Source: Prochlorococcus sp. MIT 0801
GTDB taxonomy: Bacteria > Cyanobacteriota > Cyanobacteriia > PCC-6307 > Cyanobiaceae
Length of the DNA stretch: 32,000 nt
Reading direction: 5' to 3'
Assembly (NCBI RefSeq): GCF_000757865.1
Contig: NZ_CP007754.1
Coordinates: forward strand, 1,650,001-1,682,000
In this document: positions 1 to 32,000 of the stretch, one piece after another
Numbering within the stretch: the stretch's first letter is position 1
How the letters are laid out: every line of letters begins with the position of its first letter
Program-made: the position numbers and the translations under genes
Notes under the pieces: generated by a model
Told to the model about the DNA's origin: nothing
The model's input: only the letters and a program-made list of their open reading frames with translations
Database searches by the model: none

Positions 1-1
1 G

Positions 2-2452
2 AAGTTATCTAATTTATCTATAGAGATTGCTCAAGATAATGTTAAGAAAGCAATGGAAGATGGATTAAGAAAAATACTTTCGAAGATAGGAATCTCAGTA
101 TTAGCAAGTTATCACGGAGCACAAATCTTTGAAGCTATAGGTATCGGTGCAGATTTAATTGATTTAGCTTTCAAGGGAACAACAAGTCGTATAGCAGGTC
201 TAACTCTGAGCGAATTATCAATCGAAACAATTTCATTTCATAAAAAAGCTTTCCCCGAACTGGAGCAAAAAAAACTTGATTTTAATGGATTCGTTCAATA
301 TCGAAATAGCGGAGAATTTCATTTAAATAATCCAGAAATGTCAAAAATTCTTCATGCTGCAGTGAAAGCTGGGCCTGAATATGACCACTTCAAAACTTAT
401 CAACAACTTCTAGAAAATCGTCCCGCTACTACCCTCAGAGATCTCCTTACATTCAAAACAGCTACCCAGCCTTTACCTCTTGATCAAATAGAGAGTGTTG
501 AGAGTATTTGTCAAAGATTTTGCACCGGTGGAATGAGCCTAGGTGCCCTATCTAGGGAAGCGCATGAAGTTCTTGCAATAGCAATGAATAGGATTGGAGG
601 CAAAAGTAATAGTGGTGAAGGAGGTGAGGATCCTGCAAGATACAATATCCTCGAGGATGTTGATGAAAATAATCAATCAAAAACATTGCCTAATCTCAAA
701 GGACTTTTAAATGGAGATACAGCATGTTCTGCAATTAAACAAATTGCCTCTGGCCGATTTGGTGTAACCCCTGAATATTTAACTAGCGGCAAGCAATTAG
801 AAATCAAAGTAGCTCAAGGTGCAAAGCCTGGAGAAGGAGGACAATTACCTGGGCCAAAGGTTGATGAATACATAGCAAGGCTTCGTAATAGCAAGCCAGG
901 AGTAGCTCTTATTTCTCCTCCTCCTCATCATGATATCTATTCCATAGAGGATCTTGCCCAACTTATTCATGACCTACATCAAATAAATCCAACTGCAAAA
1001 GTTAGTGTGAAATTAGTTGCTGAGATAGGGATTGGCACAATTGCAGGAGGAGTAGCTAAAGCCAATGCTGATGTCATCCAAATCTCAGGACATGATGGCG
1101 GTACGGGCGCATCTCCACTTAGTTCAATCAAACATGCTGGTTTGCCATGGGAACTTGGATTAACGGAAGTTCATCGCTCTTTATTAGAAAATGGTCTTCG
1201 CGAAAGGGTTTTATTAAGAGCAGATGGAGGTCTAAAGACAGGCTGGGATGTGGTCATAGCAGCTTTACTTGGAGCAGAAGAATATGGCTTTGGAACAGTC
1301 GCAATGATTGCAGAAGGTTGCATAATGGCGAGGATTTGCCACACAAACAAATGTCCAGTCGGTGTAGCAACTCAGCAAGAAGGCTTAAGAAAAAGATTCC
1401 CTGGATTACCAGAACATGTCGTTAACTTTTTCATCTTCGTAGCTGAGGAAGTCAGACAATTGATGAGTCAAGTTGGAGTAGCAAAAGTCGAGGATCTAAT
1501 TGGAAGAACAGATCTATTAATTCCACGGAATATAGACTTAACAAAAACAAAAGAAGTTGACCTATCTAGCCTTCTCAAACCTATAGATAACCCAGCAGAT
1601 CGTTCATGGTTAAGCCACGAAATTAGAGCTCATAGCAATGGAGAAGTTCTTGAAAATGCCTTACTGAAAGTTGAAGAAATTTCTAATGCAATTCAAACTC
1701 AGGGAAGTATCACTAAAGAAATTCCTATTGTTAATACAGATAGAAGTGTTTGTGCACGAATCTCTGGAGAGATAGCTAAAAAATATGGAAATAAAGGTTT
1801 TAATGGGAATTTAAATTTGATATTTAAAGGTTCAGCCGGCCAAAGTTTTGGTGCATTTATATTAAAAGGAATGAATATATCTTTAATAGGAGAAGCTAAT
1901 GATTATGTAGGAAAAGGAATTAACGGAGGTTCCATTACGATTGTTCCCAAAATTATTAATGACACATCTAACACTCAGGTAATACTTGGTAACACATGTC
2001 TATATGGAGCAACTGGTGGTAAATTATTTGCCCTTGGAATAGCAGGTGAGCGTTTTGGTGTTCGCAATAGTGGAGCTCATGCTGTTATTGAAGGAGCGGG
2101 TGACCATTGTTGCGAATATATGACTGGAGGGGTAGTTGTTGTTCTCGGAAAAACTGGAAGAAACATAGGAGCAGGAATGACAGGGGGCATAGCTTTTATT
2201 CTTGACAAAAAAAATGAACTTGACTTAAGAATAAATAAAGAAATTGTTGAGGTCCATCCTCTAACTGCAACTAACCAAGAACAATTCTTAAAAGACTTAA
2301 TTTTTGAATATCATCAAAAAACAAAAAGTCCCATAGCACAAAAGATTCTCTCAGACTGGTCTTCATGGAAGGAATTATTTAAAGCAATAGTTCCTCCAAG
2401 CGAAAAAAGTAAACTAGGTATTGAGGAAGTACTGGAGAAAGCTACAATCTAG
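2..2452 (+). CDS. glsF: Ferredoxin-dependent glutamate synthase (Fd-GOGAT), C-terminal 816 codons; the 5' end lies upstream of the window
   Basis: The frame is open from nt 2, with no stop before the first ATG at 53. FMN-domain and Fe-S motifs are present: [73 protein letters not shown]. The C-terminal GXGXXG-rich beta-helix domain is also present ([22 protein letters not shown]). Confidence 0.95.
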
Positions 2453-2462
2453 ATAGATAAAA

Positions 2463-2789
2463 ATGCCTATATTTATTAAGACAGAGAAGTTTAAAGATAA
2501 AACTTTAAAATTATCTAACAGTGAAAGGAAAAAAGTCTTATTAATGCATAAAGAATGGGTCGAAGAAGTTAGCAGATCTGGCCAATACATTCATAGCGGA
2601 TATTTAATCAATGAAGAAAAAAGACCAGGAGGAGGCGGTTTATTAATTTTTGAAGCGAAGGATTATTTGACAGCAAAAAAAATAATCGGGAATGATCCAA
2701 TGATTAAACATGAATTAGTTATTTGGGATCTTCAAGAATGGATATCTATTGATGGAAGTCAACCAAAGTTTTCAAATCATCTTGGATGA
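2463..2789 (+). CDS. YciI-like small protein (108 aa)
   Basis: The size and the C-terminal pattern ([23 protein letters not shown]) resemble the YciI family fold signature (DPF...W). The assignment is from memory only. The 3' end overlaps convergent lipA by 13 nt. Confidence 0.55.
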
Positions 2790-3646
2790 GACATCATTAA
2801 CTTTTTCACTTCTCCAGCGTGATAACTACTTCTAGTTAATGGTGAACTAATCACCTGTAAAAATCCTAATTTATTCTCTCCCTCAATACGGTAACTATCA
2901 AATTGCGAAGGAGATACAAATCTATTAACAGGTAAATGTTTTGGTCCTGGTGATAAATATTGCCCAATAGTTACTATATCAACTTTATTTAAATGGAGAT
3001 CACTTAGAACACTCAAAATCTCATCATCTGTCTCCCCTAATCCAGCCATTAAGCCTGATTTTGTATAGACTCTTGGCCAACCTTCCCGAACTCTTTTTAA
3101 TAATTCTAAAGACCTTTCATATTTCCCTTGAGGTCTAACTCTTGGATATAGTCTCGGAACTGTCTCGATATTGTGATTAAGGACATTTGGAGCAGCATCC
3201 AAGATAACTTTCAAAGCATCCCAATTTCCGCAAAGATCTGGGATCAAGACTTCAATAGAGGTAAAAGGAGATTTACTTTGAACAGCCTTAATACATTTCA
3301 AAAATTGACTAGCGCCTCCATCTTCTAAATCATCACGATTAACGGAAGTTATTACGACATGCGTTAAGCCCATTCTGTAAACAGCTTCTCCTAAACGATC
3401 AGGTTCTGATGGGTCTAAAAGCCTTTTTGAATTATCAAATGAAATATCGCAATAAGGACATTTTCTCGTGCAAGCAGGTCCCATTATTAAGAAAGTAGCA
3501 GTACCTCCTGCAAAGCACTCTCCAATATTCGGACAACTTGCTTCCTGACAAACTGTATTGAGTTTTAAATCAACTAATAGATCAGCAACATTGCCAATCC
3601 TCTCTTGCTGTGGTGCTTTAACACGAAGCCAGTCTGGTTTAAGCAA
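2777..3646 (-). CDS. lipA: Lipoyl synthase (radical SAM)
   Basis: Both LipA cysteine clusters are present: [12 protein letters not shown] (auxiliary cluster) and CTRKCPYC (radical-SAM CxxxCxxC). The N-terminus [10 protein letters not shown] is typical. The start is TTG; no ATG or GTG is available upstream before a stop. Confidence 0.95.
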
Positions 3647-3784
3647 AGCTATTTTAATAACAAACTAACTTTAGAAAGAATTTCCAGATTGACTTGATTT
3701 TTTAACCTCTTCTAAACTTGACAAGCAAAAATTAGTCTAAAAAAAAGTATTCGATTTTTTTAGTTAGAAGAAGTAAACAAAAAA

Positions 3785-5566
3785 TTAATTAGAAAAATAA
3801 CCTCTTGGCGTTAAAAATTTATTGTTTTTGATAACACTTTGACTATTACCAATAACCAAAATCGTAAGCATATCTACCCGATCAAATGGCAAAGTTTCCA
3901 AAGTATGTATTTCTATACTTTCCTCTGGCCTCCCAAGCTGCCGAGCAATAGCAACAGGCGTACTTGGGTTGCGACATTCAAGTAATAAATCAACAGTCTT
4001 TTTTAACTGCCAATCACGTTTTATTGATTTCGGGTTAAATATTGCAAGAACAAAGTCACCTATAGCTGCACTTTTTATTCTTTTCTCAATTTGATTCCAT
4101 GGAGTCAAAAGATCACTCAAAGAAATAGAACAAAAATCATGCATAAAAGGAGCTCCTAGTTTTGCAGCAGCCATTTGAAAAGAGCTAATGCCTGGATGCA
4201 CTTCAAATAAAGGTCTGGAATCAAGCCTTTCATTTAGCCAAAGATCAAGAGCCAATCCTGCCATGCCATAAATTCCACTGTCGCCAGAAGAAATAAGACC
4301 AACCTTTACTCCCTGTTTTGCAAGATCAAGAGCATGCTGACAACGATCTTTTTCAAAAGTTAATTTGGAATCAATTCGAATCTGATCATGACCTCGAATT
4401 GATTCCAAATAATTTAAGTAAGGACCATAACCGATCCAAACAGCACATCTAGTTAAAGCTTGGCGTGAGTCAGAAGTAAGCATTTTCAAGTCTCCAGGGC
4501 CACTACCAATCAGATGCAACTCTCCTTTATGAGGGGCAAAAGGGTTCTCAAGCTCAACCAATGCAATTGTTACGGCACCAGATTCCTCTTCCTTGGAATA
4601 ATAGATTTGTTTATTTTGTATTAACCTTCCTCGATGATCTCCTGCCAAAAGTGCTGCAGCTTCTGCGACTGAAGGAGTTCCCATTTCATTCAACACTACA
4701 TTTGAAGGAGTAGGCACGTTGACTTTTGAAAGTTCAAAGGCACTAAAAAAATAAATTGGCCATTCATGTGTTTTTGACAAACTCAATAATCCTATTTCAT
4801 CATTTTTTCTATCGATAGTTGCTAAACCAGAGATTGAAAGAAGTGATAAACCATTTTGATTAAAAGATTGATTAATAGCTCTTTGAATGACCTTTTCATC
4901 TGTATTTCTCTCACAGCCAATGCCAATGATTATTGTCGGGGGATGCCATGAACATTTATTCCTATTTTCTTGACCTATATAAAGATCGATATTTTCGAAA
5001 GAAATTGGATCATTTTTTTCTAAAAAAGAAAAATTGGAACAACCCTTTAATTGCTGCCACAATTTTGACCCTTTGGATTGAAAAACAATATTTTTTTGTT
5101 CTTTAGACTGACTAATCATTAACTTTCGCCAACCGACACCCCCCCCTCCTCTTTTCCAACCCCATCCTTCACCAAAACAATCCAAAGGGATTCTGCTTTC
5201 TGTGAATGAATCTGAAGTGCAAATCACTTCTGCTTCTAAAGCAGCTGCTAACTCACTAGCAAATCGATCTCCTCCTTGCTTATGTCCTCCTAAAAGAGTA
5301 ATAACATTTTTTGCTTTTGAATCCGTTACCAATATTGCTGGATCATTTTCTTTAGATCGAATAAAAGGAGCTATAAGCCTAACTACAGCGCCGATTGAAC
5401 CTACAAAAATTAATTTATTATTGCCCTGCCATTGATCTTTTAGAAAATCAATTGGTGAGGATTCAACTAAACCATCAATTTTTTTTTCTAAGGAAAGAGT
5501 TGAACCAACAGATATAAAAATTTGATCTACATGTTTTGATGCTTGTAATCTCTCAAGCAAAGGCAA
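3785..5566 (-). CDS. cobJ: CbiG / precorrin-3B (cobalt-factor III) C17-methyltransferase fusion, cobalamin biosynthesis
   Basis: The N-terminal and central parts are CbiG-like (IIIGIGCERNT). The C-terminal tetrapyrrole methylase domain shows LHLIGSGPGDLKMLT and ISSGDSGIYGMAG. The track start is TTG; the true start is probably further upstream (see findings). Confidence 0.85.
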   Translation of the reverse strand: MPLLERLQASKHVDQIFISVGSTLSLEKKIDGLVESSPIDFLKDQWQGNNKLIFVGSIGAVVRLIAPFIRSKENDPAILVTDSKAKNVITLLGGHKQGGDRFASELAAALEAEVICTSDSFTESRIPLDCFGEGWGWKRGGGGVGWRKLMISQSKEQKNIVFQSKGSKLWQQLKGCSNFSFLEKNDPISFENIDLYIGQENRNKCSWHPPTIIIGIGCERNTDEKVIQRAINQSFNQNGLSLLSISGLATIDRKNDEIGLLSLSKTHEWPIYFFSAFELSKVNVPTPSNVVLNEMGTPSVAEAAALLAGDHRGRLIQNKQIYYSKEEESGAVTIALVELENPFAPHKGELHLIGSGPGDLKMLTSDSRQALTRCAVWIGYGPYLNYLESIRGHDQIRIDSKLTFEKDRCQHALDLAKQGVKVGLISSGDSGIYGMAGLALDLWLNERLDSRPLFEVHPGISSFQMAAAKLGAPFMHDFCSISLSDLLTPWNQIEKRIKSAAIGDFVLAIFNPKSIKRDWQLKKTVDLLLECRNPSTPVAIARQLGRPEESIEIHTLETLPFDRVDMLTILVIGNSQSVIKNNKFLTPRGYFSN

Positions 5567-6082
5567 AGAGCTTAAAGAAAATCCAAATGCAATCCTTTTT
5601 GGGGTTTTAACTAATGTTTTTTCCAGAACGAGAGATAAAATAAATTTTTATTTATCTATATAAGGTAGCCTCTTTAAGAAAGCTTTAGTAAAAATCAAAC
5701 ATCAAAAACCGTGAAATAGTCTTTAAACAAATTTATTGAAATCAATAAAAAGCTCTTATCAAGAAATCAAATAGTATTTTTACCTAGCTATTAGCATCCA
5801 ATTAAACTTTGCAAAGCCAAGAAAGCCTTATATAACAACTTTTTTCCCTAATTCATATCTATAAGAAGTAAAGCCCCTAGGCCTAAAAAACTTTCTTGCC
5901 TGCACTCCACGAAAGACAAAGATTTACTAATTAAGAAAAACCGTGGATTCAATGACCTCTTAAGAATAAAAGTGTAGAACATTTGTTACATGCTTCCGTA
6001 GTAACTGACTGTCTACTTTATGCTTATCACATAACCCTTATATAGGTTTTCAAGTAACTTCAAAGGTAGGTCTTGAATGCCT

Positions 6083-6139
6083 GAAATCTTTCACCAAAGT
6101 AATTTCACTTCATAAGTAAAATTACTTGCTAAAGATTTC
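6083..6139 (+). promoter_or_regulatory. Long imperfect hairpin in the psaA 5' leader
   Basis: GAAATCTTT (6083-6091) pairs with AAAGATTTC (6131-6139). AAAGTAATTT (6096-6105) pairs with AAATTACTT (about 6118-6127). The hairpin ends about 60 nt before the psaA ATG. Confidence 0.4.
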
Positions 6140-6200
6140 ACCCTAGTCTTTCCAAGATTAGGCCCCCAAACCTCGATCACATTCCTAAAGGAATCACTCG

Positions 6201-8507
6201 ATGACCATTAGCCCACCAGAAAAAGAACAAAAAAAAGAACCGGTTCTCGATAAACCTATCGAAACTGATGCAATCCCTGTAGATTTTTCCAAGCTTGATA
6301 AGCCTGGTTTTTGGTCAAAATCCCTTGCTAAAGGGCCAAAGACTACTACATGGATATGGAATCTTCATGCTGATGCGCATGATTTTGATACTCATGTTGG
6401 AGATCTCCAAGAAACCAGTAGAAAAGTATTTTCTGCTCATTTTGGACATCTAGCAGTCATCTTTATTTGGATGAGTGCAGCTTTTTTCCATGGAGCTCGC
6501 TTTTCTAATTATTCTGGATGGCTCTCTGATCCAACTCATGTCAAGCCAGGAGCACAAGTTGTTTGGCCAATAGTTGGTCAGGAGATGCTTAATGCGGATT
6601 TAGGCGGTAATTATCACGGTATTCAGATCACTTCTGGAATTTTTCAGATGTGGAGAGGCTGGGGAATTACCAATGAAACCGAGCTCATGGCTTTAGCTAT
6701 TGGTGCACTACTAATGGCAGCCATAATGTTGCACGGTGGCATATATCACTATCACAAAGCTGCTCCCAAGCTTGATTGGTTTAGAAATCTCGAGTCTATG
6801 CTCAATCACCACATAGCTGGTCTAGTGGGATTGGGTTCGATTGCTTGGGCTGGACATTGCATTCACATTGGTGCACCTACAGCAGCACTCATGGATGCAA
6901 TTGATGCAGGAAAGCCTCTAATTATTGATGGAATTCCAATTGCTTCGATTGCGGACATGCCTCTACCCCACGAGCTTTGCAATCCTGCTATTGCTAGTCA
7001 AATATTCCCTGGCCTCGCTGGAAGAACAGTTGAAAATTTCTTTACGACTAATTGGTGGGCGTTTAGTGATTTCCTAACTTTCAAAGGTGGTCTAAATCCA
7101 GTTACTGGTAGCTTATGGATGACAGATATTTCTCATCATCATTTAGCTTTTGGAGTACTAGCTGTATTGGGCGGTCATCTATATAGAACAATGTTTGGCA
7201 TTGGCCATAGCCTGAAAGAAATATTAGATAATCATGCTGGAGATCCAATTCTTTTCCCTGCTCCAAATGGACATAAAGGGATTTATGAGTTTTTAGCTAA
7301 TAGTTGGCATGCTCAGCTTGGTTTAAACCTTGCAATGATTGGCTCCTTGAGTATCATCATTTCCCATCACATGTATGCGATGCCCCCATATCCATACTTG
7401 TCGATTGATTACCCAACTGTCCTAGGTCTATTTACACACCATATGTGGATAGGAGGGTTATTCATTGTTGGTGCAGCAGCTCATGCTGGTATTGCAATGA
7501 TTAGAGACTATGACCCGGCTGTTCATATTGATAACGTTCTAGATAGAATCTTGAAAGCAAGAGATGCATTAATTAGTCATCTGAATTGGGCTTGCATGTT
7601 CTTAGGTTTCCATAGTTTTGGTCTTTATATTCATAACGATGTAATGCGTGCATTAGGAAGACCTGCAGATATGTTCAGTGATACAGGAATCCAACTTCAA
7701 CCTGTTTTTGCTCAATGGATTCAAAATATTCATAATTCAGCAGCTGGTTCTACCACTCTTGCTGGTGCAAACGTAAACCTTCAACCTGGATTAGTTAGTG
7801 AAGTTTTTAATGGTTCAGTAAGTCAAGTTGGAGGAAAAATTGGCATCGCTCCTATACCTTTAGGAACTGCTGATTTCATGATTCACCATATCCATGCTTT
7901 TACTATCCACGTAACCCTTCTAATTCTTCTAAAGGGAGTTTTATTCGCAAGGAGCTCCAGACTAATTCCTGACAAAGCGAATCTTGGATTTAGATTCCCA
8001 TGTGATGGTCCAGGCAGAGGAGGTACATGCCAAGTTTCATCTTGGGATCATGTTTTCCTTGGATTGTTCTGGATGTATAACGGCTTGTCAGTAGTTATTT
8101 TCCACTTCTCATGGAAGATGCAAAGTGATGTATGGGGTCTTACAGGAGGCAACTTCGCGCAAAGTTCCATAACTATCAATGGATGGCTTAGAGATTTCCT
8201 ATGGGCTCAGTCATCTCAGGTCCTAACAAGTTATGGTCAACCTATAAGCATGTACGGTTTGATGTTCTTAGGAGCTCACTTCGTTTGGGCATTCAGTCTT
8301 ATGTTCCTATTTAGTGGTCGTGGTTACTGGCAAGAGTTATTTGAGTCAATTATTTGGGCTCATAATAAACTTAAGTTGGCTCCAACTATCCAACCAAGAG
8401 CTTTGTCTATCACTCAAGGTCGTGCAGTAGGAGCAGCTCATTTCCTTCTAGGAGGAATTGCTACAACTTGGGCCTTCTTCCATGCTCGCTTAATCGGTCT
8501 CGGCTGA
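6201..8507 (+). CDS. psaA: Photosystem I P700 chlorophyll a apoprotein A1
   Basis: 768 aa, unmistakable PsaA. It has the FX cluster loop [19 protein letters not shown], 11-helix hydrophobic architecture and the [16 protein letters not shown] motif. Confidence 0.98.
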
Positions 8508-8528
8508 CCCTCTCTGATTTTTTATAAA

Positions 8529-10757
8529 ATGGCAACTAAATTTCCATCTTTTAGTCAGGGTCTTGCTCAAGACCCTACAACCAGGAGAATCTGGTACGGC
8601 ATAGCTACTGCCCATGATTTTGAAAGTCATGACGGCATGACTGAGGAGCAGTTATATCAAAAACTCTTCTCTACTCATTTTGGTCACTTAGCCATAATCG
8701 GTCTTTGGGTGGCTGGCAACCTTTTCCACATTGCTTGGCAAGGAAACTTTGAGCAATGGGTTCTCGATCCACTCCATACTCGTCCAATTGCTCATGCAAT
8801 TTGGGATCCACATTTTGGACAAGGGCTTACTGATGCCCTAACTCAAGCTGGAGCGACTTCTCCAGTCAATATTGCTTATTCAGGCTTATACCATTGGTGG
8901 TACACCATTGGCATGAGAACTAATGAGCAACTATTTCAAGGTGCGATCTTTATAAACATCCTTGTTTGTTGGTTATTGTTTGCAGGATGGCTGCATCTTC
9001 AACCTAAGTACAGACCATCATTAGCATGGTTCAAAAATGCTGAGTCTCAGTTAAATCATCATTTGGCTGTTCTTTTTGGATTCAGTAGCATTGCTTGGAC
9101 AGGTCACTTGATTCATGTAGCCATCCCTGAGTCAAGGGGTATACACGTTGGCTGGGAAAATTGGTTAACTGTTATGCCTCATCCAGAAGGTTTAACTCCT
9201 TTCTTCTCAGGAAATTGGGGAGCTTATGCTCAAAACCCTGATTCGATTGATGCAGTTTTCGGAACTTCTCAAGGTGCAGGAACAGCAATATTTACATTTC
9301 TTGGTGGTCTTCATCCTCAAAGTGAATCACTTTGGCTAACAGATATTGCTCATCATCATTTAGCGATAGGAGTTGTGTTTATAATTGCTGGACATATGTA
9401 TAGGACTAACTTTGGCATAGGTCATAGTCTCAAGGAAATCATTGAAGCGCACAATACAAGTCACCCAAAAGATCCACATAGAGGTTATTTCGGGATAAAG
9501 CACAACGGTCTTTTCGAGACAGTTAACAATTCACTCCATTTTCAGCTTGGGCTAGCACTTGCTTCTCTTGGAGTGGCTTGCAGCTTAGTGGCTCAGCATA
9601 TGGGTGCATTACCTTCATATGCATTTATCGCAAGGGATTACACAACTCAGTCCGCTCTATATACCCATCATCAATACATAGCAATGTTCTTGATGGTTGG
9701 TGCGTTCTCTCACGGAGCAATTTTCTTTGTCAGAGATTATGATCCAGAGCTTAATAAAGACAATGTTCTAGCAAGAATCCTTAGTACAAAAGAAGCCTTA
9801 ATTAGCCACTTAAGTTGGGTAACAATGCTTCTAGGCTTCCATACTCTTGGAATTTATGTTCACAACGATGTAGTTGTAGCCTTTGGTACACCTGAAAAGC
9901 AGATTCTTATAGAACCAGTATTTGCACAGTTCGCACAGGCTGCTAGTGGAAAAATGATGTATGGATTTAATGCTTTGCTAGCAAATGCATCAAGTTCTGC
10001 ATCTATAGCTGCTAACTCCATGCCAGGTAATCACTACTGGATGGACATGATCAATAGACCAGATGCACTAACCAATTTCTTACCTATTGGACCTGCGGAT
10101 TTCTTAGTTCACCATGCGATTGCACTAGGACTACATACAACTGCTTTGATTCTTATAAAGGGTGCTCTTGATGCTAGAGGAACAAAACTAATTCCAGATA
10201 AAAAGGATTTAGGATTTGCTTTCCCATGTGATGGACCAGGTCGTGGAGGTACTTGTGATAGTTCTTCTTGGGACGCTACTTATTTAGCAATGTTCTGGGC
10301 CTTAAATACTATTGCTTGGATTACCTTCTATTGGCATTGGAAACATCTAGCAATTTGGATGGGTAATACCGCTCAATTCAATGAATCTGGTACGTATTTA
10401 ATGGGTTGGTTTAGAGATTATCTATGGCTAAATAGTTCTCAGCTAATCAATGGATATAACCCATTTGGTGTAAATGCTTTATCTCCATGGGCTTGGATGT
10501 TCTTATTTGGTCATCTCATTTGGGCGACTGGATTTATGTTCCTCATCTCTTGGAGAGGGTATTGGCAAGAACTTATCGAAACTCTTGTTTGGGCTCATCA
10601 AAGAACACCAATAGCTAATTTAGTTGGTTGGAGAGATAAGCCTGTTGCATTATCCATTGTCCAAGCACGATTAGTTGGTTTAACCCATTTCACAGTTGGA
10701 AACTTTGTAACCTTTGGTGCATTTGTTATCGCATCTACTTCAGGTAAGTTCGGATAA
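8529..10757 (+). CDS. psaB: Photosystem I P700 chlorophyll a apoprotein A2
   Basis: 742 aa, starting 21 nt after psaA. It has [36 protein letters not shown] and the FX loop [18 protein letters not shown]. Confidence 0.98.
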
Positions 10758-10780
10758 ATCTATAACAAGCTTCCAATCAA

Positions 10781-10815
10781 AAGAACACTGTCTTCAAAAG
10801 CAGTGTTCTTTTTTT
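10781..10815 (+). terminator. Rho-independent terminator of psaAB
   Basis: The 10-bp stem AAGAACACTG / CAGTGTTCTT has a 10-nt loop and is followed by a T7-8 run, 24 nt after the psaB stop. Confidence 0.8.
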
Positions 10816-10854
10816 ATGGGTACTAATCTCATGTTTATTAGATTATCTATAAAA

Positions 10855-11031
10855 ACTCTTGTTTGGGCTCATCAAAGAACACCAATAGCTAATTTAGTTG
10901 GTTGGAGAGATAAGCCTGTTGCATTATCCATTGTCCAAGCACGATTAGTTGGTTTAACCCATTTCACAGTTGGAAACTTTGTAACCTTTGGTGCATTTGT
11001 TATCGCATCTACTTCAGGTAAGTTCGGATAA
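10855..11031 (+). pseudogene. Second copy of the last 58 codons plus stop of psaB (gene fragment)
   Basis: It encodes [58 protein letters not shown], identical to the PsaB C-terminus. It explains track ORF 10714..11031. Confidence 0.85.
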
Positions 11032-11054
11032 ATCTATAACAAGCTTCCAATCAA

Positions 11055-11089
11055 AAGAACACTGTCTTCAAAAGCAGTGTTCTTTTTTT
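11055..11089 (+). terminator. Duplicated copy of the psaB terminator hairpin
   Basis: Identical hairpin plus T-run, as part of the 246-bp repeat. Confidence 0.7.
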
Positions 11090-11252
11090 ATGGGTACTCA
11101 GATTTATGAGATTATGTATTGATATTTATCAGCAAAATAGATCCATTGAATATCATGAAATTAGGAGTAGAAAACAAAAAAACAAAATAAATGAATTTCA
11201 GTTCAAGCTTTTGAAAAATATCAGCCAATTGAAGTAAATAATTTAGAGAATT

Positions 11253-11280
11253 AAAAAGCCTCTAAGATAAGAGGCTTTTT
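11253..11280 (-). terminator. Terminator downstream of psaL (symmetrical, potentially bidirectional)
   Basis: AAAAAGCCTCT-aagat-AAGAGGCTTTTT: a GC-containing stem flanked by an A-run and a T-run, 25 nt past the psaL stop. Confidence 0.7.
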
Positions 11281-11304
11281 AATATAAGTTCTTCTAGAAA
11301 AGTT

Positions 11305-11832
11305 TTAAGCTCCAAGTAAATGATATTCCTTAATCAAAGGTAGAACAGTATCTAAATGCAAAGTACCAATTAGCAACCAAGCAAAAACGACACCTCCTGT
11401 GCCTCCTAACCAAAAACCATTTGTAAAATCACTCCATCCTGCTCTTGTAAATAAATCGGAAGGAGGATTAGCTACTGTTGCATCAGGAGGTTGTACGTTA
11501 GGAGCCTTACCTGCAGCGTTGTAAAGAATAAAAAGGGCAGTCAATATTTGAATAGCTCCCACACCGCCAAGCAAACCTGCCGTTAAGGCAAAATCAGTAT
11601 TCCTTAAAGGCCCAGTCATAGAAAAAGGACCAAAAAGTAAATAACCAAAAATTGCGCCTGTTTCTAGACCTCTGAAGTTTGGCGATAGGCCCTCTCTATA
11701 GACAGGAAGATTATTGATAACCATCTTTGTAAACCAACCACTGTTCACTGGGGTTTGAAGGTTGCCAACGGTTGGGTCTGAAACTGTTTTCACAGCCCAC
11801 CTTTGCATAAGTGTTTCTTGAGATTTAGTCAT
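11305..11832 (-). CDS. psaL: Photosystem I subunit XI
   Basis: [28 protein letters not shown] and the following hydrophobic helices are typical PsaL. The track ORF begins at a TTG (11838); the ATG two codons later (11832) is the more likely start. Confidence 0.92.
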
Positions 11833-11869
11833 GGACAAAAAGAATTGGTAGAAATTTAGATTTTTAAAA

Positions 11870-11986
11870 TTATTCAGTAGCGGTTATGTACCTACCAATC
11901 AAAACAATGAAGACGGCTGGACCCATTATTCCAACTAAAGGAATCAGAATAGCGGGAAGCAAACTTGAAGCTAGTTCACTAGTCAT
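11870..11986 (-). CDS. psaI: Photosystem I subunit VIII (38 aa), not in the ORF track
   Basis: Hand translation of the minus strand gives [38 protein letters not shown]. The pattern AS-LP-ILIP-VG---PAV matches PsaI. The gene lies 31 nt upstream of psaL. Confidence 0.85.
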
Positions 11987-12118
11987 TACTTATTTCAATA
12001 AATCCAACTTTATTTTATAGAATTATGATCTAATCAAACCAAATACAAACCTTGATGACATAAAAGTTCAATCCGTATATCTTCTTTAAAGATGCATTAC
12101 TAAACAGATTTTCTCATC

Positions 12119-12601
12119 ATGAATCAAGTTTTTGCTGGTGGTATAGCTCTAATTATTGCTTTGATCCTTTGGAGTTCAAAAAAACAACTAAAGGGATCAG
12201 CTTTTTTCAAATCTCAAAAGGATTCCTTTTCAAAGGCTCATTTAACATCGTCAGCATTGATAATCGATAAGACTTTACAAAATCAAAAATCAACCAAAAA
12301 GGATAATAAAAACTCCAAGCCTTTTTCACGGCCAACTTCACTTAATTCAATAGAAATAAAAAAACAATTAAATAAATTAATCTCTAGCAACCCCAATGAT
12401 CGTCTATTAGCTATTCAAATTGCTAGTCAATGGAACAACAAGAAAGCATTACCTTTTTTAAGAAGAGGATTGAAAGATTCTGACAGTAGGGTTGTTATTG
12501 CTGCTGCTACTGGAATTTCATCTTATAAAGGAAAAACTATTGATTTATATAAAAAACCTCAAGTTTCTAGACGTCCTCGAAATGTATCTCTAATCCGATA
12601 A
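12119..12601 (+). CDS. Hypothetical membrane-anchored protein with a HEAT-like (PBS-lyase type) repeat
   Basis: It has an N-terminal hydrophobic helix (GGIALIIALILW). C-terminal NDRLLAIQIA...LRRGLKDSDSRVVIAAATGI resembles HEAT_PBS repeats. The 3' end overlaps the convergent GT2 gene by 43 nt. Confidence 0.55.
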   Translation: MNQVFAGGIALIIALILWSSKKQLKGSAFFKSQKDSFSKAHLTSSALIIDKTLQNQKSTKKDNKNSKPFSRPTSLNSIEIKKQLNKLISSNPNDRLLAIQIASQWNNKKALPFLRRGLKDSDSRVVIAAATGISSYKGKTIDLYKKPQVSRRPRNVSLIR

Positions 12602-13521
12602 ATTGGTCTATTTTGACTTTCATGATAAGTGCGGATCTGAAGCTCTCCAAGTAATCCAAACCCAAAAAGTTGAACTCCAGTCACTGCAAGAAGTAAAGCA
12701 AAAATAAGTAAAGGTCTATTACCTATATCTTCTCCTAAAAGTTTGATGATTAATAGGTAAAAGCTTGTGATAAAGCTCCCAATAATTGCAAGAATTCCAC
12801 CAAAACCAAATACATACATAGGTCTAGTTAAAAATCTATTCATAAACCAAACAGTCAACAAGTCCATCAAGACTCTAAAAGTTCTATCTATTCCATACTT
12901 ACTAGATCCAAATTGACGGGCTCTATGATTTACTTTAACTTCCGTAATTCTAGCTCCTTCAATATTTGCAAGAACAGGCAAGAATCTATGCAATTCTCCA
13001 TATAATCTCATATCAGTCAGTACTTCTTTCCTATAAGCCTTTAAAGAACATCCATAATCATTAAGTCGCACACCAGTAACCTTCCCAATCAATCGGTTGG
13101 CAATTTTTGATGGAAGCTTTCTACTTATCGCAGCATCTTGCCTTCGATATCTCCATCCACTCACAAGATCAAATCCATCCCTAATCTTATTAACTAATAA
13201 TGGAATATCTGCAGGATCATTTTGCAAGTCACCATCAAGTGTAACCACTATCTCTCCTGAAGAAATATCAAACCCAGCTGCCATCGCTGCGGTCTGTCCA
13301 TAGTTTTTACGCAGAAGAACTCCAACTAATTCTGGTATATCAAAACTTAGTTTTCTAATTACCTCTGCACTGTTATCTGATGAACCATCATTAACTAAAA
13401 CTAGTTCAAAAGTTTCCCCCATAGGCTGTAAAACTTCTAATAACTGATTCACCAAAAAAGGAAGACTTTCTTCTTCGTTATAGATAGGAACAACAACTGA
13501 TAGTGCAACATTAGAATTCAT
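12559..13521 (-). CDS. Family 2 glycosyltransferase, polyprenol-phosphate sugar transferase type (DPM1/ArnC-like)
   Basis: It shows VVVPIYNEEESL, VNDGSSDNS, the DxD motif LDGDLQND, and two C-terminal TM helices, as in polyprenyl-phosphate glycosyltransferases. Confidence 0.9.
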   Translation of the reverse strand: MNSNVALSVVVPIYNEEESLPFLVNQLLEVLQPMGETFELVLVNDGSSDNSAEVIRKLSFDIPELVGVLLRKNYGQTAAMAAGFDISSGEIVVTLDGDLQNDPADIPLLVNKIRDGFDLVSGWRYRRQDAAISRKLPSKIANRLIGKVTGVRLNDYGCSLKAYRKEVLTDMRLYGELHRFLPVLANIEGARITEVKVNHRARQFGSSKYGIDRTFRVLMDLLTVWFMNRFLTRPMYVFGFGGILAIIGSFITSFYLLIIKLLGEDIGNRPLLIFALLLAVTGVQLFGFGLLGELQIRTYHESQNRPIYRIRDTFRGRLET

Positions 13522-13554
13522 TCAAAACTCCTCATAAAGTTCAATTAATCTTCT

Positions 13555-14307
13555 TTAGAGTTTTTCACTCTGATAACTAGAGATCACTCTTCCAGCAGAT
13601 CTAAATTTAGATCTGTAAAAAGAAGCAATTTTTCCAAGGTTCGGTTGAAATAAACCATCAATCTCTATTCCATTATGCCCATCAGTTACCCCAGAACTAT
13701 GAATATAAAAACCATTCTCAATATGTAATCCAACGTGGGTACATTTTTCAGATGATCCAAAGAAAAGTAAATCACCAGGTTTTAAATATTTGCCTAAAAC
13801 TTCAATATCCAATGCAATATTTTTGCAGAATTTTTCCTGCTGATAAGCATCTCTTGGTATCCAAATGCCTGAACTTGCAAAAGCAGATTGAACCAAACCA
13901 GAGCAATCAAAATTTGGACCTATCGTTCCACCCCACAAATATTCATTACTCATTTTTTTCGCAGCCTTAGTCCAAGACAATATCCCAGGAATCCTAGAAA
14001 AAATTCTCTCTTCAGTAAACAATTCAAATTCCCAAGATTCTATTTTTGAAGCTTGATGAGTTAATTCAGAAAATCTAAACCAACAAATATAGTCATCTTC
14101 CAAAAGACGCACTTTAACTCTATCGATGATTTCCTTATCTTTAAAATTAGATTTTAAGCAATCAATCAATTGAAAACTCCTACCAATACTTGCTTGTGTA
14201 ACTAATTCATCACTATTTTCACTTTTAAATCCATCAATGTTTATTCGCAGTTTCCATAAACTTCCCAAAACAAATGAAGCTTTAGTTAGCAAAACCTCTA
14301 AGGTCAT
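13555..14307 (-). CDS. NlpC/P60 family cell-wall peptidase
   Basis: The C-terminal domain has the catalytic Cys context FDCSGLVQSAF and the downstream His (CTHVGLHIENGFYIHSS). The track ORF starts at TTG 14346 and would overlap the divergent neighbour, so the first ATG (14307) is preferred. Confidence 0.85.
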   Translation of the reverse strand: MTLEVLLTKASFVLGSLWKLRINIDGFKSENSDELVTQASIGRSFQLIDCLKSNFKDKEIIDRVKVRLLEDDYICWFRFSELTHQASKIESWEFELFTEERIFSRIPGILSWTKAAKKMSNEYLWGGTIGPNFDCSGLVQSAFASSGIWIPRDAYQQEKFCKNIALDIEVLGKYLKPGDLLFFGSSEKCTHVGLHIENGFYIHSSGVTDGHNGIEIDGLFQPNLGKIASFYRSKFRSAGRVISSYQSEKL

Positions 14308-14328
14308 ATTGAATTCTTCTCGAGCGCT

Positions 14329-15222
14329 ATGGCGTTCTACCGGCAAGACCCTGAGATAGCATATTGCCTGAAAGGTCTACTCGATAGGCTTGAAAAAGAA
14401 GGTCGCCCATACCTTCAAGAAAACATTGCAATAACATGCATTCGTTATGACAAGGAAAGTCCATCTACATCTAGTGGATCTGGAACAGGATGGAATTCAA
14501 ACAAAATTTTTTACCCTGCAAGCGTAGTAAAAATAGTTTATGCATTGGCGACTCAGGTATGGCTTCAACAAGACTTAATTGTTGACTCAGAAGAACTTCG
14601 AAGAGCATTACATGAAATGATTGCTAAATCTAATAATGACGCTACAAGTTATATTTTAGATCTTTTAACAGGTACAACAAGTGGTCCATCTCTTAATGAA
14701 TCAAACTTTAAAGCATGGAAAATCCAAAGGCAATTAGTTAATGACTGGCTAGATGATCTTAGATGGCCTGAAATTAAAAATTGGAACTGCAGTCAAAAGA
14801 CTTGGAATGAAGGACCTTTTGGAAGGGAAAAAGATTTTTATGGAAAAAAGAATGAGAATCGAAACCGCATGACAACTGATGGTAGTGCCAGAATCTTTGA
14901 ATCATTAATGACTCTTGAAATGCTTCCAAAATTAAGAAGCGAGCATTTAATAAAAGTTTTTCAACGCTCGCTCGATCCAGTTTCTCGCAAGCAAGATTTA
15001 GAAAATCAAGTAGATGGTTTTTTAGGAGCAGGCCTTCCTTTGGCTTCTAAACTTTGGAGCAAAGCAGGGCTAATGAGTGAAGTTCGTCATGATGTCGCAT
15101 GGTGGGAGTCGCCAAATAAGAATCCCATGCTTGCAGTCGTCTTTACAACTGGCAAAGAATTAGTCAAAGATCAATTTTTACTTCCTGCGCTTAGCAGTGA
15201 GTTAAACAAATTAGCTATTTAG
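14329..15222 (+). CDS. Serine hydrolase, class-A beta-lactamase / penicillin-binding-like
   Basis: Three motifs appear in the right order and spacing: SxxK (YPASVVKIVYA), SxN (KSNNDAT) and a KTG-like KAG (WSKAGLMSE). Confidence 0.7.
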   Translation: MAFYRQDPEIAYCLKGLLDRLEKEGRPYLQENIAITCIRYDKESPSTSSGSGTGWNSNKIFYPASVVKIVYALATQVWLQQDLIVDSEELRRALHEMIAKSNNDATSYILDLLTGTTSGPSLNESNFKAWKIQRQLVNDWLDDLRWPEIKNWNCSQKTWNEGPFGREKDFYGKKNENRNRMTTDGSARIFESLMTLEMLPKLRSEHLIKVFQRSLDPVSRKQDLENQVDGFLGAGLPLASKLWSKAGLMSEVRHDVAWWESPNKNPMLAVVFTTGKELVKDQFLLPALSSELNKLAI

Positions 15223-15349
15223 CAATAAGTAAAATTCCAGCGAATAAAATAGATCCCAATAGAAATCCAACAGCCAAAAGCACGGCTATTATTGGTGTAT
15301 TTAAGTAAACAGATATAGTTGCGAGTTGATTACCCTTTGCTTCAGACAC
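15215..15349 (-). CDS. Possible 44-aa single-helix membrane peptide (GTG start), not in the ORF track
   Basis: Hand translation gives (V/M)SEAKGNQLATISVYLNTPIIAVLLAVGFLLGSILFAGILLIAK*. There is no clear RBS. It overlaps the end of the upstream plus-strand gene by 8 nt. Confidence 0.3.
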   Translation of the reverse strand: MSEAKGNQLATISVYLNTPIIAVLLAVGFLLGSILFAGILLIAK

Positions 15350-15471
15350 CTTTAAAACTCATAAAAATCACTTTGATTAAAGCATCTAACTCTGCCAAAA
15401 AACAAAAAAAGTTTAGCTGATAAAACAATTTTTAAAAAACCAAAGAATTTTTATTGATATCACAAAATAGT

Positions 15472-16035
15472 TCAAATAAAATTTGATTTTGGTTTCTTAT
15501 TTTGTAAGATTTTAATATCTTTATCCTTTTCAGTTGCTTTTATTGAGGTAACTTGTTTATCAATTTTTTTATTTATTATTTTTTCATCAGCTCTCTTTAA
15601 ATTATCATCTAGTGAGCTGACTTCAGTTGATTTATCTAAGTCTTTTGTCTCCAGATTTTTTTGGATTGTTGAATTTGTAGATTCTATATCCTTTAAAATA
15701 CTTATATCTTGAGCTTTATTTTGATCAACTTTTAAAATATCGTTGACTTCAGAATTATTAAATAAATTAAAATCAAATCTGCCTTTTGCAAAAGATACTG
15801 AGGTAAATACTAATAATGAACCTAGAATAATAATTAAAAAAATCTTCGAGAATAAACTATTTAGTGGAGTCCAAAATAGTGTTACTTTAGCCGCTTCATT
15901 AGTTTGTTTATATGTATCAGCAGAGGGACTTAAATCTAAAAATATATCTTGGTTAATCCACCCTTTATTAGCTTTCCTGTAGGGAGACTCACTTTTAGTG
16001 AAGTCAAAAACTTCTTGGATTCTTTCTTTAAGCAC
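15472..16035 (-). CDS. Hypothetical single-pass membrane protein with a Lys/Asp/Glu-rich low-complexity tail
   Basis: 187-codon ORF with a GTG start. It has a central TM helix (IFLIIILGSLLVFTSVSFA) and a charged C-terminal half. It lies on the same strand as, and downstream of, the Ala/Lys repeat gene. Confidence 0.55.
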   Translation of the reverse strand: MLKERIQEVFDFTKSESPYRKANKGWINQDIFLDLSPSADTYKQTNEAAKVTLFWTPLNSLFSKIFLIIILGSLLVFTSVSFAKGRFDFNLFNNSEVNDILKVDQNKAQDISILKDIESTNSTIQKNLETKDLDKSTEVSSLDDNLKRADEKIINKKIDKQVTSIKATEKDKDIKILQNKKPKSNFI

Positions 16036-16126
16036 AGGTTACGTTTACCTAAAACTACAAGAACGAAAACATAGCAGAAAGTCAGAATAAAAAAGTTGCT
16101 TTTATGTAGATATTAGTGAAATTGAA

Positions 16127-17152
16127 CTACCCAGCAATAAATACCATCGCAGAAACAAGAATAGCCGAAGCCAAAATCCCTATAGATGCTATTGACACGA
16201 TCTTTCCGGTGTTTAAGGAGACGGATACCGTTAACAATTCAGTTCTTGAGTCTCGTTTTTGTTGTGAATTAATTTGAGTTGGTGAATTACCTTTCTTATT
16301 GGCTTGAAATTTCTTCTGTGTTAGGGCTTTCTTCTCTGCTGCAGCTTTTTTATCTGCTGCGGCTTTCTTATTAGCTGCGGCTTTCTTATCTGCTGCGGCT
16401 TTCTTATCCGCTAAAGCTTTCTTCTCTGCTGCGGCTTTCTTATCTGCTGCAGCTTTTTTATCTGCTGCGGCTTTCTTATTAGCTGCGGCTTTTTTATCTG
16501 CTGCGGCTTTCTTATCCGCTAAAGCTTTCTTATCTGCTGCGGCTTTCTTATCTGCTGCGGCTTTCTTATCCGCTAAAGCTTTCTTATCTGCTGCGGCTTT
16601 CTTATCCGCTAAAGCTTTCTTCTCTGCTGCGGCTTTCTTCTCTGCTGCAGCTTTTTTATCTGCTGCGGCTTTCTTATCCGCTAAAGCTTTCTTCTCTGCT
16701 GCAGCTTTTTTATCTGCTGCGGCTTTCTTCTCTGCTGCAGCTTTTTTATCTGCTGCGGCTTTCTTATCCGCTAAAGCTTTCTTCTCTGCTGCGGCTTTCT
16801 TATCCGCTAACGCTTTCTTCTCTGCTGCGGCTTTCTTATTAGCTGCGGCTTTCTTATCTGCTGCAGCTTTTTTATCTGCTGCGGCTTTCTTATCTGCTGC
16901 GGCTTTCTTATCCGCTAAAGCTTTCTTCTCTGCTGCGGCTTTCTTATCTGCTGCGGCTTTCTTATCCGCTAAAGCTTTCTTCTCTGCTGCGGCTTTCTTA
17001 TCCGCTAACGCTTTCTTCTCTGCTGCGGCTTTCTTCTCTGCTAACGCTTTCTTCTCTGCTAAAGCTTTCTTATCTGCTAAAGCTTTCTTCTCTGCAGCAG
17101 CTTTCTTATCTGCTAACGCTTTCTTTTCTGCCTGAGCTGTTTGAACTTGCAC
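16127..17152 (-). CDS. Tail-anchored Ala/Lys-rich repeat protein: about 45 copies of the hexapeptide (A/L)A(E/D/N)KKA, then a short linker and a C-terminal TM helix
   Basis: 341-codon ORF with a GTG start and no internal ATG until the TM segment. Repeat units differ mainly by synonymous changes (AAG/AAA, GCC/GCT/GCA/GCG), which argues for coding constraint. The C-terminus is IVSIASIGILASAILVSAMVFIAG. Confidence 0.75.
   Translation of the reverse strand: MQVQTAQAEKKALADKKAAAEKKALADKKALAEKKALAEKKAAAEKKALADKKAAAEKKALADKKAAADKKAAAEKKALADKKAAADKKAAADKKAAADKKAAANKKAAAEKKALADKKAAAEKKALADKKAAADKKAAAEKKAAADKKAAAEKKALADKKAAADKKAAAEKKAAAEKKALADKKAAADKKALADKKAAADKKAAADKKALADKKAAADKKAAANKKAAADKKAAADKKAAAEKKALADKKAAADKKAAANKKAAADKKAAAEKKALTQKKFQANKKGNSPTQINSQQKRDSRTELLTVSVSLNTGKIVSIASIGILASAILVSAMVFIAG
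16325..17131. repeat. 18-bp tandem repeat array (about 45 units) inside the Ala/Lys repeat gene
   Basis: Plus-strand units take the form GCTGCGGCTTTCTTATCT, GCTGCAGCTTTTTTATCT or GCTAAAGCTTTCTTCTCT. Confidence 0.9.
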
Positions 17153-17399
17153 TTTAAATCCAAAATTTTGCCTTATTCAAGCACCCAGATCACTATGATT
17201 TTAGAAATATTGGCTAGTTGCAACGAAGTAATGCAATAGATTTTCTTTTCTTCTAAATATTTTCAATATCATCTTAAGTTTTTAGAACTAATAAAGCCTA
17301 ATTCAAATCTCTTCACAAGAAACTTTTTCGTCATTCAGAGGAAAGGATTCGTATTAAAATGAGAATTAAAAATCTTTTTACAAAAAAGTACTAAAAGAA

Positions 17400-19190
17400 A
17401 TGGAAGACTCTTATAAGAAAGAGAATAAAGAAGTCAATGAAGAAAAAACATTCTCAATTCCATCTTCATTAGAAAAAATTAAGGAGAATATTTCAATATC
17501 AAACAATACTCCTTATAAACCATCTAAAGAACAAATAATTAAGCAAGCATTTCAATTTCATTCAGAAGGCAACATTTCAGAAGCATCAAAATATTATCAA
17601 TATTTTATTAATCAAGGATTCAAAGATCATAGAGTTTTTTCTAATTATGGAAGTATTTTGAAAGATCTTGCCAAACTAAAAGAAGCAGAAATTTCAACTC
17701 GTAAAGCCATTGAACTTAATCCTAATTTCTCAAATGCTCATTACAATCTGGGGAATATACTAAGTGATCTTGGCCAACTAAAAGAAGCAGAAATTTCAAC
17801 TCGTAAAGCCATTGAACTTAATCCTAATTTCTCAAATGCTCATTATAGTCTCGGGAACATCCTGAACAATCTTGGCCAACTAAAAGAAGCAGAAATATCA
17901 CTTCGAAAAGCTATTGAACTTAATCCTAATAACGCTAATGCTCATTATAATCTTGGAAACATATTGAGCGAGCTTGGAAAGAAAAAAGAAACAGAAATAT
18001 CACTTCGAAAAGCTATTGAACTTAATCCTGAGCTAGCTCAAGCACATTCCAATTTAGGAAGAATATTGAAAGATACTGGCAATTTGCAAGAAGCAGAAAT
18101 ATTAACTCGAAAAGCTATTGATCTTAAGCCCGATTTGGCTGAGGCTCATTCCAATCTGGGACAAATCTTGAATGATCTTGGAATCTTACAAGATGCAGAA
18201 AACTCTACTCGAAAAGCTATTGAACTTAATCCTGATTTTGCTGAGGCTTATTTAAATCTATCTATGATAGAGCTTCTCAAAGGGAATTATCAATCTGGTC
18301 TAGATAATTATGAATTTAGATTCAAAGTAAATAAACCCAACCTTCCTCATGGCTTAACAAAAATGAAACGAAGAGACAGTAGCAAGTTACAAAAAGAAGA
18401 AAAGATCTTAGTCATCACTGAACAAGGCTTAGGAGATACTATTCAATATATGCGTTACATTCCATATCTAAAAAATCAAGGTTTTAATATTTCTTTTTGT
18501 GCTCAAACTAAACTACATCGATTAATACAAGCCTCAGGTATTGAAAAAAATCCTTTAACTCCTGAGCAAGCAAGTCAAGTTTCAGAAGGTACGTATATTC
18601 CATTATTATCTTTACCTAGATATTTAAAAGTAAGTCCAAATAATCCAATAATTTCAGAGCCATATATCTTTCCAACAAATGAACTAAAAAAGAAATGGAA
18701 AAAAATACTCTCTATAGAAAAAAAACCAATTATTGGAATTAATTGGCAAGGTAATCCAGCAATGGAAAAAATCAATTACAAAGGACGTTCTATACCTTTA
18801 GAAACATTCTCTATGCTTTTTGATCGAAATGACATAAGAATGCTTTCTCTTCAAAAGGGATTTGGTTCAGAACAACTCGATCATTGCTCATTCAGGAATA
18901 AGTTTGTTAAATCCCAACCTATAGTTAATTCAACCTGGGATTTCCTAGAAAATGCTGCCATAATTGAAAATTGTGATTTGATTATTACTTGTGATACTTC
19001 AATTGCTCATTTAGCTGGAGGGATGGGAAAAAAAGTTTGGCTACTGTTAAGAGATATCCCCTTTTGGACTTGGGGACTTGAAAAAGAAAATACATTTTGG
19101 TATCCATCGATTAGATTATTTCGTCAAAAAATTCGTCATAACTGGAATGAGGTTATGGAAAGAGTCGCTAAAGAAATAAAAAACTTATAA
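17400..19190 (+). CDS. TPR-repeat protein fused to a GT9 (heptosyltransferase-like) glycosyltransferase domain (paralog A)
   Basis: About 7 consecutive 34-aa TPR units carry the consensus AEAHxNLGxILxDLGxLKEAExSxRKAIELNPNF. The C-terminal half has GT9-type motifs (ILVITEQGLGDTIQYMRYIPYLK; ITCDTSIAHLAGGMGKKVWLLL). Confidence 0.85.
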   Translation: MEDSYKKENKEVNEEKTFSIPSSLEKIKENISISNNTPYKPSKEQIIKQAFQFHSEGNISEASKYYQYFINQGFKDHRVFSNYGSILKDLAKLKEAEISTRKAIELNPNFSNAHYNLGNILSDLGQLKEAEISTRKAIELNPNFSNAHYSLGNILNNLGQLKEAEISLRKAIELNPNNANAHYNLGNILSELGKKKETEISLRKAIELNPELAQAHSNLGRILKDTGNLQEAEILTRKAIDLKPDLAEAHSNLGQILNDLGILQDAENSTRKAIELNPDFAEAYLNLSMIELLKGNYQSGLDNYEFRFKVNKPNLPHGLTKMKRRDSSKLQKEEKILVITEQGLGDTIQYMRYIPYLKNQGFNISFCAQTKLHRLIQASGIEKNPLTPEQASQVSEGTYIPLLSLPRYLKVSPNNPIISEPYIFPTNELKKKWKKILSIEKKPIIGINWQGNPAMEKINYKGRSIPLETFSMLFDRNDIRMLSLQKGFGSEQLDHCSFRNKFVKSQPIVNSTWDFLENAAIIENCDLIITCDTSIAHLAGGMGKKVWLLLRDIPFWTWGLEKENTFWYPSIRLFRQKIRHNWNEVMERVAKEIKNL

Positions 19191-19259
19191 TCAAAAGAAT
19201 ATAAAGGCAAAATTCCTATATAAGCCTACTATTAAAGTAACATCTAAAGTATTGGGAGA

Positions 19260-19823
19260 ATGAATGGTCTTAAGCTAAATCTTGGATGTGGAGAAAGAAA
19301 GTTGCCAGGTTATATCAATGTAGATAAATTTGGAAGCCCAGATATTAAACATAATTTAGAATCCTTTCCTTGGCCTTGGAAAAAAAATTCAGTATCTGAG
19401 ATACAATTAATACATGTTCTAGAACATTTAGGAAAAGATATAGAAATATACTTTGGAATATTTAAAGAGATGTATAGAATATGTAATAATGGAGCAAATA
19501 TTAGAATAGTTGTTCCCCACTTTAGACATCAATTCTTCTATGATGATCCAACTCATGTAAGAGTTGTCACACCTTTTGGTTTACGATTATTTTCTAAGAA
19601 ATTAAATAAGTTTTGGATAGAAAATGGTTCATCTAATAGTACTCTTGGAATATATTTAGACATCGATTTTGAACTTAAAGAAATAATTTTAAAAGCAAGT
19701 GAAGACTGGTATAGATTACATCCAGATAAAAATGTCGATATTAATTTGCTCCAACAGGAATCGAATATATACAATAATTTAATTGAGCAATATGATATGA
19801 TGCTTGAGGTGGTAAAAGAATAA
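19260..19823 (+). CDS. Class I SAM-dependent methyltransferase-like protein
   Basis: N-terminal LKLNLGCGERKLPGYINVDK (motif I) and IHVLEHL resemble the Methyltransf_11/23 type. A GGGAGA RBS lies just upstream. Confidence 0.65.
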   Translation: MNGLKLNLGCGERKLPGYINVDKFGSPDIKHNLESFPWPWKKNSVSEIQLIHVLEHLGKDIEIYFGIFKEMYRICNNGANIRIVVPHFRHQFFYDDPTHVRVVTPFGLRLFSKKLNKFWIENGSSNSTLGIYLDIDFELKEIILKASEDWYRLHPDKNVDINLLQQESNIYNNLIEQYDMMLEVVKE

Positions 19824-20019
19824 CGATACTGATATTAATAAATCATACAATCGAAACGAATAGATATTACGATTATCATTCTTAGAAGTACAAAACTTTA
19901 TTAGATTTCATATATTGGAAAGAAAGATAGATTAATGTTAGATATTAATTTTTTTTGCTTTTTAAGAAGGAATAATATACCTTAATTAATAAATAACCTA
20001 TTCAACAGATAAATTTATA

Positions 20020-20202
20020 GTGAATAATCTAGAAAATTCACTCAGCGATAGAGTTTTTAAGTTGCATAGAGCAAATAAATTTCTCCATAAAGCACATCTG
20101 ATGAAAGCAGATGCGTGGCTCAATATAAACCGACCAAAACCAGCAATAAACTTCTATAAAGCTAAACGCTCAGCAACTGAGTTGAATCGAATATGTGGAT
20201 AG
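20020..20202 (+). CDS. Small basic hypothetical protein (60 aa, GTG start)
   Basis: Track ORF only; it is Lys/Arg-rich. A truncated look-alike start (GTGAATAATCAAAGAAAT...) occurs at 26331. Coding status is uncertain. Confidence 0.3.
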   Translation: MNNLENSLSDRVFKLHRANKFLHKAHLMKADAWLNINRPKPAINFYKAKRSATELNRICG

Positions 20203-20325
20203 GGAAAAGCAATTTTCCTCCCTACTTTTCCCTCCTAAGCTATAAACTGTTAATTGAGACCTTTAGTCTCATATCCTTACTACAAATGGTCAGAGGATTA
20301 CTAATTTAAAAATACCTAGAGAATT

Positions 20326-20913
20326 ATGGAATCTGATGATAAATATAACAAAGAGCAAAAGGTCTTCAGGATAAAGACATTTACTGTTCCCTTTTCTTTG
20401 GAAAAGATTAAGGAAAATATGCATATTAATACTCATACTTCATCAAATCCTTCAAAAGAAACAATCATTACAAAAGCATTTCAATTTCATTCAGAAGGTA
20501 ACATTTCAGAAGCATCAAAATATTATCAATATTTTATTAATCAAGGATTCAAAGATCATAGAGTTTTTTCAAATTATGGAAGTATTTTGAAAGATCTAGG
20601 AAAATCAAAGGAAGCAGCAAACTTATTACGTAAAGCAATTACAATTAACCCTAAATTTGCTGCTGGACATTACAATCTTGGGAACATGTTGAAAGAAATG
20701 GGCAAGTCAAAAGAAGCAATTTTGTGTTATAAAGAATCACTTTTATGCTATAAAGAAGAAATTAATTCCGATAAAAATATTGATAAAGTCAAAAATAATC
20801 TAGGTGATCTACTATTAAAAAATGGCAATTTAAAAGAAGGCTTATTATATATAAGAGAGGCAAATGGGTCCATTATTCTTAATTATAAAAAATCTAGCAT
20901 AATCATTAATTAA
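20326..20913 (+). CDS. Short TPR protein (paralog B) with no catalytic domain
   Basis: It shares the N-terminal module with paralogs A, C and D; 120 of 122 nt are identical to A across AFQFHSEGNISEASKYYQYFINQGFKDHRVFSNYGSILKDL. Its TAA stop directly abuts the ATG of the next gene, in the same frame. Confidence 0.8.
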   Translation: MESDDKYNKEQKVFRIKTFTVPFSLEKIKENMHINTHTSSNPSKETIITKAFQFHSEGNISEASKYYQYFINQGFKDHRVFSNYGSILKDLGKSKEAANLLRKAITINPKFAAGHYNLGNMLKEMGKSKEAILCYKESLLCYKEEINSDKNIDKVKNNLGDLLLKNGNLKEGLLYIREANGSIILNYKKSSIIIN

Positions 20914-21513
20914 ATGAATAAAGTATTTATCAATAAAAGTAACCTACATCCTCATTTTATTGGCTCTTGGATTATGGACGAATTATCTATATGTAAAGGT
21001 CTTATAAATTATTTTGAACTAAATTCAATTAAACATATTAAAGGCAGAATAGGGGGTGGAATTGATCCTAATACGAAGGATAGTATTGATATTGTTATTC
21101 ATCCTAAAGATATTTTATTGCCAGGTAATGAAATTTTTAAAAAATATCTTGATGAGCTTTTTAATTTCTACAAAAACTATTTAGATGAATGGCCTTTTTT
21201 AAAGGAAATGACTCAAGTATTAGAAATTGGTTCATTCAATCTTCAAAGATATAAACCTGGTCAACATTTTAAAAAAATACATACAGAGCGGGCCAGTATA
21301 GATAGCTCTCATCGTGTTTTTGCTTTTATGACTTACTTAAATGATGTTAAAGAAGGAGGTTCAACATATTTTAGTCATTATGATCTTGAAATACAGCCTA
21401 GAGAGGGATTAACGTTAATTTGGCCCGCGGAATGGACTCACGCACACAGAGGTAATACATTAATAAAAGGTTCAAAATATATCATAACTGGTTGGATAAA
21501 CTTTGCTAATTAA
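20914..21513 (+). CDS. 2OG-Fe(II) oxygenase, prolyl-4-hydroxylase-like
   Basis: KIHTERAS (HxD/E), FMTYLNDVKEGGSTYF, PREGLTLIWPAEWTHAHRG (distal His) and GSKYIITGWINF (2OG-binding Lys context) follow the P4H-type double-stranded beta-helix pattern. Confidence 0.8.
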   Translation: MNKVFINKSNLHPHFIGSWIMDELSICKGLINYFELNSIKHIKGRIGGGIDPNTKDSIDIVIHPKDILLPGNEIFKKYLDELFNFYKNYLDEWPFLKEMTQVLEIGSFNLQRYKPGQHFKKIHTERASIDSSHRVFAFMTYLNDVKEGGSTYFSHYDLEIQPREGLTLIWPAEWTHAHRGNTLIKGSKYIITGWINFAN

Positions 21514-21659
21514 TCCCAATTAATTATTATATTTTCTAATTTTTGTATATAAAAGATATTTTAATTAATATCCTATATGAATTAGATTCATAGCTTAAAT
21601 TATAAGTAATATTTTACCTTAAGAGATAAACATTTAAACGAAGATTAGCATCATAGAAT

Positions 21660-21738
21660 CCTTTAACATTACAACATATTTGGTCATTTGGACTTATACG
21701 GATTCACCCAACCTTAATAGGAACGTAGAGGAAGTTCG
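21660..21738. repeat. Degenerate copy A of the tRNA-Ser 3' end plus downstream-flank repeat
   Basis: ...CAACATATTTGGTCATTTGGACTTATACGGATTCACCCAACCTTAATAGGAACGTAGAGGAAGTTCG aligns with 26711-26797 and with 28150-28224. Confidence 0.55.
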
Positions 21739-22094
21739 CTAGTGGCAAACCAAAAAGAACGACAGCGAAAGGAAATGAACTAATAACTACCTGAGAAATA
21801 CATATATTGCCTCCAAAGCAGGAAAGGCAGAGTGAGTCGGAAGATATTCTTGCTCACTAAAACTTCAGAAAGTTCCAAAAGAAGAGTTAACGCAAATCAT
21901 TAACTATGGATTAAAGGACATAACTAAGTTGGATGACTTCAATCAAGTATTGGATTAGGGAAAACAGTTCTTTTTATCAAGCAAGAATTCTTCATCTAAC
22001 TATATGACTTAAGTCACAATAATCTCAGGAAAAGTTTGAAGTACCAATTAAATTGAGTAGTAGAATTAATGAAATTAGAAGTCCTTAGAAGATA

Positions 22095-24647
22095 ATGGAA
22101 TCTATTGATAAAGATCAAGGAAAAAATAAGATCACTAAAATTAAAATATACCCAGTTCCATATGAGTTAGAAGAAATCAAAGAAAATCTTACTATTGTTA
22201 TCAATACTTCATCTAAAGATTCTAAACAACAAGTAATTAATCAGGCATTTAACTTTCACTCAAAAGGAAATATAGCACAAGCACTAAAATATTATCAACA
22301 GATAATAAATCAAGGATCTAATGATTATAGAGTTTTTTATAATTATGGGTTAATACTAAAAGATCTTGGGAAAGTAAAAGAAGCAGAAGTATCACTTCGC
22401 CGCGCAATTGAAATTAATCCTGATTTCGCTAATGCATATTTAAGTCTTGGAAATTTATTAAGAGGTCTTAGGAATTTTAAAGACGCAGAAATATATACTC
22501 GCAAAGCAATTGAAATCAATCCAAACTTCGCAGAAGCTCATTCCAATCTGGGAAGTATCTTACAAGATATTGGTAAATTAAAAGAAGCAGAAGCATCACT
22601 TCACAAAGCCATTGAACTCAATACTAATGTAGGAGAGGTTCATTATAACTTAGGGATCATTTTAAAAGATCTTGGTAAAATACAAGAATCTGAAAAATCC
22701 ACTCGCAAAGCAATTAAGATTAATCCTAACTTTGCAAATGCTCATATGTATTTAGGAACCATATTAAAAGATCTTGGCAAATTAAAAGAAGCTGAAAAAT
22801 CCACTCGCAAAGCAATTGAAATCAATCCTAACTTTGCAAATGCTCATATGAATTTGGGAACCATATTAAAAGATCTTGATAAATTACAAGAAGCAGAAAT
22901 CTCTACTCGTAAAGCCATTGACATTAATCCTAATTCCGCAGAGGTTCATTACAACTTGGGAATCATATTAAAAGATCTTGGCAAATTAAAAGAAGCTGAA
23001 AAATCCACTCGCAAAGCAATTGAAATTAATCCTAATTTTGCAGTTGCTCATAATAACCTGGGAGATATATTAAGAGCTCTTGGGAATATACAAAAGTCTG
23101 AGTTATCAATAAGAAAAGCTATTGAAATAAATCCTAATTTAGCTTTTGCTCACTTGAATCTGGGGAGAATATTAGTAGATCTAGACAAATTAAAAGAAGC
23201 AGAATTATCTACCAAAAAAGCTATTGAACTCAAACCTGAACTAATAATGGCGCATTTCAATCTTGGAATTATTTTTATAAATCTTGGGAAATATGATGCT
23301 GCTATAAATTGCTATAAAAAAGCTATAAAGTTAAACAATTCTTTCTCACCAGCAAAGGTTGGATTACTTGAATCTAAAAAAGATATATGTGACTGGAGTG
23401 ATCAAAAAGCTGATAATACTTGGATTAAGACTCTTGGTTTTGAAGGTGACGCTGTAATTCCATTCCCTTTCTTCTTTTTTGAAGATAATCCTTTAAAAGA
23501 TTTAAAAAGAGCCCAAAACTTCTATAAACAAAATTTCAAACAAAATGCTGTTAATTTACCTATTTTCAAAAATAAAAGAATTCATATAGGTTACTTCTCT
23601 TCTGACTTTAAAGATCACGCAACTATGCATCTAATTGCTTCTATTTTTGAATTACACGATAAATCAAAATTCAAAATATATTTATATTCATTTACTCCTA
23701 GAGAAGATATATATACAGAGAGAGCTAAACAATCTGGATGTTTTTTTAGAGATATAAAAAATTTGAATACTATTGAAGCTGTTGAATTAGCAAGGAGAGA
23801 TAGACTCGATATAGCTATAGATCTTAAAGGTTATACTAAACATTCTAGAATGAATATCTTTTCATCTCGAGTAGCTCCTATACAAATAAATTATCTTGGA
23901 TATCCAGGATCTCTGGGTGCAGAAACTATTGATTATATAATTGCTGATAATATTTTAATCCCAAAGGAAAAGGAAAGATTTTATTCTGAAAAAATTATAC
24001 GAATGCCAAATTGCTATCAATGTAATGATAATAAAAAAGAAATTTCTAAAGAATCTATTTCCCGTAGAGATTTTAAACTGCCTGATAAAGGATTTATATT
24101 TACTTGTTTTAATTCTAATAAAAAAATATCTCCAAAAGAATTTGATATTTGGATGAGATTACTTAAAGAAGTAAAAGGAAGCGTACTATGGTTATATAAA
24201 TCTAATACTTGGGCAATTCAAAACCTATGTAAAGAAGCAGAGATAAGAAATATTGATTCAGATAGATTATTTTTTGCTAACAAGCTTCCATTAGAAAAAC
24301 ATTTAGCCAGATATTCTCTTGGTGATTTAGCACTTGATACTTTTAACTGTAATGGTCACACTACGACCTCAGATGCTTTATGGGCAGGTTTACCAGTTCT
24401 AACAAAAATTGGAGAAAGCTTTTCTGCAAGAGTATCTGCAAGTTTACTAACTTCTCTAGGGATTCCAGAACTCATTACACATAATGAGAAAGAATATGAA
24501 GAGAAAGCTATTCACATAGCAAATAATCCTGATGTCCTCAAGAACCTAAAGTCGCAAGTAATTACTTTGAGGAATAAATCACCACTTTTTAATTCAAAAT
24601 TATTTACAAAGAATCTAGAAAGTAAATTCCTGGAACTTGTAAAGTAA
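22095..24647 (+). CDS. TPR-repeat protein fused to a GT41 (O-GlcNAc transferase / SPINDLY-like) domain (paralog C)
   Basis: About 11 TPR units are followed by GT41 hallmarks: IHIGYFSSDFKDHATMHLIASIFELHD and LDTFNCNGHTTTSDALWAGLPVLTKIGESFSARVSASLLTSLGIPELI. Confidence 0.9.
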   Translation: MESIDKDQGKNKITKIKIYPVPYELEEIKENLTIVINTSSKDSKQQVINQAFNFHSKGNIAQALKYYQQIINQGSNDYRVFYNYGLILKDLGKVKEAEVSLRRAIEINPDFANAYLSLGNLLRGLRNFKDAEIYTRKAIEINPNFAEAHSNLGSILQDIGKLKEAEASLHKAIELNTNVGEVHYNLGIILKDLGKIQESEKSTRKAIKINPNFANAHMYLGTILKDLGKLKEAEKSTRKAIEINPNFANAHMNLGTILKDLDKLQEAEISTRKAIDINPNSAEVHYNLGIILKDLGKLKEAEKSTRKAIEINPNFAVAHNNLGDILRALGNIQKSELSIRKAIEINPNLAFAHLNLGRILVDLDKLKEAELSTKKAIELKPELIMAHFNLGIIFINLGKYDAAINCYKKAIKLNNSFSPAKVGLLESKKDICDWSDQKADNTWIKTLGFEGDAVIPFPFFFFEDNPLKDLKRAQNFYKQNFKQNAVNLPIFKNKRIHIGYFSSDFKDHATMHLIASIFELHDKSKFKIYLYSFTPREDIYTERAKQSGCFFRDIKNLNTIEAVELARRDRLDIAIDLKGYTKHSRMNIFSSRVAPIQINYLGYPGSLGAETIDYIIADNILIPKEKERFYSEKIIRMPNCYQCNDNKKEISKESISRRDFKLPDKGFIFTCFNSNKKISPKEFDIWMRLLKEVKGSVLWLYKSNTWAIQNLCKEAEIRNIDSDRLFFANKLPLEKHLARYSLGDLALDTFNCNGHTTTSDALWAGLPVLTKIGESFSARVSASLLTSLGIPELITHNEKEYEEKAIHIANNPDVLKNLKSQVITLRNKSPLFNSKLFTKNLESKFLELVK

Positions 24648-24899
24648 TATAAGCAGTCATACTAGTAAGTTTAGGTGATTATGAACTCGTCTGAATCTAA
24701 TTAAAAACTGAGAGAAAGTCCATTATTGGAGAACCAGAATGAACTGGGACGCAAGGGGATGGAAGGTCGAGGCGGAAAAAAGCAATATTTCCCCCTACTT
24801 TTTTCCCTACGAAGTAAAGATGTTAATCAACAGAAAATTATTGTCTTAACAGACTAAATTAACTCAATGTATTTCCCAATGGGGACTTCCTAAGAGATT

Positions 24900-26276
24900 A
24901 TGGAATCTAGTAGTAAAAATCAAGAGAGGGAAAAAGTCATAAAAATAAAGACATTTACAATTCCATCTTCTTTGGGAGAGATCAAAGAAAATATTATAAT
25001 TAATACTGATACTTCATCTAAACATTCTAAAGAGGAAGAAATCTATCAAGTCTCTAAGTTACATTCACAAGAAAACAAATTAGAAGCAGCAAACTATTAT
25101 AATTCCTTAATCAATCAAGGGTCTAATGATTATAGAGTATTTTCTAATTATGGAGTAATATTAAAAGATCTTGGCAAATTAAAAGAAGCTGAAATAACTC
25201 TGAGAAAAGCTATTAAGTTAAACCCACATAACCCAAAGGATTATAAAAATTTAGGAAGTATATTAGTGAATCAAGGTCAATTAAAGGAAGCACTAATAGA
25301 AGTAGAAAAAGCAATTAAAATAAATCCTAATTATGAAAAAGCTCATCTTAATCTAGGAGTTATACTTAGATACAATGGACAAATAAAAGAAGCAGAATTA
25401 TCATTCCGCAAAGCACTAGAAATTAAACCTGATTACGCAGATGCTCATTATAATTTAGGAATTATTTTAAAAGATAGTGGTAGATCAAAAGAGGCAGAAC
25501 TATCATTCCAGAAAGCCATTAAAATTAAACCAAATTGGGAAGCAAGTTTCCTCTATTCGAGTATTCTTTTTGATAAAAAAGATTTTGATGGCTCCCTAAG
25601 TAATCTTCAAAGAATAAAATCTAGCGTAACCTCGGGTAATTTAAAGACAGTCCAAGCAGCAATAACAGCAATCAATTTAACTAAAAAAAAATCACTCAAT
25701 AAAAATCAATTAGACTCCTCAAAAACCTCAAAGTTATTAAAGGAAGAAAAGTTTAATCGACTGATTTTAAAACGACCAGTAGAGAAAGAACTTCTATCGT
25801 ATCTATATAAACTAAATACAATTTTACTAGACAATACAGATCCAAACGATTCGAGATACGGAAAAGGTTTATGCTCAGATTTTAATTTATTTGAAGATAA
25901 TTCACAAATTATTAGAAAGTTAGAAAGTGATCTAATAGAGATATCAAAAAGATCACTTAATAAAAAAAAACTAATAATTACTGACTCATTTTTTAATATT
26001 TTTATTTCAGGTTCTGGATCAAGAAGACATCACCATATTGGGAAACAAGATATGAACTTTGGACTATATTTTCATAAATATTCATTAGTATATTATCTAG
26101 ATATAGGAGATCAAACTTCTCAAAATCCAGGCGTACTTAAATTATATAATCCTGACGAAGAGATACTACCCTCAAACGATATGATTATCATACTTAATAG
26201 TACAAAACTTCATTCAGTTTCATATGTTGGAAAAAAAGATAGAGTAATGGTAGGTATTAATTTCTATGCTTTCTAA
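24900..26276 (+). CDS. TPR-repeat protein fused to a putative 2OG-Fe(II) oxygenase domain of the cyanobacterial/cyanophage type (paralog D)
   Basis: It has the shared N-terminal module plus about 4-5 TPRs. The C-terminal RRHHHIGKQD...SLVYYLDIG...GVLKLYNP...ILPSNDMIIILNSTKLHSVSYVGKKDRVMVGINFY fits an HxH/D...H...R jelly-roll pattern. Confidence 0.7.
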   Translation: MESSSKNQEREKVIKIKTFTIPSSLGEIKENIIINTDTSSKHSKEEEIYQVSKLHSQENKLEAANYYNSLINQGSNDYRVFSNYGVILKDLGKLKEAEITLRKAIKLNPHNPKDYKNLGSILVNQGQLKEALIEVEKAIKINPNYEKAHLNLGVILRYNGQIKEAELSFRKALEIKPDYADAHYNLGIILKDSGRSKEAELSFQKAIKIKPNWEASFLYSSILFDKKDFDGSLSNLQRIKSSVTSGNLKTVQAAITAINLTKKKSLNKNQLDSSKTSKLLKEEKFNRLILKRPVEKELLSYLYKLNTILLDNTDPNDSRYGKGLCSDFNLFEDNSQIIRKLESDLIEISKRSLNKKKLIITDSFFNIFISGSGSRRHHHIGKQDMNFGLYFHKYSLVYYLDIGDQTSQNPGVLKLYNPDEEILPSNDMIIILNSTKLHSVSYVGKKDRVMVGINFYAF

Positions 26277-26665
26277 GAAGAAATAATTTAACTTGATTAA
26301 CAAATAGTTAATTCAATAGCTACAATTAATAGTGAATAATCAAAGAAATCTACGAAATATCAGATTTCCTTAAGTCACCCAGTATTTTATTCCTATTAAT
26401 TACCTTTTTTTGTCCCCAACATATACTCCAACTTCGTGTCAGAATGAGAATTCTGAGGGACAGTCTTTCATCTAAGCCTTTTATAGAATCTAATTAGTAA
26501 TCTTTAACCCCTTCAAGGACTGAAATGACAAGAGGAGGGAGGATAATAGAGAACCCTATAACCTGAAAAACACTACCCACAACGCAGCACCCGAAATAGA
26601 CCGACATACCTGAAACCCGCATCCCTTCAGCGATCTCACTTTCCCCCTACTCAGTGCAAGGAATC

Positions 26666-26797
26666 TATGGCACACTTACTGAGAGCCTTGGACTGCCTGA
26701 TCTTCTAATTCCTTACTGGCAACATTTTTTTCTGTTTCTTGGACTTATATGGACTTGCCCGAACCAATTAAGAACAGAGAGGGAGGACTTTTGAATG
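26666..26797. repeat. Degenerate copy B of the tRNA-Ser 3' end plus downstream-flank repeat
   Basis: TATGGCACA...ACTGGCAACATTT...TTGGACTTATATGGACTTGCCCGAACCAATTAAGAACAGAGAGGGAGGA parallels 28105-28224 (TATGGCACA...ACTGGCATTT...TTGAGTCCTTATGAAGCACCCTGAACCAAAATAAATACGGAGAGGGAGGGA). Confidence 0.6.
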
Positions 26798-26854
26798 ACA
26801 CCAAGTGGACTGTGGTGGAGCAGCATGACGCAAGTGGATGAGATTTTGGGGTTA

Positions 26855-26880
26855 TTCCACCCAACATTCCACCCAACACA
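26855..26880. repeat. CACCCAACA repeat block, left (TTCCACCCAACA x2)
   Basis: The 21-mer CACCCAACATTCCACCCAACA at 26858-26878 recurs exactly at 28071-28091. Confidence 0.85.
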
Positions 26881-26928
26881 TTTAAAATGTTATTTAAGGA
26901 TCACAATTACTGTCTAAAATATACTGTC

Positions 26929-26975
26929 AAAATTAAAAGAGGGACTCAAGATCGCTGAAGCAGCAGGGTCCCTTT
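26929..26975 (-). terminator. Possible terminator for the minus-strand small-ORF pair
   Basis: On the minus strand, GGGAC-22 nt-GTCCC is followed by TCTTTTAATTTT, 15 nt after the stop at 26990. The loop is long, so the structure is only moderately convincing. Confidence 0.45.
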
Positions 26976-26989
26976 CTTAATGCAAGAAA

Positions 26990-27160
26990 TCAAGGTTTCC
27001 AATACTCATCCCATTCATCCTGAAGTTCTTTCTGCGATAAAGAGTTGTAGAAACCTCTCCACTTCTTTTCTGAATTTGCGTCAGTTGCACTCAATGACAC
27101 CATTAGATCTATTCCTTCTTCTTTGGTAAAGGATTTGCCTTGATTTGATTTGAATATCAC
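26990..27160 (-). CDS. Possible small ORF: 56 codons from GTG at 27160, or 37 codons from ATG at 27103
   Basis: Hand translation gives VIFKSNQGKSFTKEEGIDLMVSLSATDANSEKKWRGFYNSLSQKELQDEWDEYWKP*. The GTG directly follows the TAA of the upstream ORF (TAAGTG). Confidence 0.3.
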   Translation of the reverse strand: MIFKSNQGKSFTKEEGIDLMVSLSATDANSEKKWRGFYNSLSQKELQDEWDEYWKP

Positions 27161-27391
27161 TTACGAAGCAATCTCTTCCCAAGGATCACGTGAAGACAGT
27201 TCCTTGAATGGTATCAATTTAAAATCACCTCTCCTGATACCACTACAGATCAATCCATCTGGATGTTCTCTCTTAAATATTTCAACTGCATCTTCTTTTC
27301 GTTCTGATGGAATCGTGACTTTATAAATCACATCACCTGAATCACGAATCTTATAAACAAAAATCCAATCATATTCTTTACTATCCATCAT
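27161..27391 (-). CDS. Hypothetical small protein (76 aa)
   Basis: Track ORF with an ATGATG start. Its composition is balanced and non-repetitive. I recognise no family. Confidence 0.5.
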   Translation of the reverse strand: MMDSKEYDWIFVYKIRDSGDVIYKVTIPSERKEDAVEIFKREHPDGLICSGIRRGDFKLIPFKELSSRDPWEEIAS

Positions 27392-27515
27392 CAGTTCATG
27401 CTGACTAACTTTGTTTTAACTCACTTTGGTCTGATGAACCAATTACACAAATAGAAACAGGTGTTTTCTCTCATGTTCCAATGATTTTGTTTGATTAGAA
27501 ATGGGTTGGAGTTCT

Positions 27516-27736
27516 AGCACTTGTCTTCCCGTAGGTCAGGGAAGTGGTTAGTAAAGAAAATGGATTGTTCACACGGATACACAAGTGCTGAACTTAAAGG
27601 GGGCAACCAAAATCTTGCCCCCTTCTTTAATGGAAAATTTATTGGTTGACCATCTAGACAAAAGCAGTATATTTGTACTAGTTCAATCCCCGTCACAAAC
27701 AACAAAGGAACCACCAGTGAGCAGGTGGTTTTTTTG
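27516..27736 (+). ncRNA. Candidate structured small RNA ending in a strong intrinsic terminator
   Basis: Nested hairpins are AGCACTTGT(27516)/ACAAGTGCT(27581), CTTCCC/GGGAAG (27525-27544) and AAGGGGGCAA/TTGCCCCCTT (27597-27624). The terminator AACCACC-agtgagca-GGTGGTT plus T7 sits at 27709-27736. There is no credible plus-strand ORF. Confidence 0.3.
27709..27736 (+). terminator. Rho-independent terminator (plus strand)
   Basis: A 7-bp GC-rich stem and 8-nt loop are followed by TTTTTTTG. Confidence 0.75.
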
Positions 27737-27752
27737 TCTCTTGAAATAGAAA

Positions 27753-28034
27753 ATGAACCAACCAATCAGAGAAGCATTGCCAACGCCAACAGGATGGTTA
27801 GTTGCACCGACTAGAGATTTTTGTCTGTTCTTTATTCGTGATCCCAAATCGGTCATGGTTGCACCGACTGTCTTGACTCAACTTTGGTACTGCACAGAGG
27901 AAGGCATTCCAACAAGACTAAAGAACACAAGACGATTGGATTATGAGAGTGCTCATGAAACTTGGAACGAACTACTCTCTAATGATTGGGAATTAGTAGA
28001 ACATCAATTCGGTGCTTGTGTTGATGCTGCTTAA
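27753..28034 (+). CDS. Small conserved-hypothetical-like protein, reminiscent of the marine picocyanobacterial DUF1651 family
   Basis: 93 aa. GWLVAP...RRLDYESAHETWNELLSNDWELVEHQFG resembles my memory of DUF1651 (GWL...RRxL...A...W..L...GW..V). Unverified. Confidence 0.5.
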   Translation: MNQPIREALPTPTGWLVAPTRDFCLFFIRDPKSVMVAPTVLTQLWYCTEEGIPTRLKNTRRLDYESAHETWNELLSNDWELVEHQFGACVDAA

Positions 28035-28048
28035 TCAACCACTGATAT

Positions 28049-28091
28049 CACCCAACACAAGATTGTTTAACACCCAACATTCCACCCAACA
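28049..28091. repeat. CACCCAACA repeat block, right (three units)
   Basis: CACCCAACACAA (28049-28060) plus CACCCAACATTCCACCCAACA (28071-28091). Confidence 0.85.
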
Positions 28092-28104
28092 AAAAACTGA
28101 ACTG

Positions 28105-28224
28105 TATGGCACAGTATGGACACTCATGATTCAATCATTTTCGTAATATCTAGTCACTGACTGGCATTTGAGTCCTTATGAAGCACCCTGAACCAAAATA
28201 AATACGGAGAGGGAGGGATTCGAA
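28105..28224. repeat. Copy C (reference copy) of the repeat: the flank downstream of tRNA-Ser plus the tRNA 3' end
   Basis: See copies A and B. The last about 20 nt (28205-28224) are the acceptor and T-arm 3' part of the intact tRNA. Confidence 0.6.
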
Positions 28225-28293
28225 CCCTCGACAGAAGTTACCTCCTGTAACTCCTTAGCAGGGAGCCGCTTTCAACCACTCAGCCACCTCTCC
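28205..28293 (-). tRNA. tRNA-Ser (anticodon GCU), 89 nt, long variable arm, no encoded CCA
   Basis: The minus strand reads GGAGAGGTGGCTGAGTGGTTGAAAGCGGCTCCCTGCTAAGGAGTTACAGGAGGTAACTTCTGTCGAGGGTTCGAATCCCTCCCTCTCCG. The acceptor is GGAGAGG/CCTCTCC, the anticodon loop is CT-GCT-AA, the T-loop is GGTTCGAATCC, and there is a class II variable stem. Confidence 0.95.
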
Positions 28294-28353
28294 ATAAGAA
28301 GTACCATATCAAGTCAAAGCTCAATAAAATTAAATTGTGATCCTCTAAAGATG

Positions 28354-29553
28354 TTAAGTGATAACTCTAGGAAGTCGATTTCTGAAACTACAAAGGACTT
28401 CCCATGGAATCGAACCAGACAAATCACTCCATTTCTGAGGTGAAATCATGACGTCACCATCAGTTCCAAGGAGAGTTAAAACATGTCCTATTTTGATATC
28501 AGGTTTATCAGTTATGTCAAAAACCATTTGATCCATCGCAATTGCACCAACTTGAGGTATTAATACTCCATCTATTGAAGCTGATATCTTTCCTGAAAGC
28601 ACTCGGCTTACGCCATCTGCATAACCAATTGCAACGACGGCAAGCTTACTTTTTCTTTGAGTTTTAAAAAAATGTCCATACCCCACCCCTATCCCTTTAT
28701 CAACATCCCTAACCAAAGTCACTCTGGCTTTTACTTTTAATGCTGGCTTAAGTTTTAAATCAGAGCCAAACTCATTCACAGGAAAATAACCATAAAGGCT
28801 TAGCCCTACTCGAACCATATCAAAATGCAGACGACTATCTGAGAGTGTGCCTGCAGAATTGGCAAGATGTCGACAAAGTGACTTGTTACGTTTACCCAAA
28901 TCATTCAAAACTTTTTCAAATCGATTTAGCTGCATCTGAGTAAAACTTTTACAATTATTTTTTACTTGATCTGAATCAGCAATTGCCAAATGACTATATA
29001 TACCTTTTAAAGATATGTTTTCTAAATAATCTATTTTAGAGATTAACTCTTCTGCCTCATGACAATGACATCCAAGTCTCGTCATTCCTGTATCCACTTT
29101 TAAGTGAACAATAAATTTTTTATGATTTTTTTCAGCAATATTATTGCAAATAATTGCCTCACGGATTCCACTAATCGTCGGAATAAGAGCCCAACACAAT
29201 GCGGTATAAAATTCTTCTCTATTTATTAAATTTCCAAGAATTAATATCTGACACTTAAAGCCAGCATTTCTTAATTGAATCCCCTCTTCTAAAGTTGCGA
29301 CTCCAAGACTATCTGCACCTCCAATTAAAGCTGCCTTTGCGACAGTCTCAGCACCATGTCCATATCCATCAGCCTTTACAACCGCCATTAGTAAGCAATC
29401 TTCGCCGATAAAGTCTTTCAAAACTCTTGAATTTTTTTCAATAACTTTCGGATCGACCTCAACCCATGCGCGACTTCGAGGATCAGGGTTCGTCACATTT
29501 TTAGTTATCCCACCAACAGTGAAAAATCTTTCTCTTTTATTGATCTTTGACAT
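28354..29553 (-). CDS. alr: Alanine racemase
   Basis: It has the PLP-lysine motif AVVKADGYGHG, and its length and C-terminal beta-domain pattern (GYADG, MDQMVFD) are typical of Alr. Confidence 0.93.
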   Translation of the reverse strand: MSKINKRERFFTVGGITKNVTNPDPRSRAWVEVDPKVIEKNSRVLKDFIGEDCLLMAVVKADGYGHGAETVAKAALIGGADSLGVATLEEGIQLRNAGFKCQILILGNLINREEFYTALCWALIPTISGIREAIICNNIAEKNHKKFIVHLKVDTGMTRLGCHCHEAEELISKIDYLENISLKGIYSHLAIADSDQVKNNCKSFTQMQLNRFEKVLNDLGKRNKSLCRHLANSAGTLSDSRLHFDMVRVGLSLYGYFPVNEFGSDLKLKPALKVKARVTLVRDVDKGIGVGYGHFFKTQRKSKLAVVAIGYADGVSRVLSGKISASIDGVLIPQVGAIAMDQMVFDITDKPDIKIGHVLTLLGTDGDVMISPQKWSDLSGSIPWEVLCSFRNRLPRVIT

Positions 29554-29635
29554 ATTCTGTATGCAATCAATGTAATAAGGAAAACTGCATTAAGTTTGTA
29601 TTACCACTAGCATGCCGCTTAAATAGCTTGCTTGC

Positions 29636-30142
29636 ATGGGCCAAGTTCTTGTTTTGAATGCGTCCTATGAACCATTGAACATCACTTCATGGCGTCGCGC
29701 GACTGTTTTAATGCTTAAGGGTAAGGCTGAAAGTCTTGAAGAGGATGATTCACACAATATTAGGAAAGATGTAAAAGCACCCACAGTAATAAGATTAAGA
29801 CAATTTATTAAAGTTCCATATCGTGATATTCCTCTTTCTAGAAAAAATATATTTCAACGAGATGGTAACTGTTGTCAATACTGTGGTCAGAAAAATAAAA
29901 AACTTTCAATCGACCATGTTTTACCACGCAGTAGAGGAGGAACAGACAATTGGGAGAATGTAATTACTGCTTGTTTACAATGCAATGTGATGAAAGGTAA
30001 TAGAACTCCAGGTGAAGCAAAGATGCCATTAAAAACAAAACCTTATAAACCGTTAAATAACATGAGTCTTGAAACAACAAAACAAATTCATTCTGGTCGC
30101 CATAAAGAATGGAGTAAATATGTAATTGGATGGGTAGCGTAG
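29636..30142 (+). CDS. HNH endonuclease family protein
   Basis: CQYCG...LSIDHVLPRSRGGTDNWENVITACLQCNVMKGNR: an HNH core with two CxxC pairs. Confidence 0.85.
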   Translation: MGQVLVLNASYEPLNITSWRRATVLMLKGKAESLEEDDSHNIRKDVKAPTVIRLRQFIKVPYRDIPLSRKNIFQRDGNCCQYCGQKNKKLSIDHVLPRSRGGTDNWENVITACLQCNVMKGNRTPGEAKMPLKTKPYKPLNNMSLETTKQIHSGRHKEWSKYVIGWVA

Positions 30143-30148
30143 CTTCTT

Positions 30149-31246
30149 TTAATCTTCAGATTGATTACTAAGCTCTTCCATTTGCCTTTTTTGTTCTTCT
30201 GCAATACATGCACCTATGACATCTTCCAATTGACCTGAAAGAACTTGCTCGAGGGGGAAATTAACTCCTAGACGGTGATCAGTTGTTCGATTATCTTTGT
30301 AGTTATATGTCCTAATCTTTTCACTTCTATCACCTGTGCCTACCTGAGACAATCGAGCAGATCTTTCCTTTGCATTAGCCTCTGCTATTTCTAATTCTAA
30401 TAATTTAGCTCTTAAAATCTCCATTGCTCTTTCTCTATTTTGCATTTGAGAACGTTCTTGCGTACAAAAAACTCTTATGCCTGAGGGCTTATGAAATAAA
30501 TCAATAGCTGTTTCTACTTTATTTACATTTTGCCCGCCAGCACCACCTGATCTTGCCGTACTGATTTCTATGTCAGTAGAATCTATTTTCACCTCTACTG
30601 GATCAGCTTCTGGCATTACAGCAACAGTTGCAGTAGAGGTATGAACTCGCCCTTGAGATTCAGTTGAAGGAACTCTTTGAACTCTATGGACACCTGCTTC
30701 AAATTTTAATTGGCTATAAACAGACTCTCCTTTGACTGAGATAATCATTTCACGAAAGCCCCCCATATCAGCTTCTGTTGAGCTTATGGGCTTTACATTC
30801 CATCCAAGTTTTTGACCATATCTCTCATACATTCTTGCTAAATCACCAGCCCATAAACAAGCTTCATTACCTCCTGCTCCAGCTCTTATTTCAAGCATCA
30901 CACTTCTTTCATCTCTTGGATCTTTGGGTAAAAGAGCCACAGTCAACTTTTGAATTAATTCATTTTTTGAGAATTCGAGATTTTGAAGTTCTTCTCTAGC
31001 TAAAAGTTCCATCTCTTTATCATCTCTGCTTTCTTTTACTAATCCTTTAGCTTCTAGACACTCTTTTTCTATTATCTGAAGCTTGAAATAATCATTAACC
31101 AAAGGCTCTAAACGGGATCTTTCTCTAGCAATTGTCTCTAATTGTTTTGGGTCTGATGCAACATCTGGATCAGCTAATTGCAACTCTAAGTTTTGAAAAC
31201 TACTTTTAGCTGTTTCTAATCGTTTAATTAGGGTTGAAGAATCCAT
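30149..31246 (-). CDS. prfA: Peptide chain release factor 1
   Basis: It has the GGQ motif ([15 protein letters not shown]) and the RF1-type PxT tripeptide context [17 protein letters not shown]. Confidence 0.97.
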
Positions 31247-31281
31247 TCTTTTTATTCCCTAAATCTTTAGATCAACAGCTA

Positions 31282-31542
31282 TCAACTTTCTTTTTGTTCT
31301 TCTGAAGATTTATCTTTTTGTTCACTTGAGTCAGATGAAGCCATACCATATTTTCTCATAAATCTATCTACTCTTCCTTCCGTATCTAAAATCTTCTGAG
31401 TCCCGGTGAAGAAAGGATGATTTCCACTCCAAACATCAACCTGTATTTCAGGCTGAGTAGAACCTGTTGTCATCACAACTTCTCCATTACAAATTACTTT
31501 TGCTTCTGGATACCAAGTTGGATGTATATCTGATTTAGGCAT
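31282..31542 (-). CDS. rpmE: 50S ribosomal protein L31
   Basis: MPKSDIHPTWYPEAKVICNGE...HPFFTG...GRVDRFMRKYG is canonical L31, with an acidic/Ser-rich C-terminal extension. Confidence 0.93.
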   Translation of the reverse strand: MPKSDIHPTWYPEAKVICNGEVVMTTGSTQPEIQVDVWSGNHPFFTGTQKILDTEGRVDRFMRKYGMASSDSSEQKDKSSEEQKES

Positions 31543-31575
31543 GATAAAAATTTAAAACTTTGATGTGGAGTAAAA

Positions 31576-31983
31576 TTATCTCTTTGAGAATTGAGGAGCT
31601 TTACGAGCTTTTTTGAGACCATATTTACGCCTTTCTTTTGCTCTAGGGTCACGACTAAGGTGGCCCTCTACTTTTAGAGGTTTACGATTATCAAGAGATA
31701 AAGTACATAAAGCTCTAGCAGCTCCTTGCTTAATGGCATCAGACTGACCAGTCAATCCTCCACCATAGACATTAACTAAAACGTCATATGATTCACTCAA
31801 TCCTAGAGTTTTCAAAGGAGCTTTAACAGCAGATATATAAGCAGGATTAAAATTTAAGTAATGGTCACCAGGGCGACCATTGATGGTTATTTCTCCTTTG
31901 CCAGGAGTTAATCTAACTCTGGCTACCGATGTCTTACGCCTACCAGTTCCCCAGTAAACTACTTTGTTTGTAGAACTAGTCAT
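31576..31983 (-). CDS. rpsI: 30S ribosomal protein S9
   Basis: [26 protein letters not shown]...[19 protein letters not shown]...[25 protein letters not shown]. Confidence 0.97.
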
Positions 31984-32000
31984 TTGGTAACAGATTCAGA

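Follow-up and report, generated by a model that had tools for sequence, protein, structure and literature searches.

The 3' end of psaB in the window (the whole analysed stretch of DNA, 32,000 nt) is followed by a second, base-identical copy. Very probably, the two copies form an old tandem segmental duplication specific to LLI-type genomes, variable in copy number and homogenised by gene conversion and unequal crossing-over, with a second terminator as a by-product. We regard the array as ordinary genome evolution, not as a new function. No account of it was found in the searchable literature.

Genomic context

The plus strand carries psaA (768 aa, 6201..8507; ORF, with Pfam PF00223 on the orthologous gene) and the functional psaB gene (742 aa and stop, 8529..10757; ORF), whose last 58 codons (10581-10754) fall within the first repeat unit. 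Convergent with psaB is psaL on the minus strand (175 aa, 11305..11832; ORF, Pfam PF02605). A perfect 14-bp inverted repeat with a 6-nt loop and flanking runs of A and T, taken from the inverted-repeat list without a strand assignment (11250..11283), is a putative, potentially bidirectional terminator of psaL. A search for the exact PsaB protein of the window matched 23 contigs longer than 1 Mb, with Prochlorococcus NATL1A (CP000553) and other LLI genomes among them. The window comes from a Prochlorococcus of the LLI clade (NATL type), in which psaA-psaB and psaL are convergent.

At the gathering threshold, Rfam 15 gave no family at 10.5-11.3 kb, and the sole match in the window was a tRNA-Ser at 28205-28293. 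A sigma-70 scan detected no plus-strand promoter-like site within the array. AT-rich hexamers resembling a -10 element occur in the tail and are uninformative.

Organization of the tandem array

The segment 10579-10824 recurs at 10853-11098 without a mismatch over 246 nt, at an offset of 274 nt. This recurrence, claimed in the initial annotation, was recovered both by repeat search and by TRF (period 274, 1.9 copies, 100% matches, score 1040), and a perfect repeat of 246 nt is far above chance expectation. Homology extends 5 nt further leftward, with 2 mismatches between TATCG at 10574-10578 and TATAA at 10848-10852. The 28 nt between the perfect blocks had been described as a spacer. They do separate the blocks, but they belong to unit 1 as its tail, which has a homologous counterpart behind unit 2, and are not foreign DNA; the true structure is thus a head-to-tail tandem unit of 274 nt.

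As delimited by unit alignments, repeat unit 1 (10574..10847, plus strand, 274 nt) is composed of the psaB 3' end, the stop codon, the 3' UTR, the predicted terminator T1 and a tail of the X type. Repeat unit 2 (10848..11126, plus strand) consists of a psaB 3' fragment (10855-11031 with its stop codon), the 3' UTR, the predicted terminator T2 and a diverged tail of the Y type (11099-11126). The unit content given earlier, i.e. the last 58 psaB codons with stop, the 3' UTR and the terminator hairpin, was confirmed as codons 685-742 and stop (10581-10757), the 3' UTR and a 13-bp hairpin followed by U7. The loose similarity reported for the two tails (10825-10852 and 11099-11126) is also correct, as their alignment comprises a 5-nt indel and at least 4 substitutions in 28 nt. 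The duplication junction TATCTATAAAAACTCTTG (10843..10860, plus strand) joins downstream TCTAT to psaB ...GAAACTCTTG at a probable TAT-N-GA microhomology.

An origin by integration of an island or at an att site was considered and rejected for want of any insert: the perfect blocks are just 28 nt apart, and these 28 nt are homologous to normal downstream sequence.

Distribution, copy number and junctions in relatives

The distance between psaB and psaL is 285, 549 or 829 nt among strains with identical PsaB, and a repeat search on these gap variants returned 0, 2 and 3 copies, respectively. Per genome, L001 has a single copy, the window, NATL1A and L005 have two each, and MIT0915 (CP114781) has three; the repeat period among carriers is 272-277 nt. 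The junction TCTATAAAAACTCTTG is present in the window and in seven other sequences (L003, L004, L005, L010, L012, L099 and L100). Arrays with this junction span four complete or near-complete genomes, among them NATL1A and two others with two copies, together with four to six metagenome contigs. The duplication is therefore not strain-specific, a point that the initial annotation had left to be checked.

Related arrays of at least three units each were found in L097 and L098, a deeper lineage at ~88% identity with a 3' UTR resembling that of the L015/L017 lineage. Their junctions are TATAGAAACT and TATTGAAACT, while the interiors of their units match the psaB alleles of their own lineage (L015/L017-type). 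Single-copy relatives contain TCTATTGATATT downstream and CTTATTGAAACTC in psaB, with TATTGA at both breakpoints. The L097 junction variants TCTATAGAAACTC and GATATTGAAACTC are microhomology products as predicted; the NATL-type junction deviates by 2 nt from the simple microhomology prediction, whereas L097 has the predicted TATTGAAACT. A single origin of the NATL-type and L097/L098-type arrays would be parsimonious but is not proven, and recurrent duplication at the same microhomology is a possible alternative.

In a tree built from the initial 2050 nt of psaB, the window falls outside the group (L001,(L003,L004,L005)), which places the duplication before this split; the single copy in L001 would then be explained most simply as a loss. 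LLI species-representative single-cell assemblies have one copy each, a state that short-read collapse could mimic. No second copy was detected in 80 species-representative picocyanobacterial genomes outside the LLI-type group. Two exact scans of JGI metagenome_contigs, one with the junction and one with the marker haplotype of the distal copy, gave 0 matches each. The same haplotype scan also gave 0 matches in viral_contigs, thus no sign of phage involvement. The psaB gene of cyanophage P-TIM68 was rejected as a source of the extra copy, being only 81% identical to the window. Short PsaB C-terminal ORFs elsewhere in cyanobacteria (P0013, P0014, P0018, P0027 and P0103) were rejected as parallel duplications because P0027 and P0103, the two that were checked, proved to be psaB genes that are split or frameshifted.

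Divergence of the distal copy

In every genome other than that of the window, the distal copy is diverged from psaB by 1.6-6.5%. Derived states common to distal copies were located at unit positions 25, 29, 31, 66, 71, 76, 96, 137, 140, 143, 152 and 215; like the non-trivial junction TCTATAAAAACTCTTG, they speak for one origin of the arrays that carry it. The replacements include R>K, P>Q, G>D, V>I and S>F at PsaB residues that are invariant in 80 psaB genes, and environmental ORF variants (P0001-P0005) have different replacements in each. In MIT0915, a W>stop change in both extra copies ends the ORF at codon 17; the distal copy of L010 has a frameshift by a 1-nt deletion, and the distal ORF of L097 is interrupted by TGA and TAA. 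With stops, a frameshift and replaced invariant residues, the extra copy is a relic, a gene fragment and not a conserved micro-protein gene.

Evidence for gene conversion and unequal crossing-over

Among the nine array-bearing sequences examined, only the window has a perfect distal copy. Its Y-type distal tail is common to the distal copies of L004, L005, L012, L099 and L100. Stretches rewritten with the sequence of psaB proper vary by strain, and in the window they cover all 246 nt. In L005, the second copy differs from the first at 3 of 35 edge positions and at only 1 of 144 interior positions. Mosaics were observed in L004, in which the third copy is without the middle markers and the second combines distal 5' markers with the strain-specific 3' end of the first copy. 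The latter combination reads as a signature of unequal crossing-over.

Two features expected of concerted evolution were found. One is the mosaic tract, in which the converted 246 nt lie beside a retained Y-type tail. The other is the presence of lineage-specific changes in both copies of one genome. Thus, tail changes specific to NATL1A are in both of its tails, a T and an ATC insertion specific to MIT0915 are in its first and second copies, and both window copies have a 1-nt deletion in the 3' UTR whose sole other occurrence is in L006, a closely related single-cell genome. A tract that ends on the left at the breakpoint and on the right where homology falls off in the diverged tail accounts for a base-perfect block with sharp edges; beyond it, the old distal allele is still present in the flanking tail. 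The sharp edges pointed out in the initial annotation, as well as its suggestion of ongoing gene conversion, thus stand, as the distal copy of the same duplication is diverged in other strains and rewritten there in patches. Conversion up to the 5' breakpoint in the window requires a tract end within ~24 nt of homology, which is short. Intragenomic conversion and recombination with a near-identical relative would leave the same signature here.

We propose the following course of events. A single illegitimate recombination would have linked two occurrences of a TAT-N-GA motif, one ~40 nt past the terminator of psaB and the other at its codons 683-684, duplicating ~274 nt with the last 58 codons, stop, 3' UTR, terminator and a short tail. 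Comparison of the strains shows what followed: unequal crossing-over expands and contracts the array to 1, 2, 3 or more copies, the non-functional distal copy gathers damaging mutations, mostly by its 5' edge, and gene conversion from psaB proper repeatedly overwrites its interior. In the window, a conversion tract spans the whole 246 nt. Physically, the chief outcome would be another intrinsic terminator separating psaAB from the convergent psaL-psaI unit.

Terminators between psaB and psaL

The predicted terminator T1 (10779..10815, plus strand) has a 13-bp stem, an 8-nt loop and a U7 tract (fold -19.2 kcal/mol, z = -4.7). T2, predicted from repeat comparison and folding (11053..11089, plus strand), is identical to T1 in the window genome. 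Both have the hairpin and U-tract that define an intrinsic terminator, and a simple consensus terminator scan did not list the psaB hairpin of the window. In comparative folding, both window copies have -16.1 kcal/mol, a value shared by eight of the 10 folded psaB-proximal terminators; the other two have -15.6 and -16.5 kcal/mol. Hairpins of extra copies are weaker in 7 of 12 cases folded (-4.2 to -12.1 kcal/mol), through uncompensated stem changes, and the U7 tract is kept in every copy folded. The tandem terminator proposed in the initial annotation is therefore physically present as a second hairpin, but selection for it is not supported because distal hairpins decay in other strains. The second terminator is probably a by-product and not the cause of the array's existence.

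Alternative explanations

That the copies are identical because a duplication arose de novo very recently in the window's strain would suit the zero differences in 246 nt, yet we give this practically no chance. The tails of the two units differ strongly, the distal one being the Y allele of old distal copies in other strains, and the junction TATAAAAACT, although not a simple microhomology product, is common to the seven other sequences. The recent duplication considered earlier thus fails, as strains that differ by ~2.3% in psaB have the same junction and distal-type tail, and a lineage at ~12% divergence carries similar arrays. Mis-assembly or consensus polishing, as a source of the second copy or of its perfect identity, is very improbable as well. 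In its favour is the restriction of the perfect distal copy to the window among the nine sequences. The junction and Y-type tail are nevertheless identical in independent assemblies, i.e. Sanger-finished NATL1A and the complete chromosomes MIT0915 and CP138967, and polishing would not systematically pick the psaB state at 12 or more positions. Furthermore, a short-read contig from SRR29904083 with the window's exact PsaL and two neighbouring proteins ends 236 nt past psaL, at ~11069; judged from coordinates only, this end falls within the perfect block, 30 nt short of its 3' edge, the point at which a k=31 graph should branch if one sequence has two continuations. The suspicion of an assembly artefact was not borne out, given that four complete or near-complete genomes and six metagenome contigs carry the array and its junction.

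Two functional readings were weighed against the duplication and conversion model. In one, translation of terminator read-through transcripts, starting at the ATG at 10816, would yield a membrane peptide of 71 aa with the last PsaB transmembrane helix and a role in PSI assembly or regulation. The read-through ORF (10816..11031, plus strand, 71 codons and stop) encodes 13 residues fused to PsaB residues 685-742, as the initial annotation had described, except that the ATG is at 10816-10818 and not at 10815. Sequences with an intact, in-frame version are the window, L005, L012, L099 and L100, and gene callers annotate a 71-aa protein with a PsaA_PsaB domain. The ORF is, however, broken in MIT0915, L010 and L097, with replacements at residues invariant in psaB; its start codon immediately follows a strong predicted terminator, no Shine-Dalgarno motif is visible, and the in-frame junction is a consequence of the breakpoint itself. 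An exact look-up of the 71-aa product found none on record. An intact ORF under purifying selection across carriers, as expected for a conserved small protein gene, was not observed, and we consider the micro-protein suggested earlier extremely unlikely. According to the other reading, the array is a selected multi-terminator or insulator, in which two or three serial terminators and a 274-550 nt buffer block psaAB antisense into psaL-psaI and psaL read-through to psaB, with copy number as a tuning device. This appears unlikely, albeit with points in its favour: psaB and psaL are convergent and just 285 nt apart when single-copy, every unit carries the full hairpin and U7, and the array persists in at least two LLI sublineages. 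Antisense RNA to psaB has also been reported in strain MED4 (PMC2518516), so antisense transcription at the psaB locus exists in the genus. Against it, 7 of 12 extra-copy hairpins are weakened, down to -4.2 kcal/mol, while T1 stays at -15.6 to -16.5, one copy suffices in the close relative L001 and in other LLI representatives, and the 174-nt coding fragment is superfluous for insulation. Neutrality alone does not fully account for the long persistence of a useless 274-nt repeat at very large population size. It is distinctly doubtful that a selectively maintained, copy-number-tunable psaAB/psaL-psaI insulator, through its stacked terminators, controls what share of psaAB read-through turns into antisense RNA against psaL and psaI, or that read-through transcripts with ends at T2 or T3 give rise to a 3'-UTR-derived RNA with psaB sequence; if true, either would constitute a heritable, recombination-driven dial on photosystem I subunit balance in LLI cells.

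Significance and comparison with known systems

The array offers a clean natural case of duplication, unequal crossing-over and gene conversion on a highly conserved gene of a streamlined marine cyanobacterium, in which the marker map exposes individual conversion tracts. For annotation, 71-aa 'PsaA_PsaB' ORFs located 3' of psaB in LLI genomes and metagenomes should be regarded as relics, and for assembly, the psaB 3' locus can collapse or break in short-read data. Conversion in the opposite sense, from the diverged relic into psaB, could in turn be deleterious. Should selection turn out to maintain the array as a stack of terminators, the locus would provide a simple system in which to study how convergent, highly expressed operons are insulated from each other.

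Concerted evolution by gene conversion is known for tufA/tufB in Salmonella and E. coli, and for multi-copy psbA in cyanobacteria. As in these systems, copies within a genome are closer than orthologous copies, and identity tracts are mosaic, with homogenised interiors and diverging edges. Unlike them, only one partner is functional here, the other being a 58-codon fragment, and the copies are directly in tandem, 28 nt apart, instead of dispersed. Conversion also has an effective direction here, with the gene as donor and the relic as recipient, since events of the opposite kind are eliminated by selection.

In the bacterial duplication-amplification model, RecA-independent tandem duplication at microhomology is followed by RecA-dependent expansion and contraction. 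The psaB array resembles its products in the head-to-tail arrangement, the probable TAT-N-GA microhomology at the junction, the polymorphic copy number (1, 2 and at least 3) and the hybrid middle copy of MIT0915. Laboratory duplications are large and quickly lost, whereas the psaB unit is very short (274 nt) and persists across lineages 2-12% apart.

Tandem intrinsic terminators follow highly expressed operons, e.g. rrnB T1-T2 of E. coli. Similarly, two or three serial predicted hairpin and U-tract terminators follow a very highly expressed operon here, facing a convergent gene. They differ from rrnB T1-T2 in being copies produced by a segmental duplication that also carries coding sequence, and in the decay of the distal hairpins. 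Finally, attL/attR integration duplications likewise place the 3' end of a conserved gene within a direct repeat; here, only 28 nt separate the copies, and there is no integrase and no inserted element.

Organization of the psaB 3' repeat

In the window, psaA (6201-8507, +) and psaB (8529-10757, +) are followed by psaL (11305-11832, -), which is convergent with psaB. The exact repeat reported in the initial annotation was confirmed, as positions 10579-10824 recur at 10853-11098 with 0 mismatches, and Tandem Repeats Finder describes the array with a period of 274, 1.9 copies, 100% matches and a score of 1040. Homology extends leftward by a further 5 nt with 2 mismatches (TATCG vs TATAA). The 28 nt that separate the identical blocks (the "spacer") form the tail of unit 1, homologous to what lies 3' of unit 2; the array is therefore built of a 274-nt head-to-tail unit (unit 1, 10574-10847; unit 2, 10848-11126), not of two blocks flanking foreign DNA. 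An att-type duplication was rejected, as the copies have no insertion between them.

The unit comprises, as originally described, psaB codons 685-742 plus the stop (10581-10757), a short 3' UTR and a terminator hairpin with a 13-bp stem and a U7 tract (-19.2 kcal/mol, z = -4.7; 0/200 shuffles as stable). The ORF of 13 residues fused to the last 58 PsaB residues is also present, although its ATG lies at 10816 instead of 10815 (ORF 10816-11031).

Copy number in related genomes

The exact 742-aa PsaB is encoded by 23 contigs longer than 1 Mb, including CP000553 (Prochlorococcus NATL1A). Strain MIT0915 (CP114781), another relative, belongs to the low-light LLI clade (PMC10470740). Long relatives with the exact PsaB are 96-98% identical to the window across 8.2 kb, and no identical genome is found among them. 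The psaB-psaL gap in identical-PsaB strains is 285 nt in L001, 549 nt in L002, NATL1A, L005 and the window, and 829 nt in MIT0915. Repeat searches accordingly detect no array in the first class, a two-copy array in the second (period 272-275, copies 94-97% identical) and a three-copy array in the third (period 277). Four metagenome contigs (L010, L012, L099, L100) carry two copies each, with a period of 275. These multi-copy strains and contigs all have the junction TCTATAAAAACTCTTG in common. The duplication is thus not strain-specific, its copy number being variable among relatives. An assembly artefact is unlikely, since no assembler would invent one junction in assemblies as independent as Sanger-finished, closed and metagenomic ones. 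The exact PsaL, HEAT protein and glycosyltransferase of the window are encoded by a short-read contig (SRR29904083) that ends 236 nt past psaL. Judged by coordinates only, this corresponds to about window position 11069, which lies within the perfect block, 30 nt in from its 3' edge; a k=31 graph would be expected to branch at this point if one sequence led into two continuations.

A tblastn search detected no second psaB 3' copy in 80 representative genomes (HL clades, other LL clades, Synechococcus/Cyanobium). The sole additional match was the psaA paralogue. The LLI clade is represented by single-cell assemblies from short reads, which have one copy and in which repeat collapse is possible. 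Short PsaB C-terminus ORFs in other cyanobacteria (P0027 and P0103; L095 596-796 and L096 1496-1711) are not duplications; they come from draft assemblies in which a frameshift or stop separates the tail of psaB from the rest of the gene. In protein P0109 (JGI metagenome, 103 aa), the last ~50 PsaB residues follow an N-terminus with a cytochrome oxidase subunit 3 annotation; the contig or the gene call is probably chimeric. The psaB 3' end of cyanophage P-TIM68 (KM359505 186827-187116) is 81% identical to that of the window (10401-10964), and viral contigs yielded neither a tandem copy nor the junction sequence.

Divergence and homogenization of the copies

In none of the other array-bearing genomes compared is the distal copy identical to psaB proper. 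Distal changes were polarised against psaB genes of 80 species-representative picocyanobacterial genomes, and derived states at unit positions 25, 29, 31, 66, 71, 76, 96, 137, 140, 143, 152 and 215 are common to the distal copies of NATL1A, MIT0915, L005, L010, L012, L099 and L100. Replacements R>K, P>Q, G>D, V>I and S>F fall on residues invariant in the 80 psaB genes, both extra MIT0915 copies carry W>stop (KTLV*), the L010 distal copy has a 1-nt deletion, and environmental versions of the ORF (P0001-P0005) have different replacements in each. The proposed PsaB-helix micro-protein is consequently not supported. At positions 137-152, four clustered synonymous differences match states found in other LLI psaB genes; allelic history is a more likely source of these differences than purifying selection. 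Sequence comparison thus indicates an old duplication, with the distal copy as its relic.

Different parts of the distal copy have been overwritten with psaB-proper sequence in different strains. The second copy of L005 retains only 5'-edge markers (3/35 differences at the edge, 1/144 inside), the third copy of MIT0915 is without the middle markers, and both tails of NATL1A carry strain-specific changes. The second MIT0915 copy combines distal 5' markers with the strain-specific 3' end of its first copy (a T and an ATC insertion) and the X-type tail allele, which follows unit 1; such a mosaic is the expected product of unequal crossing-over generating a third copy. In copy 2 of the window, every distal marker is erased across 246 nt, and the tail at 11099-11126 is the diverged Y-type allele (5-nt deletion, GA, G, G) that follows old distal copies in other strains. 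Both window copies have a 1-nt 3' UTR deletion (TATAA-CAAGC), found elsewhere in L006 alone, a closely related single-cell genome; homogenization therefore took place within the window's own lineage.

Of the two explanations offered for the sharp edges, gene conversion is borne out by these patchy tracts and by the rewritten block beside the retained Y-type tail. The left edge is the duplication breakpoint, and the right edge the point where the conversion tract reached the diverged tail. Recent duplication is not supported, as the Y-type tail and junction are common to other strains and the array predates the split of the window from its relatives. In a psaB tree (first 2050 nt, outside the repeat), the window falls outside (L001,(L003,(L004,L005))) at 2.2-2.5% divergence, where L003 is NATL1A and L004 MIT0915, which places the duplication before that split. 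Single-copy L001 would then most simply represent a secondary contraction.

At alignment column 183, copy 1 of L010 (psaB proper) has GGA, a synonymous state characteristic of distal copies, which may reflect reverse conversion, from the relic into the gene.

Origin of the array

Contigs L097 and L098, ~88% identical to the window and with a 3' UTR like the L015/L017 lineage, contain at least 3 units. Their copy interiors match psaB alleles of their own lineage, while the first 35 nt of every extra copy have stops and indels; the same pattern of decayed edge and homogenized interior is repeated here. Their junctions are TCTATAGAAACTC and GATATTGAAACTC, the latter exactly as predicted for a join at a TATTGA microhomology. 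In single-copy genomes, TATTGA occurs in psaB (CTTATTGAAACTC) and ~40 nt 3' of the terminator (TCTATTGATATT). The two lineages may descend from one ancestral event or from two duplications at the same microhomology.

Terminators

The suggested tandem terminator is present, the second hairpin (11053-11089) being at full strength in the window like the first (10779-10815), but comparison gives no sign of selection for strength. The psaB-proximal hairpin has -16.1 kcal/mol in 8/10 sequences folded (-15.6 and -16.5 in the remaining two). In 7/12 extra copies folded, uncompensated substitutions in the stem weaken the hairpin (-4.2 to -12.1 kcal/mol). All copies folded keep the U7 tract. The array may serve to insulate the convergent psaAB and psaL-psaI units from each other; antisense RNA to psaB has been reported in MED4 (PMC2518516). 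At 11250-11283, behind psaL, a perfect inverted repeat (14 bp, 6-nt loop) with flanking A and T runs probably forms a bidirectional terminator, and with it a third barrier to psaAB read-through.

Other repeats in the window

A 341-aa ORF (16127-17152, -) consists of ~45 tandem A[A/L]A[D/E]KK hexapeptides (18-nt DNA period, TRF score ~1000) with a hydrophobic segment at the C-terminal end; its predicted product resembles a membrane-anchored protein that is charged and highly repetitive. TPR-like repeats of 102 nt (34 aa) occur at 17658-18238 and 22353-23237 (+) within 596-aa and 850-aa ORFs, and the surrounding low-GC stretch (28-32% GC, ~19-26 kb) looks like a variable island.

Comparison with known systems

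Rfam gave no match at the repeat locus, and literature searches did not find this repeat described. Its value is modest, as a natural record of conversion tracts beside an essential photosystem gene and as a caveat for annotation and assembly. The array is a new example of a well-known type of event, resembling microhomology-mediated tandem duplication, RecA-type expansion and contraction, and concerted evolution by gene conversion.

What the first reader, a model, noticed from the sequence alone, without database searches (positions are those of the whole stretch)
16127..17152. 341-aa tail-anchored protein built from about 45 Ala/Lys hexapeptide repeats
Seen directly:
- Residues 8-276 are an almost uninterrupted array of (A/L)A(E/D/N)KKA hexads, encoded by an 18-bp tandem repeat at 16325-17131.
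- The array is followed by a short polar linker and one C-terminal hydrophobic helix. There is no signal peptide.
- The only possible start is GTG.
- Repeat units differ largely at synonymous positions, implying selection on the protein rather than on the DNA repeat.

Inference:
- The K(i) to D/E(i+4) spacing and high Ala content predict a very long, charged single alpha-helix or coiled coil. About 270 residues would be of the order of 40 nm if fully helical. It would project from a membrane as a spacer or ruler.
- The composition also recalls the Ala/Lys/Glu-rich helical domain II of TolA and Lys/Ala-rich histone-H1-like bacterial proteins. Here, though, the topology is reversed, with a C-terminal anchor.
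- Tandem 18-bp units make the length hypervariable by slippage.

The downstream co-oriented gene (15472-16035) is another single-pass, charged low-complexity protein.
Basis: partly seen in the sequence, partly recalled or inferred. Interest (0 to 1): 0.7.

Follow-up and report, generated by a model that had tools for sequence, protein, structure and literature searches.

The report
Tail-anchored Ala/Lys repeat protein, Prochlorococcus
This is a real, previously uncatalogued Prochlorococcus gene for a membrane protein anchored by its last 24 residues, whose cytoplasmic arm is about 45 copies of a six-residue Ala/Lys/acid unit; the copy number differs widely between close relatives and its function is unknown.

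Summary
ORF 16127-17152 (-) encodes 341 aa from a GTG start. It has 45 canonical and 2 degenerate x-A-(E/D/N)-K-K-A hexads, a short linker, and one hydrophobic helix that ends the protein.

It is a real gene. Orthologues lie at the same position in low-light clade I (LLI) Prochlorococcus; the neighbouring gene product is identical to strain MIT 0801's. All arrays are in frame and in 18-nt register. The C-terminal module is under purifying selection (pN/pS about 0.15). At the fixed repeat codons, variation is mostly third-position.

The protein is an expanded member of a small orphan family: 25 clusters among 1.84 billion representatives, all 46-135 aa, with 0-8 hexads. The family core is the juxtamembrane motif plus the membrane helix. 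GTG start and an upstream TGCTTGAATA element were conserved in every locus examined.

Closed genomes carry 40, 45 and about 55 units. Short-read contigs usually break inside the array. The long forms are missing from a 15-billion-protein collection.

The arm is predicted to be a non-amphipathic, polycationic (+48) alpha-helix. It is not a coiled coil and is not a member of the TolA, H1-like or DUF883 families.

Function is inferred only. I favour a cytoplasmic electrostatic tether whose reach and avidity depend on repeat number. The fixed-ruler idea fits the length variation poorly.

The parts
16127..17152 (-). Complete CDS, 341 aa plus TAG stop, of the tail-anchored Ala/Lys hexad-repeat protein
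   Evidence: ORF list. Orthologues are in frame in 17+ genome loci and 31 metagenome loci. Tail pN/pS is about 0.15.
17150..17152 (-). GTG start codon, the only canonical start in the open frame
   Evidence: Sequence. The open frame is 16130-17176. GTG sits at the same place in 13 LLI loci and in distant-clade loci L029 and L030.
17174..17183 (-). Invariant upstream 10-mer TGCTTGAATA, 21 nt before the GTG. It is likely an extended -10 promoter element (TGn+TTGAAT) or a regulator site.
   Evidence: Invariant in 7 aligned upstream regions, including L029 and L030, whose synonymous sites are near saturation. It occurs once in the window. Its function is inferred.
16325..17134 (-). 45 canonical 18-nt units encoding (A/L/Q)-A-(E/D/N)-K-K-A, residues 7-276. 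Net charge is +48 and the region is predicted to be alpha-helical.
   Evidence: Tandem Repeats Finder, unit parsing, charge and moment analysis, AlphaFold2, propensity and stripe geometry.
16289..16324 (-). Two degenerate terminal hexads, LTQKKF and QANKKG (residues 277-288)
16265..16288 (-). Polar linker NSPTQINS (residues 289-296), predicted to break the helix and variable between orthologues
   Evidence: AlphaFold2 with an alignment places a break at residues 287-296. Mean helix propensity is 0.82 kcal/mol. The alignment columns are variable.
16202..16264 (-). Conserved juxtamembrane motif QQKRDSRTELLTVSVSLNTGK (residues 297-317), the signature of the family
   Evidence: Invariant or nearly invariant columns in A1, A2 and A5. 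Predicted as a helix continuous with the transmembrane segment.
16130..16201 (-). C-terminal transmembrane helix IVSIASIGILASAILVSAMVFIAG (residues 318-341), rich in Gly/Ala/Ser, with an invariant Gly and Ala. The protein ends with it.
   Evidence: Hydropathy, family alignments, AlphaFold2 pLDDT 81-83.
15472..16035 (-). Co-oriented downstream partner gene, 187 aa. It has the conserved N-terminal motif ESPYRxANKGW, one transmembrane helix and a variable charged C-terminus.
   Evidence: The gene pair is kept 91-111 bp apart in LLI, L029, L030 and L065, in L030 within a different neighbourhood. It is absent in L064. No terminator-like site lies between the two genes.
15268..15291 (-). Terminator-like hairpin downstream of the partner gene, a possible end of a two-gene transcript
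   Evidence: Consensus scan only. This is weak evidence.

Best explanation
**What it is (shown).** This is a genuine protein-coding gene of an LLI-clade Prochlorococcus. The neighbouring gene product is identical to that of strain MIT 0801. [quoted passage not shown]

**Constant part of the family.** About 45 residues are conserved: a juxtamembrane helix (S/Q)-x-K-R-x-x-R-x-E-L-L-x-V-S-V-x-L-N-T-G-K that runs straight into a Gly/Ala/Ser-rich transmembrane helix. That helix ends the protein. In every locus examined the gene starts at GTG and sits behind a conserved TGCTTGAATA element. It is usually followed by a single-pass membrane protein gene.

**Variable part.** The N-terminal arm is built of x-A-(E/D)-K-K-A hexads. 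There are 0-8 copies in most family members and 40-55 in closed LLI genomes, with 45 plus 2 degenerate copies here.

**How it likely works (inferred).**
- There is no signal peptide and the arm carries +48 net charge, so the arm stays in the cytoplasm.
- The arm is predicted to form a long, monomeric, non-amphipathic alpha-helix of up to about 40 nm. At 3.6 residues per turn the 18-residue super-period gives three straight Lys-Lys stripes, three acidic stripes and three Ala/Leu stripes.
- I propose a membrane-tethered polycationic arm. It would bind polyanionic cytoplasmic partners (nucleic acid or ribosomes, or the anionic face of a neighbouring membrane) by multivalent electrostatics.
- Reach and avidity would be set by hexad number. 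That number changes through in-frame gain or loss of 18-nt units or multi-unit blocks.
- The conserved tail, perhaps paired with the downstream protein, would provide membrane placement.
For: **Gene reality**
- Orthologues are syntenic and in frame in LLI loci, and every array keeps the 18-nt register with 0% indels.
- Tail pN/pS is about 0.15 over 55 sequences.
- At the fixed repeat codons, third-position variation exceeds first- and second-position variation 5-10 fold over 591 units.
- Strain-specific synonymous codons fill whole arrays while the peptide is unchanged.

**Family**
- A profile of the tail finds only 25 clusters among 1.84 billion representatives. All are 46-135 aa, and many carry a few hexads.
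- The GTG start and the upstream 10-mer are conserved.
- The gene pair is conserved.

**Arm properties**
- Net charge is +48, hydrophobic moment is 0 at 100 degrees, and there are 41 K->D/E i+4 pairs.
- AlphaFold2 predicts helix at pLDDT >90, then a linker break, then one helix through the juxtamembrane motif and the transmembrane segment.
- Helix propensity is 0.20 kcal/mol, and the stripes are three-fold symmetric.

**Precedents from papers**
- C-tail-anchored YqjD/ElaB/YgaM tether ribosomes to the membrane (bioRxiv 10.1101/2024.08.16.608256).
- A net-positive single alpha-helix binds DNA, and its length matters (PMC10335832).
- Expansion of Lys-rich repeats creates length-dependent targeting (PMC5207086).
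Against: - There is no direct evidence of expression, localisation or any ligand.
- Each hexad carries an acidic residue, so charge density (+1 per 6 residues) is far below that of H1-, HC2- or AlgP-type DNA binders.
- The Lys residues are not concentrated on one face, unlike the CAF-1 KER helix.
- AlphaFold2 readily draws helices for low-complexity charged sequences. pTM is 0.29, and the hairpin at residue 150 is probably an artefact.
- The arm could be an expanded coil rather than a rod.
- Some family members have no hexads at all (P0234, P0237, P0241, P0246), so the arm may be dispensable for the core function.
- Short arrays in single-cell and metagenome assemblies may be collapsed, so the true range of lengths within LLI is uncertain.
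Confidence: 0.4

Rival explanations
1. Near-neutral runaway expansion. The function lies entirely in the conserved tail, with or without the partner protein. The N-terminal arm only needs to be soluble and cytoplasmic. In LLI strains the 18-nt repeat has grown by slippage or unequal recombination, and the length itself is not selected.
For: - Family members exist with 0-8 hexads.
- Unit number varies widely even within LLI.
- Higher-order periods of 36, 54 and 90 bp and strain-specific unit types point to recent block duplications and homogenisation.
Against: - The peptide pattern at four of the six positions is held against abundant synonymous change.
- No out-of-register indel or stop occurs in 56 arrays.
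- All three closed LLI genomes keep 40 or more units, in an organism known for genome streamlining and nitrogen thrift (established knowledge). Prochlorococcus genomes would be expected to lose a useless 0.8-kb Lys-rich insert.
Confidence: 0.25
2. Rigid spacer or molecular ruler. A stiff helix of about 40 nm projects from the membrane and sets a fixed distance between the membrane and another structure.
For: - The helix is predicted to be long and uninterrupted, with very high helix propensity.
- The linker and the continuous juxtamembrane/transmembrane helix would hold it at the membrane.
Against: - Length differs between closed genomes of one clade: 40, 45 and about 55 units, or roughly 36-50 nm.
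- It differs at least ten-fold across the family, with no known matching difference in cell architecture.
- A helix-breaking linker (287-296) separates rod and anchor, so the orientation is not fixed.
- No distal binding domain exists. The N-terminal cap is only 6 residues.
Confidence: 0.12
3. A specific functional analogue of YqjD/ElaB/YgaM. In this reading the protein is a tail-anchored factor that docks ribosomes at the membrane and silences them, for example in darkness or under stress.
For: - The topology is the same: a helical cytoplasmic part, a C-terminal transmembrane helix rich in small residues, and adjacent genes for small membrane proteins (paper).
- The polycationic arm would have affinity for rRNA.
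- The paper's survey of DUF883 proteins lists no cyanobacteria among the phyla, so the niche could be filled by an analogue.
Against: - There is no sequence relationship. No DUF883 hit appears even at E<=10.
- The conserved Pro-Trp before the transmembrane helix and the terminal Arg-Arg are absent (sequence).
- In YqjD the ribosome contact depends on its N-terminus (paper section title), whereas here the N-terminus is a 6-residue cap on a repeat.
Confidence: 0.1
4. An exported or surface protein whose C-terminal hydrophobic segment is a sorting signal (LPXTG, PEP-CTERM or GlyGly-CTERM type), or whose arm spans the periplasm like the linkers of TolA, RodZ or SPOR proteins.
For: - The full-length search returns RodZ, SPOR, TolA-like and surface-lipoprotein linkers.
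- The neighbourhood is cell-envelope related: NlpC/P60, a beta-lactamase-like gene, GT2, and alr in other clades.
- NCBIfam gives a weak ClfA repeat hit.
Against: - There is no signal peptide or N-terminal hydrophobic segment.
- A 290-residue arm with +48 net charge is very unlikely to cross a membrane (positive-inside rule, established knowledge).
- There is no sorting motif and no basic cluster after the transmembrane helix. The protein ends ...FIAG.
- No CTERM-type NCBIfam model matches the tail.
- The hits are low-complexity matches with little or no BLAST-alignable identity.
Confidence: 0.03
5. A non-coding DNA tandem repeat, or a gene on the other strand, with the ORF arising by chance.
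For: - A + strand frame is open across exactly the array (16308-17132, 275 codons).
- The long forms are absent from a 15-billion-protein collection.
Against: - The + strand frame has no start codon and stops at the array edges.
- The - strand frame continues into a tail under purifying selection and into a conserved N-terminus and GTG.
- Codon-position asymmetry of variation fits the - strand frame.
Confidence: 0.01

Closest known systems
TolA domain II (cell-envelope integrity protein TolA)
   Same: An Ala/Lys/Glu-rich, low-complexity, predicted long alpha-helical segment attached to a single membrane anchor. Short family members give weak NCBIfam similarity to the TolA repeat region.
   Different: TolA has an N-terminal anchor, a periplasmic helix and a globular C-terminal domain III. 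Here the anchor is C-terminal, the arm is cytoplasmic, and there is no globular domain. Scores are 8-14 bits against cut-offs of 59-213. It is not a homologue.
YqjD/ElaB/YgaM (DUF883) C-tail-anchored ribosome-binding proteins of Proteobacteria
   Same: Both lack a signal peptide and have a largely helical cytoplasmic part and a C-terminal transmembrane helix rich in Gly and small residues. Both have neighbouring genes for small membrane proteins (bioRxiv 10.1101/2024.08.16.608256).
   Different: There is no DUF883 signature and no Pro-Trp or terminal Arg-Arg. DUF883 proteins have a unique, non-repetitive sequence of about 100 aa. Here the arm is a hexad repeat of variable number.
CAF-1 KER region, a DNA-binding single alpha-helix
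   Same: A long, isolated, K/E-rich helix with net positive charge. Its length affects function (PMC10335832).
   Different: KER has dense i/i+4 and i/i+3 ion-pair networks and a positive face. The hexad arm has only K->D/E i+4 pairs, 44% Ala and three-fold symmetric charge stripes. KER is eukaryotic, soluble and not a tandem DNA repeat.
Lysine-rich tandem repeats of exported Plasmodium proteins (GARP, LYMP, KAHRP)
   Same: Short Lys-rich units expand and contract. Copy number differs between isolates, and binding or targeting efficiency depends on repeat number (PMC5207086).
   Different: Those repeats are disordered, eukaryotic and target the erythrocyte cytoskeleton. There is no membrane anchor and no sequence relationship.
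Bacterial histone-H1-like Lys/Ala repeat proteins (HC2 PF07382, AlgP-type, Burkholderia H1-like NF038053)
   Same: Lys/Ala-rich tandem oligopeptide repeats. One weak hit was found (16.9 bits against a cut-off of 80).
   Different: Those proteins lack regular acidic residues, are soluble nucleoid proteins and often contain Pro. Here every unit has one D/E, there is no Pro, and there is a membrane anchor. No Pfam hit was found.
Designed or model Ala-based helical peptides: Baldwin-type (i,i+4) E/K peptides and A(EAAAK)nA rigid linkers (from my own knowledge, not checked in a paper here)
   Same: Alanine-rich sequences with spaced Glu and Lys that form stable monomeric helices. The natural hexad AAEKKA is close in composition.
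   Different: Those are synthetic and short. This is a natural array of about 280 residues with adjacent Lys-Lys and frequent Asp. Its helicity is untested.

Membership tests
Prochlorococcus-centred tail-anchored 'LLxVSVxLNTGK' family (orphan, defined here) | C-terminal module: basic/acidic juxtamembrane motif, V-S-V-x-L-N-T-G-K, then a transmembrane helix with an invariant Gly and Ala that ends the protein | tested here: met
   The window tail is identical or nearly identical at all invariant columns of A1, A2 and A5. The profile search recovers only this family.
Prochlorococcus-centred tail-anchored 'LLxVSVxLNTGK' family (orphan, defined here) | GTG start preceded by the TGCTTGAATA element; synteny next to the beta-lactamase-like, NlpC/P60, GT2 and psaL-psaB-psaA genes | tested here: met
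   (start and motif). (synteny in LLI, L029, L064 and L065). L030 has a different neighbourhood.
TolA | N-terminal membrane anchor | tested here: not met
   The only hydrophobic segment is at residues 318-341.
TolA | C-terminal TolA domain III, or a match to the full-length tolA models | tested here: not met
   No Pfam hit. TIGR02794 and PRK09510 score 8-14 bits against cut-offs of 59 and 213, and only on the repeat region of short relatives.
YqjD/ElaB/YgaM (DUF883) | C-tail anchor without a signal peptide | tested here: met
   and AlphaFold2.
YqjD/ElaB/YgaM (DUF883) | DUF883 N- and C-terminal domain signatures; conserved Pro-Trp before the transmembrane helix; terminal Arg-Arg or Arg-Lys | tested here: not met
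   No DUF883 Pfam match at E<=10 for the window protein or three short relatives. The tail reads ...LNTGK-TM-...FIAG. Features are taken from the paper.
YqjD/ElaB/YgaM (DUF883) | Binding to the 50S subunit and inhibition of translation | not testable with these tools
   This needs biochemistry.
Classical charged single alpha-helix (E/K/R SAH domain) | Dense network of acid(i)->base(i+4 or i+3) ion pairs along the helix | tested here: not met
   There are 0 acid->base pairs at i+3 or i+4. The 41 pairs are all base->acid at i+4. The region is 44% Ala.
Classical charged single alpha-helix (E/K/R SAH domain) | Monomeric helix with non-cooperative melting | not testable with these tools
   Only prediction is available: AlphaFold2 helix with pLDDT >90 and propensity 0.20 kcal/mol.
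Coiled coil | Heptad or hendecad hydrophobic seam (amphipathic helix) | tested here: not met
   Hydrophobic moment is 0.04 at 100 degrees and 0.015 at 102.9 degrees. Fourier peaks appear only at periods 6 and 2. Stripes are three-fold symmetric.
Histone H1-like / HC2 / AlgP-type Lys/Ala repeat nucleoid proteins | Match to PF07382 or NF038053; basic repeats essentially without acidic residues | tested here: not met
   No Pfam hit. NF038053 scores 16.9 bits against a cut-off of 80 on one short relative. Each hexad contains one D/E.
C-terminal sorting-signal proteins (LPXTG, PEP-CTERM, GlyGly-CTERM) | N-terminal signal peptide, plus a motif, a transmembrane helix and a basic cluster at the C-terminus | tested here: not met
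   The N-terminus is hydrophilic. The protein ends with the helix (...FIAG). No CTERM-type NCBIfam model matches the tail.

The most novel reading that the evidence does not exclude
The arm is a genetically tunable structural element. It would be a membrane-anchored, three-fold-striped polycationic single helix whose length is set by 18-nt repeat gain or loss. That length would determine how far, or how strongly, the nucleoid, ribosomes or a neighbouring thylakoid membrane are held from the anchoring membrane. LLI Prochlorococcus lineages would then adjust cell architecture through a variable-number tandem repeat (VNTR) that is invisible to short-read assemblies and to gene callers.
Probability: 0.12. 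Interest if true: 0.8.

Novelty: new variant of a known kind. Interest (0 to 1): 0.5.

Why it matters
- **A hidden gene in a very streamlined genome.** Prochlorococcus is the most abundant phototroph and has one of the most streamlined genomes of any free-living cell. Even so, one clade keeps and expands a nitrogen-costly, 33% Lys, 0.8-kb repeat inside a conserved membrane protein gene.
- **A blind spot in catalogues.** The long forms are absent from a 15-billion-protein collection. Short-read contigs break inside the array in 26 of 31 metagenome loci. Marine gene catalogues therefore under-represent this locus.
- **A possible strain marker.** The array could serve as a natural variable-number tandem repeat (VNTR) for typing LLI strains.
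- **A natural length series.** The family runs from 0 to about 55 hexads on the same anchor. It is a ready-made series for testing how the length of a charged helix affects membrane-proximal organisation.
- **An open function.** No function is known for any family member, so a first localisation or interaction result would annotate a gene found at the same position in several Prochlorococcus clades.

Tried and rejected
- **Full-length homology search.** It returned only low-complexity look-alikes (RodZ, SPOR, TolA-like, surface-lipoprotein linkers, H1-like), mostly with no BLAST-alignable identity. I rejected these as evidence of homology. Searching with the tail alone solved the problem.
- **Exact-sequence look-ups.** The window protein with V or M as first residue, and the MIT 0916, MIT 1012 and L025 long forms, are not on record.
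- **Family libraries.** Pfam and NCBIfam give no family, even at lenient thresholds.
- **Solved structures.** A sequence search of the Protein Data Bank found nothing.
- **Viral contigs.** There are no phage homologues.
- **Rfam.** Only the tRNA-Ser gene was found.
- **Promoter and terminator scan.** No promoter was called upstream of the gene. The 'terminators' on the + strand are repeat artefacts.
- **Literature.** Searches for the protein, the motif or tail-anchored proteins in Prochlorococcus found nothing specific, only analogies.
- **AlphaFold2 on the tail.** Confidence was too low (mean pLDDT 61) to justify a fold search, so none was run.
- **Other ideas considered and dropped.** A type I toxin and an anti-sigma factor for the partner were both dropped, because the architecture and motifs do not fit.
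Full report
**1. What is in the sequence**

The minus strand carries an ORF at 16127-17152, 341 aa, starting with GTG. The frame is open only from 17176. The eight codons between the upstream stop and the GTG contain no ATG, GTG or TTG, so GTG is the only canonical start.

Tandem Repeats Finder reports one array at 16325-17131. Its periods are 36, 54 and 90, all multiples of 18, with 84-87% matches, no indels and a score of about 1000.

Parsed in frame, the array holds 45 canonical hexads (A/L/Q)-A-(E/D/N)-K-K-A at residues 7-276, plus two degenerate ones at 277-288. There are 16 DNA unit types and 8 peptide types.

After the array come three elements:
- a polar linker, NSPTQINS;
- the motif QQKRDSRTELLTVSVSLNTGK;
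- a 24-residue hydrophobic segment, IVSIASIGILASAILVSAMVFIAG, which ends the protein.

The N-terminus is hydrophilic.

**2. Where the window comes from and what surrounds the gene**

The window encodes psaA and psaB. The product of the downstream gene is 100% identical to a hypothetical protein of Prochlorococcus sp. MIT 0801.

On one side lie a GT2 glycosyltransferase, an NlpC/P60 peptidase and a beta-lactamase-like gene. On the other side lies a low-GC block (0.28-0.31) of TPR, GT9-like and 2OG-oxygenase genes. That block ends at a tRNA-Ser gene.

In another clade (L029) the gene sits directly beside alr, prfA and ribosomal protein genes. The low-GC block therefore looks like an island inserted next to the gene in this strain.

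**3. It is a real gene**

I used the beta-lactamase-like neighbour to fetch 28 syntenic loci. The orthologue is present and in frame wherever the contig reaches it. It has the same N-terminus (VQAKTAQ...) and a nearly identical tail. A metagenome scan with the tail added 31 more loci, all in frame.

Three lines of evidence show selection on the protein:
- Over 55 sequences, the last 46 codons have mean pS 0.47 and pN 0.07, a ratio of about 0.15.
- In 591 in-register units from 56 arrays, taken with no filter on residue identity, the four fixed codons vary mostly at the third position. Third-position mismatches number 97-237, against 0-47 at positions 1 and 2.
- Arrays of different strains are filled with different synonymous codons for the same peptide. 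For example, Lys-5 is AAA in 47 of 47 units here but AAG in 29 of 40 units in MIT 0916. Ala-1 is GCT in 12 of 12 Ala units in L021.

The + strand frame that is open across the array has no start codon and ends at the array edges. It is not a rival gene.

**4. It belongs to a small orphan family whose core is the tail**

A search with the whole protein is swamped by low-complexity matches. A profile of the tail alone finds short proteins of 63-116 aa. The two that carry a source name are Prochlorococcus 'hypothetical' proteins; most come from unnamed marine metagenome contigs.

An exhaustive HMM scan of 1.84 billion cluster representatives finds only 25 clusters. All are 46-135 aa. Many carry 2-8 hexad-like units (AAEKKA, AAERKA, AAQKKA), and a few carry none.

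Invariant positions lie in the V-S-V...T-G-K motif and in the membrane helix (Gly, Ala, Phe).

Two further features are conserved at the DNA level. Both hold even in loci L029 and L030, whose synonymous sites are near saturation (pS 0.77-0.94):
- the GTG start;
- an invariant TGCTTGAATA 21 nt upstream. It occurs once in the window. Read as TGn plus TTGAAT, it looks like an extended -10 element. That reading is an inference.

There is no match in Pfam, NCBIfam, solved structures, phage contigs or Rfam.

**5. The downstream gene is a frequent partner**

A single-pass protein of about 180-213 aa follows at 91-111 bp in LLI, L029, L030 and L065. In L030 the pair sits in a different neighbourhood.

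Its N-terminal motif, ESPYRxANKGW, is invariant. Its C-terminus is variable and charged. It has no family assignment. It is absent in L064.

No terminator-like site separates the two genes, and one lies downstream of the pair. Co-transcription is plausible but not shown.

**6. Repeat number**

Three closed genomes carry these arrays:

| Genome | Units | Array length |
|---|---|---|
| MIT 0916 | 40 | 732 bp |
| This window (MIT 0801-like) | 45 (+2 degenerate) | 807 bp |
| MIT 1012 | about 55 | 988 bp |

Complete arrays in single-cell and metagenome assemblies have 1-28 units.

Assemblies often fail here. In 26 of 31 metagenome loci the contig ends inside the array, and the same happens in several single-cell contigs and in a Logan contig. 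Long arrays are therefore probably common in nature, and some short assembled arrays may be collapsed.

Higher-order periods and repeated blocks of units point to multi-unit duplications. Every change seen keeps the reading frame.

The long forms from all three closed genomes are absent from the 15-billion-protein collection. Short forms and the neighbouring genes are present. The gene seems to be missed by gene calling when the array is long.

**7. Physical character of the arm**

Composition and charge:
- The repeat is 44% Ala, 33% Lys and 16% Asp plus Glu.
- It carries 90 positive and 42 negative charges, a net charge of +48.
- It has 41 K(i)->D/E(i+4) pairs and no acid->base i+3 or i+4 pairs.
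- Its hydrophobic moment is essentially zero at 100 and 102.9 degrees.

It is therefore neither a coiled coil nor a classical E/K single alpha-helix.

Mean helix propensity is 0.20 kcal/mol, against 0.50-0.60 for neighbouring proteins. The linker scores 0.82.

AlphaFold2 gives these predictions:
- On the single sequence, helix 2-148 and 152-288, mostly at pLDDT >90. The fold-back near residue 150 and the pTM of 0.29 show that no tertiary structure is predicted.
- With a family alignment on the last 97 residues, a helix to residue 286, a break at 287-296, and one helix from 297 to 340 through the motif and the membrane segment. Confidence is moderate (mean pLDDT 61, rising to 81-83 in the membrane helix).

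At 3.6 residues per turn, three hexads make exactly five turns. The helix surface would then carry three straight Lys-Lys stripes, three acidic stripes and three Ala/Leu stripes. A fully helical arm would be 40-42 nm long.

With no signal peptide and a +48 arm, the arm should stay in the cytoplasm. This follows from the positive-inside rule and is an inference.

**8. Mechanism**

*Shown:* this is a conserved tail-anchored membrane protein with a variable, selected hexad arm.

*Inferred:* the arm is a cytoplasmic, polycationic, largely helical tether. It would bind polyanions such as nucleic acid, ribosomes or anionic lipid surfaces through many weak contacts, so that repeat number sets its reach and avidity.

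Three published precedents fit this idea:
- C-tail-anchored YqjD/ElaB/YgaM tether ribosomes to the membrane (bioRxiv 10.1101/2024.08.16.608256).
- The net-positive KER single helix of CAF-1 binds DNA in a length-dependent way (PMC10335832).
- Lys-rich repeats in Plasmodium gain length-dependent targeting by expansion (PMC5207086).

Several points count against it:
- There is one acidic residue per unit.
- There is no basic face.
- Some family members have no arm.
- There are no expression or binding data.

The main rival is that arm length is nearly neutral and the function lies in the tail and the partner. The ruler idea is weakened by the spread of lengths and by the flexible linker. Export or sorting-signal readings and a non-coding reading are effectively excluded.

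**9. Comparison with known families and verdict**

The resemblance to TolA domain II and to H1-like proteins is compositional only. Defining features were tested and not met: anchor position, TolA domain III, the family models, and the absence of acidic residues. The protein shares topology with DUF883 proteins but none of their signatures.

I file it as a new variant of a known kind: a tail-anchored protein with a low-complexity charged helical arm. It belongs to an undescribed orphan family in which every named member and genome locus is Prochlorococcus.

Interest is moderate. The object is real, unusual, clade-specifically expanded and hidden from catalogues, but its function remains an inference.

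Noticed in passing
window 17174-17183 (- strand): An invariant 10-mer, TGCTTGAATA, lies 21 nt upstream of the GTG start. It is conserved in LLI loci and in distant-clade loci L029 and L030. It may be an extended -10 element or a regulator site. It occurs only once in the window.
   Followed up: partly
window 16127-17152; L007 11802-12731; L017 11810-12982: The long-array proteins of three closed genomes (MIT 0801-like window, MIT 0916, MIT 1012) are not present in the 15-billion-protein collection. Short-array orthologues and the adjacent genes are present. Gene callers seem to skip the gene when the array is long.
   Followed up: yes
L032-L063 (metagenome contigs); L005, L009, L012, L013, L015, L022, L027, L031, L064: Most short-read contigs end inside the repeat (26 of 31 metagenome loci). 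The array breaks assemblies, so complete short arrays may be collapsed.
   Followed up: yes
window 16308-17132 (+ strand): The opposite strand has a 275-codon open frame, (AAAFLS)n, confined exactly to the array and with no start codon. It is a by-product of the repeat, not a gene.
   Followed up: yes
window 15472-16035 (-); L029 6461-7063; L030 8425-9066; L065 4603-5139: The downstream single-pass protein has an invariant N-terminal motif, ESPYRxANKGW, and no family assignment. It travels with the tail-anchored gene even when the neighbourhood differs (L030), but it is missing in L064.
   Followed up: partly
window about 17400-28300: A low-GC block (0.28-0.31) of TPR, GT9-like and 2OG-Fe(II) oxygenase genes ends at tRNA-Ser(GCT), 28204-28294 (-). 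In L029 the tail-anchored gene lies directly next to alr, prfA and ribosomal genes, so this block looks like a genomic island inserted beside the gene.
   Followed up: partly
window 17664-18000 (+): The adjacent TPR/GT9-like gene (17400-19190) contains its own 102-bp tandem repeat, with at least 3.3 copies at 85% identity (the scan stopped at position 18000). The repeat encodes near-identical TPR units.
   Followed up: no
window 16325-17134 (-): Three hexads make exactly five turns of an ideal alpha-helix. The arm would therefore carry three straight Lys-Lys, acidic and Ala/Leu stripes. Whether the Ala/Leu stripes allow lateral self-association was not tested.
   Followed up: partly
window 16001-17000: The repeat is a local composition anomaly. 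GC is 0.43, against about 0.30-0.35 in the flanks, and AT skew is -0.40.
   Followed up: no

Follow-up and report, generated by a model that had tools for sequence, protein, structure and literature searches.

Layout of the tRNA-Ser(GCU) locus

The window, a stretch of 32,000 nt from Prochlorococcus sp. MIT 0801 (contig NZ_CP007754.1, positions 1,650,001 to 1,682,000), contains a tRNA-Ser(GCU) gene followed towards lower coordinates by an island of small ORFs, gene-less DNA and cargo genes with TPR repeats (Table 1). The tRNA gene stands after alr in 27 of 27 related Prochlorococcus loci of the low-light clade LLI that formed the comparison set (L-numbers denote loci or contigs). Its final 16 nt are the part of the att core that lies in the tRNA, and in related sequences the block of identity between attB (empty sites of L008 and L002) and attP (L054) is the 25-nt sequence AATCCCTCCCTCTCCGTTCTTATTT.

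Table 1. Features of the locus, from the tRNA gene to the distal flank (positions in the window)
Feature	Position	Strand	Remarks
tRNA-Ser(GCU), integration target	28205..28293	-	ARAGORN; Rfam RF00005, 62.9 bits
att core, intact tRNA junction	28196..28220	-	in tRNA orientation AATCCCTCCCTCTCCG, junction, TATTTATTT
P' arm (type A) of most recent remnant	28049..28204	-	91% over 140 nt to tRNA-adjacent arm of L023
DUF1651 small ORF, 93 aa, remnant-borne	27753..28034	+	Pfam PF07864, E = 4e-28
Module junction	27636..27752	.	att scar here in L005, L012, L025
870-bp module	26787..27635	-	flanked by att scars in other genomes
G+C-rich hairpin, in 870-bp module	27588-27630		
76-aa ORF, in 870-bp module	27161-27391		
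56-aa ORF, in 870-bp module	26990-27160		
Two direct arm-type repeats, P arm	26858..26881	-	TGTTGGGTGGAA; at -91, -79 from 26.78 kb core
att scar 1	26775..26786	-	core CCTCCCTCTCTG, 11/12 to tRNA end; consensus context gtgtcaNtcaaaagT...GTTCTTAATT
Gene-less module, ~245 bp	26547..26774	-	E = 3e-19 to L019+8915; E = 1e-12 to L018+8090
att scar 2	26527..26546	-	TTATCCTCCCTCCTCTTGTC, 4-nt core deletion; aligned to L018+8090, L013+11594
Cargo: TPR repeats, C-terminal 2OG-Fe(II) oxygenase-like domain	24900..26276	+	Pfam
P arm of scar 3	24720..24822	-	arm-type repeats GTAGGGAAAAAA, GTAGGGGGAAAT starting at -91, -79
att scar 3	24708..24719	-	core ACTTTCTCTCAG, then TTTTTAATTAGATTCAGAC
Cargo: TPR repeats, family 41 glycosyltransferase (O-GlcNAc-transferase-like)	22095..24647	+	Pfam PF13844, E = 1e-85
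att scar 4 (21.7 kb copy of the preliminary description)	21724..21735	-	core ACTTCCTCTACG; P arm 21736-21825; P' arm 21660-21723
Cargo block, presumably the oldest	17400..21513	+	Pfam
2OG-Fe(II) oxygenase, in this block	20914-21513	+	Pfam
TPR gene, in this block	20326-20913	+	Pfam
Methyltransferase-like ORF, in this block	19260-19823	+	label from motif alone; no Pfam match
TPR-GT9-like gene, in this block	17400-19190	+	Pfam
Candidate distal scar	17336..17351	-	CGAATCCTTTCCTCTG; unproven
Conserved chromosomal flank	17153..17299	-	17153-17258 clear; 17259-17299 degenerate
Core gene, AEKKA-repeat membrane protein	16127..17152	-	true outer island border

Homologues of the DUF1651 ORF adjoin tRNA-Ser in L001, L003 and L024 and tRNA-Thr(GGT) in L067, and the order tRNA, DUF1651 ORF, 76-aa ORF is common to L001, L003 and L024. 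The junction that follows (boundary at about 27636-27641) has no recognisable att core in the window; homology to the scar-flanked module starts 4 nt past the core position, and this scar-less state is shared with L024. The 870-bp module has 95-97% nucleotide identity to L005 15526-16397, L025 16198-17065, L012 15166-16032 and L027 11410-12259, compared with 75-96% for the core genes of the same genomes, and its 76-aa protein is present in 544 blocks of a public collection. The gene-less module of about 245 bp is a type C P' arm (26670-26774) fused to a type d P arm (26547-26642), and belongs with those gene-less units, 189-257 bp long, that occur in L011, L023, L012, L013 and L018.

At the distal side, the repeat-protein gene was rejected as an island gene because it lies directly downstream of the tRNA in L006, L008 and L002; in the empty-site genomes the flank corresponding to 17153-17258 comes straight after the tRNA. 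The distal end itself (17.26-17.35 kb) is too decayed for reading. A tRNA-like string at 17336-17351 had been put forward as the outermost copy, which was not established: against the 22-mer of the tRNA 3' end it scores 11, where the best wrong-strand background is 10 and one coding-region match reaches 12. Its distance of 45-80 nt from the island/core junction and an adjoining arm-like motif at 17300-17327, matching L005 13890-13917 (E = 5e-4), lend soft support to a possible scar at 17.34 kb.

Copies of the tRNA end and their arms

With 28095-28235 as the reference, the top matches in the window lie at 26.66-26.79 and 24.64-24.72 kb on the same strand, each with a score of 20 where the background is 10.6 +/- 2.0, and the copies at 26.7 and 21.7 kb are reciprocal best matches (24.5 versus 11 +/- 2.3). 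Between the P' arm of the 21.73 kb scar and the 26.7 kb copy, identity is 72% (repeat family D18). With growing distance from the tRNA, the cores match at 11/12, about 9/12 with an indel, 8/12 and 9/12 positions. Because the copies are pairwise just 46-64% identical over the core and about 55 nt, formal alignment within the window gives weak evidence, and it is the matches to other genomes that are significant.

These matches come from a comparison with 54 genuine copies of the tRNA end and their flanks, collected from other genomes, and every significant one is in tRNA orientation. Identity is 91% over 140 nt for 28085-28224, 96% over 122 nt for 26765-26886 (the region of scar 1, against L005+16376) and 80% over 98 nt for 21718-21815 (scar 4, against the P arm and core of L025+16175; E = 4e-18), while 26670-26790 reaches E = 3e-19. 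The P arm and core of scar 2 give E = 1e-12. At scar 3 the P arm aligns with the P arms of L005+13775 and L010+18045, and the P' arm (24621-24714; 14 library matches) corresponds to type B arms that follow a tRNA or scar in L010, L019, L022, L024 and L027 (E = 6e-9). This confirms the first proposal of copies at 26666-26797 and 21660-21738, and each of the scars at 26.78, 26.53, 24.71 and 21.73 kb adjoins arm sequence whose homologues in other genomes flank a genuine scar or the tRNA (E from 6e-9 to 8e-52). The comparison across genomes, which demonstrates the scars, their orientation and the homology of their arms, is decisive for genuine tRNA-end copies. Among the 27 LLI loci, copies with at most two mismatches number 23 on the tRNA strand and one on the opposite strand, and 23 of the 23 lie downstream of the tRNA within the hypervariable locus.

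These scars bear out the claim that the island is partitioned by att-like repeats of the tRNA 3' end, although the three segments first proposed overlooked the scars at 24.71 and 26.53 kb. These scars and the scar-less boundary near 27.64 kb point to at least five or six segments instead (approximately 28.20-27.64, 27.64-26.79, 26.77-26.55, 26.53-24.72, 24.71-21.74 and 21.72-17.3 kb). The island very probably consists of at least five mobile-element leftovers, inserted successively at the tRNA and each now without its own insertion enzyme.

Among the arms in the window, the P' arms fall into four families (A, B, C, E) and the P arms into several; for each family examined, the nearest relatives lie in other genomes and not in the window itself. 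The type A P' arm carries three direct repeats, (T)GTTGGGTG, starting at +126, +138 and +160 from the core start; GTTGGGTG occurs six times in tRNA orientation and not at all in the opposite one. The same spacing is found in the intact elements L042, L054 and L050. Intact attP sites have P-arm repeats at -92 and -80 besides the P'-arm repeats at +126/+138/+160, the window counterparts of the former being at -91 and -79. This geometry is kept in the remnants at 28.05-28.09, 26.86-26.88 and 24.80-24.81 kb, and the spacing is conserved among elements whose motifs differ, while random positions yield such repeats in 3% of cases. A gene-less unit in L011 and L023 measures 217 bp, and 217 = 126 + 91 is the length that a deletion of the interior between arm repeats would leave.

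Intact elements and the origin of the island

The window gave no match at E <= 10 to the profile HMM for the integrase family concerned, and none at E <= 1 when excisionase, resolvase and small-ORF sequences were searched with phmmer, in agreement with the earlier statement that no recombinase survives there. Intact integrases are also absent from the 27 LLI loci; in one of these islands (L022) integrase and AlpA fragments adjoin a scar. As the window has no integrase trace, the link to a tyrosine recombinase family rests on other genomes and metagenomes, where such a family tied to tRNA-Ser(GCU) was indeed found. Intact elements of 5.8-9.8 kb occur in metagenome contigs and in one high-light-like genome, and encode an AlpA excisionase, a small serine recombinase and a tyrosine integrase with weak matches to an N-terminal arm-binding domain (PF13356); the 5.8-kb element has a TPR gene as well. 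The metagenome elements have the same att core as the window. L054 and its relatives contain 5,765-bp units with AlpA, integrase, resolvase and TPR gene; the two copies in L054 are in tandem and 95% identical, and may be an assembly chimera instead of a true dimer. L050 is a 7,644-bp circle (123-nt exact terminal overlap), so that a circular form with the window's core is present in a metagenome. In the L060 genome a 9.8-kb element lies between the alr-adjacent tRNA-Ser(GCU) and a scar matching its own tRNA variant, with AlpA and integrase adjoining this distal scar.

Related strains show both empty sites (three of the 27 LLI genomes: L006, L008, L002) and alternative cargo, and array composition is different in nearly every genome compared. 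The empty sites, the intact or circular elements that share the core and the lack of integrase in the window are direct observations. The proposal that the copies stem from site-specific integration at the tRNA is upheld.

The stretch from about 17.3 to 28.2 kb is very probably an accretion island, formed by repeated insertion of one family of small integrative elements at the 3' end of tRNA-Ser(GCU). Members of this family carry genes for an AlpA-type excisionase, a small serine recombinase and a tyrosine integrase that has a predicted arm-binding N-terminus, besides cargo that varies. The integrase would recombine a core of about 25 bp common to attP and attB (the last 16 nt of the tRNA and about 9 nt downstream), presumably guided by binding to the arm-type repeats at -92/-80 and +126/+138/+160. 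Every insertion would restore the tRNA end and move the older insert, with its partial tRNA copy, outward. Integrase, excisionase and resolvase modules would then have been deleted, sometimes between directly repeated arm sites, so that blocks of cargo or units of about 217-250 bp without genes were left, and the scars would have decayed afterwards, the oldest and most distal ones most. This order of events is inferred.

Chance similarity in A+T-rich intergenic DNA would fit the low identity among the window copies and a 17.34 kb copy no better than background, but given the 23:1 strand bias, E-values of 1e-18 to 1e-52 against independent genomes and a conserved repeat spacing whose background rate is 3%, it is extremely improbable; it is refuted for the copies at 26.78, 26.53, 24.71 and 21.73 kb and possible solely for 17336-17351. 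Alternatively, an ancestral scar with its arm and a TPR gene could have been copied by unequal crossing-over and then diverged, in which case the repeats would not be separate integrations. The approximately 300-nt 5' ends of four TPR paralogues are 71-77% identical (family D5), the mutually best-matching 26.7 and 21.7 kb copies share a P' arm type, and an 84-nt gene fragment occurs twice (19868-19951 and 26180-26263, family D10). Against this origin, which we consider improbable, the scar-adjoining arms fall into no fewer than four unrelated P' families plus several P families, directly follow the intact tRNA in other strains, and mostly have much closer kin in other genomes (96% for 26765-26886, 80% for 21718-21815, 75% for 24650-24714) than in the window (46-64%). 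Some growth by local duplication is nevertheless possible, as suggested by the TPR paralogy.

The integrations may also have taken place elsewhere, the array or large parts of it being gained by homologous recombination through conserved flanks or scars. The scars would then be real, and this reading complements their origin by integration rather than excluding it. It would account for an 870-bp module more conserved than neighbouring core genes, the gene order common to L001, L003 and L024 and the absence of intact integrases from all 27 LLI loci. Whole-island replacement was, however, not found by Hackl et al. (bioRxiv 10.1101/2020.12.28.424599), who report recombination rates in the flanks like those in the rest of the genome. 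Since array composition also varies in nearly every genome, import of this kind is conceivable but rather unlikely.

Relation to known integrative elements

In attP sites of the lambda and P4 type, the core lies between direct arm-type repeats and the integrase has an N-terminal arm-binding domain. The present elements resemble these in having direct repeats on both arms of a core and a predicted arm-binding integrase N-terminus, and differ in a 2 + 3 layout of predicted sites, 12-nt spacing and element-variable motifs specific to this family. CIMEs, the cis-mobilisable elements of streptococcal accretion-mobilisation, are att-flanked segments that lack an integrase of their own and result from tandem accretion and from deletions in their interior. 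The segment at 26.79-28.20 kb, which has both arm sets and no integrase, is CIME-like, whereas any helpers here would be small non-conjugative elements.

The tRNA-abutting, hypervariable layout with direct repeats of the tRNA 3' end also recalls the Prochlorococcus islands reportedly described by Coleman and co-workers in Science in 2006. Those are said to concern high-light strains and other tRNAs, with element family and att architecture then unassigned.

Both the element class and the accretion model are already published for Prochlorococcus. The preliminary description had invoked tycheposons, which holds for tRNA-sited elements with partial repeats and not for the tycheposon class proper: that class targets seven other genes (Pro-tgg, Ser-tga, Ala-ggc, Thr-ggt, Arg-tct, Met-cat and tmRNA), leaves tRNA duplications of about 40 bp and carries replication or packaging modules (bioRxiv 10.1101/2020.12.28.424599), whereas the present elements target Ser-GCU and have repeats of about 25 bp, and the 5.8-kb one showed no replication module. 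Partial tRNAs scattered in islands, island DNA that is mostly not an intact element and circular forms agree with the tycheposon accretion model. The arm-repeat layout and the gene-less 217-bp units were not found described in Hackl et al. (bioRxiv 10.1101/2020.12.28.424599). Of the classes described so far, cryptic_A with the YR_2 integrase comes closest, as judged from its table description: it uses tRNA S[cga/gct] and T[ggt], has repeats of about 20 bp beside the tRNA (Supplementary Table 5 of the same preprint) and has a small serine recombinase (SSR) and xis2 as signature genes. Although the window holds remnants alone and none of these signature genes, its intact relatives combine tyrosine integrase, AlpA and small serine recombinase with a 25-bp core shared with tRNA-Ser(GCU), and a related small-ORF module lies at tRNA-Thr(GGT) in L067. 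The tRNA-Ser(GCU) island thus adds a further example to an element process already described in Prochlorococcus.

Locus, borders and cargo of the island

In the window, rpsI, rpmE, prfA, an HNH gene and alr precede tRNA-Ser(GCU), which was the sole match in an Rfam search of the window, so that the repeats belong to no known RNA family. Left of the tRNA lies a stretch of low G+C content (28-32%, compared with 36-43% in the flanks). Besides small ORFs and a stand-alone oxygenase gene, this stretch contains four paralogous TPR genes joined to glycosyltransferase or 2OG-oxygenase domains. The succession alr, tRNA-Ser(GCU), island was recovered both in the window and in each of the 27 low-light-clade (LLI) Prochlorococcus loci retrieved with the alr protein, at a conserved chromosomal position and with a full-length tRNA. 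From the protein identity of these alr matches (71-87%), the window derives from a relative of the LLI clade. The locus itself is hypervariable, and the comparison of strains for empty sites and alternative cargo that the preliminary description had proposed yielded both: the site is empty in L006, L008 and L002; the remaining genomes all differ. In these three LLI loci the tRNA is followed by a conserved spacer (matching 17153-17258 of the window) and then by a repeat-protein gene (matching 16127-17152), with nothing between. The outer border of the island therefore lies at about 17.26-17.35 kb and the repeat-protein gene belongs to the core; as island cargo it was rejected because it comes after the tRNA in the empty-site genomes. 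The encoded protein consists almost entirely of 6-aa (18-nt) repeats of the type AEKKA(A/L)ADKK plus a C-terminal membrane segment, and repeat number varies greatly by strain, with a tract of ~0.2 kb in L006 and ~1 kb in L002. In the single-cell assembly L009 (3055-12914), an rpoA/secY/adk ribosomal-protein cluster comes after tRNA-Ser(GCU) and ~240 nt of the usual spacer, at the place where the repeat-protein gene and psaL-side flank would otherwise lie; this arrangement reflects either an island rearrangement or a misassembly.

Relatives of the TPR genes populate the island in most LLI genomes. All four TPR genes of the window (17400-26276) share a conserved start of ~100 aa (71-77% nucleotide identity), and their C-terminal parts differ, being GT9-like, absent (in a short 195-aa gene), GT41 or 2OG-oxygenase-like. 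In the spacer after the methyltransferase-like ORF, 84 nt (19868-19951) repeat the TPR-oxygenase gene's 3' end (26180-26263) at 85% identity, a gene fragment from rearrangement within the island. Upstream of the TPR-GT41 gene, a 133-nt non-coding block (21853-21985), 84-89% identical to blocks in the comparison loci L012, L025 and L026, could serve as a common regulatory region or specify a small RNA.

Attachment-site scars and arm repeats

According to the preliminary description, copies of the tRNA 3' end at 26666-26797, 21660-21738 and 17336-17351 partition the island into three stacked segments. The window alone gives modest support for such copies. The best same-strand matches of the tRNA-adjacent reference lie at 26.66-26.79 kb and 24.64-24.72 kb (score 20 each, background 10.6 +/- 2.0), and the copies at 26.7 kb and 21.7 kb each have the other as best match. 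The formal alignment that had been suggested gave 46-64% identity over the core and ~55 nt, and under stringent scoring within the window the copies hardly rose above background; their separation needed gentler scoring and cross-genome comparison. Against a library of 54 tRNA-end sites with flanks the copies at 26.7 kb and 21.7 kb were significant (E = 3e-19 and 4e-18), and all significant matches of the window were tRNA-oriented. The core idea of a partitioned island holds, as do these two copies. The string at 17336-17351 is at best a candidate scar, scoring 11 against the tRNA 3' 22-mer where the wrong-strand background reaches 10 and a coding-region match 12. The list was also incomplete, with further scars at 24.71 and 26.53 kb, and scar cores placed at 26.78, 26.53, 24.71 and 21.73 kb give the island at least five or six segments rather than three. 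From the nearest to the farthest scar, the core matches the tRNA end at 11/12, ~9/12 (with an indel), 8/12 and 9/12 positions, so that decay grows roughly with distance from the tRNA. A terminal scar at ~17295-17310, suggested by MAFFT, was not called, the sequence being too decayed.

Table. Positions of the tRNA, the neighbouring core gene and the attachment-site remnants in the window. P and P' arms are the two sides of attP flanking the core.
Feature	Position	Strand or orientation	Basis
Repeat-protein gene (AEKKA)	16127-17152	minus	core gene
P arm + core	21718-21815	tRNA orientation	E = 4e-18, library search
Scar core	21724-21735		base-level alignment
P' arm	24650-24714	tRNA orientation	E = 6e-9, library search
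Scar core	24708-24719		base-level alignment
Scar core	~26527-26546		base-level alignment
P arm + core	26535-26630	tRNA orientation	E = 1e-12, library search
Core + P' arm	26670-26790	tRNA orientation	E = 3e-19, library search
P arm + core	26765-26886	tRNA orientation	96% over 122 nt, library search
Scar core	26775-26786		base-level alignment
P' arm, core missing	27529-27635	tRNA orientation	95%, library search
P' arm	28085-28224	tRNA orientation	91% over 140 nt, library search
tRNA-Ser(GCU)	28205-28293	minus	Rfam among bases

Copies of the terminal 13 nt of the tRNA (at most 2 mismatches), counted over the 27 loci and the window, number 23 on the tRNA strand and 1 on the other; each of the 23 is downstream of the tRNA, i.e. 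within the island. Their consensus, gtgtcactcaaaagT-CCTCCCTCTCCG-TTCTTAATT, stays identical to the empty site for ~9 nt beyond the tRNA end. Intact elements carry two direct arm repeats, 12 nt apart, at about -92/-80 from the core start and three at about +126/+138/+160, the repeat sequence varying by element (e.g. TTGTTGTCGGA, GGGGATAAT, TAGGGGAGGAAA). The same geometry is found beside many LLI scars and tRNA junctions, compared with 3% of random positions. GTTGGGTG has six occurrences in the window, always in tRNA orientation: three lie +126/+138/+160 from the core at the tRNA and two -91/-79 from the scar at 26.78 kb. GTAGGG repeats stand at -91/-79 from the 24.71 kb scar. TGTTGGGTGGAA is a putative arm-type sequence and a candidate binding site for the integrase N-terminal domain. 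The metagenome contig L048 (1-1848) has GTTGGGTGA arm repeats as in the tRNA-proximal segment of the window; its interior ORFs differ (266 and 135 aa) and it is without integrase.

Intact elements, integrase loss and the tRNA-proximal segment

Scanning metagenomes with the scar-specific core brought up marine contigs that carry this core next to tyrosine integrase genes of 416-431 aa, members of a family that counts over 200 relatives among marine data; L042, L044, L050 and L054 share this att core. The intact elements carry a tRNA-Ser(GCU)-specific integrase, in L060 (a high-light-like Prochlorococcus assembly) at the tRNA itself, where a 9.8-kb element with integrase P0024 is bounded by the alr-adjacent tRNA-Ser(GCU) and by a scar matching the genome's own tRNA variant, with AlpA and integrase adjoining the distal scar and facing inward. 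L054 and four related contigs share a 5,765-bp unit of AlpA, integrase, resolvase, a 330-aa TPR protein and small ORFs, whose attP has 25 consecutive bases in common with the LLI empty site. In L054 (1-10607) two copies of this unit stand in tandem, a mere 95% identical, as either a true pair of related elements or an assembly merging population variants of a circle. Excised forms, which the preliminary description had proposed to look for, were found in metagenomic data: L050 is a circle of 7,644 bp (123-nt exact terminal overlap) with attP, integrase, ParB-methylase and resolvase. The scan of viral contigs with the scar-specific core gave no matches. With a shorter core, the matches among viral contigs were confined to unrelated sequences and to terminator-like hairpins of phage-like contigs; the arm-repeat pattern had one match, in an unrelated contig. 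The low-G+C viral contigs L030, L031, L035, L036 and L038 carry GGAGGGCTTTGACACCCTCCCTCTCCGTTTTT, a terminator-like hairpin with the tRNA-end string that gave no sign of being an att site and shares the string by chance.

The earlier statement that the island retains no recombinase was borne out: in the window, integrase remnants gave no tBLASTn match at E <= 1 and no profile HMM match at E <= 10, and other hallmark proteins no phmmer match at E <= 1. In the LLI island L022, fragments of integrase and AlpA lie just within a scar. Deletion between arm repeats would remove the integrase and leave the cargo in place. In each of the comparison loci L011 and L023, a gene-less 217-bp unit uses the same repeats as both +126 set and -91 set, and 217 bp (126 + 91) is the size expected from deletion between repeated arm sites; the unit at 26.55-26.77 kb of the window is of the same kind.

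The segment next to the tRNA (26787-28204) has both att sites and complete arm-site sets at canonical positions and is without integrase, a CIME-like feature. Within it, the 870-bp sub-module 26787-27635 shares 95-97% identity with copies in L005, L012, L025 and L027, which are bounded by scars in genomes whose core genes are 75-96% identical. The 76-aa protein of the module is extremely common across public data, and its ORF also lies beside tRNA-Thr(GGT) in L067, with different arm repeats. Taken together, this identity, abundance and second tRNA site make the module look like the backbone of actively spreading elements. In L067 (4546-6599), from the same single cell as L010, a DUF1651 ORF and the 76-aa ORF (its protein identical to that of the window) adjoin the tRNA, three ATGTTCCAG arm-like repeats lie nearby, and the order of 76-aa ORF and hairpin is reversed relative to the 870-bp module. 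In L068 (202-4659) and L069 (1-2824), a different tyrosine integrase (464 and 440 aa, respectively) precedes the 76-aa ORF by ~1.3-1.4 kb, and in L068 the ORF also lies upstream of a resolvase. The large ORFs near it in L068, L069 and L071 were rejected as members of the scar-linked integrase family: one is a protease, and the other two are integrases of another type with weak scores. Judging from its site layout, from the identity of its sub-module across diverged genomes and, indirectly, from related small-ORF sequence at a second tRNA, the segment 26787-28204 could conceivably, though this is a tentative and rather unlikely reading, be a "hitcher" moved in trans by integrases from transient elements of YR_2 type, with the gene-less 217-250-bp units as extra landing pads. 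If so, such units, arising from deletion between arm repeats, would keep the island recombinogenic.

Relation to known integrative elements

Hackl et al. (bioRxiv 10.1101/2020.12.28.424599) described element-driven accretion at tRNAs, in which partial tRNAs are strewn through islands and separate tandem elements. The island fits this model in abutting a tRNA, in its partial copies and variable content, and in the tRNA-specific integrase of its relatives. Local duplication of TPR units may have contributed to its growth, and acquisition of blocks by homologous recombination may likewise have done so; both processes leave the diversity of the arms unexplained.

Within accretion by integrative elements, the tycheposon class, named in the preliminary description, does not fit in target or repeat length, and features of cryptic_A do. 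The seven tycheposon target genes named in the main text of Hackl et al. do not include Ser-GCU, and tycheposons in the strict sense duplicate ~40 bp of partial tRNA, whereas the core here is ~25 bp with 16 nt of the tRNA. As for a tycheposon-lineage integrase and shared replication or mobility hallmark genes, the searches above gave none in the window, and the related 5.8-kb element has integrase, AlpA and resolvase without a recognisable replication gene. Supplementary Table 5 of the same study lists "cryptic_A" as a separate group with a YR_2 integrase, the signature genes SSR and xis2, repeats of ~20 bp and an association with tRNA S[cga/gct] and T[ggt]. The tRNA-Ser(GCU) target, the related module at tRNA-Thr(GGT) and the 25-nt identity block common to attB and attP agree with this group, and its small serine recombinase and xis2 have counterparts in L054, L050 (resolvase) and L060, all intact relatives, the window itself being without them. 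Membership of the integrases in YR_2 is inferred from target tRNA, repeat length and signature genes. As the intact relatives fit cryptic_A on every tested feature, the window represents a known class in decayed form; its island is no tycheposon under the strict definition, nor is it new in kind. What is gained is a base-level account (att core, arm layout, scar decay) of island building at a tRNA outside the main tycheposon list, with deletion between arm repeats as a simple candidate route to integrase loss with the cargo left behind, and a direct tie between cryptic_A-type elements and TPR cargo like that filling the island. The existing accretion model is thereby refined, not altered.

What the first reader, a model, noticed from the sequence alone, without database searches (positions are those of the whole stretch)
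17400..26276. Cassette of four paralogous TPR adaptor proteins carrying interchangeable protein-modifying enzyme heads (GT9, P4H-like 2OG oxygenase, GT41/OGT, second 2OG oxygenase) plus a methyltransferase
Seen directly:
- ORFs at 17400, 20326, 22095 and 24900 all start with the same roughly 95-aa module. It reads ME(S/D)...K(I/T)(F/Y)x(I/V)PxxLExIKENxxI...SKExxIxxAFxFHSxGNIxEAxKYYQxxINQGxxDxRVFxNYGxILKDLGK.KEAE.
- Each continues into 34-aa TPR arrays.
- After the TPRs they diverge completely: a GT9 heptosyltransferase-like domain (A), nothing followed by an abutting P4H-like 2OG-Fe(II) oxygenase (B plus 20914-21513), a GT41 O-GlcNAc-transferase/SPINDLY-like domain (C), and a different 2OG-oxygenase-like domain (D).
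- A SAM methyltransferase-like gene (19260-19823) sits among them. All are on one strand.

Established knowledge: TPR arrays fused to OGT, aspartyl/asparaginyl hydroxylase, collagen prolyl hydroxylases and TMTC mannosyltransferases act as protein-substrate recognition modules.

Inference: a common, recently homogenised TPR adaptor with swapped catalytic heads suggests a multi-step hydroxylation, glycosylation and methylation pathway converging on one shared protein or envelope target. That would be a eukaryote-like post-translational modification kit in an island. The more conservative alternative is cell-surface or LPS diversification genes, typical of phage-selected islands.
Basis: partly seen in the sequence, partly recalled or inferred. 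Interest (0 to 1): 0.8.

Follow-up and report, generated by a model that had tools for sequence, protein, structure and literature searches.

The report
Prochlorococcus TPR enzymes with swappable heads
Four neighbouring genes in a variable island of Prochlorococcus MIT 0801 share a Prochlorococcus-only N-terminal tag plus near-identical TPR repeats but end in different enzymes, and they belong to a large undescribed family with at least 15 head types, which points to a strain-variable kit for decorating one kind of target, probably at the cell surface.

Summary

**In the window (Prochlorococcus sp. MIT 0801)**
- All six ORFs exist, on one strand.
- A, B, C and D share a roughly 45-aa pre-TPR leader, a special first TPR, and perfectly 34-aa-phased TPRs (8, about 3, 11 and 5 units).
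- A leader model built without the window genes finds exactly these four ORFs (E about 1e-11 to 1e-12 at a database size of 1.84e9).

**Head assignments**

| Gene | Assignment | Strength |
|---|---|---|
| C | GT41/OGT | strong |
| ORF 20914 | 2OG-FeII_Oxy_3 | passes the Pfam cutoff |
| A | GT9-like GT-B | fold only, below the Pfam cutoff |
| D | PF13759-like 2OG | profile-profile comparison only |
| ORF 19260 | minimal class I SAM methyltransferase | fold only |

**Across 62 Prochlorococcus loci**
- The same leader and TPR front at least 15 head types.
- The genes sit in tandem same-strand arrays at four or more chromosomal sites.
- Array content differs between strains at the same site.
- Leader similarity is uncoupled from head type.

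**Interpretation**
- Only two pairs recur: A plus the methyltransferase (also in NATL2A and, without the leader, in a Leptolyngbyaceae genome) and B plus the 2OG oxygenase. The four-gene set does not. A fixed multi-step pathway is therefore unlikely.
- A variable toolbox aimed at a shared target or hub fits better.
- Whether the substrate is protein or glycan is unresolved.

I found no published description of this family.

The parts
17400..19190 (+). Gene A: leader (residues 1-43), 8 TPR units (44-315), and a GT9-like GT-B glycosyltransferase head (about 316-596).
   Evidence: ORF. TPR Pfam hits and 34-aa register. Pfam GT9 is only 16-17.5 bits, below the cutoff of 22. The AF2 model has pLDDT 87.7. 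Foldseek top hits are GT9 3tov (3e-8), WaaF, TibC and WaaC. The protein is 100% identical to WP_038654294.1 of Prochlorococcus sp. MIT 0801.
19260..19823 (+). Small (187 aa) minimal class I SAM-methyltransferase-like protein, a conserved partner of A-type genes.
   Evidence: No Pfam or NCBIfam hit. The AF2 model (pLDDT 83.7) has Foldseek top-50 hits that are all SAM methyltransferases. It has 2172 homologues, and RefSeq/UniRef records name some homologues class I SAM-dependent methyltransferase. It lies next to an A-type gene in NATL2A and in a Leptolyngbyaceae MAG.
19872..19961 (+). Pseudogene relic of the 3' end of a D-type head, with an in-frame stop.
   Evidence: tblastn gives 67% identity over 30 aa to D residues 429-458, E 3.6e-8. 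The DNA repeat 19868-19951 versus 26180-26263 is 85% identical.
20326..20913 (+). Gene B: leader plus about 3 TPR units and no catalytic head. It is the adaptor half of a two-gene unit.
   Evidence: It shares a 126-nt near-identical tract with A. B-like genes abut the same 199-aa 2OG ORF in L011, L018 and L024.
20914..21513 (+). Stand-alone P4H-type 2OG-Fe(II) oxygenase. Its ATG directly follows B's TAA stop.
   Evidence: Pfam 2OG-FeII_Oxy_3 at 45.6 bits, above the cutoff of 27. Junction. An H-x-E ... H motif is conserved in 4 orthologues. It is ~40% identical over 95% of its length to 2OG oxygenases in 443 phage records, mostly cyanomyoviruses.
22095..24647 (+). Gene C: leader, 11 TPR units, and a GT41 (OGT-type) glycosyltransferase head.
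   Evidence: Pfam GT41 at 288.6 bits. PDB matches are DmOGT 1e-73, hOGT 2e-68, XcOGT 7e-63, SPINDLY 1e-50 and HMW1C 1e-6. The His of the SDFxxH motif aligns with the solved OGT sequences; the FN...K and NGHTT motifs were read by eye.
24900..26276 (+). Gene D: leader, 5 TPR units, a linker, and a DSBH 2OG-oxygenase-like head of the PF13759 type.
   Evidence: Pfam 2OG-FeII_Oxy_3 is sub-threshold at 21-22 bits. hhalign to 2OG-FeII_Oxy_5 heads gives 96% probability, E 2.9e-9. HxH(I/L)xxxD and H-x10-R are conserved in 6 homologues.
27753..28034 (+). DUF1651 small protein, an island-associated gene that recurs beside these arrays.
   Evidence: Pfam DUF1651 at 98 bits. Homologues lie next to arrays in L003, L018 and L024.
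28204..28294 (-). tRNA-Ser(GCU). Its 3' end faces the island and marks the right-hand boundary.
   Evidence: ARAGORN and Rfam. No repeat of its 3' end occurs elsewhere in the window.

Best explanation
**What the genes are (shown).** They are members of a family seen here only in Prochlorococcus sequences and marine metagenomes, probably cytoplasmic, since by eye the N-termini are charged with no hydrophobic signal-like stretch. Every member is built in the same order:
1. A variable charged start.
2. A conserved ~35-aa leader (consensus TFPVPFALEEIKENITISTNTPSKPSKEQIINQA).
3. A special, highly conserved first TPR.
4. Between about 3 and 11 copies of one idealised TPR unit.
5. One catalytic head.

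**How they most likely work (inferred).**
- The common leader and TPR front end dock each enzyme on the same kind of partner. That partner is either the substrate itself or a shared assembly or export hub.
- The precedents are OGT and FlmG, whose TPRs bind the protein substrate.
- Each head then adds its own modification: O-glycosylation (GT41), a GT9-type sugar, hydroxylation (two kinds of 2OG oxygenase), or methylation.
- In other strains the heads add sulfation, glycerophosphorylation, radical-SAM chemistry or arginine-type methylation.
- The enzymes act as an independent, mix-and-match toolbox, not as one fixed pathway.
- Two sub-modules are conserved two-gene units: the A-type GT with the small methyltransferase, and the headless adaptor B translationally coupled to a phage-like 2OG oxygenase.

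**Evolution and likely role.**
- The arrays sit in hypervariable islands and differ between strains.
- The repetitive TPR DNA plausibly serves as the recombination handle that expands or contracts arrays and exchanges heads.
- The most likely biological role is strain-specific decoration of exported or cell-surface macromolecules under phage or grazer selection. Proteins are somewhat more likely as targets than polysaccharide.
For: **Architecture shown.**
- Leader-only HMM hits 109 ORFs in 63 loci plus the window, in tandem same-strand arrays of up to 6-7 genes.
- The leader profile finds 442 cluster representatives among 1.84e9 proteins; apart from two long multi-stretch hits judged low-complexity, those listed match at the N-terminus.
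- The leave-out test recovers exactly the four window genes.
- The family consensus shows a cap TPR followed by one repeated consensus unit.
- A-type head start positions fall in exact 34-aa steps, corresponding to 6-11 units.

**Head diversity.** Sulfotransfer_3/1, 2OG-FeII_Oxy_5, Methyltransf_11/25, GT9-like, TylF, FkbM, GT41, Glyphos_transf, radical SAM+SPASM and PrmA/PRMT5-like were all found, plus at least 3 unknown heads.

**Heads look catalytically competent.** The OGT catalytic-His motif aligns between C and solved OGTs (the Lys and GHTT motifs were read by eye), the 2OG metal-binding motifs are present, and the A head keeps the GT9-like GDT...DTS.AHLAGG motifs.

**Toolbox rather than pathway.**
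- Content differs at the syntenic site in L032, L001 and L013.
- A leader's nearest neighbour shares its head in only 4 of 66 cases, against 10% expected by chance.
- A D-type relic lies at 19872-19961, and A and B share a conversion tract.

**Conserved pairs.** A plus the methyltransferase and B plus the 2OG oxygenase.

**Island behaviour.** Low G+C, a tRNA-Ser flank, and at least 4 insertion sites between core genes.

**Precedents for TPR as a substrate adaptor.** S. elongatus Ogt glycosylates PilA (PMC9306852), and FlmG's TPR binds flagellin (PMC7591256).

**Candidate substrates nearby.** DUF4214/RTX/cadherin/PPC secreted proteins lie next to arrays in 8 loci.
Against: - No substrate, partner or activity has been shown for any member.
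- Several heads (sulfotransferase, TylF and FkbM O-methyltransferases, TagF-like, GT9-like) are more typical of glycan tailoring than of protein tailoring.
- Idealised, near-identical TPR units are unusual for a specific binding surface. They could instead be an oligomerisation or spacer module.
- The leader may be conserved for a reason unrelated to docking, such as folding, stability or regulation.
- Clade distribution was not established beyond relatives of MIT 0801 and NATL2A.
- Expression was not examined.
- The adjacency to DUF4214 proteins has no background frequency for comparison.
Confidence: 0.45

Rival explanations
1. Polysaccharide, LPS or capsule tailoring. The heads modify a surface glycan by sulfation, O-methylation, glycerophosphate or sugar addition, and hydroxylation. 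The TPR array serves as an oligomerisation or scaffold module that assembles the enzymes at the membrane, not as a protein-substrate adaptor.
For: - Many heads are glycan-type: Sulfotransfer_3, TylF, FkbM, Glyphos_transf (TagF-like), GT9-like, and a weak NKWYS capsular match.
- NAD-dependent sugar epimerase/dehydratase genes neighbour arrays in 8 loci.
- A GT2 gene lies in the conserved left flank.
- Islands of surface-polysaccharide genes under phage selection are well known in Prochlorococcus (own knowledge: Avrani et al. 2011).
- TagF-like capsule polymerases of Gram-negative pathogens carry TPR domains used for oligomerisation (own knowledge, not checked here).
Against: - GT41/OGT-type, PrmA/PRMT5-like, P4H-type 2OG and radical SAM/SPASM heads are typically protein or peptide modifiers.
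- The arrays contain no flippase, polymerase, ABC exporter or lipid-carrier genes.
- The characterised cyanobacterial TPR-GT41 acts on a protein (PMC9306852).
Confidence: 0.27
2. The genes of this window form one multi-step hydroxylation, glycosylation and methylation pathway that converges on a single shared protein, like collagen-type or eukaryote-like PTM cascades.
For: - All genes are on the same strand, adjacent, and share the N-module.
- Hydroxylase and glycosyltransferase heads co-reside in the window.
- Two tight pairs, A+MT and B+2OG, suggest sequential action.
Against: - The four-head set is not found in any of the other 63 loci, and arrays combine at least 15 heads freely.
- The syntenic site in other strains carries other heads.
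- Intergenic gaps are 252-581 nt, with a pseudogene relic between genes.
- Nothing suggests the hydroxylated residue is the glycosyl acceptor.
Confidence: 0.12
3. Intracellular regulatory or assembly role. The proteins are TPR chaperone or assembly factors, or OGT-like signalling enzymes acting on cytoplasmic or thylakoid proteins, as part of low-light adaptation. An example would be PSII assembly, as suggested for the LL-enriched TPR Pfams.
For: - TPR Pfams are the most LL-enriched Pfams in Prochlorococcus, and this was interpreted as PSII-related (PMC11357015).
- By eye the proteins have charged N-termini and no hydrophobic signal-like stretch.
- The window island lies beside psaA/psaB/psaL.
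- An S. elongatus ogt mutant is reported to have wider thylakoid lumen (Sokol and Olszewski 2015, as reported in PMC9306852).
Against: - Strain-variable gene content, low-G+C islands, tandem paralogy and pseudogene relics are atypical of core photosynthetic assembly factors.
- The psa genes belong to the conserved flank, and other arrays sit beside unrelated core genes.
- The head repertoire (sulfotransferase, TagF-like, GT9-like) does not fit a photosystem assembly role.
Confidence: 0.08

Closest known systems
O-GlcNAc transferases / SPINDLY (GT41 with N-terminal TPRs), including Synechococcus elongatus Ogt, which glycosylates pilin PilA (PMC9306852), and Xanthomonas XcOGT
   Same: Gene C has the same architecture, TPR superhelix plus GT41. 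It is strongly similar to metazoan and bacterial OGTs (1e-73 to 7e-63), and the catalytic-His motif aligns with theirs (the Lys and GHTT motifs were read by eye). It is likewise probably cytoplasmic, with a charged N-terminus and no hydrophobic signal-like stretch by eye. The idea that the TPR selects the protein substrate comes from this family.
   Different: C carries an extra leader, seen here only in Prochlorococcus, and a cap TPR. It shares these with paralogues that have entirely different catalytic heads. C sits in a hypervariable tandem array, not next to pilin genes. Its sugar donor and acceptor are unknown.
FlmG, the flagellin glycosyltransferase of Caulobacter (TPR domain binds flagellin, GT domain transfers pseudaminic acid; PMC7591256)
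   Same: It is a modular bacterial cytoplasmic enzyme in which an N-terminal TPR module recruits the protein substrate for a C-terminal GT head.
   Different: FlmG is a single enzyme with a single substrate class. Prochlorococcus has no flagella (PMC7994388). No family of paralogues with swapped heads has been described for FlmG.
GT9 heptosyltransferases (WaaC, WaaF, PDB 3tov) and the protein heptosyltransferase TibC (BAHT family)
   Same: The A head adopts the same GT-B fold, with these as best structural matches. It keeps GT9-like GD... and D(T/S)x.AHLA motifs.
   Different: It is below the Pfam GT9 threshold at 16-17.5 bits against 22, and has only ~13% identity to solved GT9 structures. 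It is fused to TPRs. Marine picocyanobacterial LPS is reported to lack heptose (own knowledge), so the donor sugar is probably different.
Cyanomyovirus 2OG-Fe(II) oxygenases (PF13640-type, multi-copy in T4-like cyanophages, function unknown)
   Same: ORF 20914 is ~40% identical over 95% of its length to these phage proteins, with hits in 443 phage records. GenBank even labelled it 'Phage protein'.
   Different: The host copy is translationally coupled to a leader-TPR adaptor gene (B). That pairing is conserved in 4 loci. The phage copies examined are annotated as stand-alone genes.
Polymorphic toxin / Rhs-CdiA type modular loci (conserved N-terminal region, variable C-terminal domain, tandem alternative cassettes). 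This is an evolutionary analogy only.
   Same: Both have a conserved 5' part and a variable 3' catalytic part. Both show tandem arrays, relics of displaced 3' ends, strain-to-strain variation at the same site, and uncoupling of N-terminal and C-terminal phylogeny.
   Different: The heads here are biosynthetic tailoring enzymes, not toxins. There are no immunity genes and no secretion-system association. Every cassette is a complete gene with its own start.

Membership tests
GT41 (OGT/SPY) - gene C | Match to Pfam PF13844 above the gathering score | tested here: met
   288.6 bits against a cutoff of 25, with two stretches covering the N-Cat and C-Cat lobes.
GT41 (OGT/SPY) - gene C | Conserved catalytic and UDP-binding motifs (SDFxxH, FN...K, NGHTT) and N-terminal TPRs | tested here: met
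   SDFKDHAT aligns with the SDFGNHPT motif of Drosophila OGT in the residue-level alignment, and human OGT matches the same region in the hit table. FNSNKKISP and CNGHTT were read by eye in the C sequence. C has 11 TPR units. Catalytic activity could not be tested.
GT9 (heptosyltransferase) - gene A head | Match to Pfam PF01075 above the gathering score | tested here: not met
   16.1-17.5 bits against a cutoff of 22, covering residues 514-546 only. No PDB sequence hit by phmmer or by profile.
GT9 (heptosyltransferase) - gene A head | GT-B fold closest to solved GT9 structures | tested here: met
   The AF2 model (pLDDT 87.7) has Foldseek best hits 3tov (3e-8), WaaF 1psw, TibC 4rb4/4rap and WaaC, with TM 0.5-0.57. 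The head is therefore filed as 'GT9-like' and not as a GT9 member.
2OG-Fe(II) oxygenase, P4H-type (PF13640) - ORF 20914 | Pfam match above the gathering score and an HxD/E...H metal triad | tested here: met
   45.6 bits against a cutoff of 27. H-T-E and the distal WTHAH motif, plus a basic residue, are conserved in 4 orthologues (motif read by eye).
2OG-Fe(II) oxygenase superfamily - gene D head | Significant match to a 2OG oxygenase family and a metal-binding motif | tested here: inconclusive
   Pfam PF13640 is below cutoff at 20.9-22.2 bits against 27. hhalign to Pfam-verified PF13759 heads of the same family gives 96% probability, E 2.9e-9, aligning HxH and the distal His and Arg. The motif is HxHxxxxD, not the canonical HxD. 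No structure was predicted.
Class I SAM-dependent methyltransferase - ORF 19260 | Sequence-family match (Pfam or NCBIfam) | tested here: not met
   No Pfam or NCBIfam hit even at E <= 1. hhalign against Methyltransf_11 heads was not significant. The PDB profile search was not significant.
Class I SAM-dependent methyltransferase - ORF 19260 | Rossmann-like SAM-methyltransferase fold with a glycine-rich motif I | tested here: met
   The AF2 model (pLDDT 83.7) gives 293 Foldseek PDB hits at E < 1e-3, and the top 50 are all SAM methyltransferases (3l8d at 4e-8), though TM is only 0.4-0.58. LNLGCG...NVD...HVLEHL is invariant in 15 homologues.
   No other locus among the 63 has the same four heads. 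The syntenic site in L032, L001 and L013 holds other heads. Only the A+MT and B+2OG pairs recur.
tRNA-linked integrative element (tycheposon-like island) | Integrase or recombinase gene and a direct repeat of the tRNA 3' end | tested here: not met
   No second copy of the tRNA-Ser 3' end in the window at up to 3 mismatches. No integrase-like domain among the window ORFs submitted to Pfam; the small ORFs between 26277 and 28200 were only partly scanned. Only the adjacency to the tRNA is present.

The most novel reading that the evidence does not exclude
The conserved leader plus cap TPR is a universal docking tag. It plugs any of at least 15 enzyme heads into a single hub or onto a single class of substrates. 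The substrates could be RTX/DUF4214-type surface proteins modified in the cytoplasm before export.

This would give the most abundant phototroph a combinatorial, strain-specific post-translational decoration system. New enzyme fusions would be generated continually by recombination within the homogenised TPR DNA. The phage-like 2OG oxygenase paired with a headless adaptor (B) would then show that adaptor and head can also work as separate polypeptides. It would hint that the cyanophage copies act on the same target.
Probability: 0.22. Interest if true: 0.8.

Novelty: new variant of a known kind. Interest (0 to 1): 0.58.

Why it matters
**It changes how a known enrichment is read.** TPR Pfams are the protein families most enriched in low-light Prochlorococcus. 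They have been read as photosystem-assembly factors (PMC11357015). RefSeq names A, B, C and D, including the GT41 protein, simply 'tetratricopeptide repeat protein'.

The proteins found here are enzyme fusions of one modular family, built on a shared lineage-specific front end. They sit in hypervariable islands. The question becomes what is being decorated, and why so variably.

**If the shared module targets one substrate class**, this would be:
- a natural plug-and-play system for directing many chemistries to one target;
- a likely determinant of phage or grazer recognition in a globally dominant phototroph;
- a possible clue to the long-unexplained multi-copy 2OG oxygenases of cyanophages.

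**A practical point.** The family breaks assemblies, because many loci end inside a member. It is therefore probably under-counted in SAGs and MAGs.

Tried and rejected
**Searches that returned nothing useful**
- PDB sequence searches for the A head, D head and ORF 19260, as single sequences and as profiles, gave nothing significant. Fold prediction was needed instead.
- hhalign of ORF 19260 against Methyltransf_11 heads was not significant.
- A scan of IMG/VR viral contigs for the N-terminal module (leader plus first TPRs, alignment A1) found no relative. The module is therefore not phage-borne, although one head type is phage-like.
- The D head has no phage homologue.
- The leader profile in the word-indexed 5.8e9-protein search returned only 40-84-aa fragments from contigs mostly under 2 kb. 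It was uninformative for architectures. The exhaustive representatives search was used instead.
- Literature searches for a prior description found none. Terms covered Prochlorococcus with TPR, glycosyltransferase, sulfotransferase and island, and the NATL2A locus tags.

**Ideas tested and dropped**
- Mobile-element hypothesis: there is no repeat of the tRNA-Ser 3' end and no integrase-like domain among the window ORFs scanned.
- Promoter and terminator scan: counts did not exceed those in shuffled sequence, so no operon structure could be inferred.
- Rfam: only the tRNA was found.
- Pilin as the universal target: pili occur in only about 25% of LLI single-cell genomes (PMC7994388), so this was downgraded to a minor possibility.
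- RNA-level constraint on the conserved 5' region: identical-codon use among identical residues is 62-75%, which is unremarkable for an AT-rich genome. This was not pursued.

They were rebuilt and accepted.

Full report
**1. Source and setting**

The window is from Prochlorococcus sp. MIT 0801. Protein A is 100% identical to WP_038654294.1, on a 1.93-Mb contig.

- Left flank: gltB, cobalamin genes, psaA, psaB, psaL, a GT2 gene, an NlpC/P60 gene and a beta-lactamase-like gene.
- Right flank: tRNA-Ser(GCU) at 28204-28294 on the minus strand with its 3' end facing the cluster, then alr and prfA.
- G+C falls to 28-32% across 17-26 kb, against 36-43% in the flanks.

**2. The observation**

The ORFs are exactly as described, all on the + strand.

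The first ~120 aa of A (17400), B (20326), C (22095) and D (24900) align with 48 invariant columns and 55-68% pairwise identity. The first ~45 residues precede the first TPR, so the similarity is not generic TPR similarity.

I built a leader HMM from 93 A-type proteins of other genomes, leaving the window genes out. It finds exactly these four window ORFs, at residues 1-46, with E between 6e-11 and 9e-13 scaled to 1.84e9 sequences.

The TPRs are in perfect 34-residue register: 8 units in A, about 3 in B, 11 in C and 5 in D. At the DNA level this appears as a 102-nt periodicity.

**3. The heads**

- **C.** It is a clear GT41: Pfam gives 288.6 bits. The best PDB relatives are Drosophila OGT (1e-73), human OGT (2e-68), XcOGT (7e-63), SPINDLY (1e-50) and TtOGT (9e-48). 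HMW1C N-glycosyltransferases are distant at 1e-6. The catalytic-His motif aligns with the solved OGTs; the Lys and GHTT motifs were read by eye.
- **ORF 20914.** It passes the Pfam threshold for 2OG-FeII_Oxy_3 (45.6 bits against 27) and keeps an H-x-E...H motif in four orthologues.
- **A.** It fails the Pfam GT9 threshold (16-17.5 bits against 22) and has no PDB sequence hit. A confident model (pLDDT 87.7) is a GT-B fold. Its best matches are GT9 3tov (3e-8), WaaF, the protein heptosyltransferase TibC and WaaC. It keeps GT9-like motifs. I call it GT9-like, not GT9.
- **D.** It is below threshold for PF13640 (21-22 bits). A profile of six D-type heads matches a profile of Pfam-verified 2OG-FeII_Oxy_5 heads of the same family at 96% probability, E 2.9e-9. 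The match aligns HxH and the distal His-x10-Arg.
- **ORF 19260.** It has no family hit at all. Its model (pLDDT 83.7) matches only class I SAM methyltransferases: 293 hits below 1e-3, though TM is only 0.4-0.58. RefSeq/UniRef records name some homologues that way.

Two hold at family level and three only at fold or profile level.

**4. The finding generalises**

*Distribution.* I scanned one genome per species of bacteria and archaea with the N-terminal module. This returned 63 loci, 61 titled Prochlorococcus, one an uncultured Synechococcaceae single-cell genome (L052) and one a spurious Terriglobia hit.
- The leader-only HMM hits 109 ORFs in these loci.
- These ORFs are often in tandem same-strand arrays of up to 6-7 genes, as in L002, L024 (MIT 0916) and L029.
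- An exhaustive profile search of 1.84e9 representatives finds 442 hits; apart from two long multi-stretch hits judged low-complexity, those listed match at the N-terminus.
- No relative of the N-terminal module occurs in IMG/VR viral contigs.

*Head types.* Clustering the C-terminal parts gave at least 18 groups. Pfam identifies the following:

| Head type | Members |
|---|---|
| Sulfotransferase | 15 (largest group) |
| 2OG-FeII_Oxy_5 | 9 |
| Methyltransf_11/25 | 7 |
| A-type GT9-like | 6 |
| TylF-like O-methyltransferase | 5 |
| FkbM methyltransferase | 2 |
| GT41 | several |
| TagF-like glycerophosphotransferase | 1 |
| Radical SAM + SPASM | 1 |
| PrmA/PRMT5-like methyltransferase | 1 |
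| No Pfam match | at least 3 groups |

Further heads appear among the representatives.

*Family consensus.* The consensus over 86 members has four parts:
- a variable charged start;
- a leader, TFPVPFALEEIKENITISTNTPSKPSKEQIINQA;
- a distinctive and most conserved first TPR, FKFHSQGNISEAAKYYQYFINQGFKDHRVFSNYG;
- the same consensus unit repeated again and again, VILKDLGKLKEAELSTRKAIELNPDFAEAHSNLG.

Among 94 A-type proteins the head starts at residues 235, 269, 303, 337, 371 or 404. These are exact 34-residue steps, so the TPR copy number is polymorphic between 6 and 11.

**5. Evolutionary behaviour**

- **Several chromosomal sites.** Arrays occupy at least four sites between core genes: psaL to alr/prfA, flavodiiron/PBP2, guaA/cbiD, and a corrin methylase/pyk site.
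- **Variable content at one site.** At the site of this window, other strains carry other heads. L032 has an unknown head, a 2OG fragment and two D-type genes. L001 has a PRMT-like head. L013 has another unknown head.
- **Leader and head are uncoupled.** A leader's nearest relative shares its head in only 4 of 66 cases, against 10% expected by chance. It lies in the same locus in 4 of 66 cases.
- **Signs of turnover inside the window.** A and B share a 126-nt tract with at most 3 mismatches, which indicates gene conversion. All other pairs are 68-75% identical in DNA. A 30-codon relic of a D-type 3' end with an in-frame stop lies at 19872-19961.
- **No mobile-element signature.** There is no integrase-like domain among the window ORFs scanned and no repeat of the tRNA 3' end.

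This is the pattern of a recombining cassette family, not of a mobile element or a fixed operon.

**6. Conserved sub-modules**

- **A-type gene plus the small methyltransferase-like gene.**
  - In NATL2A, a leader-bearing A-type gene is followed directly by PMN2A_0954 and a DUF6165 gene, at a different chromosomal site.
  - In a Leptolyngbyaceae MAG, a 66%-identical homologue lies beside a leaderless TPR plus A-type protein (head match about 1e-47). Two further large proteins also lie beside it there: a TylF/Methyltransf_24 methyltransferase with only a faint TPR hit, and an 857-aa TPR protein.
  - The pair is therefore older than the Prochlorococcus leader.
- **Headless adaptor B plus the 199-aa 2OG oxygenase.**
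  - The stop codon of B abuts the start codon of the oxygenase here, in L018 and in L024.
  - In L011 the two overlap by one base, in a different frame.
  - They are therefore two translationally coupled genes, not a split pseudogene or a read-through product.
  - The oxygenase is about 40% identical over 95% of its length to 2OG oxygenases in 443 phage records, mostly cyanomyoviruses. The D head has no phage relative.

**7. How it most likely works**

*Shown:*
- the common architecture;
- the diversity of heads, and motifs consistent with catalytic competence;
- the variable arrays and the two conserved pairs.

*Seen by eye only:*
- the N-termini are charged, with no hydrophobic signal-like stretch.

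*Inferred:*
- The common front end brings different enzymes to the same kind of partner.
- In OGT-type enzymes the TPR superhelix binds the protein substrate (established knowledge). S. elongatus Ogt, also TPR plus GT41, glycosylates pilin (PMC9306852). The TPR domain of FlmG binds flagellin (PMC7591256).
- The GT41, PRMT-like, P4H-type and radical SAM/SPASM heads point to protein or peptide substrates.
- The sulfotransferase, TylF, FkbM, TagF-like and GT9-like heads are more typical of glycans. I keep glycan tailoring as a strong rival. A glycoprotein whose glycans are further tailored would reconcile both.
- Secreted DUF4214/RTX/cadherin/PPC proteins adjoin arrays in 8 loci. They are the best candidate substrates I saw, but I have no background frequency for this adjacency.
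- Pilin is unlikely to be the general target, because only about a quarter of LLI single-cell genomes encode pili (PMC7994388).
- Content varies between strains and the genes sit in islands.

**8. Comparison with what is known, and novelty**

TPR-GT41 proteins are well known. TPR-sulfotransferase and TPR-glycosyltransferase fusions are named as such by NCBI, but none of those met here is described as characterised.

I found no paper describing any of the following:
- a shared lineage-specific leader and cap TPR fronting many head types;
- the tandem arrays;
- the uncoupling of front end and head;
- the 34-residue length polymorphism.

The only related remark is that TPR Pfams are the most LL-enriched in Prochlorococcus, which was attributed to PSII assembly (PMC11357015). 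RefSeq labels A-D merely as 'tetratricopeptide repeat protein'. I rate this as a new variant of a known kind.

**9. Limits**

- Nothing is known here about substrates, partners, activities or expression.
- Clade distribution is known only as the MIT 0801 and NATL2A genomes plus SAGs; only three loci (L001, L013, L032) were checked, and their flanking proteins are 57-100% identical to those of the window.
- Head classification of the loci rests on one Pfam-scanned representative per cluster.
- The D-head and methyltransferase assignments are at superfamily or fold level only.

Noticed in passing
window 16127-17152 (-): A 341-aa ORF made almost entirely of an Ala/Lys/Glu repeat (KKAAAEKKALAD..., 18-nt DNA period), ending in one hydrophobic helix (SIASIGILASAILVSAMVFIAG). 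It has no Pfam hit, and this exact sequence is not in the 15-billion-protein collection. It is transcribed divergently from gene A across a 247-bp gap. The syntenic copy in L032 is much shorter, so the repeat number varies.
   Followed up: partly
window 15472-16035 (-): A 187-aa Lys-rich protein with one predicted hydrophobic segment and no family match. It is conserved (57% identity) at the same position in L032, so it belongs to the conserved flank.
   Followed up: partly
window 27753-28034 (+) and 26277-28200: A DUF1651 small protein (98 bits), together with short conserved stretches in the 1.9-kb gap before tRNA-Ser. The same DUF1651 gene recurs beside the TPR arrays in L003, L018 and L024.
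   Followed up: partly
L002:13999-16305, L010:4290-6371, L021:15208-20220 (and fragments in L001, L013): Large secreted-type proteins ending in DUF4214, with RTX repeats, cadherin, PPC and subtilase domains. They lie directly beside or inside the TPR-enzyme arrays in 8 loci and are possible substrates.
   Followed up: partly
L005:5135-6130 (-) and 11 homologues in 9 loci: A ~331-aa protein with no Pfam match is found repeatedly near short (197-263 aa) leader-TPR genes that lack a head; in L034, the one map examined, the two are convergent. It may be another split adaptor-plus-enzyme pair.
   Followed up: no
P0082 (1013 aa, metagenomic): A protein with two A-type GT9-like heads in tandem (residues 264-554 and 726-1006).
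   Followed up: no
L065:10588-11001 (NATL2A) and L066: A DUF6165 gene overlaps the end of the small methyltransferase-like gene in NATL2A. It is absent after ORF 19260 in this window, where the D-type relic lies instead.
   Followed up: no
many loci (e.g. L004, L006, L012, L039, L056, L058, L060, L061): Contigs of single-cell and metagenome assemblies very often end inside a family member. In addition, the leader hits in the large protein databases are mostly 40-90-aa fragments. The family breaks assemblies and is probably under-counted.
   Followed up: partly
window 12119-12601 (+): A 160-aa HEAT-repeat protein (HEAT_2, 30.9 bits) overlaps the 3' end of the convergent GT2 gene (12559-13521). 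It is conserved in L032.
   Followed up: no
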